Virus record (IMG/VR): IMGVR_UViG_3300021431_000109
Span: 15,017 to 79,016 of that record
Source: a virus
Taxonomy: Duplodnaviria > Caudoviricetes
Reading direction: 5' to 3' (one strand)
Length of the DNA stretch: 64,000 nucleotides
Shown here: piece after piece, positions 1 through 64,000 of the stretch
How positions within the stretch are numbered: the stretch's first letter is position 1
How the letters are laid out: every line of letters starts with the position of its first letter
Notes under the pieces: model-generated
The model's database searches: none
What the model saw: the letters and a program-made list of their open reading frames with translations, nothing else
What the model was told of the DNA's origin: nothing
Program-made: the position numbers and the translations under genes

Positions 1-96
1 GTTCTTTTTTTCTCTTTCGTTCCCTTGGAACAATTATATAATATCACAATTTTAGGATATTGTCAAGCATTTTTTGAAAAAAATTTTTTGTAATTA

Positions 97-144
97 GTTA
101 GACACCTCTAACTCGCGCCGGCCGCGGAGTTAGATTACTCTAAC
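97..144. repeat. Double-palindrome intergenic element, copy 1
   Basis: GTTAGA-CACC-TCTAAC, 16-nt spacer containing CGCCGGC, then GTTAGA-TTAC-TCTAAC; overlaps the stop codon of the exonuclease gene. Confidence 0.9.
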
Positions 145-800
145 TCCGTATATCCTCTGCGGAGGCATTCCATGAGGATTTCGGTTTCAATTTCTACATC
201 TGCAAGCCCCGTGTGCGCTTCTTCAAAGTCGTTATTGTTGGACAAATAGCGCCAAATAACTTCTGCTGTGGCCTTGGGGCGCGGGGTTTCATGCGCGGTC
301 ATGTAGTTATTTTCTTTACAAAACTTGATGTAATCTTCGGTCTTACAAATGACCTTTCTTGCCATCCTCATGGTGTCTGCGGTCTTAATGCCATACGGGA
401 GGAAAAATCGCTTCTTGCTCTTGGTTTGGTATCTCATAGTTGCATTAAGCACTGCAATGTCAAATCTGATATTATGCGCGACCACTTCTTCTACATGATA
501 GTCTTGGCACATCTGGTTGAAAATCTTCCACATCTTCCATGTATCTACTACTTGACGTTCGCCGCGCTTGATTTCTTCAATGTATCGCGGGAACTTATCT
601 TTATAATATGCGTCACTCATGGCCTTGGGCATACCATAAAATACATCCCCGTTGATAAGATTTAACTTATCAAGGATGATGCCGCCATCATTAACAACCT
701 GTCCACCAAGGTCATAAGCCTGACCATTTTCTACATCCAGTTGGCCATTTGGCAAGCGGTCAGTCATGCAAGTTTCACAGTCAAATACCATACGATTCAT
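135..800 (-). CDS. DEDDh (DnaQ-like) 3'-5' exonuclease
   Basis: ExoI VFDCET, ExoII VAHNIRFD, ExoIII EAHTGLADVEIE motifs; own promoter at 851-879. Confidence 0.85.
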   Translation of the reverse strand: MNRMVFDCETCMTDRLPNGQLDVENGQAYDLGGQVVNDGGIILDKLNLINGDVFYGMPKAMSDAYYKDKFPRYIEEIKRGERQVVDTWKMWKIFNQMCQDYHVEEVVAHNIRFDIAVLNATMRYQTKSKKRFFLPYGIKTADTMRMARKVICKTEDYIKFCKENNYMTAHETPRPKATAEVIWRYLSNNNDFEEAHTGLADVEIETEILMECLRRGYTELE

Positions 801-899
801 TGGGTTAATTTCCTTTCTGGTTTGTAGTGTTTTCCTTCACTTCATGGCATAGTATACCACGCGAAAGGATGTTTGTCAAGGGTTTTTGTAATTTTTTTA

Positions 900-946
900 G
901 TTAGTGCCCCTTAACTGCGGCGCCGGCGCGGTTAAACGTCTCTAAC
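900..946. repeat. Double-palindrome element, copy 2
   Basis: GTTAGT-GCCC-CTTAAC ... CGCCGGC ... GTTAAA-CGTC-TCTAAC. Confidence 0.85.
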
Positions 947-970
947 TCGCTTTAATAAAAAGGGCGCGGG

Positions 971-1372
971 TTACTCCGCGTCCTCATGAATCATACCATC
1001 AAGGCCCTTTTCGTTCAATTCCTTAACGACCTTCTTCGCTTCGCGCTTCGCCTGGTCGGCGGCAATCTTCGCGGCCTTCTTCGCGGTGGCTGCGGCCTTC
1101 TTCGCGGCCTTCTCTTCCAGTTCGGCCTTATAGTCATCAGCGGCAACCTCACCGTCAAAGGCTTCATAACCGCCCTTGCCATCACGAGTACCGCGAGGAA
1201 CAGAAACGGAAATCTTTACATATTTTTCGTTGCCCTCTTCGTCAGTAGTGGGGAACACAATCGCAGAAGAGGAAATAGAGAGCGCGTCCATGTTGTACTT
1301 CTGGGACACAAACTCAATAATGTCGCGGAGAGTAACGTTGCGGAGATTGGTGTTCAGAGCGGTCTGTGTCAT
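971..1372 (-). CDS. Hypothetical protein with Lys/Ala-rich C-terminus
   Basis: Start MTQTALN chosen after promoter (1427-1455) and SD; tail AKKAAATAKKAAKIAA. Confidence 0.75.
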   Translation of the reverse strand: MTQTALNTNLRNVTLRDIIEFVSQKYNMDALSISSSAIVFPTTDEEGNEKYVKISVSVPRGTRDGKGGYEAFDGEVAADDYKAELEEKAAKKAAATAKKAAKIAADQAKREAKKVVKELNEKGLDGMIHEDAE

Positions 1373-1495
1373 AGTTTTTACTTCCCTTCTGGTTTGGTGG
1401 GTTTTCCTTCCCTTGATTACGTTATTATTATACTGCAATTTTGAAAAATTGTCAAGTATTTTTCTAAAAAAATTTTTAAAAAATTTTTGCTCTTG

Positions 1496-1545
1496 GTTAG
1501 ATGCCTCTAACCGCCACGCCGGCGAAGGAGTTAAACGTATTTAAC
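1496..1545. repeat. Double-palindrome element, copy 3
   Basis: GTTAGA-TGCC-TCTAAC-N18(CGCCGGC)-GTTAAA-CGTA-TTTAAC. Confidence 0.9.
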
Positions 1546-1552
1546 TGGGCGA

Positions 1553-1993
1553 TTACTCGCCCAGTTCGCGCAATACGCTGATTATCTCTGTGGGGTCAAA
1601 GGCTTTGTCCTGCCATGCCTTGCGGTTGCCTTCCTCATCGTCGAAGAGAATACCACCACCGCACTCAATGTATTTATTGGTGCCATAATTTACAATGCGG
1701 ATTTCGTCCCAGATAACACTTGGAAGATGCTTGTGAAGCCAACACAGCTTAGAGAGAGCAACCGCGCCATTATAGAGGTCAGAGCCATTGCGGCTTGTCC
1801 AGCTGATAATTCCGAGCTTCCAGCCGTTGCGCTGTGCCTTATGCAGCAGTTTTGCCAGCTGAGAGAAGTTCAGCATAGGCGCAGCTACGTCATAGGGCCG
1901 CGTGCGCTCAGCTCGCAGGTCTTCAAGCCAGCCCTCTACGGCGTATAGGTTGGCAATAGTGCCATCCATGTCGAACCATATCATCTTTTCCAT
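1553..1993 (-). CDS. HAD-superfamily phosphatase / 5'(3')-nucleotidase-like protein
   Basis: Motif I WFDMDGTIA, motif IV LFDD; promoter at 2044-2072. Confidence 0.8.
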   Translation of the reverse strand: MEKMIWFDMDGTIANLYAVEGWLEDLRAERTRPYDVAAPMLNFSQLAKLLHKAQRNGWKLGIISWTSRNGSDLYNGAVALSKLCWLHKHLPSVIWDEIRIVNYGTNKYIECGGGILFDDEEGNRKAWQDKAFDPTEIISVLRELGE

Positions 1994-2096
1994 GCAGATG
2001 CCCTTCTGGTTTGTGGGGTTTTCCTTCCCCTTTCTGCACTTGAATTATACCACAGGCGGGCGCGGTTGTCAAGCACTTTTTGAAAAAAATTTTTGA

Positions 2097-2146
2097 GTTA
2101 AACGCCTCTAACTCCCGCGCCGGCAGAATAGTTAGACGCCTTTAAC
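2097..2146. repeat. Double-palindrome element, copy 4 (between divergent promoters)
   Basis: GTTAAA-CGCC-TCTAAC-N18(CGCCGGC)-GTTAGA-CGCC-TTTAAC; an extra GCCGGC follows. Confidence 0.9.
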
Positions 2147-2259
2147 TAAGCTGCCGGCGAAAAATTAATTTAAAATTTTTTCAAAAAGGGGTTGACAAGT
2201 GCCGTCCGGCATGTTATAATAAAGGCGTCCCAAGGGGATAAGAAAGGAAGGTAAACACC

Positions 2260-2709
2260 ATGACGCGTGAACAGATGATTAAACTCTACAACCTGCTGAG
2301 CGCCGCCAATGCTTATATTATTGGATTCGTTATGAATGGCATTCTGTACTATGTTATGCAAGAGCATATCAATGATGCATACCTGAAAATGGACCGGATG
2401 AGTAGTAAGCGCGGCGGCTGGGCAAAAATCCGCGTCCGCGTGCCAAGCGATGAAATGTGGAAACTGGTGAACAGTGGCGCGGCGATTGCGCTGGGTACGG
2501 CGTCAATGCTGAACTTTGAAGATAAGTATAATGACGGTGAACATTTTGAACGGGTTATAACGGAAATGTTCACAAACAAAAAGTGGGAAAAAGATTCTGT
2601 CCCCTTTAATGTCGCTGGTGATATCAATGTAAATGGTAAAGAGATTCAGATTAAGTTTAACGGCGCGGAACTCACCAATGAAAAAACTTTAAGCCGCATG
2701 GCGGCTTAA
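2260..2709 (+). CDS. Hypothetical protein, possible PD-(D/E)xK nuclease fold; paralog of 7466-7936
   Basis: GEHFE...GDINVNGKEIQIK pattern; promoter at 2192 and SD. Confidence 0.7.
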   Translation: MTREQMIKLYNLLSAANAYIIGFVMNGILYYVMQEHINDAYLKMDRMSSKRGGWAKIRVRVPSDEMWKLVNSGAAIALGTASMLNFEDKYNDGEHFERVITEMFTNKKWEKDSVPFNVAGDINVNGKEIQIKFNGAELTNEKTLSRMAA

Positions 2710-2790
2710 AGTTTTTTTCAAAAAGGTATTGACAAGCGCCGAAGTGTATGGTATAATAAATACGTAAAAAGGAAACGGGAGGGCAAACAA

Positions 2791-2976
2791 ATGACCACTA
2801 TCTTGACCATCATCTTCGTCGCAATTATCGCCTTTGAACTCTTCGCGGTTACACCATTTGGTGTATATTTTGCCTTGAAAGATTTGGATAATGGCAAGCC
2901 CGCGCGCCTACTAATCGCGGCTTTCGTCCTTGCTATCCCTGCCGTAGTTATTGCAAATATTTTAGGCATAGCATAA
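2791..2976 (+). CDS. Small membrane protein (2 hydrophobic segments)
   Basis: Promoter at 2729, SD GGGAGG, hydrophobic helices. Confidence 0.7.
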   Translation: MTTILTIIFVAIIAFELFAVTPFGVYFALKDLDNGKPARLLIAAFVLAIPAVVIANILGIA

Positions 2977-3026
2977 AAATATTGAAAATATTAAAAAGGA
3001 CCGGGGCCCTTTTTAATTAATGTCAT

Positions 3027-3076
3027 GTTAGAGTCCTTTAACCTTCGCGCCGGCACATCTGTTAGAGTCCTCTAAC
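3027..3076. repeat. Double-palindrome element, copy 5
   Basis: GTTAGA-GTCC-TTTAAC-N18(CGCCGGC)-GTTAGA-GTCC-TCTAAC. Confidence 0.9.
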
Positions 3077-3295
3077 CTATGGTTGGACCCCTCCTGAACC
3101 TGCCCGGCCTCTCTCCGGTCTCCCCGGTGTCCTCGACTGTGATTATATTATAACATGCCGGCGCGGATTCGTCAAGGGGTTTTTGAAAAAATTTTTTAAA
3201 AAGTTTTTTAAAAAACTGTTGACAAACCGGCCATTATGTGTTATACTTTAATCACGGTAAGGGAAGAACCTGCCGAAGAAATGGAGGACGAAGCA

Positions 3296-3520
3296 ATGAA
3301 GTTTTTGAAGAAAGAAAGCAAAAAGGAAAAGGGATATAAAATTGCTTTTTGTGACACGCCCGATCTTTCGACTAAATTTGGTGAATGGAAGGGAATTTTT
3401 GATACCTATTCTTCGGCTGACCATTGCATCAGAATGGGATGGGGAAAGGCTATCAAAGCAAAAACAACTGACGCATATGAAATTGATAGCGCTTGGTTGG
3501 TTATTGAAAAAATTTCTTGA
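3296..3520 (+). CDS. Hypothetical protein (74 aa)
   Basis: Promoter at 3219, SD GGAGG before ATG 3296. Confidence 0.65.
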   Translation: MKFLKKESKKEKGYKIAFCDTPDLSTKFGEWKGIFDTYSSADHCIRMGWGKAIKAKTTDAYEIDSAWLVIEKIS

Positions 3521-3618
3521 AAATTTTTTTTAAAAAAACTGTTGACAAACCGGCCATTGTATGTTATACTGTATTCGTAAAGAGGAAGGAAAACCTCCTA
3601 AACCAGAAAGGCGAAACA

Positions 3619-3909
3619 ATGACGAAGGCGATGATGGAGAAGGTCGAAAACCTGCGGAAATTCATTGAGAACAAAAAATTATCCTATGATCATTTGTGTG
3701 ATATCCTGCGGGCTCATTCGGAATTTCCTTCTGTGACTACCTTGCGGAGATACAACCTATTAAAGATAGTCGGTCATGAAGAATTTGAAGTGACTATGAC
3801 TGATGACGAAGCAGACTATCAGTATTATGAAGATATGGATGGTTTTGAATGGGATGAAAATAGAAACCTGTGGGTAATGATGGACTCGATAAACTATTAC
3901 GGAATATGA
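3619..3909 (+). CDS. Hypothetical protein (96 aa)
   Basis: Promoter at 3542, leader hairpin, SD; terminator follows. Confidence 0.7.
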   Translation: MTKAMMEKVENLRKFIENKKLSYDHLCDILRAHSEFPSVTTLRRYNLLKIVGHEEFEVTMTDDEADYQYYEDMDGFEWDENRNLWVMMDSINYYGI

Positions 3910-3938
3910 GGGCGCGAGCCTTCTTTTTTTCTTGATGA

Positions 3939-3988
3939 GTTAGATACCTCTAACTAAGCCGCCGGCGCGGCGATTAGGCATCTTTAAC
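3939..3988. repeat. Double-palindrome element, copy 6
   Basis: GTTAGA-TACC-TCTAAC-N18(CGCCGGC)-ATTAGG-CATC-TTTAAC. Confidence 0.85.
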
Positions 3989-4104
3989 CACTGCGCCGAT
4001 GACGAAAGGTAAGGCAGATTGAGTGAAAATTTTTTCAAAAAAGTATTGACAAAATGCCGGGTACGTGTTATAATAAAGCCATCAAAGAGAGGGAGGACAA
4101 AACG

Positions 4105-4269
4105 ATGACAAAGCGGTACGTAACTCGGCAGTATCTCTGGAATACATTCTACACTTGGGGAGTATGGGATAAAAAAGAATGTAAATGGATTGTTAATGAT
4201 AGATTGTACAGAAGGAACGTCATAGAAATCGCTGACAAATTAAACAAAGAAGAACAAAAAAAGTATTGA
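4105..4269 (+). CDS. Hypothetical protein (54 aa)
   Basis: Promoter at 4046, SD GGAGG; stop TGA lies inside the next -35 box. Confidence 0.65.
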   Translation: MTKRYVTRQYLWNTFYTWGVWDKKECKWIVNDRLYRRNVIEIADKLNKEEQKKY

Positions 4270-4323
4270 CAAATCCTAAAACCCGTGCTATAATAAATAC
4301 ATCAAATGAAGGGAGCCGCAACA

Positions 4324-4494
4324 ATGAAGAAGGAAATCACTTACACTGAACAGGAACTCAAAAATTGGTTTGAAGAAATGAAGAAGAAATATCCGCATTC
4401 AATGGCAGAAGAACATTTCCGCTTTGTTGAAATGAATATGTTTGACCATTGGAATGAAGAAAATAATTTGAAAAATGTGCTTGACAAATCTTAA
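4324..4494 (+). CDS. Hypothetical protein (56 aa)
   Basis: Promoter at 4266, SD GGGAG; last codons encode the next -35 box. Confidence 0.65.
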   Translation: MKKEITYTEQELKNWFEEMKKKYPHSMAEEHFRFVEMNMFDHWNEENNLKNVLDKS

Positions 4495-4558
4495 AATCGG
4501 TGTTATAATAAAGTCACAAAAGGGAAAGGAAAATCCCCAACACCAGAAAGGAACTGAG

Positions 4559-4726
4559 ATGGAAGAACTGCTGAATGAAATCGCGCGGACCTGGGGCCTG
4601 GAAGTTGAAGAAACCGTGGAAGTCTTCCGCATGGCGGAACGCGGCGAGAGCGTTGAAACCATCAAAGAATACAAGCGACTGGTGGAAGGAATGTGGGAAA
4701 ATGATTACTTCGGGTTTGACCTCTAA
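4559..4726 (+). CDS. Hypothetical acidic protein (55 aa)
   Basis: Promoter at 4481, leader hairpin, SD; terminator GGGTTTGACC-TCTAA-GGTCAAACCC-TTTT. Confidence 0.7.
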   Translation: MEELLNEIARTWGLEVEETVEVFRMAERGESVETIKEYKRLVEGMWENDYFGFDL

Positions 4727-4753
4727 GGTCAAACCCTTTTAAAATGAAATTGA

Positions 4754-4803
4754 GTTAGTTGTCTTTAACTCACGCGCCGGCATATTAGTTAGAGTCATCT
4801 AAC
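4754..4803. repeat. Double-palindrome element, copy 7
   Basis: GTTAGT-TGTC-TTTAAC-N18(CGCCGGC)-GTTAGA-GTCA-TCTAAC. Confidence 0.9.
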
Positions 4804-4928
4804 TATAATTTATGGGTACCAATTCCATTATATCACTTTCGGGATACTTTGTCAATACCTTTTTAAAAAAATTTTTTGAAATTATGGGATTAAAATTATG
4901 AACTAAAAAAGTGATTGGATTATTCCAA

Positions 4929-5078
4929 TCACCTTGAAATTGCGCAAATTTGTTTAACTTCCCACGGCTGGCCACTAATCGCGCGTCGTATGGCCGCGGC
5001 CTTTTGGGCCTCTTCATATGTACCATAGTGCATGTTGCCGATAAACCCGTGGCATGAAATTACATAGTAGACAGTCAT
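4929..5078 (-). CDS. Small hypothetical protein (49 aa, MTVYYVISCHGFIG...), absent from ORF track
   Basis: Promoter at 5108-5136, SD GGAGG, open frame to TGA. Confidence 0.65.
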   Translation of the reverse strand: MTVYYVISCHGFIGNMHYGTYEEAQKAAAIRRAISGQPWEVKQICAISR

Positions 5079-5168
5079 TGGAACGTCCTCCTTCATTTGA
5101 TGACTATATTATAACATGGTTTCGGGATTTTGTCAATAGTATTTTGAAATTATTTTCCGTTTGAGATT

Positions 5169-5197
5169 CGCCGGCGAATTAGTTAGACCGCTCTAAT
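5169..5197. repeat. Half element (CGCCGGC + one palindrome), copy 8
   Basis: CGCCGGC-GAATTA-GTTAGA-CCGC-TCTAAT. Confidence 0.75.
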
Positions 5198-5226
5198 CGT
5201 GATATAATAAAAAGAGTTGACTTGCG

Positions 5227-5397
5227 TCAACTCTTCGTAAAAGTCGCTATTTCCTCTCCTGTGGCGAGATTCGTAATATGTGCAGTAAAGAAGTCTGGTT
5301 CTTCATAATAAATTGCTAACGCTCTCATAATGCTGGGCAAGTCGGCTCTTTCTGTTTTAGTGGTCTGGTCATTCCATGCGGTGATAAGTTCGTACAT
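5227..5397 (-). CDS. Small hypothetical protein (56 aa, MYELITAWNDQ...), absent from ORF track
   Basis: Promoter at 5427-5455, SD GGGAG, terminator AAGAGTTGAC/GTCAACTCTT. Confidence 0.65.
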   Translation of the reverse strand: MYELITAWNDQTTKTERADLPSIMRALAIYYEEPDFFTAHITNLATGEEIATFTKS

Positions 5398-5451
5398 GGT
5401 AGTTACTCCCTTCTTTTGATGCCTTTATTATACCATATCTGTCCTACTATG

Positions 5452-5733
5452 TCAATACTTTATTTCAATTATTCCATCATCTACTATTGTGGTAGTGTTC
5501 ATGCTATCCATTGTCATGATGACTGATGTGCCTTGTGGCCGCACTTCGGTGCCCTTCATACCCCACACATTACCGTTCTCATCACGTATTAGTGTTATAT
5601 TTTCTGTATAATCTACCCTATAGATTTCGCCCTGTAAGGTATAAGTCTTATGTTGTGGTTGATGCAGACAGAGAAAAGCAACAAGAAGAGAGACGATTGC
5701 GGCAATGATAAGACCAAGAGTGTTGTTCTTCAT
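5452..5733 (-). CDS. Protein with N-terminal signal/TM segment (93 aa)
   Basis: MKNNTLGLIIAAIVSLLVAFLCL; promoter at 5769-5797. Confidence 0.7.
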   Translation of the reverse strand: MKNNTLGLIIAAIVSLLVAFLCLHQPQHKTYTLQGEIYRVDYTENITLIRDENGNVWGMKGTEVRPQGTSVIMTMDSMNTTTIVDDGIIEIKY

Positions 5734-5819
5734 GATGATTACTTCCTTTCTGCCCTTTGGACGTGTTTATTATAACATGTTTTTTCTATCGTGTCAAGTA
5801 TATTTATAAAAATTTTCTG

Positions 5820-5869
5820 GTTAGATGCATTGAACTTCTGCGCCGGCACGATGGTTAGACACTTCTAAC
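5820..5869. repeat. Double-palindrome element, copy 9
   Basis: GTTAGA-TGCA-TTGAAC-N18(CGCCGGC)-GTTAGA-CACT-TCTAAC. Confidence 0.9.
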
Positions 5870-5877
5870 TGACACAG

Positions 5878-5994
5878 AAAAAATAAGCGGTTAAAACCGC
5901 TTAGATTGCAGACCTTTTATTTGCACCTTTGAGAACCCTTGTGTCTGCGCCCTTAAAGAGCGGGTTCGGCGGGAGTATCTGCCTCTCTCCCCGT
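5878..5994 (-). ncRNA. Candidate small structured RNA
   Basis: Promoter TTGACA-N17-TATTAT (6001-6029) and terminator AAGCGGTT/AACCGCTT-T-tract enclose ~115 nt with no ATG ORF and nested stems (GGGAG/CTCCC, GAACCC/GGGTTC). Confidence 0.5.
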
Positions 5995-6152
5995 GACTAT
6001 ATAATAACATAAAGCCTGATAAATGTCAAGCATTTTTTCAAAAAAAATAAAAAAACTTTTTTTAAAAAAACCCTTGACAACCGTATTTTTATATGGTATT
6101 ATATACACGTAAAGAGGAAGGAAAACCTCAACAAACCAGAAAGGTAAAGATT

Positions 6153-6596
6153 ATGAAGACCACTCGTTATGAAGACATGTTTTCTGCTGTGACCAAAGCC
6201 AAGTGGACAACTGAAAAACTGGACGAAGTTATTGAGTATCTTCGCGCGAATCCGCGTAGTAGTGTTGCTGATATTCGCAAGGCAGTGTATAGTGATAGTG
6301 CGGACTATTTGAAGCAGTCTAACGCAACTCACATCGCGGCCATGCTGCGGACTCTGCGCAATTATAATATTGTTACTGTTGATACCAAACAGGGTGAACC
6401 GATTCAGATTGAAGTTGAAGAGTATGGTCCGTTTGAGGATGAAGGTTATCCTTTGCAGATTGAAGTAACTGATGCAAAAGGTAACAAGTATATTATTGAT
6501 AATCCTTATTATAAAACTCGTCAGTTTCGATATGGATATAGAAAAATCAAGAAGTGGATTACTCCCGTAATTAGCATCTATTCGCTGTGTGCGTAA
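6153..6596 (+). CDS. Hypothetical protein, possible winged-helix N-terminus (147 aa)
   Basis: Promoter at 6074, leader hairpin, SD; VIEYLRANPRSSVADIRKAV; terminator at 6596-6620. Confidence 0.7.
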   Translation: MKTTRYEDMFSAVTKAKWTTEKLDEVIEYLRANPRSSVADIRKAVYSDSADYLKQSNATHIAAMLRTLRNYNIVTVDTKQGEPIQIEVEEYGPFEDEGYPLQIEVTDAKGNKYIIDNPYYKTRQFRYGYRKIKKWITPVISIYSLCA

Positions 6597-6631
6597 AAAG
6601 AGGGCAATGCCCTCTTTTTTAATGCCATTCG

Positions 6632-6656
6632 GTTAGTATCATCTAACTGCGCCGGC
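6632..6656. repeat. Half element, copy 10
   Basis: GTTAGT-ATCA-TCTAAC-TG-CGCCGGC. Confidence 0.75.
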
Positions 6657-6756
6657 GAAAAAATTTTTCAAAAACCCCTTGACAATATCATAGTTATCTG
6701 CTATAATGATTACACAAAGGACAAGGAAAAGTCCTAAAAACCAGAAAGGATTCACT

Positions 6757-7071
6757 ATGAACGCTGCTGAGATTAAGTCTGTTGCCCGCGCGAACACCGT
6801 TGCTTATTTTACTGATGTGCTGAACGCGCATGATGCTGTACAGTTTGGCGAAGCGTCTTGGGCGATTCTGCAAGAGGTCGATGGACAGGAAGTCTGGTGT
6901 GAAGTCACTGTGAAAACCAAAGCGTATAAAGCTACGAAAGTAACGCCCGTGTTCGACCCGTTTGAAGTCGCGGAAGTATGGAAGGCTGAGAAGGCACAGA
7001 AGGAAGCCGAAAAGGCTGAGAAGGAAGCTGAAAAGGCCCGCAAGGCAGAAGAGAAAAAGAAGGCTGAGTAA
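6757..7071 (+). CDS. Hypothetical protein with Lys/Ala/Glu-rich C-terminus (104 aa)
   Basis: Promoter at 6679, leader hairpin, SD; tail KAEKAQKEAEKAEKEAEKARKAEEKKKAE. Confidence 0.75.
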   Translation: MNAAEIKSVARANTVAYFTDVLNAHDAVQFGEASWAILQEVDGQEVWCEVTVKTKAYKATKVTPVFDPFEVAEVWKAEKAQKEAEKAEKEAEKARKAEEKKKAE

Positions 7072-7091
7072 GCCTTCTTTTTTCGTTGGTG

Positions 7092-7141
7092 GTTAGATGC
7101 CTCTAACTCTTACGCCGGCATAAAAGTTAGATGTGTCTAAC
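7092..7141. repeat. Double-palindrome element, copy 11 (between convergent genes)
   Basis: GTTAGA-TGCC-TCTAAC-N18(CGCCGGC)-GTTAGA-TGTG-TCTAAC. Confidence 0.9.
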
Positions 7142-7176
7142 CAGTTAGAATAAAAAAAAGAGCCTTACGGCTCTTT

Positions 7177-7362
7177 TTATTTGTAGATAATTGTATATCC
7201 GATGCGGCCGAAGTGTGCCATATAATCAGATACTACCTGCGAAGTCTCGCCGTCATCATCGGTATATACGATAATCGTCTTGCCGCTTACTTTGATTTCA
7301 CCCTTATCCTGTAATACTACCAGGTGCTGCTCCGCGCTCATCTCTCTACGATACTTCATCAT
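7177..7362 (-). CDS. Hypothetical protein (~61 aa)
   Basis: Promoter at 7413-7441, leader hairpin, terminator at 7150-7180. Confidence 0.7.
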   Translation of the reverse strand: MMKYRREMSAEQHLVVLQDKGEIKVSGKTIIVYTDDDGETSQVVSDYMAHFGRIGYTIIYK

Positions 7363-7465
7363 TGTAGCTTCCTTTCCGGTTTGAAGGGTTTACCTTCCCT
7401 TTTGTTGCTTTTATTATATCACGGTTTACTTGGCTTGTCAAGTACTTTTTTCTTGCTGGGCTGGC

Positions 7466-7936
7466 TTATTCAGCCAGTCCCAGCAGGTTGAGCACGTTGC
7501 TCAGGGTCTTTTCGTTGGTCAGCTCGGCGCCATCGAGCTTAATTTGGATTTCTTCGCCGTTTACGTTGATGTCGCCCTTGATGTAGTAGGGAACGCTGTC
7601 CTTTTCCCACTTTTCGCTGATCAGCTTTTCAGTGATAATCCGCTCGAAGTTTTCGCCTTTGTTGTGCTTGCTGTCGGCACTCAGGTCGCCCACGGTCCCG
7701 ACTTCCACAGCTTTACCGCTTGCGATGAACATCCACGCTTGGTCGCTGTTGACGCGGACACGAATCTTGTTATATCCGCCGCGCGCGGCGCTGCACTTGT
7801 CAGCTTTCAGCAGCGCGGTCAGCTCAGCGAATGTCAGCTTGACGTAATACAGGCGGCCGGACTTGATAAAACCGACAATGTAGGAGTGCGCGCCCGCGGT
7901 CTTGTTGTACCAATAAATCATGCTCTCGTGTGTCAT
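7466..7936 (-). CDS. Hypothetical protein, possible PD-(D/E)xK fold; paralog of 2260-2709
   Basis: GENFE...GDINVNGEEIQIKLDGAELTNEKTL shared with the paralog; promoter at 7984-8012. Confidence 0.7.
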   Translation of the reverse strand: MTHESMIYWYNKTAGAHSYIVGFIKSGRLYYVKLTFAELTALLKADKCSAARGGYNKIRVRVNSDQAWMFIASGKAVEVGTVGDLSADSKHNKGENFERIITEKLISEKWEKDSVPYYIKGDINVNGEEIQIKLDGAELTNEKTLSNVLNLLGLAE

Positions 7937-8063
7937 AGTGAAGCCCCTTCCCGGCCGGGTGTCCCGGCCCCTTGATTGACTATATATTACCATATAACCG
8001 GGCGCTTGTCAACAGTTTTTTTTGATTTTTTGAAAAAAATTTTTTGACTATATCCCCGCCGTA

Positions 8064-8100
8064 GTTAAACGCATCTAACCGCCGGTTAGACACCTTGAAC
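8064..8100. repeat. Compact double-palindrome element, copy 12 (last copy)
   Basis: GTTAAA-CGCA-TCTAAC-CGCCG-GTTAGA-CACC-TTGAAC. Confidence 0.8.
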
Positions 8101-8362
8101 CGCCGTATACAAAAAAATAACAGAATGCGACAGGGTGCAATTTTTTTATACCATTGCGCGCGCAAGTTTTCGCGCGTCAGTATACCCCGGGGGCATACAT
8201 GTAGGATTTGGCCAGATTTTGACCGTATTTGACATGGGGCCTCCCATTTTCTCTACACCCGGTAAATTTTAAAACCCATCTCAACAAAATTAAAAACCCA
8301 AATACTTGACACGCCAAAACCCCCTATGTTATAATATAATTACCAAAGTGAGGTGAACGCCC

Positions 8363-9664
8363 ATGAAAAAGAAATACTCACTAAACTACGACATCGAGCG
8401 AGATATCGACCGCGTAGCAGCTGTGAAAGATATTTTAGACTAGCTGGCAACCGACCCCACGCCGCTAGAATTAGAATAGATGGGGTCATATATTTTGTAT
8501 GGGAAGGATGAAAATGGTTTGAATGCGGTTTAGCGCGGCGAAACCACGGACGGCAATAGACGCTACGGTTCATTTAAGAAAAAAGACGATAAGTTGCTTT
8601 CATTAGATGAAATTGTTGATAATCCGTTGGCCGACCAACAAGCATTAAAGCCCATATCATAGAAACAAAATTATACAAAAAAGAAGCCCGAAATCCGCAA
8701 GCCCAAATACGATAAGAAAACCGGCGAACTTATTGATATTGGCGATGCGGATATTCCTGGCATGTAGGAGCTCTGGGATCGTATCGCGCACCTAGAACAT
8801 ATTGTGGCACAAAATGAAGGCAAGGCCGCGATAGATGAAGATACGCGTCTACTTGATAATGGATACCGCCTTTATTAGTTGAAACATATGCTAATTGATG
8901 TGCGCCGCCACCAATACTACCTAAAAGACGCATATAAGCCCACATTGCATTTCCAAACAATAGACCACCCAAAGGCCGCATTCTATGATTGGACATCCGA
9001 CGCATCATATTGGATGCCGCGCGAGTAGTGGCAAGAGCGTGTCGATAACGCCCTTCTATCTTCTATCTCCCGCGACATTAATGACTATGAGACGCGCAAC
9101 AATGGGGCGGAAGTAAAATGGATTGTAAGAAGGCATACATTTGATTGGGAAAATCCGCTACATGTAAGAGCACTTATAAATAATTATGATGCGTTGCGCG
9201 ACCAATTTAGAGAGAAAATAGATACCTACGGCCGCACCCTATTATTTGATTTTGAACGTTATAGAGATATGGCCAATCTAACTGAATTGCGCGCGTACAT
9301 ACTGCGGCTTAAAATAGAGCGTGTTCCATACTCCGACATCATAAATGAACTTCAATTAAAGTTTGGCATTAAATATAATGAAAATCATTTATGTACTATA
9401 CTTTCGCGCGAAATACCAGAACGTATCGCAGAAGCCGCGCGCAAATATCATCTATTATTAGACACGCCGCGCGAAAAAACTAAACTATGTAAATATTGCG
9501 GCCGCTACCTACCAGTTGACCCGCTATTCTTCGTGCGCAACCGCAGCCGCAAAGATGGATTCTCGGGCACTTGTAAGGAATGTGAAAAAAAGAAACGTAT
9601 TGAACGAGGAGGTTAGGGAGTAAATGACAGACGAACTAAAGAAGCGCAAATGTATCAAGTGTAA
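8363..9664 (+). CDS. 433-aa protein with C-terminal HTH-like segment and Zn finger (TAG=Gln)
   Basis: Single frame from MKKKYSLNY to TAA interrupted only by TAG; CKYC...CKEC motif. Confidence 0.75.
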
Positions 9665-10562
9665 GTAGGAGCGGCCCGAAAACTTCTTTTGCTATACACC
9701 ATCACCATACTTTCCCGCGCATCGCTCTATAATATGTACACCATGCTTGGAAAAGATGGTATAGCAAGATAACTTAGGAGAAGTTGATAGATTATGTCGC
9801 TATCTAGATGTTCCTTTTGACCTTAACAAATGGACACAACTTTATAAAGTAAATGGGGAGCATACATTAACGGCCTACTTCAACCTACTTTTAGACGATC
9901 ATTACGATAACTTGTAGTGGATGGATGAAAATGAAAGATGGCGTATTGCGCGCGCCGAAGGCACCATTAATGACGAGATAGAAGTTATTAATGAAGCGAA
10001 AATGAAGAAATTGAAAAAAGAGTGGTCAGCCACATATACAAAAGATGAACTGCTTTTTCTTGATGAGTTTTATAATAATATTGTGGCATCCCAAAATGTT
10101 TCTACTCCAATTCTTCAACACTACGCGCGTGACCTTTGCGAAATTGAGTTGAGAATTAAGAAGGGATTACGTAATGGGGCGGATATTAAAAAGGATATGG
10201 ACGCCCGCGACAATATTATTAAAATTGCGAAGTTTGAAGCCAGTAATGCAAAATCCGCGGCAGACTTTGAATCCGTAGGAGAACTAATGGTCTATTACGG
10301 CAAAAAGGGCTGGCATCCTAAATGGCATGTTGAGCCACGCGATTCTATTGATTTTATGATGTAGAATATTTAGAACTATATCAAGCGCCTTGTAATTAAC
10401 GAAGGTAATTTCGCTGAACAGGTTGAAGACGCGCGCGAACGTTATAACATGACGGAGCGTCTTGAAGAGATAGAGAACGAGGCGGTTGAGTTTGATGAAA
10501 ATGCAGATATTGAATATGAGGGAGAAGATGAATTCGCGGGCGACCTCAATGGGGAGGGGTAA
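9624..10562 (+). CDS. 312-aa Zn-finger protein, putative terminase small subunit (TAG=Gln)
   Basis: CIKC...CTPC at N-terminus, acidic tail, directly upstream of terL. Confidence 0.6.
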
Positions 10563-10564
10563 TA

Positions 10565-12343
10565 ATGGCGGATTTAATATTACGCGATGGTATACCCATT
10601 GAGAAAGGTGTTGTACTTACTAAGGAGTTTTTAGACGCGAATCAAGAATTATTCACTTCATATTTAAATCTTTGGATATTATATCCGGACTTATATTTAG
10701 ATACTATATAGGATTCAGAAGATGCAAAAAACTTCCATTTAATGCCCTTCCAACGCATTGCTCTTCGCGCGAGTATGCGATACAGATATCACAGTTGGAC
10801 TGCTACCCGCGCGACTTCAAAATCATTTACTGCTTATTTAAGTAGCATTGTGCGCGCGGTTCTATTACCACGCTCCAATATTATGATTGCTTCTGATGTT
10901 AAAGGCACGGTTGTTAAAATTGCCGAAGCCAAGTTTGAAGAAATCTTCCGCCATTGGCCGCTATTAGAGAAAGAACTTGCCACACGTGGTGATGATGGCA
11001 AAACCGGTATTAAATCTAGTAATAACTATTACGAACTGCGGTTTAAAAATGGCAGTATGATTACTGTTGTTGCAAAAGATACCTCTCGTGGTCTTCGTGC
11101 TACGGCGGCAATATTAGAGGAAGCCGCACTAATTGACGAAGTGCCATATACCGAAGTTCTATTACCACAAATGAATATCAAGCGCCGCGAAGTTGATGGC
11201 ACCATTAATCCAGAAGAACCTTCTTCTCCACAAACATTTATTACGACCGCGGCAGAACGTACCGTTTTCATGTACTCTAAGGTTATAGAAATTGCTATTA
11301 ACATGGTATTGCGGCCGAATGAATATTTCTGCTGGGGCCTTTCTTACGAAGTCCCGCTACATTACGGGCTTGTAGATAAAGCTACAATATTAGACCAGCG
11401 TTATTCTAATACAGTAAGTGAAGAGTCTTTCGCGCGTGAAAATCTGAGCATATGGACTGGTAATAATAAAGAAGCCTGGCTAAATAGTTCTAGATTAAAT
11501 AAAAAGAGAACTTTATTAAAATGCGAGCGTAAAGCACAAGAGAATCCTGCTAATCCTAAAACATTTTATTTGATAGGTGTTGACGTCGCAAGATATTCTG
11601 CTAATACTGCCGTTATGGTAGCCAAGGTACTACCAAATGTAAATGGATTTAGAAAGAATATTGTATATACAGAAGTAATACATGGCGCAAACTATATTAC
11701 CGAACAAGCGCCGCGGCTAAAAAAATTAATTTAGTTATATAATCCGCGCGAGATTGTTATTGACGGAAACGGCCCCGGTATTGGTTTACTTGATGCTATG
11801 GTGTTACCGTCTTTTGATGCAAAAACGGGTGAGTCTTTCCCAGCATACTTTACTTTCAATAATGAGTATCATTTGCCGCCAGAATTAAAGCATGAAGAAG
11901 AAGCACCTCGGCCAGAGTTTAATGCGATTATTTATGACATTAAAGCCGGGTCTTCTAATGACGACGCTATTCATTCTAACTTCTTTGCTCAGATAAACAA
12001 TGGCTCGGTGAATTTCCTCGCAAGCGAACGCATTGTTAAAGATAAACTAATGCTTACGAAGAAAGGGAAAAAGATGGATTTATATAATAGACGCGCGTTT
12101 TTACTACCATATGAAATGACGTCGCGGCTAATGGATGAGCTAAATAATCTGCGGCTGAAACCTACCGGTATATAGAATCAATTTAAAGTTGAACGTATTT
12201 CTAACTCAATTGAAAAAGACCGTTTCTCTGCGTTAGAGTACACTTTATATAGAGTTAAATATTACGAAGATAAAGCCAATAAAAGAAATAAGAAACGAGA
12301 TTTTAAATCTTCAATTCACTTTACTCCAAGAAGAAGGAGGTGA
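10565..12343 (+). CDS. terL: Terminase large subunit, 592 aa (TAG=Gln)
   Basis: Walker A region ATRATSKS, Walker B ILEEAAL, nuclease IGVDVAR, IDGNGPG, KDRFSAL; three fragments in one frame joined at TAG. Confidence 0.92.
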
Positions 12344-12348
12344 TTTAA

Positions 12349-13896
12349 TTGGCAGAAACACGTGATTTTACATCCTTTAAGAAACGAATGAAACCTATTG
12401 CCCGAGCACCTATTTCTTCGCGGGTTTATAGAAATAAATATGGATGGTAGATTTCCGATCCTGTACGTTCCGATTTTACATTGGAAGAAATATAGGAAAT
12501 CATTCGCTCCGGGGACATAATAGCGCTGCGAGAGTTATCACGATATTTTTATCGCACTAATAGTGAATATAGAAATAATATAGATTTTCTCGCGCATTTG
12601 CCATTATATGATACAGTGGTAATTCCTAATTTTGAAGAGGGCAAAGGCTCAAAGACGCAAATCATCAAAGCATTCTATAATGCTTGCGATTTTATTGATA
12701 AATTAGATGTCCCAAATACTTTCGCAAATATAACTGCGGAATGGATTAAAAATGGTATTTATTATGGTATATTACGAATGGATGGTAATAAACCAGTAAT
12801 TCAAGATTTACCAATAGAGTTTTGCCGCTCACGCTTTAAGGATTTTAATAATCTAAATATGATAGAGTTTAATGTAATGTATTTTGAATCTATCCATGAT
12901 GACGACTTACGAAAAGAGGCGGTTGCTTCTTTCCCAGAAGTAATTCAAAAAGCATGGGCGGAGTGGGTTCGCGGTGGCAAACGCACAGACCCGTGGGTAC
13001 TATTACCTGCTGGTGCTGGTGGAGTTTGTTTCTTCTTTCAACACGACCAGACACCACTTCTAATTGCGAGCATACCACAATTAAAAAAGCTTGATAATGC
13101 TATCGGCCGCGAAGAAAAGCGTGATGAAAATGAATTATATAAATTATTAATTCAAAAAATGCCGGTAGATAAAGATGGTGAATTAGTTTTCTAGTTAGAT
13201 GAAGTTGCAGATATTCATGAATCTGTTGCTGAAATGCTCCAAGAAATTGATACGGTTGATGTATTAACTACATTTGGCGATACGGATTTAGAAAGCCTAC
13301 AAGAATCTAGCGCCGCATCTCAATCCGCGGATAGAATAGAAAAATATCGTAAAAATGTTTGGGATGCTCTTGGCCGCGGTAATATACTATTTAATCCAGA
13401 TGGTAGCTCTTCTCTTGCTTACGCAATTAAAAAAGATGAAGCGCTAATGATTGCATATTTAAATATGTATGAAACTTGGATTAAATATCATATTAATGAT
13501 AAGTTTTCACGCACTGGGCTTACATTTGATTTTGAAATAATTCCCACCACTGTTTTTAACCGCAACGATTTACAGACTGCTTATTTCCGTGGTGCGCAAT
13601 ATGGTTATTCTAAAATGTTTGCGGGCGTTGTAATGGGCATCAAGCAAATGAGTCAATTAAGTCTAATGAACTTTGAAAATGATTTCTTAAAGATGTCAGA
13701 AAAGATGATTCCATTGCAATCTTCTTATACTACTTCTGGTAATGTAGTAGCAAGTGAAGGAAAAACTTCGCAAACTGCACAAAAAACTAGTAATAATTCA
13801 TCGGGTGGCAACCTAGAAAATAAGGGAGGCCGTCCCGAGCTTCCTGATGAAGAAAAATCTGAAAAGACCTAGGCCAACATCGCGGCCGCGGGCTAA
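12349..13896 (+). CDS. Portal protein, 515 aa (TAG=Gln)
   Basis: Position after terL, size, C-terminal GGRPE motif; TTG start after SD AGGAGG. Confidence 0.85.
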
Positions 13897-13908
13897 GGAG
13901 AATGACTT

Positions 13909-15147
13909 ATGGATAGACAGATACCAATTTATTTTGATACTATCATTATTGATTCTCCAACCCAAGAAATATCTAATGAGGATTTAAATGCTTGCCGCTT
14001 ACATGTGGGCGTTTTTACAAAATATAAAAATCGTAACGGCTCATATATTACCGACGATTACGCTGATTTTTTAATTAAATCCGCGACCCGCGGCAATTGC
14101 CCAGTAGTTGGCTTCTTTGACCCAGAAGGCCAAGAATGGGCTTCCCATACAGGACCTAAACTTGCTAATGGCTATGGTTATGTAGAGGGCTTTGATGGCT
14201 GGATTCCATTTGAAGATACGGATGGAGTCACCCGTGACTATGCGACTTTTTCTGTAATTCTCTTTACTGATTATTATGAAGAAGCACGCAAAATCAAGGG
14301 CCAACATCAAAGTATGGAATTAGATCCCGACACAATAGATGGCGCTTGGACTGAATTTGATGGAGAACCATACTTTGTTTACACAAAAGGAAACATGCTT
14401 GGTTTTTGTGTAATTGGGGCACATGAACCTTGCTTTTCAGTATCATCTTTCTTTTCTAAAAATGATGATACATATAAATCACAATATGAGAAGTTCTCTT
14501 CGCTTTTGTCAGGGTTAAAAGAAAAGTTTGAAGAGACTCAAAGAACTACAAAGGGAGGAGAACAACCAATGGATGAGAATATGAATAAAGAAGTTGAAGA
14601 ACCAGTGGTCAATCCTGCCGAAGAACCAACTGAATTTGATAATGCCGAGCAAGGCGAAGCACCTGCCGCGGCGGAAGAACCAGTTGTAGAAGAACCTGTT
14701 GCTGCGGAAGAACCCGCTGAACCAACAGAATTTGAAAAACTTCAACAGGCATATGACACCCTACAAGCTTCTTTCAATGAATTACAAACTAAATTTGATG
14801 AAGCAACAAATAACATTTCTGAGTTTAATGCTACTATTGAAGAATTAAAGGCAGAAAATGCAAAGCTACAAACCGCGGTTGCGAATTATCAAGCGGTTGA
14901 AGCACAAATTGAAGTGGATAAGAAAAACACTTTAATTGAAAAATATGAAAAAGTTTTAGAAGAAGAAGAAATTAATGAAATTAAGAATAAGATTAATGAC
15001 TTCTCTTACGACGAATTAGAAGGTAAATTAGCGATTGTATTTGCTAATAAGCAAATGACTGGCAGTGAGGAATCCACTAAGAAAGTGCCCCTACCAGAAC
15101 CTGAAAAATCTTCTTTCGCTTTACTTATTGAAAAGTATCGTAAATAA
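13909..15147 (+). CDS. Prohead protease/scaffold protein (412 aa)
   Basis: N-terminal NRNG...QSMEL...C.IG..EP protease-like part, acidic linker and coiled-coil C-terminus; between portal and capsid. Confidence 0.8.
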   Translation: MDRQIPIYFDTIIIDSPTQEISNEDLNACRLHVGVFTKYKNRNGSYITDDYADFLIKSATRGNCPVVGFFDPEGQEWASHTGPKLANGYGYVEGFDGWIPFEDTDGVTRDYATFSVILFTDYYEEARKIKGQHQSMELDPDTIDGAWTEFDGEPYFVYTKGNMLGFCVIGAHEPCFSVSSFFSKNDDTYKSQYEKFSSLLSGLKEKFEETQRTTKGGEQPMDENMNKEVEEPVVNPAEEPTEFDNAEQGEAPAAAEEPVVEEPVAAEEPAEPTEFEKLQQAYDTLQASFNELQTKFDEATNNISEFNATIEELKAENAKLQTAVANYQAVEAQIEVDKKNTLIEKYEKVLEEEEINEIKNKINDFSYDELEGKLAIVFANKQMTGSEESTKKVPLPEPEKSSFALLIEKYRK

Positions 15148-15169
15148 TTATTTTAGGAGGGAATAAGTT

Positions 15170-15736
15170 ATGGGTGATATGAAAAGATTTCCATGCGAAC
15201 AATATGCCACCTTAGAGCTAAATCAAGTAGCTTTCCCTAAGACTGGTATGGTTGTTTCTCAGACTCCTCTCGGAGACGCTTTTACCGCGGACGCTCCTTG
15301 CGAAAACGGTATGTGGGTTGTAGCTGACAAAGCTGCTGGCAAGATTAATCCACCCGCTGCTGCTACTGATAAGCCCATTGGTATTGTATATACCACAGAA
15401 AAAGAATATGATATTATGCACTATGGTCTAAAGACCTTTGGCCGCAAGATTGCTGGCGATTATCCTCGTGTCGGTATTCTAAGCGTTGGTGAGACTTTTA
15501 CCACAAATTGCTTACAGTATGATACTACTGACTATGCGAATGACGCTGCTCTAGATACTGCTCTAAAGGCAATTGATACTGCTGAAATGTATGTTGGCAT
15601 TTGCGCTGGTAGTGCTGTTCCACAGCTCTTCCCAAAGGCCAAGAAACCCGCCAGTGGTCCTGTTGGCAAGGTTGTAAAATATTACACTGTACCTAACGGC
15701 GAAAAGGGCGTTAAGTATCAGATTATTAGTCTATAA
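15170..15736 (+). CDS. Head decoration/minor capsid protein (188 aa)
   Basis: Position between scaffold and MCP; no in-frame TAG. Confidence 0.65.
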   Translation: MGDMKRFPCEQYATLELNQVAFPKTGMVVSQTPLGDAFTADAPCENGMWVVADKAAGKINPPAAATDKPIGIVYTTEKEYDIMHYGLKTFGRKIAGDYPRVGILSVGETFTTNCLQYDTTDYANDAALDTALKAIDTAEMYVGICAGSAVPQLFPKAKKPASGPVGKVVKYYTVPNGEKGVKYQIISL

Positions 15737-15754
15737 TAAAGGAGGTGCGGACTT

Positions 15755-16822
15755 ATGAGTAATGATCTAAAAGTTTTAATGAACGGCGTATTTGGTCGTA
15801 AAGTACCTGCCGAGTTCGCGGCCGCCGATTATGACTATGAAGCTGCTCTACATGATGAGCTAGCTAAGCTATTATGCGATGAAAATGGTCGTCTAAATCG
15901 CTATAAGTTTGAGCGCAATAAGATTGACCTATTTGAACTACTTTCTCAGAATCTAGACGAGGTTCTTCCACAGAGCCTAACTGCTGCTTTAGATATGTTC
16001 ACCGAGGTTGTTCGTGTTCCACAGGGCAGCCGTCCAGAGTTCCGTGTAACTCGCGGCAAGCAACGCGGCAAGCAGTTTGTTACCCGTGCTACCGAATCTG
16101 GTAACTATGAAACCTTCCGTCTTGATAGGGATCGTTTCGACATCTACATCTTCGCGCTAGGCGGAGCTGGACAGGTCGATTTCGAGCGCTATCTAGATGG
16201 TGTTGAGTCCATTCGTGACGTCTATGACGTAATTAATGAAGGTATGGTTGACCGCATTTTTGAACTAATTCAGGAAATGCTACTCTCCACTTGGAAGAAG
16301 ATGCTACCTGCCAATAAGGTTCTTGGCAACAACTTCAATCCTGCCGCGATGAAGAAACTTTGCAACACTGTTTCTGCTTATGGTTCTCCAGTTATTTACT
16401 GCTCTGCTGCTTTCGCGGCTGACATGGTAAATGCTATTACCTATAACAACACCACAAAGATTTCTGATCAGGATGTTATTGACATTCGTGAGCGTGGTTA
16501 TGTTGGCAAGTTCCAGGGCGTTCCTGTTGTAATTATGCCACAGTCCTTCACTGATGAGACCAATGAGAATCTAGTTATGAATCCTTCCTTTGCTTATGTT
16601 ATTCCTACTGGCAAAGAAAAGATGATTAAACTAATCTTTGAAGGCAATTCTTACTTCCGTGAGTGGGATGACCACGAGGGCGATAATTCTATCACTCTAC
16701 AGGCTTATACCAAGGTCGGTCTAGCTCTAGTTTCTCCTCTAAACTTCTGGGGTATTTATTACAACAGCGCTTTAGATACAAACACCAACTGGGCTACTTA
16801 TAATTATAATCTAACTCACTAA
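15755..16822 (+). CDS. Major capsid protein (355 aa)
   Basis: Position, size, strong SD, highly biased codon usage, downstream terminator. Confidence 0.85.
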   Translation: MSNDLKVLMNGVFGRKVPAEFAAADYDYEAALHDELAKLLCDENGRLNRYKFERNKIDLFELLSQNLDEVLPQSLTAALDMFTEVVRVPQGSRPEFRVTRGKQRGKQFVTRATESGNYETFRLDRDRFDIYIFALGGAGQVDFERYLDGVESIRDVYDVINEGMVDRIFELIQEMLLSTWKKMLPANKVLGNNFNPAAMKKLCNTVSAYGSPVIYCSAAFAADMVNAITYNNTTKISDQDVIDIRERGYVGKFQGVPVVIMPQSFTDETNENLVMNPSFAYVIPTGKEKMIKLIFEGNSYFREWDDHEGDNSITLQAYTKVGLALVSPLNFWGIYYNSALDTNTNWATYNYNLTH

Positions 16823-16836
16823 GGATTAATATATAT

Positions 16837-16864
16837 GGGGCGAGGATAACCTCGCCCCGCTTTT
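16837..16864 (+). terminator. Rho-independent terminator after MCP
   Basis: GGGGCGAGG-ATAA-CCTCGCCCC-GCTTTT. Confidence 0.8.
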
Positions 16865-16890
16865 CGGAGATAAAAGGAGGATATTATTTT

Positions 16891-17334
16891 ATGGACAGAA
16901 TTACAATTAAAAACATTTGCAATGCAATGGTATCTATCAGCGTACCGGAAGCACAATTTAGTCGCGAAATTCCATCTGGCCGTGAGATTCCGATTCCACA
17001 TGATACTTATGAAGCACTAACTTTTGATCAGGGTTTTATGAATCTTGTGAATATGCATTATATTAAAATTAATGGCGTTCCAGAAGATGAAGCAATTCTT
17101 CCACCAGATGAAGTAGTTACTACTAAAGATGAAATCGCGAAGATGCTAGATGCGTTAGATATTACTGCATTCGCAAAATTTATTCCTAATGCCGCTCCTG
17201 CAGAAAAGGAAACAGTTGTTGACCTTGCTGTAGAAAAAAAGATTACCCATTCTGGGTTTGTTAGTTTGATTAAGAAATATTGCGGCAGAGACGTAATTGA
17301 TCTTATTCATACTAAGCACCAGGAAGAAGAATAA
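16891..17334 (+). CDS. Hypothetical virion protein (147 aa)
   Basis: SD GGAGG, TAA stop, head-neck cluster. Confidence 0.7.
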   Translation: MDRITIKNICNAMVSISVPEAQFSREIPSGREIPIPHDTYEALTFDQGFMNLVNMHYIKINGVPEDEAILPPDEVVTTKDEIAKMLDALDITAFAKFIPNAAPAEKETVVDLAVEKKITHSGFVSLIKKYCGRDVIDLIHTKHQEEE

Positions 17335-17336
17335 AA

Positions 17337-17825
17337 ATGGCGACTCCATTTTTACGTGTATATGACGCTTTTTTAGGGCGTATTACCGCGGATGAGTGGA
17401 CATTAGAAGAGGAGTTAGCCATTGTTGAGCGGGATTGGCAAGAACTTCTCCGTATGGCTATTTTTAGATTTAAATATCCAAGAGTAGAATTAACAGTAGA
17501 AGAATTAGATAGCGAAGAGGGCGATGACAATTCTTAGCTTCATAGATACCAATTTGTTAATGATTTAACAAATGATGAAATTCAATTACTTGCTCTTTAT
17601 ATGAAGCATGAATGGGTTAAAAGATGTGTAGCAAGTTGGGAGAATATCCGACAGTTGTATGCCGATAAAGATTTTTCACAAGCAAATCATTTAGATAAAT
17701 TAAATAAGTTAGAAGCGGCAATTGCGCTTGAAGTTCATAAAGCAGAAGGGATTTATGATCGTTCGCGCGAAAAACGTCCCGCGAATTTATTTAAGAAATT
17801 GGCAGGTAAAAAGAATGTCAACTGA
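17337..17825 (+). CDS. Putative head-tail adaptor, 162 aa (TAG=Gln)
   Basis: Fragments 17337-17537 and 17601-17825 join across one TAG; helical, neck position. Confidence 0.7.
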
Positions 17826-18090
17826 TTTAACTTTTGACGGCTATAGAAATAAACTAAAGGGCCGTTTATATGGGTTGCTTTGTGAAAAAGAAAAAAATGG
17901 CGAATGGGAAAAATTCTTAGACTCAATTTTAATTGAATTAAAAGGATTAGGTTCCAATTCTATTAACTGGTGGCCGCTAATTGGTAAATTATCATCTTTA
18001 CGGTATTTATCTTATGACTATTTTAGAAAAACCGTATTTGAATGTATGAATTTAGTTGGCGGCCTTGAGGCGCCAGATGAGTTACCTTGA
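17815..18090 (+). CDS. Hypothetical protein (91 aa)
   Basis: ATG overlaps previous gene end; TGA stop. Confidence 0.65.
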   Translation: MSTDLTFDGYRNKLKGRLYGLLCEKEKNGEWEKFLDSILIELKGLGSNSINWWPLIGKLSSLRYLSYDYFRKTVFECMNLVGGLEAPDELP

Positions 18091-19306
18091 TGTTTATTAT
18101 TCTCGTATAAATCATTTGGGTGAAACAACTGCGGAAAGAATTAGAAGCGGTGGAATTCGCTCATTCTATAAATGGATGGCGGAATCGCCGCATACAGTTA
18201 GACAGTTATCTGTCGAAAGAGGATTGTATTTTGATGCAATTATTCTAACTAGTAAGGATAAAGAATATTAGAAAATAATGTTTTTAAATGTAGCAAATAA
18301 TATTCCTCTTGAAGTTGGAGATATAATGAATTGGCAAATAGATGATGGCTCTATTGAAAAATGGCTATTAATTTCAGAAGAAAAGAAAGTTAATGGTACT
18401 TATCGTACTTTCTGGATTGTTCGTTGTAACTATTTAATTAAATGGATAGATGATGATGGACATCTACAATCTTCTTGGAGTTATTTTGTGAGTTCTTTAG
18501 ATTCTAAAATTAAGGGAAATTATAGAACCTGGAACCACTTAATTACTCCACAGCCAAATAAATACGCGGAAATTTTAATGCCGCGGCGTACTATTAGCCG
18601 GGCTACTAATTTCATAGTAGAAGAAGAGTCTTGGCAATTGATTGAATATGACCACACTAGTGTGCCAGGAACAATATATTTATCTCTAACTGAAAATAAG
18701 ATTAACACCATCTATGATGATGTTGAAAATAATATAGCTGATTTGGATAAGCGCGCGAAATATACTCTGGTTCTACCACCTACAACATAGGTATTTAAAA
18801 TTGATAGCTTTATTAATCCAGTTTTTACCATTATGAAAAATGGAGTACCTGTGCAAATGGATTATGACTTAATTAGTCTTAATAAGAAAGTTGCTCGTAT
18901 GGAAGATGATTAGCTAAAAGCAATCGGCGCGGGAGAAACAGATATTTAGGTAAAACTAAAAGACTGTACTGATATTGAACCAGATGATTTATTTATCCAC
19001 ATTTAGGTTGATGCCGCGGCTGAAGCTGAATTTTCTTGTTATATTGAAGGTAAGGATACAATTCGACTTGGCCAGAAGCAAATTTATATTTTAAAAACTA
19101 TTACTAAGCAAGAAGATGAAGAAGGAAAAACAATGGATGTATCGTTTAGTATAAATGATACAACTCTTGCTAAAGTAGTTGATATAAGTAAGAATGTGTG
19201 TACAATTGAGGCGAATACTAGAAATAAATTAAATGAATTTGTATTGAGCGCGGAATATAAAGACGCTACTTATACAAAGCACATTAAAGTAGTTCCATTA
19301 TGGTGA
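18077..19306 (+). CDS. Putative head-closure/neck protein with Ig-like C-terminus, 409 aa (TAG=Gln)
   Basis: Continuous frame to TGA through several TAG; beta-rich C-terminus. Confidence 0.6.
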
Positions 19307-19317
19307 GGTGAGTAGAG

Positions 19318-19842
19318 ATGGATGAAGAAAAACAGACATAGCGGCGCTTCTCTGTAATGGGAGAAAATACTTTTAGAATTGCAAATAAGTTGATTAATAA
19401 TAAGACTATATGTCGATTATTAAAATATTAGACTAGGGACCCACTTGAAAAGAAGGACCCGATTACTGGCAAAGATTAGCCAGATATAGATGGTATTGAT
19501 TTATTACATAAACAAGTTTTAATAGTTCCTAAAGTATTTGATGACAGCACAGAAAAAATGTCATATGTTATAGCCGTATTCCATAATTTTGTGGTTAATT
19601 AGTTAAACACAGAATTTAAAGTTTCAACAATTCGTTTTGATATTGCTTGCCCTTATGATGAATGGGTACTTAACAATCAATCATTGCGCCCATATTTAAT
19701 TATGCAAGAAATTGATAACGATTTTAATGAGAAGAAAATGGCGGGTATAGGGACGTTGCAATTCTTTCGCGCGGACCCGCTAGTATTGACTCCATGGATT
19801 GGCGGCTATTCTATGTATTATAAAATAAATGAATTTAACTGA
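19318..19842 (+). CDS. Putative tail terminator/neck protein, 174 aa (TAG=Gln; missing from track)
   Basis: MDEEKQTQRRFSVMG...RPYLIMQEID...; four in-frame TAG, TGA stop. Confidence 0.65.
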
Positions 19843-20608
19843 TGATGAGATTTTGAAGTTCCAACGCGGGACTCCAATCTTATTAGATGATATATGTGCT
19901 GTTTATTCAGTTACTATAGGAGAAATAGTTGACTTGGGCTATAATACTTTTCAACAGTATCTAAGTGTACTGACTATGACTAAACCCCCAATTAGTTCGT
20001 CTAAAGATTCAGAATTTAGACAACTATTAGAATAGCTCACTGATTTCTAGTATCTTCTTATGATTGCTTCTTTAGATAAAGAAATGCATTCTTTATTAAA
20101 GGCGGCTTTCAAATTTTTTACCCATGAAGATATAGTAATTCTTTTAGATACTGCGCAAATTGTAATAGGCCCAGTGGAAGAAAAACACATTCTTACTGAA
20201 GAGAAATTTTATGAACTCTAGCGAATTTTAAAACGAATGTATTTCTTGGAACAAGAGGGTGAAGAAATTATTATTTACGATGATGACCCACCCGCGACTA
20301 AGAAATTAAAAATGCAAATGCGTGAAAATCGTGAAAAAGTTCGCCGCGCAAAAGCTAAAAAGGCTGCATAGGAAAAGAGTGATTTAAAATTTTCTGACTT
20401 AATCGGTAGTGTAACTATCAATAATTGCGGGCTAAATATGGAAAATGTTTGGCGTATTACTTATTATGCTTTTCACGACTAGCTAAAAAGAATGGGATGG
20501 CGTGATTAGTTTAATATAAACAATCGCGCGGCTTTAGCTGGCGCAAAATTACAAAAATCGCAATTGAAGCACTGGATGCGTTCTATTGCAGATATTGAAA
20601 AATCATGA
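19829..20608 (+). CDS. Hypothetical tail-region protein, 259 aa (TAG=Gln)
   Basis: Continuous frame to TGA through TAGs. Confidence 0.7.
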
Positions 20609-20631
20609 TTTAATTACAGGAGGTAACTACT

Positions 20632-21612
20632 ATGGCTGTAAATATTTTTGATAAATATGGCATTAAGGAAGTTGCGAATGTTTATTTTGAAGCTCTAGAA
20701 ACAGATGAAAAAGCTGGCGTCTACAAGGGCGACATCGTTCTATTCCTTGATACTCTAAAGGTTTCTACCATTGAGACAACTGCTGAGAATACTGCTGCGC
20801 AGGGCGGCTGGGGCAATCCTAAGCTAGTTCAGTGGGACTATGGTAAGGAAATCAACATTACTCTAGAAGATGCTCTAATGTCTCTTGAGTCCCTACGCTT
20901 CATGCTAGGTGGTGCTATTAAGAGAACCGTTAGCGAGACCGAACCAATTATTGTTCGTCATACTGAGGAAGTTGTACTTGGTACTGGCGGAAAAATGCCA
21001 AAGGTAACTGACCACTTAACTGGTATTGAAATGCATCCAAAGGCTACTTATGGTCATCCAATCCGTCTAATTAATCTAACTGAAGGCACTCGTACTCAGC
21101 TAGAGCCCGCTTCTGCTGAAGCTGCTGCAATTGAAATTGGCAAGGACTCTGTTATTACTTTCAAGAATCCTAAGATGATTGATGGCGTGGGCAATTCCAA
21201 AGCTGGCGTTGCTGGTGATCACGTTCGTATTTTCTGGGAAGAGATTCTCGATGGTGAGAATGATTCTGAAACCGCGGTTGAAGTAACCATTTCTCCTGAC
21301 ACCTTCCCTGGCACCTATAAGGTTGTTGGCGATACCTTCATGCGTTCTGAAAAGACCGGTAAGGACGAGCCATTCCAGTTCATTATCAATAAGGCCAAGG
21401 TTCAGAGCAATGTTACCATTACTCTACAGGCTGAAGGCGATCCTTCTACCTTTGAAATGACTCTAAACGTTCTACGTTCTACCAACGAGCGCGGCGAGAA
21501 CGAAATGATGAAGCTAGTTCGTTACAATGTTACTGGTGCAGAATCTGCTGATGCTGGTAATGACATTGGTTCTGCCACTGCTCCTGAGAGTGGTTCTGGC
21601 GGAGGCAACTAA
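20632..21612 (+). CDS. Major tail tube protein (326 aa)
   Basis: Position, strong SD, same codon bias as MCP, own terminator. Confidence 0.75.
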   Translation: MAVNIFDKYGIKEVANVYFEALETDEKAGVYKGDIVLFLDTLKVSTIETTAENTAAQGGWGNPKLVQWDYGKEINITLEDALMSLESLRFMLGGAIKRTVSETEPIIVRHTEEVVLGTGGKMPKVTDHLTGIEMHPKATYGHPIRLINLTEGTRTQLEPASAEAAAIEIGKDSVITFKNPKMIDGVGNSKAGVAGDHVRIFWEEILDGENDSETAVEVTISPDTFPGTYKVVGDTFMRSEKTGKDEPFQFIINKAKVQSNVTITLQAEGDPSTFEMTLNVLRSTNERGENEMMKLVRYNVTGAESADAGNDIGSATAPESGSGGGN

Positions 21613-21630
21613 TAATTTATGATATAATTA

Positions 21631-21666
21631 ACTAGGGACAGTAAAGCTGTCCCTAGTTATTTTTTT
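21631..21666 (+). terminator. Rho-independent terminator after major tail gene
   Basis: ACTAGGGACAG-TAAAG-CTGTCCCTAGT-TATTTTTTT. Confidence 0.85.
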
Positions 21667-21682
21667 ATGGGCGGTGAGCCAT

Positions 21683-22594
21683 ATGATTGATTAGTATTCT
21701 GGTGTAAAAGAACTATATGAAGTTGTATTGCGCGCGAAAACGCCAATGCAATTTGGTTCTAGATATATAGAAGCCGAAGAACCAGTTTTATATTTTGAGA
21801 ATATTAGTATGGCCCTTATTTCTGAAAAAAATAGTACTATTATGGCGCGTGGCGGTTGGGCTAATATGCCGCGAGTTATATGGGAAGATAGATCAGAAGT
21901 TAGCTTTACTATGTCAGAAGGTGTTATGTCCGCGATTAGTATGAGCATATTATTAAGCGCGAATGTGACGACATAGCGAGAAGACGAGCCGCTTTATGTA
22001 AATAAGCGAGAAGGGCCATTTACATTAACAGAAAAAGCTTTTGTTGAGTTAGATGAAAATGGAGAGGAAGTAGAAAAAGAACGTCATATTCTTAAACTTT
22101 CTCATTAGCCAATATATTATCCAACTAAAAAGATGTTTATTTTTGAATACGATCGTGATGTTGCGTAGAAAAAAGTTTATGGAAAAGAGTTGGGTAAAGA
22201 TGAATTAGGAAACGTTTATATGGCAGTTTGCGAAGATAAAGAATTAAATATAAACGCGGATATTAATAAAGAATACCTAGTGGATTACTACTATGAATAT
22301 GGAAAGAAAGCGTTAATCTATGCTATATAGAAAGAACGCTTTAATGGATTATTCACTCTTGAGGGTAAGTTTTACTCCAAGGATGAAAACGAGGGCATTA
22401 ATCGTACAAATATTTTGTACATGCCTAAGGTGAGAATTGTGAGCGATATTAATTTACGCTTGGGAGAAAGGGCTGATCCAACAGTGTCGGTATTCAATAT
22501 TATCGGTTTACCGGAAACGACTACCGATAAAAAGAACATGATTCTAGAAATCACTCGTTTAGACGAGGATATAGATGATGATGAGTTAATTTGA
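21683..22594 (+). CDS. Tail-tube paralog, 303 aa (TAG=Gln)
   Basis: Shares motifs with 20632-21612 (DQYSGVKELYEV vs DKYGIKEVANV; ARGGWAN..VIWED vs AQGGWGN..VQWD; PKVRIVSDINL..ADP vs KVQSNVTITL..GDP). Confidence 0.65.
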
Positions 22595-22634
22595 GCCATC
22601 CTTTAATGCGTAATTAAAGGGTGGCTCTTTTTTT
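22594..22634 (+). terminator. Terminator-like hairpin before tape measure gene
   Basis: GAGCCATCCTTTAAT-GCGTA-ATTAAAGGGTGGCTC-TTTTTTT. Confidence 0.7.
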
Positions 22635-22659
22635 ATTTGAGAAAAAGGAGTGTGATTTT

Positions 22660-25600
22660 ATGGCTGGTGGCGGAGAAGCAAGTGTACGCGTACCGATTAA
22701 TCTAGAAATAGTAAATAGTTCACTTGCAGATATTAAAAAAGTATTAGATTCATTATCTCCTAACACAAAGAACTTTAGTGCCTTGAAAAGTATAGTCGCG
22801 GATATGGAAAAATCTGCGGGAGCTTTTGCCTAGAAAATGTCAGTGCCTTTTAGAAATAAAAGTCAATTCACTAGCGCGGGCAAAGACTTAGATAAATTCA
22901 TGGCGCAAATGGAGAAATTTAATTAGTTACGTGGTGGTTTACAACTAGGTGATTTTTAGATTGTAGACTCTGCATCTTTACAATAGCTTGCTGATTTAAA
23001 AAAATAGCTAGAAGACGCATAGAAAGAAATTATTAAAATTCAAGAGCAAACTTTACAAGGATTGTTTAATAATGCTGACGTGAGTGGTGCATTAATAGCA
23101 ATTGATCCTGATATTACTAAAAAAAGTTTTGAAGAAGTTGAAGCTATCGTTAATGAAAAAGTTGATGAAATAAACGATAAAATTGCTAAAATTGGTAGTG
23201 AAAGCGGCAAAGCTATTGATATTGGTAATAAGTTAAAGGATATTGTTGGTAAGAATTTTATTAGCGCCGATGTTCTTGGTGAAGATGTATTTAATCAATT
23301 CTTTAAGAAGAATGGTGCCTTTAAAGCTGGACAATAGAATCCTTTTGTTGAATATTTAACTCAAGCTTTTGATTTAACACCAGATTAGGTAAATAAATTA
23401 AAAGATTAGAGTGCTGCACAAATTAATAATATTTTAAATGATACTTTTAAGAATGGCAATAGAAGATTTTTCTAGACATAGCAAAAGAGGGCCAACGCAG
23501 CAGAAAAAGGCTCTGCGGATTTGGTGAATAGCTAGGAAGTGCTCGCGGCTTTACAGCAAGTATAGGCTGCATTTCATACAGCGGGAGCATAGAGCGAATA
23601 GTATCGTTAGGCATTGGCTAACTTGCATAATACTATGGACAAAGTTACTCAAAGTAGCTAGAAGCAAGGATAGGCTGCGTTAGGTACCAATTATGACGCT
23701 ATGGCCACGGCGGTGAAGAATTATAAAGCAAGTCTAGAATCTGCATAGGGCTCCTTAATGAAATTAGAACGCTAGCAGGCTACATTTAATTCATTAAAAT
23801 CTGCAATTACTAATTTCATGGGCTTTACATAGGTTCTTAATTTAGTAAGAAAAGGCGTTACTGATGCCGCGGCGCATATTAAAGAATTAGATACTGTTAT
23901 GAATGGTATCTCAATTGTTACTGATATGTCTACGGCTGATTTGTGGGGACAAGTTGATGCTTATACACAATTGGCGCAGAAATATGGTACTACGATTAAG
24001 GGCGCTTATGAAGTATCTCAAATTTACTATCAACAGGGCTTAAAGTCTAATGAGGTTATGTCATTAACCGAAGAGACATTAAAATTATCTAAGATTTCTG
24101 GTCTTGATTATGCAACAACTACTGACTATATGACAACCGCATTACGTGGTTTCCATATGGAGATGGAAGAGGCATCACGTGTTGTTGATGTTTATAGCGC
24201 ATTGGCTGCCAATACAGCTGTTTCTCAACAAGAACTTGCTGAAGCTATGACCCGTACTGCTTCTTCTATGGAAGCTATTGGTACTACATTCGAACAAGCG
24301 TCAGCTATGATTGCTACTATGGTCGCCGCGACTCGCGAAAGCGCGAGCAACATTGGTAGCGCTATGAAATCTATTGGTTCTCGTTATGGTGAGTTAACAA
24401 AAGATCCAACAAAATTAATTGATTCTGAGGGTGAAGAAATTAGTTTCAACAGAGTTGATGCTGCATTAAAATCTGTTGGTATCTCTATGCAAACAGCAGA
24501 TCATCAATTCAGAAGTTTTACCGAGGTTATTCTTGAGCTATCCGATGCTTGGGATACTTTAGATAGTAGACAGCAACGTTATATTGCCACACAAATGGCT
24601 GGTAATAGACAGCAGTCTCGTTTTTTAGCGTTGGTTTCTAATGGTGATGAATTACGTAGAAATTTAGAAATTGCTGAAAATAGTGAGGGCACTGGCTCTG
24701 AACAGGCATTAAAATATTTAGATAGTTTAGAAGCTAAGTTGAATTAGGTTTAGACTGCATGGTAGGAGTTTTATACTACCGTTGGCTTTGAAAATGCTTG
24801 GAAAGGATTTTTAGATGGGATTACTGAAGTATTAAATACTTTAAATGGGTTAGATAAAGCTTTTGGTAAATTTCCATTAGTTGCTATTGGTGCAATTACT
24901 ACAGCTGTTAATACTATAAAAACTATAAGTCTTGCTGCTCTAGCGGGTTTAGCGAAGACAATACGGCCATATATTTAGGCCGCGGGCGCAGAAGCAACAG
25001 CTGAGGCTGGTATTTAGGCTCAGTAGGCAGCAACTGAATATAAGACCAAATTATAGGCATTTTTAGGTAATCATTAGAAAGGTATTAGTACATTTAGTAC
25101 TATCGCCTCAGCAGCAGCGGGAGCCTTAAGTACTATTAGTCTTGTTATGGACCGTAGTACAGATTCAGCAAGAAAAAATGCTAAAGCATGGGCTGATATT
25201 AGTGGTATATTATAGGTAATTAGCGGTTTTGGACAATTAGCTACTAAAAATTATGGCGGAGCGATTTTATCTTTCGCTACTGCAATTACTACATTTATAT
25301 AGGGAAAAAATTTACTCGATGATAGTTTAGAAGAAAAGGCTAATCGTTTTTAGCAATCTGCCGATGAGCTTAAAAATAAGGCGCAATAGTTAAAATCTGA
25401 TGAACGCTCTTTAACTAGTTTAAAAAAGAAGTATGATGAGTTAGAAGAGCATCGTTATGATAGTGAAGAAGCGGCATAGGCTTTTTAGGAAGTTTAGAAT
25501 GAAATAGCGGAAAAATTCCCGGAATTAGTTAATGCTTATGATTCAGCTGGTAATGCTGTGATAGAAGCAACAACATTAGAAGAACGTTTAACTGCCGCGC

Positions 25601-28600
25601 GTTTAGCTGCTGCACAAGCTAGCACGGCCGCGGCGGAAGCAGAAATTTAGTATTAGAAAGCTCAAGCAGAAGTAAATAGAATTAAATATAGAAAATAGGC
25701 TTAGGATTATAATGAACAAAATTAGAAAGCATTAAAAGAAAAATATGGAGTAGAATTATAGAGACGTGGCATTGCGGCAGAGAGTTCATGGAGTGATATG
25801 ATCGCCCTTGGTGCTGAGAATAATTCTTCTGGGACAATATTTGAAGGTATAATACCGTCTAGTAATCCGGTTTATAATTTACTAGATGATGAACATTGGC
25901 TTGCAATTGCTTTATCTTCTTTTTTAAAAAGTACTGGTTATCAAAATGAAGCTGCTGTGAGTAATATGGCAAAATTAGAAGAAGAAGAAGATTTAGAAAA
26001 CCTAATTAAATTATACCAAGATTTTAGAGAATAGAATAGAGATATTGTTACCTAGGCTGGTAGTTCTGGAGATTTACTTGATACAATTTTAGAAGAGCGG
26101 GAATCATTAAAAGAATATAACCAAGCTACTGATTAGTTATTAAGTAAATCTTATGATAGTGAAAATTTTAATGAATTATATGATAGCTGGAAAGAAGAGT
26201 TTGCGTAGGCAAGTAAATATATGTCTACCGCGCAATTAGAATTAGCTGGATAGATATAGGCTTCAATTCAATCTGCGCAAGCGGGTGTAACTACTTCTAT
26301 AGAAACAATTAAATAGTTAGAAAGCGTTGGCGTTCAAAGCGCGTTAAATGAAATTATTTATAATAAAGATAATAATATAACGTTATTGCAAGATAGTAGT
26401 TTATATACAGCATATTCTAAGAAATTATTATCGGGAGTTTCTAGTAGAAGTGAGAATTAGACTATTAGTGATTATGTTAATCAATATACAAATGATATAC
26501 AATTATTGGATAGTTGGTTAAATTCTTTAGACATATATGAACGTTAGTAGTTTGAAGAACGTTTAAAAGATCGCCGGCATTATAATACTTATGATAAATT
26601 AACAAAAGATTTAGAATTAGGCAACTTACCAACATTTTCTAATGGCCAAACTTTTGAACAATTTATTAATGATTATTATAATCCGACTGAAATTCAAGCA
26701 AGGGCTTAGTAGCATATTGCTGCCACGAGTGGAAAGGCTTAGAAAGAATATCGCTATGGTGTTGCTAGAACATTAAATAGATTAAATGAAGCGACATTTA
26801 ATACTTCCGCAGAAGAAGAATTTAATAATCAATTAATTGATTTAGTTAATACAATAGGGGAATATAATCCTGATTTTGATTGGGATTTATCAAAAATCCC
26901 GGCTCAATTTTCTAAATTAAGTAATGAATTACAAGATAAATTATTAGATAATGGTCTTTTAAATCCTGAAGCGATTGAATCATCTATGAAGGCCTTAGAG
27001 GATGCTGGGGAAGGCGGTTCTAATATATATGCCTGGTTAAAAGAAATTAAATCTGAATTAATTGATAATTTATTACTATCAATTCAAACAGAACTAGATG
27101 CCTACACCAAAGGCGCGGATACTGCAATCAGTAATATTAAAAAATTACAATCTGGTGTTGGCTTTGAGGATTTAAGTAAAATATTAACTACTTTAAATCA
27201 ATATTTGGATGATACAACTGGTCAATTAAGTATTGATGATTTTGATTTTGTTGATGGCAAATGGACAATTAAATTAAATTCTCTTGAAAAAGTTACTACT
27301 GGCTATACAAAACAAATGTCTGAATTTGATGGTAATTTTGAAGAACGAATGAAGGCATTTGATGAAGCTAAGAAACTAATTGAGCAAATTAATAATGGAG
27401 AAGCAATTAGTGATGTATCTATTCTAAGCAAAGCTGGAATTGCAGATGTAAATAAATATTTAAAATTAAATGAACAAGAACAACAAGAATGGGTCAGCGG
27501 TAATAGTTATAAAGAGCTTTCAAAAGCTATTGATGATAATAAAGAGTTAGCTACGCAACAAAATGAACTTTATAAAGCATATAAAGAAAGTTATGAAGCT
27601 AATTTATTACAATTAATTAATGATTAGAAGCGTATAGATAAAACCTTAACTTCTGTAATAAATAACCGTAAGGATATTCAATTAACCGATGTTACTAAAT
27701 TAAGTGATCAACTTGGCTTCAAAAATGTATAGGCAATGATTGATAAAGGTTTTGTTAGCTGGGTTAGCGATCATTATGAAGCAACAGCGGAACAATTACA
27801 AAAAATGTTGAACTATGCGACTCAAAATGGTAAATTAACAGATATATCACAAATCAATAACTATTAGACGCAAATAGATAAACTAGTCTAGGAGTCTAAC
27901 GCCGAAAATGCTTTTGCAAGTATTATTTCTAGTCCAGATAAAGTTACTGATGAAATGTTAGTTGCTTGGGCAAATGCTTGGGGTGTCAGTATTGATATTA
28001 TTAAAGAGCAGTTTATTAAAAATGCTGATGGAAAAACTTATACATTAAAAGGTACTGTTTCTGATTTTATTGAACGCAGAGGAATGAGTACATCAGACGC
28101 CGCGATTGAATATGCTAATAAATTACATGATGCTGTTAGTACTGTTTATAATGGAGTTACGTCCGCAATTACGAATGGTGAAGCTAGTTTAAATAATACA
28201 GCAGAAATTCGTGAAGTTATTGCTCCATTAGAATAGATAGGTATTGCTAAGTTAGATGAAAGTTTAAATAAATGGATTTTAACTGTAGCGGATAATAATA
28301 TTCAAGAAGTTATTAATGCTATTAACGCAAGCGATTTAACTCAAGAACAAAAAACAAAGAATATTGATTCAATTTTAAAAGCATAGCAATCTAAAACGTT
28401 CGATACGGTATTTTCTAGTATCTTAAAAGATACCAAGAATATTAGCCGCGATACGATGCAGAAGTTAGCTGATTTTTATAGCGTTTCTGTAGAAGCATTA
28501 TTAGCTACTGATGCATTTGAATTTGATACTAATACTTAGGCTTATGCGGTTCAAGATAAGAGCTATTTAAAATCTATATTAGCTACATCTAAAGGCAAAA

Positions 28601-31600
28601 TTAATGAAACTGCTTATCGTTCTTTAGAAGCTTAGCTTTATACTATGGAAAATGAATTTAATGGCTAGGCGATGGGCTTCTTATCTAATACTAACATTAA
28701 AGAGACAGATATTGCGGATATACTTAATAAATATCAAGAATCTACTGGCGACAATTTATTAGAAACTTTAGATGGAGAAATTATTACTTTCGCTGACTTT
28801 ATTAATTCATATTTTACTAGAAATGCTTCTGGTAATTTAGAGTTTAAAAGTAACTCTGAATTTAAAGCAGTCGCTAATAAATTAGGCTTAACAGAAGAAC
28901 AAATATAGAATGCATTAATACAACGCATATCAAATACTATTTCTAATTTGTAGTCGCTATCAAATGAAATAACTAATGGCTTTAATACGCCAGATAAGAT
29001 GAATGCGATTTTGCAGGAATTACGTCGCAGTTATTATAAAGGCACCACAGAAAAAGGAAAAATAATCGACTTTGATTTTTCTGATATATTTGAATATAAT
29101 GATGCTCTTAATAAATTTGTTTATACGCAGACTGGCATAGCTTTAAGAATACGCCAATTAAAATAGTAGTTAAAATAGGTCGGTAATAATAAAGATGCTA
29201 TTGATGCTCAACATCAATTAGATATGTTCATGGCTGAACTTGGACAATCTATTGACATTACTGGGTATTTAAATCTTGAACAGGGCACTAAAGAGTAGCA
29301 AAAAGCTCGTTAGGAACTTATTCGTAACGTTTCTAATTATAATGTCGCGGCATTAGAGCACACTGGTCAAATTGCTATTTCTTAGGAAGAATTACAAAAA
29401 GCATTAAATGGTAATTTAACTTCTATTGAAAATATTTATAAAACAATTGATAAAGATATTTCTTCTGAAGATTTAGTTGCAATTTATCAATAGCCTATAA
29501 CTAAAATATAGGGCGCAATTGATGCAATTGAAAAAGGCGGCAATACAATTGTAGATGAGACTACAATGTATTTATTAGGACTTAGCGGTGCATTAGATTT
29601 TAATAATTCTAAAAAAATTACTGACGGTAAATATCAAGTTGCTTTTAAATAGAGCATAACTAAATTAGGTGATTCATATTCAATTCTATATGATGCTCTT
29701 AAAGAAACTACACAAGCAACAACTCAATAGTTAAATGAATTAGCGGCGAAAATTGCCAAGAATTAGATGTCTAAATAGCAAGCAGGCATTGAATTAATGA
29801 GTAACGCGGCTGAAATGACTATCGACCAATTTGTAGATATATTTACTTCTCTTGGTGTAACTGTTGATAAGAATTTCTTAGCAGCTGATAAATGGGGTAA
29901 ATATCTAACTCTATTAGGCGGAGATAATTTATAGATTAAAGATCTAAGTGGCTTAATTAAAGAGCAAAAATTAGAAGGAGCTTTTTCTACTGAAAAAGGT
30001 AAAGAAGCATTATAGGCATATGCTGATTCTATGATTGAACAAGGCAATAGTATGCATGATCGTCTAATACAAATTGCAGATAATTTAAAAGATGCAAAAA
30101 TTGGCGATTAGATTAATGTTGCTGGTTTAGGATTAGAAAACGACCCAACGTTGAAAACAAATATTAAAGATGGTGTTTTAACACTACAAAGCGAATTTAT
30201 TAAAACTGTATTTACTGATCGACTATTAAGCAAGAATAGCTTAGGTAAATATCTAACTGATATAGAGCGAGCTACTATAGAACATAATAGAAGCTATGGT
30301 GCTTCTGAGCGCGCATATGCCGCGGCAAAAAATATTACAGATAATTGGGATAATGTTTCTTTTGAAATGTTGACCGAGTTTGCCGAAGCAAATAATATAA
30401 CGATGAAATCATTACTATAGACTTTTAAGCGCAATGCAGATGGCAGCTATAGTGGTCAAGGTAGTAAAATTACATTTGCCACTCACATGGGCCTTGACAA
30501 AAAATATATTGCTGATTTACGTCGTGAAGCAAATGAATTAGTAGATACTACCATGTCTGATGTTATTGAAGCGAGCATTCAACATTTACAAGACGGCTCT
30601 GAACAGAAGATTACGGTTACTAATGAAAATCGTGACATATTAGCTAAATTAGATGGTGAGTGGGGCAAACTTGATAATACAACTAATGAGTTTATTATTA
30701 ATACTATTTCTAAAGATGTAAATACTGTTATTGCCGCGATTAAGGCTACAGATGGTATTTCTCAAAGTTAGAAAAACCAATGGATTTCTTAGCTTTATAA
30801 AGATTAGTAGAGTAAAACTACTGCCGCGATTTTATCTAATGCTTTTAATAGTGCGGATAATTTGGATTATGAAACTGTAGCGCAACTAACTGATAAATTT
30901 GGTTAGAATTTTACTAATTATAATCGTATCACTGGAATCTTTTCTTTGGATTTACCAGCATTAAGTTAGTATCTTGAAGATTTAGATAAATTACCAAATC
31001 TATTGGGCATTCGTTAGGAAGCTTTAAAAAATGCTGGATTAGATAATGATAGTTTACGTGCGGCACGCGCGTAGGTTGCTTCTTTAATTCAATCTTCTAG
31101 TGTATATACTAGGGGCAATGCTTTAATAAGTGGGCGTCAAAATATTTCAGAAACAATGATCAATGATTTCTTAAATATAGCAGATATTTCAAAAAATGAG
31201 TTAATGAAATATATGACTAAAGAAGGCGATCATTGGACAATGAATGACAGCCGGGCATTGGCGTTTGCTAAGCGTATTGGTATGACTCAAAAAGAAATTT
31301 TTGAAACATTTGCTACAAGTACTACAAGTGTTATTGACGGTCTTGGCGGAAATATTGTTAGTGGATTTTCAAATATCTCTGATATGTAGAATATAGTTGA
31401 TACTTTAAGTCAACAAGGATATACCACTGCAAATGGTGGTCAATTAACTCTTGATGCTTTATTTGACTATAATGAATCTTTAGGTAAATTTATATTATCA
31501 ACTGACGGAATAGCAGCGTATGTAAATACTTTACGTAAGTAGTTAGATTAGGCTACTGATGCTGGTCAAAAAGAAATCGTCGATGGACAAATTAAATAGC

Positions 31601-34600
31601 TTTAGAAATAGGTTAAAGATGCGGTTAATTTTGACACAATATTTGCTACGGGCCGTGGTACCAAAACTCGTGAAAACGATAGAAATGAACTTATTCGTTA
31701 GCTCGCGAATGTTAATGCCGCAGATGAAAAAGCAGGTAAGACAATACGAGAAAATATTGCAAACTTATTTGTTGGTGGAGAAAATGCAGTAAATGCAGCC
31801 GCAGCAATTTATGAAGCACTTGGTAAATCATTTACTGCAGAAGATGCTAATAAATTTGCTCGTATGAATCTGTCTCAAGTTGATGCCGCGCGCGAAGCAT
31901 TAGATAATAATGTTGGCGATTATATTACTAAAGAAGCTGCTGCGCTTGGCGTAGCTGCTGGTTATTTTACTGTTTCTGAACCAAATTCTTAGGGCTTTGT
32001 TCAAATTCTTAAAAAGAATAAAGATAATTTAGAGCAAGCATTAAGGGAGTATTATCATGCTTTATTAGCTAATGGTGTACAAGACGTTGATAAATTAAAT
32101 GAAGCGATATTAGATATTTGGGAAGAGCAAGGTAATAAAGTATCTAGCCAAAATGATTTACTTTCTAAAGCTTCTGGAATGACTTTCCGTGAGTTTGGTG
32201 AAGGACTAGCCGCGATTGGTATTACTTTAACTGAAAATATGCTACAAGAGTATATTGATAGCGATTTAATTGAACAAATTGAAGGCACAAATCAAGTTAG
32301 AGTAGAAAATTTTGAAGCGTTCGCAAGACATATTGGTATTATAGATAGAAGTTCAAAACAATATCAAGATATGTATTCACAATTCGTTGATAGTGAAATT
32401 GAACGAACAACTTATATACAAGAATCAATATTATCTAGTGTTAATAATATTAGTAATGCGAAAGCCGGGGATAAAATAAATCTTTCTAAAGCTATAGCAT
32501 AGTTTGATAAAGCAACTTAGCTAGGCTTAGCGCAACGTTTAGAAACATATGGAGCTCAATATAAAGATGGTATTTTAACTATTGGTAATAATACAGATAT
32601 ATTTGGTATATCTGAAATGTTATTATAGCAGGCATCTACTCTAGGAGACAAAGTAGATACTGGAAAGATAGAAAGTGCTATGCTTGAGCTGCAAGATGCA
32701 ATTCAAGATGCAATTAAAAGTTTTGTGGACGCAATTGCTAGCGGTATCAATGGTGGTATTACTAATACTGGTCGCGCTGATTTAATTAGTTTCTCTGATA
32801 AATATTTAGGTGGAATACTTAGTAATGAAGATTTTGTATCAGCTGCTGATGGTATGAAGTTAACCACAGACGCTGCGATCAAATTATATAACGCTTTAAA
32901 AAATATTGAGGGCGTTGATGTAAGCGGCGTATTTGAAGGTTTATCTGAGTCTATTTTAAGTCGTGATAATATTGATACTATGGATGGCATTTTAGCTAAA
33001 ATAAAATAGCTATCTGAAGAAATCGCAGAAGCAGACCAGAAGGGCACTGCTGCGGCGCAGGCTAAAGCGGCTGCATTACGTGAAGAATTAAACCTATATC
33101 AAGAAATTGCAGTTGCGAATACAAATAATCCAGAAAGTTATAGTTTCATGGATAAAAAATTACCAGATGGTATGTAGGGGCCATTAAATTATTGGCAATC
33201 TACTGCACAGATGTTCCAAACAATGACGCAAAGCGCGCAAAGCGGTTATATGTCTGTGCAAGACTTTTATGCTATTGCGACAGAAATGGAGCATTTGTCT
33301 TAGATCTCTGGTAAAACCTTATCTTTCATGGGCATGTAGATTGGTGAAGGTGCCATGTCCGCAGCAGAAGTTATTGAAGCTGGTATGGGCAATCTTAGTA
33401 CTACTGCCGGACATGCGGGAGAAGTTAATTTAAAGGGTTTAGCTAGTTTTGGAATGAACTTGTCAATGAGCGCCGATGAAATGTCTGCTGGCGTAGAAGA
33501 TGGAATTCACGCCGCGGCGCAAGCTAATATTGACATGTTAGATGGCCTAATAGCCATTCTTGAAACCGTTGTGGCAATGGAAGGTTTATCTGATATTACT
33601 GGTGAAGATAATGATATTGATTTAAAAGATATTTTCCCACAATTAACATATGATGGCGCTGAAGGCCAAAAAGGCATTCAAGAAATTAGTAAACAATATC
33701 ATGATTGGGCAGTAGAATTCAATAAAAAAATACAGGAAAGTGAAGACTTTGAAAAAAAGTGCGAACAAATTATAATAGGGAATAAGAATTTAAAAGAAAT
33801 TATTCAAGACTCATCTGATGACATGCAAATTGATTTAGATGCAATTGGTTTAACTGCGGGGCAACTCACCGATGTTATGGAAGCTTTCCGACAATTAAAT
33901 GCAGCTGGTGGTTTTGACTCTGTTGATGACATGGCGGCTATGATGAAAACGCTTTCAAAGACGGGGGCAGAAATAACTGCTTATATGGGCGACCAAAAGG
34001 TTACATTAACAAAAGGTAAAGTATTAATTGCTACAAAGAACGAAAAAGGTGAATATGAATATACTATGCCAGATGGCACCACAAAGACAACAGATGTTAA
34101 TAAAATGCTATAGGCTTAGGTATAGGCAGATTTACAAAAAGACGTTGAGGCGATTAATGCTGGTCGGGATAAAGATTTAATTATTTAGAATAAAGATAAA
34201 ACTTATTCCGTAAGTATTGCCGGAGCAACATATAAATTAGGAGTTAATGAAAAAGGAAATTATGTATTTGAAGGATTAGGTGGCAAAGAATATAGTACAA
34301 TTGATTAGGCTATGCCAGATCTATTAGCTTCATGGATGGAAAAATATGGATAGGGCACGACACACGCTGCTTCCGGTATGGCGTTTTCAAATATGGAAAC
34401 TTGGCAGTTACGCCTTGCTTTGGGCATAGATGTAGTACCAACTATTACTAATGCTGATCAGTTAACTCCAGAAATGCTAAGCCGTATTGTATCTAAAGGA
34501 TATAAAAATGTAGATTAGTTGACTGGGAAAGAATTAGAATTAGGTTTTTCAATAAATCCTAAAGATTTAAGTTCTAACTAGAAAAAAGATATAGAAGCTG

Positions 34601-37600
34601 CGATTGCAAATTATAATAATTTAATTATTACGCCTGAAGTCGCACCAATTAATGCCGATGATATTAAAGTTGAAGGCGCTATTCATGTCTTCGCTGTTAT
34701 TGAGGGCTTCGTTGGCGCTGATGGAAAAATTAATTTACGTAGTAATAGCGGTTCTGGATATACACAAGTAGCAGAAGGCGCTAATTTAAGAGAAGTTTTA
34801 GATTATTCTAACGAAGATGACAAAAAATGGTAGGAATTTTATGCTAATGACGAATGGGTTCGAGAGCGCTATGCACCAAGTGGGGCAGATTATCGGACAA
34901 CGATTGGATAGACTGAGGGTTTAAATCTTTATAAACGCGCATAGGCAGGAGATTCAAAATTATCGTCTGTCGAGTTAAGTGCTGCGGAAGCTTATGGAAA
35001 ACAATTTGTATAGCCAATATAGGATTTTTTACAATCTGAAGACTATCAAAGTGTTGCTCAAAAAGCTGAAAAATAGGTACAAGAATCACGTAAATAGTGG
35101 GAAAAAGAGCACGGATTATCTGATACAAATTATAATTTTAGAAATAATACGTGGTATAAAGAAGGATATGATGTACCCGAAGGATAGGATAAAAATTTAG
35201 TTGAACGATATAAGGATGCCTTACGTGCTAGTGGGGAATTGACTAAAGTAATGGCAAAGATCCGAGAATAGGCTAGCAGTTCTGGAACATTTGATGCGGA
35301 GCGTTATTATTCGCGTTTAATTACAGAAGCCAAGCTTTGGGATAATCAAGAACAAGCAAGATTAAAACCAGAACAAGCAACTGAGACCTAGACCGCGGTA
35401 GAAGCTGCAAATACCGCGATGAAGGAACTTACTGGCACAGTCGATGGTACTACAACTGCATTAACTGATCTTACTAGTGCTTTAGGAACAGTTGCTAAAC
35501 AATTTACCAATGGTTTTACTGATGAAATATTTAAAATTTTAGTTAAGTCTGGAGTTTTGCCTGAAGACAAAATTAAAGTGAATAACGCTTTAATTGGCGG
35601 TTTATCAGAGTATTTATTAAATCTTGTTAAAGAAATTAAAAATTCTAATGAAGCCCCCGAAGAAACTATGCCAGAGCCTACTAAATTAACAAATACTAAG
35701 CCAACTTCTGAACGAGGGGACTTATCACTTAGTCAAGAGTCGCCATCTCTGTTAACCGATAAGCAAAAACATACTAAATTATTAGAATAGTTAGAAACTT
35801 AGCGTACAACAGCTGAACAAGCAAAAATTGACGCAGAAGCGCTTTTGATACAAATTCAAGGAATACAAGCTGAAATTTAGAGTCTTATTGATGGAGTTGG
35901 CGAAAAAATAAATGTGGAAACGGCAGCTAAAATCGCAGAATTATAGGCTCAAGCAAATTAGCTATAGAAAGGTTTAGAGAGTGAAACCGCTAAGGCGTAG
36001 GCTGCGGCGGATGGTGCAACTGCAGCTGCAAATGAATTAGCAGGAATAAAAAGTGTATCTGAAAAAGATGCCGCGGCGGCCGCATAGTCTGCCGAAGATG
36101 CTCAAACCGCCGCGAACTCCGCAGCAGATTCATTAGCCAATGTAAACACCGCTGTTGAAAAAATAAATACGTTGGTTAATTAGGCAGCGGAGGCTCAAGC
36201 TTTATTTATATAGCAGAATTTAACTCCTAAAGTAGACGCAGAAGGAGAAATAACAGAGCATGGGATGCTTTCTGGTATTGCAGTTTTAGGTAATACTGAT
36301 TTATAGGGACTTATAGATGAAGCTATAAATAGTGGAATTACAGGAGAACGTGAAGAGATTGGAGCTTAGATATTTGAAGAAGCATTAAAGTCTAATCCAG
36401 ATCTTCAGATAGGCCCAGATATACAAGGAGTATATAGACAAGCTATTGAAGAAGTATTAGCTACATTATATCAAACAGATTAGTATATTAAACAGCAAGA
36501 AGAAGCAAGAAAGAAAGAAGAAGAACAAAATTAGTTAAGGTAGAAAAAATAGTCAGAAACAGAAGAAAGTCGAGAATATAATGATGTTGAAAAATATGCT
36601 AATGATAAACGTGCTGAATTAAATAGATTATATGGCAATACTTCTATGTTCGCTAGCGCGTACAATTTTTAGAATTTGGAGAATATAAAAGACGCTTGGA
36701 ATAATTTTATTGCTGAGAATACTGCGGTATTATCATATTTTTCTGAAGATGAGATTGAAAATCTTTTAAAAGAATATTATAATAATCTTTAGGAATAGGC
36801 TAAACAAGCGGGCATTGTTGCTACTGGGGAAGAAACTGAAATAGAAGTAGGGAAAGAAACGTTGGTAGAACATAATGAATAGTCAACTGTCGTAGAATAG
36901 CCAGAGCAAGTAGAAGTTAAAGCTGATGATGTTACATTATAGACAAATTAGATGTCTAATGTAGCAGAAACGCCTTCTGAGTCACTAAAATATTCTGACA
37001 TTTTTGAAAGTAATGCTGAATATGCAGCGCTTGTTCATGATTTAGCATCTCAGTTTAATAGAACTAAAAAATTAGATTCAGCAGATTTAGATGCAGATTA
37101 CTTAAAAGAGATGCAAGAAATGGCCAATGGCTCTCTTAATACATTTATTCAAGATTTAGTCACGGATTTAAATGAACTTGGAAACACCGACTGGTCAGTA
37201 GAAGATATTACTGCTCGTTTTTAGCAAATTCAACAAGTCGGAAGCACCATTTCTGATGCAGGCGCGGCCGCTGCCGGCGCAGCGCCTAAATTTAGTGCTG
37301 CGACTAGCGCATTAGCTAATGTGCCAAGTAATGTAAAAATTGATCTTACTATTACTCCTCATGTTATAGGCCAGGGCGCGGATGTGGATACAATAGTTTC
37401 AGCAAAAGGTAATATGGCTTTAGCTGCTGGTACCCGTACATTAATGGGTGAACTTGGTCCAGAACTTGTAGTTTCTAATGGTCAATATTTCCTTGCAGGA
37501 CAAAATGGTGCGGAATTTGTTGATTTAGCAAAAGACGCGATTGTATTTAATCATATTCAAACTAAACGCTTATTATCTAATGGTTCAAGCGGACGTGGTA

Positions 37601-39900
37601 CACCATTAACCAATGAACGTAATGCTACTTCAATGGCAACTGGTAATGTACGCGGTCCAGCGAAAGCATCTGCTCAAGCGGCTCTTGATTAGTTATATGC
37701 TATGCGTGCGATGTGGGAGTCTCTTCGCGACGCTAAACTTTCCGACTTAGCTAAGAAAGGCGGCGGCGGAGGAGGTGGCGGAGGAAATAAAGAAATCCCC
37801 GGCTTTATCCGTGATGTTGAACGCTGGTACAATTGGTTATAGAAGATTGCTGATCTTGAAAAACAAATTACTTATCAAGAGCAATTAAGAAGAAAAATTC
37901 AATCTGATATGATTTCTAATGGTAAAGCATATTATGCTAGTCAAAAACAATCATATGAAGAATTAAGACTATCTGCGATTACAAGTGAATCACTTTACTT
38001 ATCATAGAAAGATTACTTCGAGCAGCGCCGTGCACAGCTTAATAGTGAAGAATCTCCATTAAGTCAATTATATACATTTGATGAAAGTGGACAATTACAT
38101 TTCAAAGATAAATCATATGAATGGTTGGCTGATTTATTCAAAACTGGTGATTACGGTAATTTAGATAAAACGCCAAAACAGCAATATGAAGAAATCTTAC
38201 GCATGAATCCAGCATTTGCTTAGTTTATGCAATATGATGAGTCTGGTAAGAAAATTGATAAAAAAGACTATAAGAGCGATGATGAATATTATCTAGCAAT
38301 GGTAAAGGCTTTTTCTGATAGAATGGATGCTGAATAGAAAGAAATGTAGGGATTATTTGATTCTCTACATGAACAAGAGCAAGCCGTTCTTGAATAGATG
38401 CAAGCTATGAATGAATAGCTACAAGCTATGAAAGATAATCAGAAAGAGGTCGAGGAATCGGTCTTAAAGGCTATTGAAGAATCTCGTCAACGTTAGATTG
38501 ATGAGATGAAAGATACCAGGGAAGCCATTCAAAAGACTAATGAGGACTTTATTGACGGTTTAAATAAGTCTCTTGAAAAAGAACGTCAAATGTATGAGGA
38601 TACGTAGAAAGATTAGGAATTAGAGCGTAATCGTAGATAGCTTGCAATTCTAAAACGTTCTGGTGCATCCGCTTCATAGATTGCTCAATTGCAGGAGAAA
38701 GTTGATCAATAGGCTCGTGATTAGTATTTTGATAAGCAGCAAGAGCAAATTGACGCGGTTAAAGAAGCATCTGATTTATAGCTTGAAAAAATGGACTTAC
38801 AAATTGAACTTGCACAAGAGCAATTAGATTATGAAAAAGCGCATGGACTGCTTTGGGGTCAAGTTTATGATGTAATGGCCAAAACCCCACAAGAAATTGC
38901 TGATTTTATAACTTCTTATACAGCTGAATATTGGGAAAAATCACCGCTATCTTCTGCAGAAGATAGTGCCGAGATTCTATTTAAAGCTGAGCAATGGTCT
39001 GCTTTCCGCGATGACATTGGAATGCAAGAAGCATCACTTGGTAAGATTAATTAGAATTTAGATATTTTCTTAGCTGCTATGAAAGAAATTCATGGCAAGG
39101 ATGCTAAATGGGATGAAATTGAGAAAACCGCGAAAGCTAAATATGAAAATTTATTTGGTGGAAACAATGATGATCCTGGCATTACCGCATGGCAAGCCTA
39201 TCAAAGCGCTACTGAACTTGCTACTAAGCCTGCAACTCCTACTGGTGGCAGTGGCGCTGGGACTACTACTGGTAGTGGCTCTGGTAGCGGTAGAACGGGT
39301 CTAGAAAAAACCTGGTATCATGATAAAGATAAGCATTGGCAACGTTACTGGAAAGATGGAAAGTGGAGTAAGTATAATGAGGGTCCACATACGCCAGGTC
39401 CCGCGAAAGTCGGTGAAAATGTTAAATGTACAGTTTGTGGTCGTGTATTAGGATTTAAATTTAAGGAAGATTCAGAAAAACAAGCTCATCCTGCTCTTAG
39501 TCCAGATAATACAGAACACAAATATATATATGGAAATGATTATGCTGTCGCGGCGAAGGGTGGTATCATTGATTAGACAGGTCCCGCAATGTTACATGGT
39601 ACTCCATTTGAACCCGAAGCGGTTTTAAATGCCCAAGATTATAAAGATTGGAAGAATCAAATTAAAACGACAACATTACTTTATAATGCTTTATCTAGTG
39701 TTCATTCTGCTTAGGCTGGGTTAGCATCTATTTCAAATTATACTAATAATGAGCCTGGTGTTAATATTGAAAATGCTGTTGTTAATATGAATACTACAAT
39801 AGCTAATGATTATGACGCACGTCGTGCCGGCGAACAAGCATTAGAGCAAATGCTTACAATTGCTCGTAAATCTGGTACTCGTAGTGCTCAAAGGAGGTAA
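22660..39900 (+). CDS. Giant tape measure protein, ~5,746 aa (TAG=Gln)
   Basis: The longer plus-strand track fragments from 22621 to 39576 share one frame; stretches I read between them contain TAG but no TAA/TGA; TP901-type TMP core at 23899-24747; ends TAA 39900. Confidence 0.85.
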
Positions 39901-39905
39901 AAGGA

Positions 39906-41684
39906 ATGAGAGATTATGGATATGTAAATGGGAACGTCATAGACGTTCCTAATTATTCAGATACAAAATATACGCAAGTATATATGGCAACACATAAAGG
40001 GGAAGGCGCGACATCGCGCCTTCCCTTCATGGAGCGTTCATTTATAAGCTTTACTTTTGGTGGAAAAAGTATAGAAGATTTTAATTTAATTGCTACTATT
40101 AGCGGCGATAGGATGGAACGTTCGGGTTATTCTACTTTTGAAGATTTAACATCAGAATACGAAGTACTAGATGGCCATTTTTATTGGGGCACACATTATA
40201 CTAATCATGAACTGACATTTGATTTAGCTACTGACGCGATTACATAGAATGAGTTAGATCATTTTTTACATTGGTTTCAACCAGGTAAAATTCGTGAATT
40301 AATATTATCTGAGCATCCAAATCGCGCGATTGAAGCGCGCGTTAGTGCGGCGCCAGAATTACATTTACTTCCTTTTGAAGAAAAAGTTACTAAAAAAATT
40401 GGTGATTAGGAATATAAAACCAGCACTACATTATATAAAGGTGAAATTACTTTAACATTTGTAATGGAAGAGCCATATTGGTATTCAAAAATTAATATTT
40501 TTGGCTATTATAATAAAGATACTGGCGTTTTTCATGATGTTTGGACAGACGCAAATGGCAAAGAAGTAAGTATTTTTAATGACCCCGATGCTATTAAAAT
40601 TGCTCTGGAAGATAATATTCCTATTGCTAGTATGATTGATGCTTCTATGTTATTGGGTGATAATACTTTTGCTGACGCAGATACAAGTAAAGATGCGATG
40701 ACAGCCGATATAGAGATTGATGAAAATATAAAATACATAGAGCTTACAGACGAAAATAATGAAAAATATTATGAATTAGATTATGAGAGTATGGGCGGCA
40801 CACAGGAAGCAATTGACGCATTAATTCCACCTAATTCTCGTATAGCTATTACAAAATTTGATGGCGGTGAAGAAATTTGGCTTTACGGTGCGCGCTTGTC
40901 CGGTGCGGTTATGAGTGAAAGTTCAGGCATAGAAAATTTTGCTGAAAATGAAAGCCAATATTTTTATTATGCTGGTAATGCTCCATCTCATCCTACAATT
41001 GAATTTACTTTAACTCCTACATTTGATGAGAATGGCTATATAAATAGTCCTAAAAACAGTTATGTCGAAGGAACGCCATATAATACAATTACGTTTGAAA
41101 GTTTAACTAAGAAAGAACTTCAATTCACTACTCCAAGTGTATATACTGGTTATAATCAAGTTATAAAAATTTTACATGATGCACCAAGTACAAAAGCATG
41201 GGTAGATATAAGAAAACAAATTCGTAATAATGTGAACCACGCTGCTGCACGCGCGTGGGCAAATAAGGTTATTGATAGCTTTGATACTTCAACAATAGGC
41301 GAAAATCGTTAGGATGCTGTAAATCGCATGAAATGGTTTTTATTAGATCAAAACAGTAACGCGCTTTCTTCGCGCTTTATTATTAATAGTAAAACTGGTC
41401 GCGCGATAGGTGAAATGAAATATCGCGTACCTGATAATCAAGAAACAATAGAGAATTGGAATACTTATAGAGTTGATTCTTTAACTGTACATGAAGAAGA
41501 TGTTGGAGATATGATACGGTCCAATTACTTGATTATAGAAGATTAGAATTAGCCGCGAGATGGGAAAATTGTTGCTTGGAGTAACGTTTCAGAAGATACA
41601 AGATTGAATTCACATGTTGTGCGACATGATGTTTCTGGCGGCTTAAAAAATGTATTTATTAAATACTAGAATATGTATCTATAA
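39906..41684 (+). CDS. Distal tail (Dit)-like protein with insertion, 592 aa (TAG=Gln)
   Basis: Directly after TMP; SFTFGGKSIEDFNL N-terminus and FVMEEPYWYS motif typical of Dit. Confidence 0.7.
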
Positions 41685-41705
41685 TGAGTAAAAAGGAGGA
41701 ATACT

Positions 41706-44700
41706 ATGGTAAGCAAAAGAACGATTAAAATAGATGAAGAACAAGTTGCTATCCGTAGTTATGAAGTTTCTATTTGGTCCCTTCAAGACAGTTTTATAAC
41801 TGTCTTGAAGTGGGCTGAGAGAGATAATAGAGGATAGATTCAACAACCGGAAATGGTATTGGATATAGATGGTACGGAAAATTTTAAGTTTTCTATCCCA
41901 ATGTATTTACATCCTGGTGAAGAAAATCCCGCGTGGCATAATACATTAAATGGTAATTTAATGATTGGAATGCGGAAGATTAAGGTTATTTTAAATAAAA
42001 CATTAGCAGATGAACATGTTTTTGAGTTTTTAATTACGAAAGTAACTGAACGACATGAAGCTGATTAGCTATTCTGTGATGTTGAGTGTGAAGGACTTGC
42101 GTTTCATGAATTGGGGAAAACTGGTTATAAAGTAGTACTTTCATAGGATGAATATGATATAGATAATAATGAATGGTTTGAAGGCGATTAGGTTAAGGAA
42201 CAGCCATTACCTACAATAGACTATTGGAATAAAAAAACAGACTTTTTATTACCCTATACCGAGAATGAAAATAGTATAAAACCAAACAAATGGTATTATA
42301 AAGTAGAAATGAACTGGGCTTCGTATGAAGGTGGCCAAACTCGTGATCCAGAAAAAGTATATGAAGATGAGTATGTTTCTTCTTGGAAAATAGATGATGC
42401 CTCTGGCATATTGGTTCCAGCCGCGGTTGAAGCACTAAAAGAAAAATTGCGCATCGTTGAAATTAAAGAAAGCAATATATATAATATCACACAGAAAATT
42501 GCCGAAGCATTTGGCGTTTTTTGTAGATATGAATATGGCTATGACGCTAATTATCATATTATTTCACGCACAGTTGTCTATTATAATAATTTTATAGAAG
42601 AAGATAAAGGACATATGGATTTAACATATCCCTATCATACTTCTGAAATTACGCGTGAAATGGATAGCACGGAATTAGTTACTAAATTATTTGTACGTCC
42701 AATTGATGCTGAATATGGCGCTTCTAATGAATTAGGTATCAATGATGTTGAAGCAAATAAAAGTCGCGAAGATTATATTTTAAATTTTGATTATTTACAT
42801 AAATTTAATATTATTACTGATGAATAGTATGCGGCGATAGCAGAATATGAATAGGCGCTACATGAGAGAAATGTTGCATATTCAAAATTATATGCGGAAC
42901 GTATGAATTTAGAAAACCGTATTACTGATTATGAAGCTAAAATTGCTGTTGAAAAAACTGGCCTTGATGCCGCGAATGAACAGTGGAATACAGCATAGAG
43001 TCATATTAAAGCTTTGCCTGGGCAAGAGGAATTAATTACCATTCCACAGAATGCCCCTAAATCTGTATTAGTATTAGAAAGTCCAGAATATGGTAAATAT
43101 ATTAAAATGCCGGTTAATGGCATTGCGGCTAATACTGTAAAAATATACTTTGGTGTTCTTGATTATACTAAAAAGGGAAAAGAGTTGGAAGAATCAGAAA
43201 GCGCTGTTTTGGTAACTGGTGGTGTTCCAGACTTTGATGAATATAATGATTTAGTACGTATTATAAAATTACCTGATAAAGTTACCGTTGGTGATGTTAC
43301 ATCTGAGTTAAAGCCGTCTGTATGGCTTACATGTAAATATATGCCTGATACATATTGGACTACGGTGCGAGATGTTTGGGATAGACGTAGAACGGATATT
43401 GAAAAATAGTTAAAAAAGCATCAAAATACATTAGCAAGTTTATAGAGCGAATTAGAGAGAAAGATCGAGCAATTAAATACTCTAGATAAAGAAATGAGAA
43501 CCATACGTCAAGATTTTAATGAAATGATGGGACCAGCATTGCGCGAAGGCTATTGGCAATCTGATGACCATTAGGATTATGGCGATAAATATTTAGCTAC
43601 ATTTGGTACTTCTAATGATTATGAATAGGGAAAATTAGCATATCATGTGCTAGATACTAACGCTTATGATAACAATAATACAATTAATTATTATATTGGC
43701 GATATTGATAGTGATGAGCAAAAACAATATTTAATTATTAGAATTAACGCTGATGATAGCTTATTAACTAACATTAATACAAACTATGATAAATTATATT
43801 TTGTATATAATGATGTATAGGGAGTTAGTCAATATTTTGATTTGGTTGCTGCTACTGAAAAAGCGGTAGAAGAAGCAGCCGGTGATGCTTCACGCATCGC
43901 GGCGATTAGGAAAGCCGCGGAGACAGAGTTAGCTAATTATAAGCGTAATGCTCAACGTTTAATAAAATTAGATGGGAGTTGTCGTTTAACTTATGCTTGT
44001 ACTGCGAGAGAAAGCAACCCGTTTTTAGCTTTAGTTATAGAAGCAAGTAAAACTATGTCTAACGAATAGATTTAGTTTTTTACATCTGATGAACTTTATA
44101 ATGATCCAAAATACGCCGAATTTCAATCTAAATTTGGTGCTGTTACTTTTACAGAAGAAAACGAAGTAATGACCGGAGACTTTTCAATTGAAACATGGTT
44201 TGACATTACCGCAAATTCTTATATTACTAGCGGCGCGGTAGAAGCATATAAGCGTATTATTATAGATGCTCTAACACTAAAGCCCGGCGAAAATTAGTTA
44301 TAGATTAAATTAGGAAATAATTTATTAAAAGCATATGAAGACTATAATGTTTATATTGAAAAAGATAAGCGGGACTCTGAGGAAGATAGGCACGATAAAT
44401 ATATAATTGATATTAAGCCGCGTGCCTTTATTGCCACAGAAATGCTTAACCCGCCTATTTCAATTAAATATGAATTGTCTAATGCGGATATATTATTATA
44501 TTTGGATGCTTTATAGGTGGCGAAAGAAAATTCCGAACCAAAAGTATCCTATTCAATACAATTAAGTTTATACGACCCATATATTATTCATAATATATAT
44601 GAAAAAATGGCAAAAATTGTACATATTAATGATGTACAATTAAAGTTTGAAAACGTATAGGGTTATATTTCACATATAGAAATGAATCTCGATAAACCTT

Positions 44701-46802
44701 GGGAAGATAGTATTGAGATTAAAAATTATAAAACTAAGTTTGAAGATTTGTTTAGTAATATTGTGGCGCAAACTGACGCAATGTAGAAAAAGAGCCACGG
44801 ATACGATGTCGCGGCTTTGGCTTTTGGCGAAGATGGAAATCTAACATCTGAAGCGGTTATAAAAATGTTAGATGCAAATGCGCCATTGTTTGATACATAT
44901 ATAGATGAGCATTTAACAGATAATATAATCATTAAAAACACTTTAACTAGTATTTTTAATGAAGCCGGTTCTATTCTAAATAGCGCAGGCAACGCATTAG
45001 CTGATATGCGCGCAATTACTGGAACAAATGCAAGCATATTGTCTGACTTTGCAAAGAGCGCCGAAGAAGGTTTTGGTCGCGGAATTGATTTAGTTTCTTC
45101 TGTAGATGGATAGTATACTTCTGCAGTACAAATTAATAATCGCGGTATTTTTATTGGCTCTGATTAGTAGATTTCTTTATACTCTGGCGTAATTGGAGAC
45201 AGTAGCGGCACATCTATTGATTTAAATCCGAAGAGATTAATTTTAGGTGTTTCTTCTGATTCTAATGGCACCGCCGCGAAATTTACAGAAAAGTATTTGG
45301 TGCTTGCAGCGGGTGATATTATCGCCGCGAATGAAGCATCGACAAATAATGAAGATAAAGTGAATGTCGGCGTAACTGGCACAATTAATGGCTTGACTGG
45401 CGCGAAGCTTACCAAGGATTCTATTGGTTTTGCTACTTATGATGGTAGTACAATTAATGCTGTTTTAATGAATGATAAAGGCATTACTTTAGGAAGTGGC
45501 ACGGTTGATCCTGTTGGCACGGAGAATAGAAAAATAGGTATTGACCTTAATAGTAATACTTAGACTCTTCGTAATAATAATAACACTGTTACTGGCGCAT
45601 CATATGTCCGTATTTCTGGCGCTGGTATTGATATTGGTTCTGGTGGAGAATTATATGTTAATACAAATAATTTTGTTGTTAATTCTAATGCTGGTATAGG
45701 TGAAGATATTTTTGTATTAAAGAAAGCGGATGGCAACGGTGGCTATGAAAAGGCGCTAACTTATAATATTTAGGACGGCTTAACTATTAACGGTCGAATT
45801 TCTGCGCAAAGTATGGTTATTGGCGACTCTACTGCGGGAAATCAATCACTTAGTAGCTGGGTTAACGCAAAAGTAACACCAGAGGCTATTTGGCTGGGTG
45901 TAGTTAGACACACTACGGGTAATAATAATGCTACTATTGGAAGTGGGACTAGTTTATCTATTACTGATGATAGTTTTTTAATTGCTAGTACCGGAACTCT
46001 TAGTGTAGATACTTCTAATGTCATTATTAATACCGCGGCGACAGAAAATAATGCTATTTTTAGAATAGGCGGGACTGGTGAAAACTATAAACTTTTATAT
46101 AGTGAAAATGCTGGTTTGAAAATAAAAGGCGAGATAGCAGCAACCGCTGGTAATTTAGGTGGCTGGATATTGGGTGAACATAAGTTATATAGTGGCTCAG
46201 GAACAAATTATGTTGCTTTAGATAGCGGGACTTCTAATGAAGGTTATGCTCTATGGGCAGGAAATGGTACATCAGGTTCCGCACCATTTGCTGTTATGCG
46301 TAATGGTTAGGTGTATTTAAATAAATTAATGGTATTAGATCCAGATAAGACATTGCCTGGTGATCATGTACAAAAAGGTGACGAGTGGTTTACTGCAATT
46401 GATTTTTCACGTCTAAATTTTAAGTAGGCCGTTTCAGCGACTGGCAGTTGGAGCGGCTCGGATTTTAATGTAAAAGTCAGTTTATGGGGAGTATTAGACA
46501 AAACCATTAATATGTCCGCCTCTTTTGATGTAAAAAGCGGTTCAATTAGTAGTGTAGGTGGAGATGAAGGAGACGATTGCCCAGCTACTGCGACTGCAGA
46601 ATTAAGAGTCGGAGAGGCCGCTACCTCAATTACTTCAGATACTTTTTAGATAGATGCAAGTGTGGTTTATAAAGTTGGTTGGAATGCTTGTAGAAATGCG
46701 ATGCTAAGTTCTGGATGGACGTTTTATTATTATGAAAAAGGTTCTGATGATGACTATTATTCTAGATCAAGAACTATTTATAACGTGCCATCAGCGAAAT
46801 AA
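41706..46802 (+). CDS. Tal/tail-spike or receptor-binding protein, 1,698 aa (TAG=Gln)
   Basis: Position after Dit; gp27-like hub region, coiled coil, Gly/Ser/Thr-rich beta C-terminus (AGNLGGWILG); one frame to TAA. Confidence 0.7.
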
Positions 46803-46841
46803 AAAAGGCCCCTCTCAAAATATGAGAGGGGCTTATTTTTT
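46801..46841. terminator. Bidirectional terminator between convergent structural and replication blocks
   Basis: AAAAAA-GGCCCCTCTCA-AAATA-TGAGAGGGGCT-TATTTTTT. Confidence 0.85.
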
Positions 46842-46843
46842 AT

Positions 46844-47227
46844 TTACTCATTAAGAAACGCTTCTAGATTGATAATCTGAGCGGGGGTGATTTCAATATC
46901 GCCAAGGTCTTCGGAATCAATCTTTTCGGCATTGATTTCAACATCGGCATTTAGTAGCTCATCTAGGCTCTGATAGAACTCATTTAGCCTATCCTGGTCA
47001 AGAGTAACGTTACCGTTTTCATCACTCTTCATTTCACCATTTTCATCTTTCTACGCATATTCCTTAATTAGGTCCATACGCTTTTCATTAAATAGAGTAA
47101 ATTCTTTTTCAAGTTCTCTTAGTAGCCTTGCAACACGGAAAGCTGCGCGGCCTTTTAGAGACTTATTAGATAGTTCGCGCATAATATCAGCGCTTTCAAC
47201 AATATTTCTTAGATGTGTATTAATCAT
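46844..47227 (-). CDS. Hypothetical phage protein, 127 aa (DUF1617-like; TAG=Gln)
   Basis: MINTHLRNIV...KEYAQKDENGEM...; one in-frame TAG. Confidence 0.65.
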
Positions 47228-47228
47228 A

Positions 47229-47975
47229 TTAATCTTCTCCCCATTGTACTGTATTTATTTTAATTTTATTTGCAAAGTATTTTCCAATACATATTGCATC
47301 AGCTTCATCTTGTGTACAATTCTAATTGTACCATAGTTTTACTTTATCTTGTGCTAGTTTCTTTTTATTTTCGCGGTGCTGGTCGCCTTCATTTATGCCG
47401 CAGTATTTGCGCCATTCAGAGGCATATACTAAATCATGGTCTATACTTGCTTCAAATAAAGTATCAAGTAAAACGCCTTGTAAATTAGCAAGTACTTGAA
47501 ATGTTTTAACTTGTGCCTATGAAGCACTTGGGCCAAATTTCTATAATTGAATATTCTCAATTCCAACAAAATCTGGTTCCCATGCTTCAAGCGCGGCTTT
47601 AAGCCAATTTTTAACCGCGTTAATTCTTTCTTCCGTTGGTAACGTACTATCGGGGCTATATGTCCCATAAGAAACTAGCTAACGATTATCATATATTGAA
47701 TATCCGGTTGTGCCAGTCGCGGCATCTAACCCTAATACTCGTTCTGTGTCAATCTTTTTGGTTGGCACCTTATTTTTTTTGATTTTATATGGGTCGCCAG
47801 CCATACACTATTCGCATAACATATGTTTACGCCACTGCCCATATGTTTGCTTTTGTAAATGCCCCTCTGGACATTTCATTTCCAATTCTGTATTTAAATT
47901 TTTATATTCAGTGCTAATCAATGTCCAATTGTTTTCGGCCAAATGATTAGCAACTGAATAAACATTGATAGGCAT
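47229..47975 (-). CDS. ruvC: RuvC-like Holliday junction resolvase with N-terminal Zn finger, 248 aa (TAG=Gln; missing from track)
   Basis: VLGLDAATGTTGYS, VGIENI, DEADAICIG motifs; N-terminal CPEGH...CEQC. Confidence 0.85.
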
Positions 47976-48781
47976 TACTTTCCGCTACTACCGAAGCCGC
48001 CTTCATTACGTTCTGTCGCGGGTAAAATATCAACAACCTGGGGCTTAAAATGATAAGCAGGCATGACGATTAATTGTGCGACGCGGTCTCCGGCATTAAT
48101 TGTATAATCAGAATCAGAAATGTTATCATATAGAATACCAAGTTCACCGCGATAGTCGCTATCAATTACGCCAACACTATTGCTCAAACGTAGTGGCGTC
48201 TTCGCGCCAATAGAAGAGCGCGGCACAATATATGCAGTCCAATTTTCTGGTAGAGCAATTCGCACGCCGGTCTTAATTTTATTACTGATAGAATGCGCGG
48301 GAAGAACTACTGTTTCAGCCGCGTATAAATCAGCACCGGTATCGGTATCGTGCGCATAAGTTGGGACATGAGCTTCTTTTTCAAGCGCGATAGGAAGTTC
48401 AAAATCATATGTATGATAGTGTTCAATTACTTCCCTAAACATTTCTGTAATTGGGTCAAAAATTGCATGTAGTAGCGTGCTCTTACTCGCGGAAGGCTGA
48501 AGGGTATCAAATATATCCTATACATCATGCTCTAAACCAGCAAGGAATTCATGCGCGCCAGCCTTATTTAAGCCGCGGGCTTCTAGACTATTAACAATTT
48601 CTTTCTTAGACTTATCAATTAGTTCTTCGGAATACATGCTACGAATTGTATTACGCAAATTTTCCGCGACCTGCGGGGTTAGTAAATTCTCATCAAAATT
48701 CATAATCTGTGTAATTGCTTCCATTAGGGGATTTAGTGTTTCATTTTCTCCTAATACATCAGCTAATTCATTTATATCCAT
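47975..48781 (-). CDS. dut: Trimeric dUTPase with ~110-aa N-terminal extension, 268 aa (TAG=Gln)
   Basis: DTGADL, PRSS, GVIDSDYRGE, GDRVAQL, RNEGGFGSSG; in frame with 48518-48781 across one TAG. Confidence 0.9.
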
Positions 48782-48792
48782 TTTATATTACC

Positions 48793-49002
48793 TCACTCAT
48801 TAAATGTTTTTTCTAGTGAAACTACTGCCCAGCTATCAATAATTTCTCCCTTAGACTTTTTGGTCTTAATAGCATAAGCGGACTTAGTTAGTGTATAATT
48901 GTATTGAAGTTGTTCATCCTTCGCGGCGGTAATCATATCAATCGCCTCTTCTTCTGTATCAACGCGGTAAACATCAGTTGTTTTCAGTAGTTGTCTCGCC
49001 AT
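48793..49002 (-). CDS. Hypothetical protein (69 aa)
   Basis: MARQLLKTTD start after SD-like GGGAG; TGA stop. Confidence 0.65.
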   Translation of the reverse strand: MARQLLKTTDVYRVDTEEEAIDMITAAKDEQLQYNYTLTKSAYAIKTKKSKGEIIDSWAVVSLEKTFNE

Positions 49003-49324
49003 TTTCTTCTCTCTCCCTTTTTTCATTTAATTTTCTTAATTTTTGAATTAAATCAATATAGTTTAATTTTTCTGCGGTATCCGCGATTGTATTTATATCT
49101 TCTCTATTTTTCTTGCCAACTTTTTTAGCAAGAGCGCGACGTTGCGCGCGATTTAATGGGGCAGTATTTGCTTTAATTTTTTTAGTTGTAAACTCTGTAA
49201 TTTTATTTAGAATTTCATCGGTAGTTTCCGCGCCGATAAGACTTGTTGCTTCTTCTTCGCTAATGCCCTAAATATCCGCGAAGCGTTTTATTAGTTCCTA
49301 CGGAGTTAAATCTTTATTCGCCAT
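48974..49324 (-). CDS. Hypothetical protein, 116 aa (TAG=Gln; missing from track)
   Basis: MANKDLTPQELIKRF...PLNRAQRRALAKK; two TAG, TGA stop. Confidence 0.65.
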
Positions 49325-49622
49325 ATATTACCTCTAAAAGTGAAAGTATTGTTTCATATTCTTCTTTATTGTGTAAAGTAATTAAAGTAAATAAGCGGCG
49401 GTCCTTATCCGCAATAAATGGAATTTCTACTTTTGCTATTTGCTTTTCTACAATAGGAAACCAAATTGTATCATACTCTGCTTTATTATTTATTATTTCG
49501 TTTTTTATATCCATTTTTCCAATTAATCCAAATACTAATATGTATTTATCATTATCGGTTTGAGCTAACCCCGCAAAATATTTACTATCGCCATGAAATT
49601 TTATAAACTTTGCTATTCTCAT
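49314..49622 (-). CDS. Hypothetical protein (102 aa)
   Basis: ORF track; fits operon packing. Confidence 0.6.
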   Translation of the reverse strand: MRIAKFIKFHGDSKYFAGLAQTDNDKYILVFGLIGKMDIKNEIINNKAEYDTIWFPIVEKQIAKVEIPFIADKDRRLFTLITLHNKEEYETILSLLEVIYGE

Positions 49623-49624
49623 AC

Positions 49625-50557
49625 TTAACCGCCATCCTTTCTGTTATACCCAAATTCTTGTGTTTTAAAGAAGTTAATATAATACTTTTCTAATTCTCCA
49701 AGCTAATCTTTATCACAATATATTATGTATTCTATTGACCAATTCCATAGTCCTTCTTTAAGTAAGGCATGATGCACAGCCTAATCAGCAATTGATTGTA
49801 TTCCAACGGCACTTTTGAAATGGTCTTGTAAACGCTTCTTAATATTTGTACTTTTTCCTATATATGGTTTACCAGTATTTATATTTGTTATTTTATAAAT
49901 ACCAGGTTTATCTTCAATACCAACACGCTTGAAAGTATCATCTATATAGGGCTTTACATATTCTGCCCACACTAATTTACTAATTATATCTGGATGCTGA
50001 ACTTTTTCCGCGACATCGGTTAATAAGAAATTTATATCATTGTGATATTCTTCCGGAATTTGTATTGTATAAAATAATTTTTCTTGTTGTTCTTTATCAT
50101 ATTGTTGAAGTGGTCCAAGAAGTGCTTTAAATTTTTCTTCTTCCTAATTATAATTATTTTGAAGAATTTCAATTTTGTTATCAATATCTTTTTGAACCTA
50201 CTATAAGTTTGCTTCTAGCTACGCGGCTTCCTACTTATAATAAGTTTCTGTATTGGCAAACTATTCCGCCGCAGTTGCATCTTTCGCAAACCACTTATCT
50301 TCAAAGTCTTTTTGCCGCTATTTTTCTTGCTCTGCAAGAAGATTATCCAAATTCTTAATCTTATTATTAACTAAATCATGATAGGAATTCTACTTTATCT
50401 GGATTTCATTTTCTAATGAATCTAACTCTTCTTCAAGATTATTAACTTCCTATTCAAGCTGATTTTTGCGGCTTTCATTTAAAACTGTTTTCTATGTAAA
50501 TTTTACTGCCAAGACAATAATACAGATTATTAATACTACAATAATTCCGACTTCCAT
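49625..50557 (-). CDS. Membrane-anchored coiled-coil protein with C-terminal GIY-YIG nuclease domain, 310 aa (TAG=Gln)
   Basis: N-terminal TM (GIIVVLIICIIVLAV), coiled coil with many TAG including tandem TAG TAG, PGIYKITN...PYIGKSTNIKKRL...H...E...GYN. Confidence 0.8.
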
Positions 50558-50585
50558 ATCACACCTCTCATAATTTCTTTATTAT

Positions 50586-50614
50586 ATTATAACAGAAAAT
50601 GGATAAAAAGTCAA
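50586..50614 (-). promoter_or_regulatory. Sigma70-type promoter for GIY-YIG/dUTPase/RuvC operon
   Basis: TTGACT-N17-TATAAT. Confidence 0.7.
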
Positions 50615-50647
50615 ATAAAAAGGTGCGGGAGAAATTTTCTCCCGCGA

Positions 50648-50845
50648 TTACATTTCATCTTTTATATATAAGCCGCAATGACATGCTTCGCCGATTTGTG
50701 TTTTTTCTCTAAAATCTTGACATGGACATTTATATTCTGGCTTATTTAAACTATTATAAATACAAGGACAATAACTTTGATTGTTTTTTAATCCTTCTAT
50801 AATAATATTTACAAGTTCTTTATCTGGATTCAAATGCTTTTTCAT
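50648..50845 (-). CDS. Ferredoxin-thioredoxin reductase catalytic-subunit-like protein
   Basis: CPC...CPC...CHCGLY motif. Confidence 0.8.
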   Translation of the reverse strand: MKKHLNPDKELVNIIIEGLKNNQSYCPCIYNSLNKPEYKCPCQDFREKTQIGEACHCGLYIKDEM

Positions 50846-51324
50846 GATACTTTCTCCGCGTATTGATTATTACTTGCTAGATTGACTCCTAATACTTCAT
50901 CATAATGTGGTTCATCACCAAGAACGAAACGGCCCCACTTTACTATAATATTAGTAAATATATGTCTTAAAGTATACTCTATTAAGAACGCTTCGCCGCG
51001 ACCATATCCTGTATAAATAATTATTGGGTCATTGCACTTTTTTTCATCTCTAATAAAATGTATAATTTCATTTAATTCGTTTGGGCTATCAAATGGTTCC
51101 AAACCTTGAAAACAAAAACCTTTGGTTAAAGGATTTTGTTGATATAGTTCCCAAATTTCTTCATAAGGAATATCTATATCTGGTTCGGCCGCCAAGCTGC
51201 TATTTTGGCAAACTTGACAACCATTTAATTTATCACATTTAAAATTACATTTAGGAAATTCTAGCGTTAATACTGGTTCTTTATAATTAGTAAAATCGCA
51301 ATCAATAATTCCTTTAAGTTTCAT
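50842..51324 (-). CDS. nrdG: Anaerobic RNR activating enzyme (radical SAM)
   Basis: CNFKC...CQVCQN, GLEPFD, IYTGY, KWGRF...LASNNQ. Confidence 0.85.
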   Translation of the reverse strand: MKLKGIIDCDFTNYKEPVLTLEFPKCNFKCDKLNGCQVCQNSSLAAEPDIDIPYEEIWELYQQNPLTKGFCFQGLEPFDSPNELNEIIHFIRDEKKCNDPIIIYTGYGRGEAFLIEYTLRHIFTNIIVKWGRFVLGDEPHYDEVLGVNLASNNQYAEKVS

Positions 51325-51326
51325 AT

Positions 51327-51587
51327 TTAATATATCTTTGCTCCTGTAGGACTAAAATCAGATATTTCTTTAAAATTTAATTTATTATTGACCATATTAT
51401 ACTCTAATTTTTCTTTTTCTTTTCTTACTTCTATTAAAGGACACCATTCTGGTCGTGCTTCCTTATAATTATCACACTCCCACGCTAAACTACATAGACA
51501 GCCATGGCAATAATGGAATTCTTCATCTCGTAAAGGACAGTCCTTGCAACTTCGTGGCATTTTAATATCTAAATTAATTTGTATCAT
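51327..51587 (-). CDS. Small Cys-rich hypothetical protein
   Basis: MPRSCKDCPL...RPEWCPL pattern common in phage small proteins. Confidence 0.6.
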   Translation of the reverse strand: MIQINLDIKMPRSCKDCPLRDEEFHYCHGCLCSLAWECDNYKEARPEWCPLIEVRKEKEKLEYNMVNNKLNFKEISDFSPTGAKIY

Positions 51588-53508
51588 TTATATGCTCCCA
51601 TTGCCGCATTTTAAATTCTTGTTTTCTTTCTTTGCTCCAAGTTTTAATAGGCGTATAAAAACCTACGATACGTGTATATTCAGTCGCAACATCGCCGCCG
51701 CAAATGGGACATTTCTTGCCATAAAAAGCATGGTTTTTTTCACAAGCTTGAATTTTTGTATTAAAGGCAAAATAAGTTAAACCCTGGTCGGCAATATAAT
51801 TAACCGCGTCCCATGCCTTTTCAAAACTGTCAAATGGGGCATCAATATTTAAGTGAGCGATAGAACCACCATTACAATATGAGTCAAACAAAGAAGCAAT
51901 GCGAATGCGTTCAATCATAGTAGTTTTAATACCAAGTGGAATGAATTGATTTCCATATAGTGGTAAATCTTTTACAACCGTGTCTGGATAAAAGAATTCA
52001 TCTGCTAGTTGCATTTTTGCCGCGGCGGATTCACCTGGAATTTGCTCCACATTAATCTTATAATCTTTATCAATAGCAAAGTTATCTTTTGTAGCGTGCA
52101 GCATCTCAAAAATGCGCTTGCCGAAAGCATCAGCTTTTTCTGTATAATATACGTTGCCAAGTTCGTCTTCACGCGTGTAGCCGAATGTTTTCATTGTTTC
52201 ATAAATACCAATAATACCCACTGTATTATATAGATGTTCAAAATCTACAATACCCTTGGAGAAATTTGGTAGCAATCCTTTTTCTACATTGCGTTTAATA
52301 ATATGGCGCACACAATCCAGTACCTTACAATCAAGTTCAACTAAATCATGTAAAGCCGCGAGATATAAATCCTCATCTCCTGGATATTCAAGTGCGAGTC
52401 TGGCTAAATTTACAGTTGATACTTTAACAGAACCAACTTTTAATGCTGTGCCACCAATACTATTAAAATAACCTAAATCTTCAATATTACTCTTTAAGCG
52501 GCAACAATTACTCAATGAATTAACACTATCATCAATAAATAAGTTTGAATCGCTCCATTTCCGATTATGTTCAATGCCCCAGCGCGCGAATTCTTCATCT
52601 TTAAACTTTCCATCTTTACGAAGTAAGCTAATTGTTAATACTGGGAAAGTAAACATATTATGCTGACGAATTTCTGCGATTGTTTCCATAAATATCTTTT
52701 GAAAATCTTGAATTTCTTTAAGGCTATCAATCATGAAAGACCCATCAGGAAACTGTGCTCCTCCGAATAATGCTTCAAGATAAGCCATATCGAAAACAGA
52801 ACAATTTGTAAAGGCTGATTGCATTCCGTCTCGCACATATGGTTGATTAACGGCATATACAAATCGCTGGATTTGCTGCCTAGCATAGTATTCAGGAGAT
52901 TTGGTCGCATATCCTGTATCACAATCTTTTTTCCAGAAATAATACATATAAGGAATAATATTTGGAAGCCCTACCGCGCCGGAGCTGCGATTCGCCGCGA
53001 AACTAATAAATTCTTTTACAAAATCAACAAATGTGCTTAAATGCCGTGGAGGCTCTGCATTAAAATTGTTTAAAAAGAATAGTCCTTTTTCTGCAACATC
53101 TTTTAAATCATAAGCAAAGCAATAATGTACATAAGTGCTTGTATCAGCATCATGCATGTATAACGCTTTCGTCCATTCTTTTTCTAGCCAATCATTTGCA
53201 TCCTTAAAGCCATAACGCTTATTCATTTCATAATAAATTTTATTAAAAGCTAATAGCTTCCGATGCGGCTTAGGCATCTCATTCATCAAAGTACGCATAT
53301 CTTTATTGCCGACATTTGAATTGCCATCAACAGAAGCATCCGCAACAGTATCTTTATCTATAAAATTATCTATAAAATCAGTATAAGATAATTGTTTATC
53401 TCCGAAGCCATTTAGATAGGCCATTTCTTCGCCGTATTTTTCACTTAATCTATTATATGAAGTCTGGAAATTTTTACTTAATCTAACTTTAATATCCATT
53501 AAAATCAC
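51574..53508 (-). CDS. nrdD: Class III (anaerobic) ribonucleotide reductase
   Basis: SNCCRL finger loop, EQIPGES, Zn site CEKNH..CPICG, glycyl radical TRIVGFY. Confidence 0.95.
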   Translation of the reverse strand: MILMDIKVRLSKNFQTSYNRLSEKYGEEMAYLNGFGDKQLSYTDFIDNFIDKDTVADASVDGNSNVGNKDMRTLMNEMPKPHRKLLAFNKIYYEMNKRYGFKDANDWLEKEWTKALYMHDADTSTYVHYCFAYDLKDVAEKGLFFLNNFNAEPPRHLSTFVDFVKEFISFAANRSSGAVGLPNIIPYMYYFWKKDCDTGYATKSPEYYARQQIQRFVYAVNQPYVRDGMQSAFTNCSVFDMAYLEALFGGAQFPDGSFMIDSLKEIQDFQKIFMETIAEIRQHNMFTFPVLTISLLRKDGKFKDEEFARWGIEHNRKWSDSNLFIDDSVNSLSNCCRLKSNIEDLGYFNSIGGTALKVGSVKVSTVNLARLALEYPGDEDLYLAALHDLVELDCKVLDCVRHIIKRNVEKGLLPNFSKGIVDFEHLYNTVGIIGIYETMKTFGYTREDELGNVYYTEKADAFGKRIFEMLHATKDNFAIDKDYKINVEQIPGESAAAKMQLADEFFYPDTVVKDLPLYGNQFIPLGIKTTMIERIRIASLFDSYCNGGSIAHLNIDAPFDSFEKAWDAVNYIADQGLTYFAFNTKIQACEKNHAFYGKKCPICGGDVATEYTRIVGFYTPIKTWSKERKQEFKMRQWEHINDTN

Positions 53509-53717
53509 TCCTCATAATTATTAATCCATTGCACTATTTCAGTTGGACTATTATAAATATTATTTTCAACTTCAAGCGCTGGGGCGTGATCAGAATGGAT
53601 AACGTCAGCAATTTCTTGGAAGTCATGTTCTTCAAATAAAATATTTTTATTCTGCAATTTAGTTTTTACCATATGGCATATTCCGCAGTTCGGTAATGTA
53701 TATAGTTTTACTATCAT
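53505..53717 (-). CDS. nrdH: Glutaredoxin-like protein (NrdH-type)
   Basis: YTLPNCGICHMVK CxxC, HAPAL motif. Confidence 0.75.
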   Translation of the reverse strand: MIVKLYTLPNCGICHMVKTKLQNKNILFEEHDFQEIADVIHSDHAPALEVENNIYNSPTEIVQWINNYEE

Positions 53718-53933
53718 TTATTCTGGCCTCCCAGCATGTTTTTTTCCACAATATGGGCAAGTATCATCAACCCATACAAAATTATATTTAGCATCAAAAT
53801 GCGGACACCTGCTCTAATTAATGCGCATTTTTGCTTGAATTTCCTTTACTGTGCTTTTCTTTTCCATAGTTGCAAGCGCGATTTTTAATTCTTTATCCAA
53901 TCGCTCTTTTTCTGCAATAATTTCTTCTATCAT
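53718..53933 (-). CDS. Small Zn-ribbon protein, 71 aa (TAG=Gln)
   Basis: CPH...CPYCG; one TAG. Confidence 0.6.
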
Positions 53934-55009
53934 ATTCTCCAAACCCCCTTAGCAGATAGTGTTGTAAAATTATGATTAAATAAATCTTTTGCTGCGGGGT
54001 ATTTTTCTTGTAATAAATTGCGTGCTTCTCGCGCCGGTCCGATTTTGCCGCTTTGCTAAACAAGAGTTCGCTCAGCCAAAGACTTATTTTTTTTTGAAGG
54101 CCCCTTGCTCCATCCTTCTACTAATTTAGAAAGATGAAATAGCGGGTCAACGTAGCCAAGAGATGGCTATTCATATTTAATTTTCAATGGGATTTTACAA
54201 GCCCAAAAAGAAAACAATATATTCATTTTATATATAAAATCTTCTAAATAAAACTTTGAATATCTAAAATCGCCGCCAAGCGTAATAGACACATTAGAAG
54301 ACTCTGTAATATCAGCCAAAAATTTATTTTTATAATTTTTTAACATATAATGTACTTCATCAAGCGGAATATCTAAGTCAAGAATTATTTCATTCGCGCG
54401 ACCCATTTTTTCAATTCCACGTAAAGTAAAATACTATGTTAAAGTCTTACATCGCGCTGGATGGATAGTTAAGATTTTCGCGGGATTACGCTCTGCGACT
54501 TTATTAAGAACTTCTTCCCATCCAGGATGAAATATATCCTTATCATATATAAAAATACGTTTCTTTGTTTTTACTGGTGGAATTGGCAATACCTTGTCGC
54601 CCGCGAACATTCTATAATAACTATCATCCAATATATGAGTAATTACATGTGATTTAATTCCTTCTTGATATTTCTTTTTAAGTATCTCTTTATATATTGC
54701 TGGCCGCGGAATTGTGTAATCAATAATCTATTCTTCAAACGGAATATAATTTTTAGTAAAATTCGTGCCGCCAAAGATTATATTTGTTGTTTTTTTAAAT
54801 GCGTCAGGAACTTGAATTGGCTGTTCGCTTTCACTAAAAAAATATATCTTATCATAATTACTTAATTCAGTTTCATCTAAATCTATAAGGCGGCAGAAAA
54901 TATTTCTTTCCGCCTTATAGTATGTTGCTAATTTCATTATTTCTATGTTAGGAATTAATTTTGTTATAGCAGAAGCAGAATAGAAATCATAATCAACAAG
55001 TCCAATCAT
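53930..55009 (-). CDS. 359-aa protein resembling the N-terminus of phage radical-SAM-associated proteins (TAG=Gln)
   Basis: MIGLVDYD...PNIEIMKLATYYK...GGT; three track fragments join in frame across TAG; no CxxxCxxC seen. Confidence 0.6.
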
Positions 55010-58000
55010 TATTCATCCACCTCCGCACGTTCAAACTGGAATGTTAAATTTTCGCCATCTATTGATGTAATTTTCGCAATAACTGGAAATACAGAGTTCT
55101 TCCGCTTTTTAGGAATAAAGTTATTTTCTCTTCTAATTCCCTGTACCATTAACTTGGTGCCGCGGCTAAACCAGCTCTTCTCAATAACGTGTTTTTTGCC
55201 ATCTTCACCACGTTGCGATAACTGTTTATCATATATCGCAAACTGATTCTTATATACTTTAACAGTTACAACACCGGTTGGAGTTAATAACGTTACCGTA
55301 TTATGTAATTTATCTTTATCAATTACTGTACCAATAATCTTATGTAAAGTATATACTTTAACTTCTTGTCCATTTGTTCCACGAAAACTATATTCAATTT
55401 CTGGTTCTTCTGGTAAAGTAAAGAAATCATCATATTGTGGTGCCGCGGTGGCAAGTTCATGCTCATGATAATAAAAACTAATACTATCCATTTCCCACTT
55501 GCTTATATTACCGCTACTATATTTTTCCGCGGCTTCATTATAAATCGTGTCATTTAATTTTTGTAGCATTTCTTGTTTGTGCGCTTTTATATATTCTCTC
55601 ATTGGGTCCATTGCTTTTTTATAAATATTATCCCAAACTTTTTGAGAAATCTGCACGCCATTTTCAATTAAATCCGCATCAAAATTCTTTGTAATATAAT
55701 TGATTGCTGCATCATTTAATCTATAATGAATACCATCTTTATTATCTTTTAAGAACTTATTAAACAAGAATAACTTCTTATAAAATATCATATCTTCTGG
55801 AATTAAATCTTTTGTAATTAATGCTTGCATATTTCTTAAATTCAAATCTACCTTTTTATCAATAGTTGATTCAAGAAACTTTCGCATTATTTCTTCTCGC
55901 GGCATTTTTTCAATTTCATCAAATGCCCCAGATTTAATCAAATTTACAATCTGTATAATATTTAATTTATTCTTTCCTAAAAAGTCCCTTAAAGATAAGT
56001 ATGGGCGCTGCTCCATAATTTCAGTAATTTTTTCTCCGGATATACGCGCGATACCGCGTAATCCATATAGAATTGTATTCGTTTCTGCGATTGGAGTAAA
56101 TGTATAAGAAGATTTATTAATATCTGGCGGTGAAACTTGAATCCCGTATCCACCTAATTTACCGATTATAGACGCGATACGCCCATAATCTATATTCTTT
56201 TGCTTTTTCTTTTTCTTATCTTCTTCATTCGCTGTAATGTCTTTATTTGCCTCTTCCCACTCTTCTAATTCTTCATCATCATCTTCCGCCGCGGTATCAA
56301 CCGCATCATCATCTGGCGCGAGCTCTACCTCAATCATCGCTTCATCATCATCATCTTCAAAATCAACGGTTTGTACGCCGCCACTATCTACAATAAGATT
56401 GGCTGTATTCCAATATACGATTGGATACTTATATGCTAAATTCATTTCTTGAAGTGCAATTATTGAATAGGCAAGCGTGTGACTCGCATTGAAGCCATAG
56501 CCGCGGCTTAAAGCAATCTGAACATCCCATACATAATGGCAAAAGCGCTCATCGCATCCTTTTTCTTTAATACCTTTAAAAAACTTTTCAGTTAATTCTT
56601 CATATTCTTTTGGGTTCTTTTTCGCAATACTTTTTCTTAACTTATCCGCGAATTGTAAGTCCCAGCCGCCACATTCTGGCAACTGAACCAGTTTCATAAA
56701 TTGTTCCTGTGTAATAGACAGCCCGTTAGAAATATCAAGTTCTTTATGCATTAATTTCATTTGCTCTTCTGTCAATCCATATTCACGCATTTCTTTATCC
56801 CACATCCAAGGATGCTCACGGAATCGCGCATATTTATCAAGTGGTGATTCCGCCCCTTTCTCCGCGGCCATTAGACGAATAACGGAGTTTAAGGTTGCAA
56901 GGTCATCTACATTACGTGGATTTGTTAAACCAATACCGCGAATACCGCTATCTTTCTCCATCTGGAATAATGAAATAATTTTGTGGTCATGCACCATATC
57001 CCACATTTTAGGATCTTCACGTTCAAGTTGATATACATTTAACGCATGTTCATATGTTTCTCTTAAAGTTGGATATTCTTTAATATAACCATCTTTAACT
57101 AACATTTCCAAGCAAACTTGAATTTTATCCGCGGCTTCAACTGAAAGTAAGTCCATTTTAATTTCTGAAACGTCTTCCAAGTCATGAAGCTCAAATTGAG
57201 TTACGATTGTTCCATCGGGCGCACGCATCAAAGCAGAAGATTCTGTAAAATCTTTGTCTTTAAATACAACGCCGCCTGCGTGAATACCCATTCCGCAAAT
57301 CAATCCTTCAATACGATTCGCAACTTCCCACAATTTCGGATATTTATTTACTTCATTAATAAACATCTGATTCGGTGGGAGACCATTTTCTTCATCGCCA
57401 TAATACATTTGTTTTAATGTATATAGCTGTCCACGCTCTGCACCAATTAATGAAGAAACATACTGCGCATTATCTACATCAATACCAAGACCGCGGCATG
57501 CGGTTAATATTGCGGATTTTGATTTCTCTAACTTAAAAGTTGCAACATTTGATACTCGATTTTCTCCATAGAAATCTCTTAAATGTTCCAACACTTGTGC
57601 GCGCTTAATACCAGAAATATCAACGTCAATATCAAGGACACTAACACGCGCGGGATTCAAGAATCTCCATGGGAACGTGGGTGTTTTTTCGCGCAGACAA
57701 TTAATTTGAATAATATCTAATGCATATAGAAGTAAGAAACCACCGCCAGAACCACGCGCTGGCATAACTAATGTTCCTGCGTTCCAACATTCGTCTATAA
57801 TTTTTTGAAGATTTAAGAAATACGCAGACCATTGCGCTTTATTTACTTCACTTGAAATCCAAGTCATTTCTAGACACTCATTAAGAGCATCGTATGCTGC
57901 TTGATTTTGTAGGTCTGGATGGGATTTAATACCAGCTATAACCGCATCTACTAATACTCTATCAGCTTTATGTGGAGATTCTGCGAATTTTTGTAATTCT

Positions 58001-58995
58001 GGAATAATACTAAAATAATAATCATAATCCTCTTCTTCATACATTTCAAATTCTCTCCATGGAAGTTGAGGAATTTCCAATGGCTTTAAAATACTAAAAT
58101 CTTCACATTTATCTTTTATTTCTCTAATAGTTTTATATGCAGCCTCAATTTGTTCTTCTGTTAAATATGGGAAAAATGAACGAATCTCTTCATCCGTCAT
58201 CATATAAGTTGTTTCATAAAAACTTTTAACTTCACGTTCACCATCTTGTGCATTTAAAAATGTTTCATGAATAAACGCATCTTCGGGTCGCAGATAATGA
58301 CTATCAGTTGTGATAATGTATGGAATATTTAATTCTTCACTAATTTTTAATAATTGCTTATTTACAAATACTTGTTCTTTCCCATTTGAAGGCTGCATCT
58401 CTAAATAAAAATTTCCCACGCCAAAAATATTTTGAATATATAAACACCAATTCTTTGCTGTTTCATAAAAATTAATATCATTGGTATCCATATATTGAAG
58501 TAAAAATCTATCTAGCTGCGAACCCAAGCAAGCACTTGAAGCAATCAAATGTCCCGGATTTTTTCCTACTATTTCTTTTAAGTCTCTATAATAAGTTGGA
58601 CGCCGCCGCAACCTACGACTAATATATGACCGCTTCCATGCTCTCGTAGATAATTCACAAATTTGATGATAACCTTCCAAATCCTTACATAAAAGAATAA
58701 AGTGAAAATATCTATCGCGGGTTTTATCAAAGTTCTTCGCGTTTAAATCATTTCGTGTTAGATAAATCTCATTGCCGCGAATTAACTTAAAATCTGGATG
58801 CTGTTCTTTAATTTTCTTATAATATTTTTCTGCTTTAATATAACTTGAAATTGTTTCATGGTCTGTAATCGCAATGCATTCATGCCCTAATTGAATTGCT
58901 GTATCAATTAGGGCATTTACTTTATTTATACAATCACGAAGTGTCTCATTGCTATAATCGGTGTGATTATGCAAAGAACCAGGGTATAAACTCAC
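55009..58995 (-). CDS. dnaE: DNA polymerase III alpha subunit (family C)
   Basis: PHP LHNHTDYS, AITDHE; RGSGGG, DIDVD, HAGGV, GYGFNASH; no in-frame TAG in 1,328 codons. Confidence 0.95.
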   Translation of the reverse strand: MSLYPGSLHNHTDYSNETLRDCINKVNALIDTAIQLGHECIAITDHETISSYIKAEKYYKKIKEQHPDFKLIRGNEIYLTRNDLNAKNFDKTRDRYFHFILLCKDLEGYHQICELSTRAWKRSYISRRLRRRPTYYRDLKEIVGKNPGHLIASSACLGSQLDRFLLQYMDTNDINFYETAKNWCLYIQNIFGVGNFYLEMQPSNGKEQVFVNKQLLKISEELNIPYIITTDSHYLRPEDAFIHETFLNAQDGEREVKSFYETTYMMTDEEIRSFFPYLTEEQIEAAYKTIREIKDKCEDFSILKPLEIPQLPWREFEMYEEEDYDYYFSIIPELQKFAESPHKADRVLVDAVIAGIKSHPDLQNQAAYDALNECLEMTWISSEVNKAQWSAYFLNLQKIIDECWNAGTLVMPARGSGGGFLLLYALDIIQINCLREKTPTFPWRFLNPARVSVLDIDVDISGIKRAQVLEHLRDFYGENRVSNVATFKLEKSKSAILTACRGLGIDVDNAQYVSSLIGAERGQLYTLKQMYYGDEENGLPPNQMFINEVNKYPKLWEVANRIEGLICGMGIHAGGVVFKDKDFTESSALMRAPDGTIVTQFELHDLEDVSEIKMDLLSVEAADKIQVCLEMLVKDGYIKEYPTLRETYEHALNVYQLEREDPKMWDMVHDHKIISLFQMEKDSGIRGIGLTNPRNVDDLATLNSVIRLMAAEKGAESPLDKYARFREHPWMWDKEMREYGLTEEQMKLMHKELDISNGLSITQEQFMKLVQLPECGGWDLQFADKLRKSIAKKNPKEYEELTEKFFKGIKEKGCDERFCHYVWDVQIALSRGYGFNASHTLAYSIIALQEMNLAYKYPIVYWNTANLIVDSGGVQTVDFEDDDDEAMIEVELAPDDDAVDTAAEDDDEELEEWEEANKDITANEEDKKKKKQKNIDYGRIASIIGKLGGYGIQVSPPDINKSSYTFTPIAETNTILYGLRGIARISGEKITEIMEQRPYLSLRDFLGKNKLNIIQIVNLIKSGAFDEIEKMPREEIMRKFLESTIDKKVDLNLRNMQALITKDLIPEDMIFYKKLFLFNKFLKDNKDGIHYRLNDAAINYITKNFDADLIENGVQISQKVWDNIYKKAMDPMREYIKAHKQEMLQKLNDTIYNEAAEKYSSGNISKWEMDSISFYYHEHELATAAPQYDDFFTLPEEPEIEYSFRGTNGQEVKVYTLHKIIGTVIDKDKLHNTVTLLTPTGVVTVKVYKNQFAIYDKQLSQRGEDGKKHVIEKSWFSRGTKLMVQGIRRENNFIPKKRKNSVFPVIAKITSIDGENLTFQFERAEVDE

Positions 58996-59025
58996 ACAAC
59001 CACCTCTTTCTATTATTCTGTAATT

Positions 59026-59054
59026 ATTATAGCATAATTTTTAATTTTCGTCAA
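59026..59054 (-). promoter_or_regulatory. Sigma70-type promoter for dnaE
   Basis: TTGACG-N17-TATAAT, -35 inside the end of the upstream gene. Confidence 0.65.
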
Positions 59055-59253
59055 GTGTTTCCACTATCGCAGTTCGTATATGCTTATATAGATTTAATTT
59101 TGACCTTAATTTTCTTATCATTCCAGCATACATTTTTGGATAATGACATTTTTCATTACTATGAAACGCATACTGAAAAGAGAATGGACAACTATAAATA
59201 TCTTCATCGTCATTCGGGTCAGTATAAGCGAATATACAATCAGTGCAAATCAT
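59041..59253 (-). CDS. Small Cys-containing hypothetical protein (70 aa)
   Basis: ORF track; ATGA overlap with upstream ORF. Confidence 0.6.
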   Translation of the reverse strand: MICTDCIFAYTDPNDDEDIYSCPFSFQYAFHSNEKCHYPKMYAGMIRKLRSKLNLYKHIRTAIVETLDEN

Positions 59254-59375
59254 TTTTCTCGCTCCTTATAATTATTACATATATATCGTGAATCTATTTC
59301 AACATCCCATAATTTACAGTAATCATAATACCAACTGTAATAAATACAATTATCACAGCATTTTTTAGAATTCAT
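59250..59375 (-). CDS. Small Cys-rich protein (41 aa, MNSKKCCDNCIY...)
   Basis: Open frame packed between recJ and the next gene. Confidence 0.5.
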   Translation of the reverse strand: MNSKKCCDNCIYYSWYYDYCKLWDVEIDSRYICNNYKEREK

Positions 59376-61137
59376 ATTTACTATTGTCTGTTTTAAATTC
59401 ATAATCATCTATAAAAACCTATATTGAGGTTTTCCCCATAAATGTATTTAAATTCGCGCGACCATATACTGTTAATGTTTTCATTCTATTGTTCATAACT
59501 TCATTAACAAAATCCGCATCTTTAAATCTTACATAATCAACACCATTGTATGAAATTTTCATACTATCTTTATTCGCGCCCATAGCCATTACATTAGCAA
59601 GAGCAATATCAGTAATAACAAATTTAATCTCATCTATATGATTACCAAAGTATTCTGGGTGTTCGGCTAATGTATAGAGTAACTGCGCGTTTCCTTGCCT
59701 ACCATCTAAAATATAATCAACTGTATAACAATTTTCAAAATCTTCTGAATTTAAATGATTATTACAATAATCAATTAATGAATCAATTTTCTGGCTTTTA
59801 ATTCCCCAACCACAAGCATTATCGTGTCCCGCGGCATACATTAATAATCCACTATTTTCAAGGAATGCTTTAAAACTTGGTAGTCCATTAAAATTACCAT
59901 CGCTACGAATACTTCCTTGTACTTCACCGCGGCTATTGCGACGACCAATCATAACAGGTTTATGATATTTAGAAACAATTGCCATAGCAATTAAACCAGT
60001 AAGTTCTTGCTGAATATTATCTGAGGAATCTAATTCTACAAGAATTACATTATTAGAAAGTAAATCATTTTTCTAAATTTTAAAATCAATTAAATCAATG
60101 GCTTTTTCTTTTAGCTTGTCCTGCCGCGCCTTTGCATTTTTACCTACTCGTGCAGTTTGCTCTGCGGCTGTTTCTGTGTCTCCTAACTTTGCACCGCGTT
60201 TTGTACTCGCTACTAATCTATCTGGGTCAATAAAGCAATAAAACATTGTTTCTTTTTCCGCGCGCGTGCCCACGCGCGTAATGGCATTAATTAGAGGCGC
60301 AATATAGAAAGCAATATCAATTGGATTTAAACCGGGCCAAGGATATACCGCTTTTTCTTTTAAGGAGAAAGCCTGCGCTTCAAGTAAAGTTTGAAACCCT
60401 TTATTTTGAATATTGGCTAACCCCGCAAGCATTAAATAGTTTGTTTCCGCGGTTGTTCTATCCATAACATCGGCAATTTCTCCAAGCGCTGTTAAATCTA
60501 AATAATTATGTGAAAGTTCTACTCCAAGAATATCATCTAAAACCTCACAAAATTTATATACTACCCCCGCGCCGCATAGAGACTTATTCTCATATTTTGG
60601 AGATAATTGATTATTAATAATAATCGTATTCTTCGCGGTTGAAATTACTGGGTTGCCGTTATCATCATATAACTGTTCGTGGTGGTCAAGAACTAAACAA
60701 TCAATTCCTAATTGCTCCAATCTTGAATGTTCCTTTACATCATAACTAGCACTATCTGGACAGATAACTAAATTGTAAACCGGGTCATCTTCAATACTAT
60801 CAATTATATCACTTAAACCATGTTGCTTATGCTCATGGACAACAAAATTTAAATCCGCTTGCGGAAAAATATTTTTTATATAAAGCCACAGAATCGCAGA
60901 GCTTGTAAATCCATCACAGTCAGCATCCACTACAAATAAAATACTACTATTCGCGCGAAGATGGCGCAATAGCATTTCTACTCCTTCTTCAATGTGTTCT
61001 AAATCGTATGGATTTAATTCACATGCAAAAGATGGATTTAAAAACTTATCTATATCCTTTACTCCACGGTCAATTAAAATTGCTGGTAGTGCTGCCGCGG
61101 GATTCATTGGGTAGTTGTTTCTTAATTTATATTTCAT
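59365..61137 (-). CDS. recJ: RecJ-like ssDNA exonuclease (DHH/DHHA1), 590 aa (TAG=Gln)
   Basis: DADCDGFTS, HGL, LDHH, GAGV, APLINA..R, SIRS, AGHDNACG; TAG at 60073 and 59419. Confidence 0.9.
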
Positions 61138-61154
61138 ACCATATTCATTCTCCT

Positions 61155-62282
61155 TTACTTTACTTTAACTCTTGTTTTATATAAATGTTCAAATATATCT
61201 TTACCTCTATCAAATGGGGAATCTTTTTCTTTCAATACATTATCAAAATCCCACATATATGAAAAATTCGCTTGATTCTTATATTTTCTACACATAGAAA
61301 CTATTTTTTCTTTATACTTTTTTGCTTTTTCGTCGCGGCAATTTTCATATTCTTTATCAAGCGCGACAATAATTTCATTAGCTCCCAATATATCAGTTAA
61401 TAAACTAATGTGATATTTATTAAAAGTAGAACCACAACAAGCAACGCAATTACTTAAATCTCCATAATAGCCATCATCTAATAAGACGGATTTTTCTCCT
61501 TCTGCGATAATTGCGCTTCTACGATATTGTATTCCAATTTGGTGTTCATATATTCCATATAAATTAAATTGAAGTTGATGTGTATACATTGTTGGTCCAA
61601 TTTTAATTGGCATATATTTTCCATATTCTTCAATATCACGTTCTTCAATAGAGCGCGCGCGAATACCAACTAGACGACCATTTATATCAAAATGCGGAAT
61701 TACAATCTTATTTTGTCCAATACAAAAACTAATTTGAAATTTATCCATTGCTTCTTTTGTAATACCATCTTTTAGCCAAAGTGGATGATAGTATTTTGTA
61801 AAGTAAGATAATATTTCTGTTGGGTATTCATCTAATATAGGAATATTTTTTGTATATTTATACTTTTCTAAATCTAAATTATCTTTATATTTTTTTCTCT
61901 GATTAACATGCACTATTTGTTTTAAGCAATGCTTTACATACATTTCTGCTTCGTCATCAGAGATTTTTCTATCTTCATTAATGTCCATAAACTTTTTGTA
62001 TAAAGTAAAAATGGACATTGCTTCATTACATTCAGTATAGCAGCGGAAAATCTTATTATTCTGATACCAATACAATTTCATAGATTCCGCCGCATGAAGT
62101 GGATTATGACAAATTGTTGGGCATACTAAATATCCTTTTTCAGGATACATTGCTATTTGATTAACACCCAAACTTTCTAAAAAAGTCTTTACGTCATCTA
62201 ATGTAATAGATTCCATAATGTCTCTTTTAGTCATTTCTATTAAATCCAATTCTGTATCTAAATCGCCTAGCGTAGCTATCAT
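61155..62282 (-). CDS. dnaG: DNA primase (Zn-binding + TOPRIM)
   Basis: CPTICH...CYTEC Zn site, IPHFD..G.LVGIRAR, AEGEKSV, ALDKE. Confidence 0.85.
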   Translation of the reverse strand: MIATLGDLDTELDLIEMTKRDIMESITLDDVKTFLESLGVNQIAMYPEKGYLVCPTICHNPLHAAESMKLYWYQNNKIFRCYTECNEAMSIFTLYKKFMDINEDRKISDDEAEMYVKHCLKQIVHVNQRKKYKDNLDLEKYKYTKNIPILDEYPTEILSYFTKYYHPLWLKDGITKEAMDKFQISFCIGQNKIVIPHFDINGRLVGIRARSIEERDIEEYGKYMPIKIGPTMYTHQLQFNLYGIYEHQIGIQYRRSAIIAEGEKSVLLDDGYYGDLSNCVACCGSTFNKYHISLLTDILGANEIIVALDKEYENCRDEKAKKYKEKIVSMCRKYKNQANFSYMWDFDNVLKEKDSPFDRGKDIFEHLYKTRVKVK

Positions 62283-63892
62283 TTAGATTCCCCTTCCCAA
62301 TCAATTTCTAATTCTTTTGAAGGCGTATATATCTCCATTTTAGTATCATTAGTAATTGGATTATTATTAGAATCCGTCATAAATAAATCTCTTCTGTAAC
62401 CTGTGCCTAAATGTAGATTTAACCAAATCCTTACGTTCTTAAAACGTCCGCGGCGCATTTTATAGATGTCAATAACATGAGTTGGTTTACTATCATCTTC
62501 TAAATATTTACTACTTATAATGCCTTCGCGCACAGCCATACGAAAATTAGGAAGCAACTTTTGCCATGTTTGTTCACTGACTCGCGTCATTACATAACCC
62601 ATATCGCACTTATCAGCTACTGCCTTACTGCCGCGAATACACATCTCATTTTTAAATTCTCCATCATCACCCATTGCCATCGCATTAACCTGTGTCGCGG
62701 AAAAAATAAAAACATTGTAATCTTTGGCAACCTATTTTAACTGATTTGCCATCATCATTAGGATTGTATCTTCTCTTAAATTATTTTTAGCAAATTCATT
62801 AACCATACTCGCGGTTGTGTGAATATAGTCAAAGAAAATATATTTTACTTTATCCAGTGTGGCATATTTTCTAATTGTCGCTTCAACATTTACAAGATTT
62901 GGCTCGCTAATTTCTTCAATTATAAAATAGCCACTATATTTTTCTATAATTTTTCCAGCATATCTAACACGCTGCTCTTCACCTAATTCATATTCGCCGC
63001 GAAGTATATGGTCCTCATTAACACCAGATAAATAAGCCAACATAATCGTCTGTAATTCTTCTTTATCCATCTCTGTTACGATAAACAATACTTTTCTTGG
63101 CTTATATACTTCTCCTGTTACGCTATCTGCTTCTTGAACAAAAGTATTTTTTTCATGCGACCATTTAATTGGATATGCTAATCTACAAGCATCAAATACC
63201 GAAGTTCTTGTTTTACCCGCATTCGTGCTTGCTGATTTTAAGAAGAAACATCCTTCTCTCGCACCGCGGCACGCATAATTAAATAATTTTCCTTCTAAGT
63301 TCGGTCCAATATCTGGACTTTGTTTTAATCTATCTATTAAAGCAAAAATACCCTCTGCCGGGTCTCCTTTTGCTTTTCCACCATTTAAATAATCATTTCT
63401 AATTATATTATATTTACTTTCTACTGTGTTTAAAATTTCTTCAAGTGTCGCATTATTAAATCTTTCTAATGTTTTTACTTCTTTTAATGGGTCATCATTT
63501 TCTTTATCATCTATATAATAATCACTAATATCATATTTATCTTCTTTTAATCTACGAAGTAATGAATATTTTTTTAATCTTTGATAATACATATCAAAGT
63601 TACTTCCTGATGAAGAAGCATATTCATATGCGTTCTTTAAATACTCTAATCCGCCTTCTCTTTCATAAGCACTATATATTTTATCACGTCTAGCAAACTC
63701 TTGATCTACTTCCGCAGGAGTTAATGTTTTTGCTCCTTGTGTATATAAATATCTAATAACGCCCATGCACCTTCGTGCGATTTCTAAATCAAAATCAGCT
63801 GGGGTTAAATCTGGATATTCCAAAAAGAGAAGTGGATTATGGATTAATGCGCCAACAATTGCTCGTTGTGCTGCTGTATCTGATAAAACCAA
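62279..63892 (-). CDS. dnaB: Replicative DnaB-like helicase, 537 aa (TAG=Gln)
   Basis: Walker A ASTNAGKT, TEM, IFFDYI, then QLKQVAK...ATQVN, RGSKAVADKCD; halves joined by one TAG at 62732. Confidence 0.9.
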
Positions 63893-63904
63893 TTAAATCC
63901 CCTC

Positions 63905-64000
63905 TCATTCAAACCATTCATCAAGATTTTCTTCTTGTTCCTCATCTATATTTTCCCGTATTGATACAGGTTTTTCTACAATTTCTATCGCGGCTGCCGC
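63905..64000 (-). CDS. 3' end of a gene truncated by the window edge
   Basis: ...EIVEKPVSIRENIDEEQEENLDEWFE-TGA. Confidence 0.5.
   Translation of the reverse strand, partial: AAAAIEIVEKPVSIRENIDEEQEENLDEWFE

Follow-up and report, generated by a model that had tools for sequence, protein, structure and literature searches.

The early region of the phage analyzed here carries an array of repeated, two-fold symmetric elements, each of which is best read, from its sequence, as a predicted composite protein-binding site on double-stranded DNA. Our best reading, to which we assign a probability of roughly 0.55, is that these elements form an array of predicted host iron-repressor operators, which would serve as a decoy, as an iron-dependent roadblock, or as both. 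Since the arms of the elements match the site of a host iron-sensing repressor, the appearance of the elements is that of protein-binding sites with which a host regulator is sensed or sequestered, and not that of recombination sites.

Organization and conservation of the elements

When the window, that is, the whole 64,000-nucleotide stretch under analysis, was searched for GTTAGA-N4-TCTAAC with at most one mismatch, 17 matches were found versus 0.16 expected from shuffled sequence; 16 of them lie within 97-8079, and one, at 34797, is chance-like. These counts bear out the repeats described in the initial annotation, and a recount likewise gave twelve elements in the window: seven strictly full ones (arm spacing of 34 bp, in one case 32), two with one degenerate arm, and three that are half or compressed. 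The elements and a promoter associated with them are listed below in window coordinates, the elements having no strand assignment.

96-145: element 1, full; arms 97-112 and 129-144, core GCCGGC 117-122, arm spacing 32 bp; upstream of the minus-strand promoter 66-38; its right arm contains the end of the ORF 800-135
899-946: element 2; left arm 901-916 (degenerate), other arm 931-946, core 922-927; terminator 980-965 on one side, minus-strand promoter 879-851 on the other
1496-1545: element 3, full; arms 1496-1511 and 1530-1545, core 1518-1523; upstream of the minus-strand promoter 1455-1427
2097-2158: element 4, full, but with two cores, one at 2119-2124 and another at 2153-2158; arms 2097-2112 and 2131-2146; flanked by the divergent promoters 2072-2044 (minus) and 2192-2220 (plus)
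3027-3076: element 5, full; preceded by the bidirectional terminator 2990-3017 and read into from 3175-3147, a minus-strand promoter without a gene
3147-3175, minus strand: promoter TTGACG-17-TATAAT; its spacer holds a GCCGGC core (3157-3162)
3939-3988: element 6, half; an arm at 3939-3954 and the core at 3961-3966, with the right arm (3973-3988) degenerate
4754-4803: element 7, full; at a convergent junction, after a terminator near 4715-4740; 23 bp away lies 4855-4827, a minus-strand promoter without a gene that fires into the element
5170-5197: element 8, half; a core at 5170-5175 and a single arm at 5182-5197; terminator 5236-5211 on one side, minus-strand promoter 5136-5108 on the other
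5820-5869: element 9, full; between terminator 5903-5884 and minus-strand promoter 5797-5769
6632-6656: element 10, half, with an arm at 6632-6647 and a core at 6651-6656; 22 nt separate this core from the downstream -35 box of the plus-strand promoter 6679-6707
7092-7141: element 11, full; between convergent terminators (about 7050-7080, plus; 7178-7155, minus), with no adjoining promoter
8064-8100: element 12, compressed; arms 8064-8079 and 8085-8100, linker CCGCCGG; last element on the right of the array, lying upstream of promoter 8012-7984; the sigma-factor gene promoter 8306-8335 follows 205 bp after it

A promoter with the core in its spacer, like that at 3147-3175, is also found in the relatives L027 (4950) and L034 (4441), and thus in three lineages. 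Element 6 belongs to a 505-bp promoter-to-promoter indel, and the relative G001 does not have that segment.

The array is about twice as large as initially described, as the first base of the window falls in the middle of it: the whole array runs from 7142 to 23116 of the genome (window -7874 to 8100) and comprises about 24 elements in 16 kb. Of the 26 GCCGGC sites in the 79-kb record, 23 lie within the array. In a complete 179-kb relative, all 24 exact matches are located at 41-57 kb, in the early-gene block only. An element is present at nearly every early-gene boundary of the phage, and, as had been noticed before, tandem, divergent and convergent promoter-gene-terminator junctions all carry elements.

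The full element spans 52 bp with two-fold symmetry (RGTTAGA-N4-TCTAACY, N5, GCCGGC, N5, RGTTAGA-N4-TCTAACY), so that two 18-bp dyads, RGTTAG-N6-CTAACY, stand one on each side of a 6-bp GC palindrome. The claim that geometry is conserved held across genomes, since 51 of the 60 full elements from six genomes have exactly this register. When the two halves of 162 distinct palindromes were compared, stem position 5 was G-C in 112, G-T in 23, A-C in 19 and A-T in 7; at stem position 6, T-T or A-A was found in 37 of 149 palindromes, and the centre of the palindrome shows a symmetric B-R-Y-V preference. Variation in one half is therefore independent of that in the other, a pattern that agrees with binding of a protein dimer to double-stranded DNA and not with a hairpin. 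Between lineages that are approximately 87% identical, conservation reached 94.6% in the half-sites and 94.2% in the core, with 73% in the N4 centres, 73% in the spacers and 82% in the flanks. Purifying selection, as read from these identities, is limited to the half-sites and the core. This position-specific conservation and the independence of the halves support symmetric protein-binding sites, which the initial annotation had offered as an alternative.

Similarity of the arms to iron-repressor operators

The half-sites GTTAG/CTAAC of the phage arms are those of the DtxR consensus TTAGGTTAGCCTAACCTAA (PMC7762939). The arms share both this half-site and the dyad symmetry with the DtxR/IdeR iron boxes, but the half-sites are 6 bp apart in the phage (N6) and 1 bp apart in the iron boxes (N1); furthermore, the phage sites, which are predicted from sequence, differ in occurring as about 24 paired copies, in having an added GC core, and in lying mostly upstream of promoters. 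In 60 genomes of the Acutalibacteraceae, GTTAG-N6-CTAAC was found 212 times, compared with 106 for the control. Of the host sites that were examined, 24 out of 27 are intergenic, typically directly after the -10 box and often paired 24-36 bp apart. The genes downstream of them include four for FeoB, one FeoA-domain gene and two for DtxR-family repressors, as well as genes for a ZIP transporter, ABC transporters and a flavodoxin-fused diiron protein, and in four of these genomes PF01325 genes are located 0.1-2.6 kb from such sites. The motif is thus found at iron-uptake and repressor-gene promoters in a candidate host family, whose assignment is based on phage-like contigs binned in one metagenome-assembled genome (MAG), in which PF01325 gave no match. 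The phage itself is a large gut or rumen phage with a Gram-positive-like host, and its 179-kb relative is virulent-looking.

The correspondence with the host sites is not complete. Most host sites are of the form GTTAGC/GCTAAC or GTTAGT/ACTAAC, and the variant preferred by the phage, GTTAGA/TCTAAC, is rarer in hosts, so that the affinity of the arms for the host protein is not assured. In addition, most elements are located 10-60 bp upstream of the -35 box, past the UP tract, whereas the host sites lie over the core promoter. Occlusion by a site placed over -35, -10 or +1, as at iron boxes, did not account for the phage layout, in which an element is read into only from the gene-less promoters at 3175 and 4855. 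The fixed arm spacing of 34 bp and the unvarying GC core are not explained by a host iron repressor on its own.

Comparison with the related phages bears on the core. When their sites were compared with published operator consensus sequences (PMC12634643, PMC4168254), eight exact CtsR boxes, one exact CIRCE and runs of the WalR consensus were found beside the same GC core. From these sequences, the GC core is a constant punctuation mark that is set beside differing operators of host regulators (CtsR, HrcA/CIRCE, WalR-type).

Cassette turnover at the junction modules

Between positions 1 and 8400, the window contains 22 promoters with 10-12 of 12 consensus matches and adjacent terminators. Each cassette is served by a consensus promoter of its own, and cassettes of both orientations are present. 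The small genes are flanked by composites of a terminator and a strong sigma70-type early promoter, as are the small ORFan genes in the PeSL modules of T4-type phages (PMC2839356, PMC4122927). Among 30 indels of at least 100 bp in four relatives, none of the 60 junctions fell within an element (background 5.7%), while 37 fell within the repeated UP tract, the core promoter or the leader (background 23%), with homology visible in the flanks, as expected of PeSL junctions. Indel junctions between close relatives of T4-type phages likewise fall in the modules (PMC2839356, PMC4122927), but PeSL has no embedded operator, whereas here a 52-bp element, which is not the exchange point, lies between the terminator and the promoter. 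Mini-circles were not seen for this phage in the comparison with PeSL. The gain, loss and inversion of cassettes that had been proposed is real in that small genes were gained and lost and, in a diverged relative, inverted; the PeSL precedent cited with it explains the shuffling, although by way of the promoter/terminator module and not of the element. Judged from the junctions, cassettes turn over through sequence homology between copies of the UP tract, promoter and leader, as in PeSL shuffling.

Alternative explanations

The initial annotation had proposed recombination at the elements, which would make them integron-like or other site-specific recombination sites at which a recombinase cuts the GC core and moves or inverts cassettes. 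The likeness on which this was based is literally correct, as the half-sites do fit GTTRRRY and RYYYAAC and, like integron attC sites, mark the boundaries of small cassettes; the 52-bp symmetry with a palindromic centre is reminiscent of serine-recombinase sites, relatives differ in their cassettes (G004, a diverged relative, has families 2, 6 and 27 in inverted orientation), gene-less promoter-plus-element units occur, and a single low-depth read joint (3955 to 5915) begins at an arm edge. However, all other read joints were located at promoter/leader repeats and had short sides, and the absence of junctions from the elements, with 37 of 60 in promoter modules, is not that of integron core sites. 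Nor do the cassettes conform to those of integrons, which are promoterless, in one orientation and served by a common Pc. The attC site is an R''-L''/L'-R' bulged hairpin used by IntI, whereas the phage element consists of two 16-18-bp palindromes 34 bp apart around GCCGGC, in which pairing is not selected; the arms are palindromic themselves and are swapped for other kinds of host operator in relatives. Furthermore, the complete 179-kb relative gave no match to Phage_integrase, Resolvase or ParB_N, so that neither a tyrosine nor a serine recombinase was found there, and a search for an IntI-type tyrosine recombinase (PF00589, E <= 0.01) was negative for both G000 and G001, a relative that is 100% complete. 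We therefore regard recombination at the GC core as very improbable; on the comparisons above, the elements are not the recombination sites. It is just as improbable that the folded palindromes act as RNA or extruded-DNA hairpins, such as terminators, processing sites or cruciforms. The elements are located at 3' ends of transcription units, some ORFs lack a separate terminator and end inside them, two promoters direct transcription straight into them, and their single-strand folding is good (z of -2.4 to -4.8), but such folding is a trivial consequence of palindromic sequence. Mismatches occur in 25-30% of the stems, A-C and G-T are equally frequent so that no strand is preferred, the stems have no following U-tract, most elements lie 3' of a canonical terminator and would thus rarely be transcribed, and an Rfam search of the element gave no match. 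A functionless passenger, copied along with the repeated terminator-promoter junction module, would explain why the element always travels with that PeSL-like module; this is hardly credible given the conservation of 94-95% in the half-sites and core against 73% in the intervening bases, and given that the motif is retained where the flanks of the lineages are down to 72% identity.

A binder encoded by the phage deserves more weight, even though we consider it unlikely. The arms would be bound by a dimeric winged-helix protein of the phage, and the core perhaps by another, to form a global early-gene switch or a stoperator-like roadblock, so that approximately 45 consensus promoters would be shut off or insulated once the phage sigma factor takes over; in that case, mimicry or chance would account for the resemblance to host iron boxes. 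Such a binder could be a member of family 0, which comprises 3-4 paralogous 110-aa proteins of the early block, whose structural model (pLDDT 89) terminates in a winged helix and which is present in most arm-carrying relatives, or a 122-aa wHTH protein of G001 with a weak, sub-threshold match to the DtxR HTH (PF01325). It is also in favor of a phage protein that position 6 has the consensus A in the phage versus mostly C or T in hosts, that the core occurs inside promoter spacers as well, and that the distances from the core centre to the -35 box are clustered at 25, 36, 47-48 and 64 bp upstream of promoters. The helical periodicity of the element-promoter distances is weak, however (p about 0.05), no phage protein reached the threshold for a sequence-specific-repressor family, consensus promoters need no activator, and a place beyond the UP tract is poor for simple occlusion. 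Moreover, the GC core accompanies exact operators of several host regulators in relatives and is therefore hard to fit to a single phage protein. Precedents are the stoperators (PMC9283540) and SPBRE/MrpR (PMC10516654). The stoperators of cluster A mycobacteriophages are, like the phage array, dozens of intergenic copies of one binding site, and they can block elongation when a promoter reads in, as the array also may; however, they are 13-bp, asymmetric, oriented with transcription and bound by the monomeric immunity repressor of a temperate phage (PMC9283540, PMC6550527), whereas the phage sites are symmetric, paired, core-linked and host-operator-like. An integrase (domain search, complete 179-kb relative), an immunity repressor or a lysogeny module was not found. 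The SPBRE repeats of the Bacillus phage SPbeta are likewise repeated intergenic docking sites of a regulator in a large Firmicutes phage, and their binder, MrpR, is a phage-encoded master repressor of a prophage.

Possible roles of the array

If the arms are iron-repressor operators, they would be iron boxes whose sequence is the one that DtxR-family proteins in the likely host group employ at the promoters of feoAB, of metal transporters and of the repressor genes themselves. Because the arms carry this sequence, the Fe2+-loaded repressor, or a phage-made look-alike, should occupy every boundary between early transcription units, a spot that would be the short non-transcribed gap from the terminator to the next UP element and promoter. 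As a decoy, the 37 to 54 operators per phage genome copy, compared with a handful in the host, would pull the repressor off host promoters and thereby raise iron uptake. As a roadblock, the bound repressor would block, in an iron-dependent manner, the promoters that fire into an element (3175 and 4855 in the window), and the order of promoter and then operator would be that found at host genes. The tox operator of corynephage beta is a precedent for a host iron repressor acting on phage DNA.

More tentatively, and with the odds against it, the early region may be a protein-free DNA sponge that titrates host repressors for the benefit of the phage, that of iron here and CtsR, HrcA and WalR-type regulators in relatives. 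The operators would then arrive in the cell first and increase with replication, and titration would turn on host iron uptake and, in the relatives, the chaperone and protease regulons. Within the early block, such a sponge would have its operators in the gaps that alone escape transcription, and a conserved GC palindrome would stand next to each of them.

The element and the early units

A search for GTTAGA-N4-TCTAAC with at most one mismatch gave 17 matches in the window, 16 of them within 97-8079, and shuffled sequences gave 0.16. When the copies were aligned on GCCGGC, the full unit was found to be RGTTAGA-N4-TCTAACY, N5, GCCGGC, N5, RGTTAGA-N4-TCTAACY, an element of 52 bp with two-fold symmetry about the core. 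The array starts at genome position 7142, whereas the window covers 15017-79016; the array therefore spans 16 kb, with about 24 elements, and reaches beyond the window. GCCGGC occurs 26 times in the 79-kb record, 23 times inside the array, and its scarcity elsewhere is consistent with a GC content of 36%; restriction-driven avoidance of GCCGGC outside the array was considered and rejected (Markov expectation 2.8, observed 3). Five contigs from relatives were recovered by a scan for the composite pattern, one of which is a complete 179-kb genome with 24 of its 24 exact sites at 41-57 kb. The twelve copies that the initial annotation had counted in the window were recovered with the fixed geometry described there, and the mixed types of junction were borne out by our map of promoters, terminators and elements. 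Selection acts on the element, a composite site that is confined to early-unit boundaries.

An early unit opens with an A/T-rich UP tract and a consensus promoter (TTGACA-17-(TG)TATAAT), followed by a leader that is conserved, a single small gene or a few of them, and usually a terminator. The element is located between the end of one unit and the next UP tract, leaving 10-60 bp to the -35 box downstream and 0-45 bp to the ORF or terminator that precedes it; no element accompanies a promoter whose preceding gene lacks a terminator. Most early transcripts (window 811-7401) carry the 5' leader AGGAAGGAAAACC...AAACCAGAAAGG, 8-10 nt before the ATG. Distances from element core to promoter cluster at 25, 36, 47-48 and 64 bp; helical phasing was not relied on, since the periodogram was only marginal (p 0.05-0.07 within lineages). 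Some units depart from this layout:

Units of unusual layout (window coordinates)
7092-7141: element between two convergent terminators, an exception
3175-3147, minus strand: gene-less promoter firing into an element, then a terminator ("empty" unit, 3077-3175)
4855-4827, minus strand: gene-less promoter firing into an element, then a terminator ("empty" unit, 4804-4855)
5878-6029, minus strand: ORF-less unit with promoter, about 115 nt, terminator and then element 9; start GGGGAGAGAGGC

An "empty" unit contains no ORF: its consensus promoter and short purine-rich leader lead directly into the element, and a terminator comes next. Several such units are also present in the diverged relative G004 (contig L018). 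GCCGGC lies within the spacer of the promoter at 3175, whose leader is conserved in the relatives L027 and L034. The "empty" units could be a source of short iron-regulated RNAs. The start of the ORF-less unit resembles their leaders.

It was also observed that in the full elements (for example, window 97-144) the TAG and TAA codons of the arms close all three frames in both directions, because the arm offset of 34 bp is 1 mod 3, and that several ORFs, such as 800-135, terminate within an element.

Cassette turnover

Gene order is mostly collinear in four relatives, with gains and losses, and in G004 the cassettes are reshuffled and the early protein families 2, 6 and 27 are inverted. All 30 indels of at least 100 bp are promoter-plus-gene units. 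Of their 60 junctions, 37 map to a UP tract, a core promoter or a leader (background 23%) and none to the element (background 5.7%), and left and right junctions have 15-80 bp of promoter or leader homology in common; repeats of the AGGAAGGAAAACC...AAACCAGAAAGG leader are one of the places where the junctions fall. Reads were available as Logan contigs only, in which stretches without coverage are uninformative. All but one of the DNA joints in contigs of the source sample are at promoter/leader repeats, with short sides, and contigs of the source-sample RNA library lie within early ORFs, one of them ending at 145 beside an arm at depth 2.8, an end that allows no interpretation. The complete 179-kb relative yielded no match to a tyrosine recombinase, a serine recombinase or ParB.

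Cassette turnover is thus real and works like PeSL shuffling (PMC2839356, PMC4122927), the precedent already cited in the initial annotation, since most junctions are in promoter modules, none is in the element and a recombinase was not found in the complete relative. For the same reasons, the integron-like reading, in which the elements were to be recombination sites, is unsupported; the gain, loss and inversion of cassettes proposed with it do take place, the inversions in G004, with gain and loss running through the promoter and leader instead of the element. The present case extends PeSL shuffling to a large phage that is siphovirus-like and has Gram-positive-type hosts; the recombining sequence (promoter plus leader) can be told apart from the conserved binding element.

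A protein site on duplex DNA

The elements fold well, as follows from their palindromic sequence. Among 162 distinct palindromes the two halves vary independently: the pairs at stem position 5 are G-C in 112, G-T in 23, A-C in 19 and A-T in 7, T-T or A-A make up a quarter of the pairs at position 6, and the four central bases follow a symmetric B-R-Y-V preference. Such independence is the mark of a dimer that recognises two half-sites in double-stranded DNA, not of base pairing. An RNA or hairpin reading was rejected on these pair statistics, and Rfam gave no match to the element. Conservation between lineages that are about 87% identical is position-specific:

Identity between lineages by part of the element
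Half-sites: 94.6%
GC core: 94.2%
N4 centres: 73%
Spacers: 73%
Flanks: 82%

Together with the independent variation of the halves, this favours the alternative offered in the initial annotation, namely protein-binding sites.

Candidate proteins for the arms

For a host regulator, 60 genomes were searched from the family of a MAG in which phage-like contigs had been binned. GTTAG-N6-CTAAC, the form of the arm that predominates in this phage, had 212 matches, against 106 for the control, and 24 of the 27 sites examined are intergenic, typically just past the -10 box and often paired. The genes behind these sites include FeoB (four times), a FeoA-domain gene, two DtxR-family repressors, a ZIP transporter, several ABC transporters and a flavodoxin-fused diiron protein, and in four genomes DtxR-family genes are located 0.1-2.6 kb from a site. 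The DtxR consensus has the same GTTAG/CTAAC half-site as the phage arm (PMC7762939). The arms are identical in form to this iron operator of the candidate host genomes, and owing to the iron-gene neighbours, the nearby DtxR-family genes and the common half-site they are best read as putative iron boxes of a DtxR-family repressor. For the DtxR-family repressors of poorly studied gut and rumen Clostridia, the comparison would also provide an operator that can be tested (RGTTAG-N6-CTAACY) as well as a candidate iron regulon. One site, inside an ORF of a 29% GC genome (MAG G007:C8), was taken as chance.

The full composite was on no host chromosome in the search of bacterial genomes, which gave four matches: two were phage-like contigs binned in MAGs and the other two, single and in unrelated MAGs, were taken as chance. 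Three contigs of 15-24 kb (L040/L044, L042 and L043; e.g. JAZQHA010000077.1) in the Acutalibacteraceae MAG G006 are phage early arrays of the same family with 14-18 perfect promoters each, one of them with hybrid elements that combine arms of two operator types. Carry-over during binning is the probable origin of these contigs, which hint only weakly at the host.

More distant relatives, found through the sigma factor gene, keep a (GG)CCGG(CC) core some 25 bp before the -35 box of early promoters and differ in the arms. Their arms include eight exact CtsR boxes (L027, L029, L034, L042), one exact CIRCE element (L042) and WalR-consensus runs, with consensus sequences checked against PMC12634643 and PMC4168254. 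WalR-type matches occur in the present phage as well, three in tandem at genome 7171-7209 and another two that are core-linked. At the left border of the array (L020:7155-7260 in genome coordinates, 7.8 kb left of the window), five TGTAAY hexamers phased at 11 bp make up three exact WalR-type matches (TGTWAH-N5-TGTWAH); immediately downstream of them is a plus-strand promoter that reads into an element, a layout that recurs in the MAG contig L038. An invariant GC core beside operators of several unrelated regulators points to a further factor. The core is, we presume, similar to the ram motif of RacA (TGACGCCGGCGTCA).

A host iron repressor alone does not account for the invariant GC core, for the strict spacing of the arms at 34 bp or for the A preference at position 6. 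A phage regulator that mimics the host operator and binds the arms is a serious alternative, because the phage encodes winged-helix proteins of its own: family 0, with three to four paralogues (model pLDDT 89, weak winged-helix matches), and, in the complete relative, a 122-aa wHTH protein whose match to the DtxR HTH is below threshold. Early proteins of note include the following:

Early proteins (L020, genome coordinates; otherwise window)
L020:8546-8887, 13186-13521 and 14545-14913, minus strand: three paralogues of 111-122 aa, with three N-terminal helices and a C-terminal winged helix
2260-2709 (plus) and 7466-7936 (minus): family 1 paralogues of about 150 aa, with motifs GENFERIITE, GDI and QIK
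971-1372 (minus), 6757-7071 (plus) and L020:9971-10306 (minus): three families that combine a small beta-rich N-terminal part with a long tail rich in Lys, Ala and Glu

The 111-122-aa paralogues are conserved in most related arrays and are candidate DNA binders. Pfam gave no match at curated threshold for the ten conserved early proteins. Family 1, the most widely conserved, has a confident AlphaFold model (pLDDT 90, pTM 0.83) and may represent a new fold; a small nuclease was suspected, and Foldseek with VIA-align gave no PDB match above Z 2.8, which leaves the family unassigned. The Lys/Ala/Glu-rich tails are linker-histone-like in composition, and the wHTH protein of the complete relative (L071:2102-2470) has the same tail.

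Possible roles of the array

If the arms bind the host iron repressor, about two dozen early-unit boundaries would be wired to the host metal sensor, and the role could be iron sensing or drawing the repressor off host genes. The metal-loaded repressor would occupy the elements, and 37-54 operators per genome could titrate it and derepress iron uptake, which might be useful to a phage carrying an anaerobic ribonucleotide reductase. The promoters reading into an element would copy host promoter-operator pairs and be blocked in an iron-dependent manner, and a protein bound at the elements, which occupy the sole non-transcribed gaps in a block under heavy transcription, would not be swept off. 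Host repressors acting on single phage genes, operator/stoperator arrays of phage repressors and PeSL cassettes are precedents; to our knowledge, regulator capture by decoy-operator arrays is not an established phage strategy. New by comparison is the way in which putative host iron boxes, paired around a conserved GC core, recur at one boundary after another in a virulent-looking phage.

Gene content and other sites

A sigma factor gene directly follows the array. TAG must be decoded as Gln in the late genes. The gene content comprises a 5,759-aa frame, portal, terminase-like and virion proteins, as well as a DnaE-type polymerase, NrdD, DnaB and RecJ. By the portal, the closest cultured relatives are large Firmicutes phages (Enterococcus, Lactococcus, Bacillus). 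In the whole record GATC is strongly depleted (7 against 42 expected in the array, 50 against 165 elsewhere) and TCGA and CCGG are likewise low, a composition that suggests pressure by host restriction systems. An exact clostridial-type Rex box, TTGTTAA-N4-TTAACAA, lies within a late ORF at window 17554-17571 and may be a chance match in AT-rich DNA; exact Rex boxes are present in L037 and L043, too.

Follow-up and report, generated by a model that had tools for sequence, protein, structure and literature searches.

A covarying hairpin leader joined to the Shine-Dalgarno sequence of early genes in one clade of uncultured phages

Within the 64-kb window (the whole stretch of phage DNA analysed here, 64,000 nucleotides), eight early genes are preceded by a hairpin with an AAGG loop, and re-locating these elements returned all eight, with their stem sequences, where the original prediction had placed them (Table 1). 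They share one layout that reads, from 5' to 3', as a near-consensus sigma70-type promoter, a few nucleotides, a stem of 3-6 bp enclosing the loop AAGGAAAA, then, after the 3' arm, an A-rich spacer, ACC, the Shine-Dalgarno (SD) sequence AGAAAGG, 7-10 nt and the ATG. Each of the eight promoters is of the TTGACA-17-TATAAT type and matches it at 11-12 of 12 positions; the window's first 8 kb contain 20 strong promoters, of which 8 are followed by a hairpin leader. A search of the window for AACCRGAARGG with at most one mismatch gave 12 matches when 2.1 were expected, a number reached in none of 100 shuffles, and the eight leaders were the top eight of these 12. One more hairpin, listed last in Table 1, may be a degenerate relative: it has a GGAGG-type SD downstream without the ACC box (MFE -9.0, z -2.4) and was not picked up by model R1.

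Table 1. Hairpin leaders of the window and the genes that follow them (positions in the window; boxes containing ACC and the SD are given as ACC-SD)
Feature	Leader	Strand	Stem	Loop	ACC-SD	Promoter	ATG	Gene	Product and remarks
Leader 1	809-845	-	AGTG/CACT (838-841 / 826-829)	AAGGAAAA 830-837	ACCAGAAAGG 812-821	879-851	798-800	135-800	DnaQ-like exonuclease; model R1 58 bits
Leader 2	1381-1417	-	GGG/CCC	1402-1409	ACCAGAAGGG 1384-1393	1455-1427	1370-1372	971-1372	133 aa, Lys/Ala/Glu-rich tail
Leader 3	1998-2034	-	GGGG/CCCC	2019-2026	ACCAGAAGGG 2001-2010	2072-2044	1991-1993	1553-1993	5'-deoxynucleotidase-like
Leader 4	3578-3614	+	GAGG/CCTC	3586-3593	ACCAGAAAGG 3602-3611	3542-3570	3619	3619-3909	96 aa
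Leader 5	4518-4554	+	GGGA/TCCC	4526-4533	CACCAGAAAGG 4541-4551	4481-4509	4559	4559-4726	55 aa
Leader 6	6110-6147	+	GAGG/CCTC	6118-6125	ACCAGAAAGG 6135-6144	6074-6102	6153	6153-6596	147 aa
Leader 7	6715-6752	+	AGGAC/GTCCT	6723-6730	ACCAGAAAGG 6740-6749	6679-6707	6757	6757-7071	104 aa, Lys/Ala/Glu-rich tail
Leader 8	7368-7404	-	AAGGG/CCCTT	AAGGTAAA 7389-7396	ACCGGAAAGG 7371-7380	7441-7413	7360-7362	7177-7362	61 aa
Possible degenerate relative	3254-3298	+	GGT/ACC	begins AAGGG		3219-3247			outside the eight

Nine further leaders lie in the 15 kb of the contig upstream of the window, three of them with variant loops (AAGGAAA, AAGGGCA and AAGGAACAA), which brings the whole contig to 17 leaders, all inside 15 kb (C1:7.5-22.4 kb). 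A scan of viral contigs then recovered 208 distinct copies on at least 118 stretches, from related phages that are uncultured and come from gut and rumen; in the complete relatives of ~190 kb, the leaders are confined to a single cassette region of ~10 kb. Every cassette of the early region consists of one gene with a promoter and a terminator of its own, and the commonest cargo gene downstream of the leaders belongs to a winged-helix family. ORFan cassettes form an array in this region, in which promoters recur and GTTAGA...TCTAAC / GCGCCGGC repeats are present. No copy of the composite motif was found when host chromosomes and host genes were searched.

The original prediction had argued that stems differing in sequence but still pairing around a constant loop denote an RNA structure under selection, and a formal count of covariation on 145 distinct sequences with 500 shuffles bears this out. 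Stem cells were paired in 80% of cases, against 52.8% after shuffling, and cells altered on both sides numbered 200 instead of 61.7; the covariation score was 0.674 compared with 0.18 for the shuffled sequences and 0.04-0.14 when, as a control, the pairing partner was slid by 1-3 columns. None of the 500 shuffles matched the observed values. The four core stem pairs are paired in 83-96% of the sequences, 196 of the 208 copies have at least three contiguous pairs around the loop, using more than 40 different stem sequences, and the stems of orthologous genes in three phages are compensated in different ways. A natural control came from bacterial genomes of many phyla, in which chance co-occurrences of both fixed motifs lack a stem and an ATG. 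The hairpin itself is weak (3-6 bp, mode 4, median -3.2 kcal/mol) and individual leaders are thermodynamically unremarkable, with folding z-scores of -2.3 to +0.9; the case for an RNA structure rests on covariation and not on folding energy. The loop had also been described as invariant, which applies to the AAGG on its 5' side and to its final A, both nearly so, whereas the rest of the octamer varies: among the loops of 260 leaders with the ACC-SD box, the AAGGA-type ones listed sum to about 210, and few start with AAGGG, AAGGC or AAGGT. When Rfam 15 was searched, no family reached its gathering score anywhere in the window, and none matched a leader at E values up to 5. The leader is a well-supported cis RNA motif that is new to Rfam and confined to a single clade of phages and a single region of their genomes.

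Such compensatory changes around a fixed loop are not what one would expect if the leader were a mere patch of homology for DNA-level cassette shuffling, conserved without any RNA role. The array of ORFan cassettes with its repeats would suit that explanation, as would the promoter early stem-loops (PeSLs) of T4-type phages, in which repeated sigma70-type early promoters and small variable stem-loops flank shuffled ORFans in hyperplastic regions (PMC2839356, PMC4122927). The orientation of the leader and its distance nevertheless always follow the ATG of the gene, and the PeSL stem-loop, interpreted as a terminator, precedes the promoter, whereas the hairpin here follows it, within the 5' UTR, with a fixed loop and fused to an SD. 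We consider shuffling alone highly improbable as the source of the conservation. An identification of the leader as a T4 PeSL was likewise rejected, given that its hairpin lies downstream of the promoter and that the repeated-cassette context is all that the two have in common.

The hairpin keeps a fixed position relative to the promoter and the ATG. In the related phages, 12-22 nt separate the end of the -10 element from the loop in 184 of 211 leaders, and of the 16 copies in this contig for which a promoter was recognised, 15 have CCAG 30-36 nt from the end of the -10 element; most cases scored as lacking a promoter turn out, by eye, to combine a good -10 and a weaker -35, or else to be chance matches without a stem. 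From these fixed distances, the stem should begin at about +2 to +7 of a transcript whose start is predicted from the promoter. Downstream cistrons and hairpin-less orthologues (orthologous genes may indeed be without the hairpin) use AGAAAGG alone, indicating that the hairpin goes with the first place on the transcript.

An element placed directly behind a promoter brings to mind nut- or put-like signals on nascent RNA, by which RNA polymerase would become resistant to termination. Lambda boxB is a 5-bp stem with a GNRA-like pentaloop and a boxA nearby. Like lambda nut, the leader places a short hairpin, its loop rich in purines, on early transcripts, and it would emerge straight after promoter escape. 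The suggestion in the original prediction of a boxB-like site for an N-type protein nevertheless finds little to stand on, since the leader has an octaloop where a GNRA-like pentaloop would be needed, words resembling boxA are no more frequent than expected (75 vs 84) with none in the leaders, and each single-gene cassette has its own promoter and terminator, leaving no multi-gene operon to antiterminate. The fixed distance to the ATG and the fusion to the SD also speak against antitermination, which we regard as scarcely credible.

The loop and the SD are related in sequence, with AAGG in the loop recurring as AAGG in the SD 22-24 nt away (spacers of 8-10 nt), and the GG of the SD is followed by an A in 58% of cases and by a G in 27%, the remaining 15% having C or T. 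This arrangement suits a tag for a GGA-reading RNA-binding protein, either the host CsrA or an unrecognised phage protein. A dimer bound to the loop AAGGA would bridge to the SD AAGG(A), 22-24 nt off, and block the 30S subunit, so that the first cistrons of the early cassettes would be repressed together, for instance at the early-to-late switch. Known CsrA sites selected by SELEX mostly have at most four contiguous pairs and a hexaloop framed by ACA...GU, and in dual sites the second one overlaps the SD at 10-63 nt from the first, with an optimum above 18 (PMC7652899). The leaders agree with the dual sites of E. coli glgC and B. subtilis hag point by point in their anatomy (PMC7652899): the GGA lies inside the loop, the stem is mostly 5 bp or shorter, and the second site sits at the SD with a spacing inside that range and beyond the 18-nt optimum. 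A weak stem, together with an unchanging loop and ACC box, is typical of hairpins read by proteins, and the element is restricted to one temporal or regional class of genes. Within that class GGAGG is avoided, being absent from all 208 leaders, while the genome elsewhere favours GGAG-type SDs (21 of 33, vs 5 of 38 in the early region).

The likeness to CsrA sites that the original prediction had drawn holds for this anatomy; membership is less certain. No csrA-like gene was found in six phage records (this contig and five complete relatives), phage searches found no RegA, RegB, cold-shock or S1 domain, and CsrA has a patchy distribution on the host side: one of the five metagenome-assembled genomes (MAGs) with these phage contigs encodes it, and the two candidate host families, assigned as hosts by binning only, have it in 4 of 41 and 20 of 41 genomes. 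The composite motif is also lacking from host genes, the loop has 8 nt instead of the usual 6 and is without the ACA...GU frame, the 27% of SDs with GGG do not offer a GGA, and the winged-helix family that is the commonest cargo is missing from three genomes with leaders. Finally, a repressor site has no need of so extreme a 5' location. A GGA-reading repressor, although the main rival of the reading put forward below, thus appears rather unlikely, and the shared shut-off of early genes that the original prediction proposed is no more than possible.

The purine motif that one temporal class shows in its loops and again in its SDs could alternatively be the target of an endoribonuclease that reads AAGG and inactivates early mRNAs together, as T4 RegB does by cutting GGAG in early SDs, and the loop would be accessible on so weak a stem. 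No RegB homologue was found (the best match, at 13 bits, was below the cut-off), and a nuclease target would leave both the 5'-terminal location and the ACC box unaccounted for; we judge this very unlikely.

The reading that we put forward, tentatively and with somewhat less than even confidence, is that the leader is a portable 5'-terminal stabiliser and translation module whose reader is the 30S subunit. As a cis-acting RNA, it would affect the cistron that comes first in each early cassette. Transcription by host RNA polymerase would initiate at the near-consensus sigma70-type promoter, and the first ~20 nt of the transcript would fold as a short hairpin that leaves few nucleotides free of pairing at the 5' end. 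The loop would present AAGGA as an SD-like purine run, with the true extended SD, AGAAAGG(A), about 22 nt downstream; AGAAAGGA can pair over 8 bp with a Clostridia-type 16S tail (...CCUCCUUUCU) and the loop AAGGA over 5 bp. The 5'-terminal hairpin and the bound 30S subunit may jointly block 5'-end-dependent decay (RppH, RNase J1/Y), and newly acquired cargo genes would all receive one context-independent translation start. Considering that neither a phage RNA-binding protein of five families nor an antisense partner nor a copy in host genes was found, the ribosome is the simplest reader. A stabiliser and translation module also fits the extreme 5' position at least as well as a shut-off switch does.

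Similar elements are known from Firmicutes. The stabiliser of the aprE leader reportedly consists of a 5' stem-loop plus RBS (Hambraeus, in 2002), a STAB-SD stabiliser is said to have been described for cryIIIA by Agaisse and Lereclus in 1996, and a polypurine stabiliser of phage SP82, located on phage early RNA, was reportedly described by Hue, Cohen and Bechhofer in 1995. Studies on the aprE, cryIIIA STAB-SD and SP82 stabilisers are listed in PMC3997798. The phage leaders resemble these elements in placing a structure or an SD-like purine run a few nucleotides from the 5' end, as judged from predicted starts, next to a strong RBS, in being portable to any downstream gene, and in belonging to a Gram-positive host with RNase J-type decay. 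They differ in being a stereotyped unit that occurs 17 times in one genome and hundreds of times across the clade, in carrying the SD-like run inside the loop and never as GGAGG, in their stem of only 3-6 bp, and in the additional invariant ACC box. Several of these features count against the stabiliser and translation module. The hairpin is weak and its folding z-scores are unremarkable; in an element that only shields, one would expect selection for long stems with stable tetraloops, whereas the stem here does not exceed 6 bp, and STAB-SD relies on a strong SD, yet the loops are never AAGGAG(G) and the leaders never contain GGAGG. As for the 30S subunit as reader, rRNA pairing does not account for the invariant ACC because the 16S tail is followed by A(A/G/T)GGAG, and the true SD is so near, at 22 nt, that a 30S subunit sitting on the loop would cover part of it.

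One wider reading takes the hairpin and the ACC box as the tag of a phage-specific post-transcriptional regulon, whose unrecognised reader would separate early from late mRNAs. Early mRNAs would then be those with the AAGG loop and an AGAAAGG-type SD, never GGAGG, and late ones those that have GGAGG-type SDs and in which in-frame TAG is decoded as Gln; candidate readers are a protein outside the known RNA-binding families and a ribosome that changes during infection. Such a regulon is unlikely in our view; if true, it would amount to a two-layer translational switch, made of SD flavour and genetic code.

Of the readings considered, the likeliest is that the leader sets mRNA lifetime and translation. 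Nature supplies compensatory variants of this motif, missing from Rfam, by the hundreds in a large clade of TAG-recoded, uncultured phages of ~190 kb, the hosts of which, assigned by binning only, are gut and rumen Clostridia. Gene calling is hard in these genomes, and there the motif flags first cistrons and the predicted starts of transcripts; it also delimits a co-expressed set of host-takeover ORFans. As an expression leader for Firmicutes it is compact (~40 nt) and insulated by nature. Should there be a specific reader, the motif would give direct access to the timing of early versus late translation alongside the code switch.

The original prediction had described eight early genes with a hairpin in their 5' leaders, and all eight units are present as described, with promoter, stem, loop, ACC-Shine-Dalgarno (SD) word and ATG. 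They lie behind 8 of the 20 strong promoters (11 or 12 of 12 matches to TTGACA-17-TATAAT, most with an extended -10) that occupy both strands of the first 8 kb of the window, each followed by one or a few small genes and a terminator. In the eight leaders, the promoter is followed after a few nucleotides by a 3-5 bp stem, the loop and the 3' arm, then by 3-7 nt, mostly A, ACC(A/G)GAA(A/G)GG, 7-10 nt and the ATG; the loop is AAGGAAAA, with AAGGTAAA as the single exception. Nine further copies, three of them with loops AAGGAAA, AAGGGCA and AAGGAACAA, were found in the whole contig (C1) upstream of the window, giving 17 copies in total, all inside C1:7.5-22.4 kb. The window makes up the final 64 kb of this 79,016-bp IMG/VR virus record, which has an estimated completeness of 45%. 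Between the cassettes lies a composite repeat made of two GTTAGA-N4-TCTAAC palindromes around GCGCCGGC-like words (window 97-7150; see the table). At two sites, the leader hairpin is followed on the opposite strand by a short T run and was flagged as terminator-like; with 4-5 bp, such a terminator would be weak at best.

The original prediction had also claimed that the stems covary, and this was examined across relatives by scanning IMG/VR for the two fixed words spaced 6-14 nt apart. At least 118 stretches matched, with 208 distinct leader copies, of which 196 have at least three contiguous pairs directly flanking the loop, in more than 40 different stem sequences that include AGTG/CACT, GAGG/CCTC, GGGA/TCCC, GGAC/GTCC, GTTG/CAAC and AGCC/GGCT. 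Covariation was counted on 150 hairpin cores aligned without gaps, which comprise 145 distinct sequences; fixed-length cores (A2 and A3) were used, and the whole-leader MAFFT alignment (A1), which has gaps at its ends, was left out of the pair counts. Among the 145 distinct sequences, the helix is paired in 80% versus 52.8% in shuffles, 200 cells are altered on both sides versus 61.7, and the covariation score is 0.674 versus 0.18, values of pairing, double change and covariation that none of 500 shuffles attained. Shifting the 3' partner by 1-3 columns brought the score to 0.04-0.14, and the signal comes from four pairs, the fifth being formed by just one third of the sequences. The predicted covariation is therefore strong. 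Chance co-occurrences of the two words are also seen in genomes from many bacterial phyla; as these have neither stem nor ATG, the stem is not a product of the search pattern. Orthologous genes of this phage and two complete relatives likewise have leaders with different, fully compensated stems (AAGAG/CTCTT, AGGAC/GTCCT and AGGTG/CACC in one family). Individual leaders are not unusually stable (folding z-scores of -2.3 to +0.9), and the case for structure rests on covariation. We regard DNA-level shuffling alone as a very improbable account of the leaders.

Loops were counted in 260 leaders located through the SD word and an ATG alone; the loop is AAGGAAAA in 173, AAGGACA in 15, AAGGAAA in 9, AAGGGAAA in 9 and AAGGAACAA in 5, besides a few others. 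Thus, the loop that had been described as fixed is near-invariant in its 5' AAGG and its last A, and variable when taken as a whole. Stems are 3-6 bp long (mode 4), the median free energy of the hairpin is -3.2 kcal/mol, and in 199 of 208 leaders the ACC follows the loop end by 8-10 nt. The hairpin and the ACC-SD word always occur together in this contig and neither was found alone, a single stray CCAGAAGGG site having no ACC context, while downstream cistrons and hairpin-less orthologues use plain AGAAAGG SDs without ACC; therefore, hairpin and ACC form one optional unit placed before an AGAAAGG-type SD. GGAGG occurs in none of the 208 leaders. Two SD flavours were observed in the contig (C1:1-79016): GAAAGG-type SDs precede 25 of 38 early-region genes and GGAG-type SDs 5 of 38, against 3 of 33 and 21 of 33, respectively, in the rest of the genome, where late ORFs were called with TAG read through. 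Downstream early cistrons have a stereotyped AGAAAGGAAGTAA before their ATG.

The unit also keeps a regular distance from its promoter, with 30-36 nt between the end of the -10 and CCAG in 15 of the 16 contig copies that have a recognised promoter. The remaining copy, at locus L003, lies at 59 nt, with another hairpin in the gap, formed at the predicted 5' end by the additional RNA (stem GUUCC/GGAAC, loop AAACGAA). On some MAG (metagenome-assembled genome) contigs, other purine-rich hairpins with GAGGGAA precede the leader. Among relatives, the loop begins 12-22 nt after the -10 end in 184 of 211 leaders; 22 leaders were scored as having no promoter, most of which have a good -10 with, by eye, a weaker -35 or are stemless chance matches, and at least one comes after an upstream gene's stop codon. 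With transcription starting about 7 nt past the -10, these distances would place the beginning of the stem at about +2 to +7, so that the hairpin is 5'-terminal on the transcript predicted from the promoters. In one sub-clade of relatives (loci L022, L111, L123 and L124), the leader has no TTGACA-17-TATAAT before it; there, a terminator-like hairpin is followed by a conserved CATTATAACAC some 19 nt ahead of the loop, and this word may represent a different promoter type. That the 5' hairpin serves as a nuclease target seems improbable to us.

A covariance model of the 37-nt leader unit (R1) detected 10 copies in a complete 189.6-kb relative (all at 98.9-108.5 kb), 8 significant copies in a 184-kb relative (all at 29.8-38.4 kb) and, in two other relatives, 2 and 1 copies. 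In bacterial assemblies, real copies came from Clostridia MAGs titled Acutalibacteraceae, Oscillospiraceae, Christensenellales or Eubacteriales. One MAG holds 34 pattern matches (44 by R1) clustered on six contigs that are clearly phage DNA taken up in the bin, and the other four hold 1-3 copies each, on one or two contigs per MAG. For the genomes searched, use of the motif in host genes was rejected: in the five MAGs its copies are confined to clustered phage-like contigs, 60 additional genomes from the same order gave no R1 match, and the matches in other bacterial assemblies lack both a stem and an ATG. Thus, the motif belongs to the phage clade and not to its hosts' own genes. Rfam 15 contains nothing similar, blastn against a collection of known phages gave no DNA match, and a literature text search for AAGGAAAA with hairpin and phage returned nothing relevant.

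The coordinates of the features mentioned here are as follows.

Coordinates of leader-associated features in the window and in the whole contig (C1)
Feature	Location	Strand	Remark
Winged-helix cargo paralogues L001, L003, L005	C1:8546-8887, 13186-13521, 14545-14913	-	each with hairpin leader
Lys/Ala/Glu-tailed cargo	window 971-1372	-	
Lys/Ala/Glu-tailed cargo	window 6757-7071	+	
Lys/Ala/Glu-tailed cargo	C1:9971-10306	-	
Outlying leader, locus L003	C1:13541-13590	-	upstream of window
Composite inter-cassette repeat, example sites	window 98-150, 900-950, 1497-1545, 2097-2145, 3030-3080		
Composite inter-cassette repeat, further example sites	window 3940-3990, 4755-4805, 5820-5870, 6622-6655, 7092-7140		
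Terminator-like hairpin opposite leader	window 4522-4538	-	short T run after
Terminator-like hairpin opposite leader	window 7383-7402	+	short T run after
ORF-less transcription unit	window 5878-6029	-	promoter 6029-6001; CGCTCTTTA at 5954-5962

Pfam and PHROGs searches with all 17 cargo proteins recognised only a DnaQ-like exonuclease and a 5'-deoxynucleotidase, nearly all of these proteins being ORFans. The commonest cargo is a family of 111-122 aa with three paralogues, whose AlphaFold2 model (pLDDT 94) has a C-terminal winged helix; it gave weak Foldseek matches to histone H1, forkhead, KAT6A WH and Roquin ROQ domains and its 109 homologue clusters have either no name or a generic one. Since this family is missing from three complete genomes that keep leaders, it is not a universal reader of the leader and was rejected in that role. 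Several other leader-bearing cargo proteins have long Lys/Ala/Glu-rich tails at their ends, similar to histone H1 or AlgP, with no family match.

Concerning the ribosome, the 16S tail of 24 Clostridia genomes with rRNA reads ...GAUCACCUCCUUUCU, with which AGAAAGGA can therefore pair over 8 bp and the loop AAGGA over 5 bp, and in 85% of leaders the GG of the SD is followed by A or G, as it should be if that base faces a U. In these genomes the tail is followed by A(A/G/T)GGAG and never GGU, and the idea that the ACC prolongs the SD helix was accordingly rejected. An antisense RNA against AAACCAGAAAGG was also rejected, since almost every ACCRGAAAGG site in five complete genomes belongs to a leader, as is also the case in this contig; the three stray sites in the five genomes are single and have no common position.

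The original prediction had offered a CsrA-like or a boxB reading of a shared switch. Antitermination is, in our estimation, the least probable account, as boxA-like words are no commoner in the window than expected (75 versus 84); for the same reason, an exact boxA-like CGCTCTTTA in an ORF-less transcription unit may be due to chance. The layout of the leader does match the glgC/hag logic of CsrA, in which a GGA in a short-stem loop and a second site on the SD lie at a bridging distance (PMC7652899), and the weak stem, fixed loop, lack of GGAG and invariant ACC are all as expected of a tag read by a protein. However, the csrA-like gene sought in the phage was found neither in the contig nor in five complete relatives, and CsrA is encoded by 1 of the 5 MAGs carrying these phage contigs, by 4 of 41 genomes in the family of the MAG richest in them and by 20 of 41 in the family of the one CsrA-positive MAG. 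Six phage records also yielded no RegA, RegB, cold-shock or S1-domain gene, the RegA and RegB negatives being weak since these models matched no control genome either. A GGA-type repressor tag is the second most probable reading, if rather unlikely.

We tentatively favour a cis-acting stabiliser/30S translation module, because the leader lies at the extreme 5' end, goes with first cistrons and is fused to a strong SD, and because no dedicated reader was found; the aprE, STAB-SD and SP82 polypurine papers are listed in a review (PMC3997798). Our preference stays tentative, with the tag in second place, since a simple shield leaves the weak stem, fixed loop, absence of GGAG and invariant ACC unexplained. 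The two readings are compatible and not exclusive: a leader that may act as a stabiliser/30S module of these phages' early transcripts could also be a GGA-type tag.
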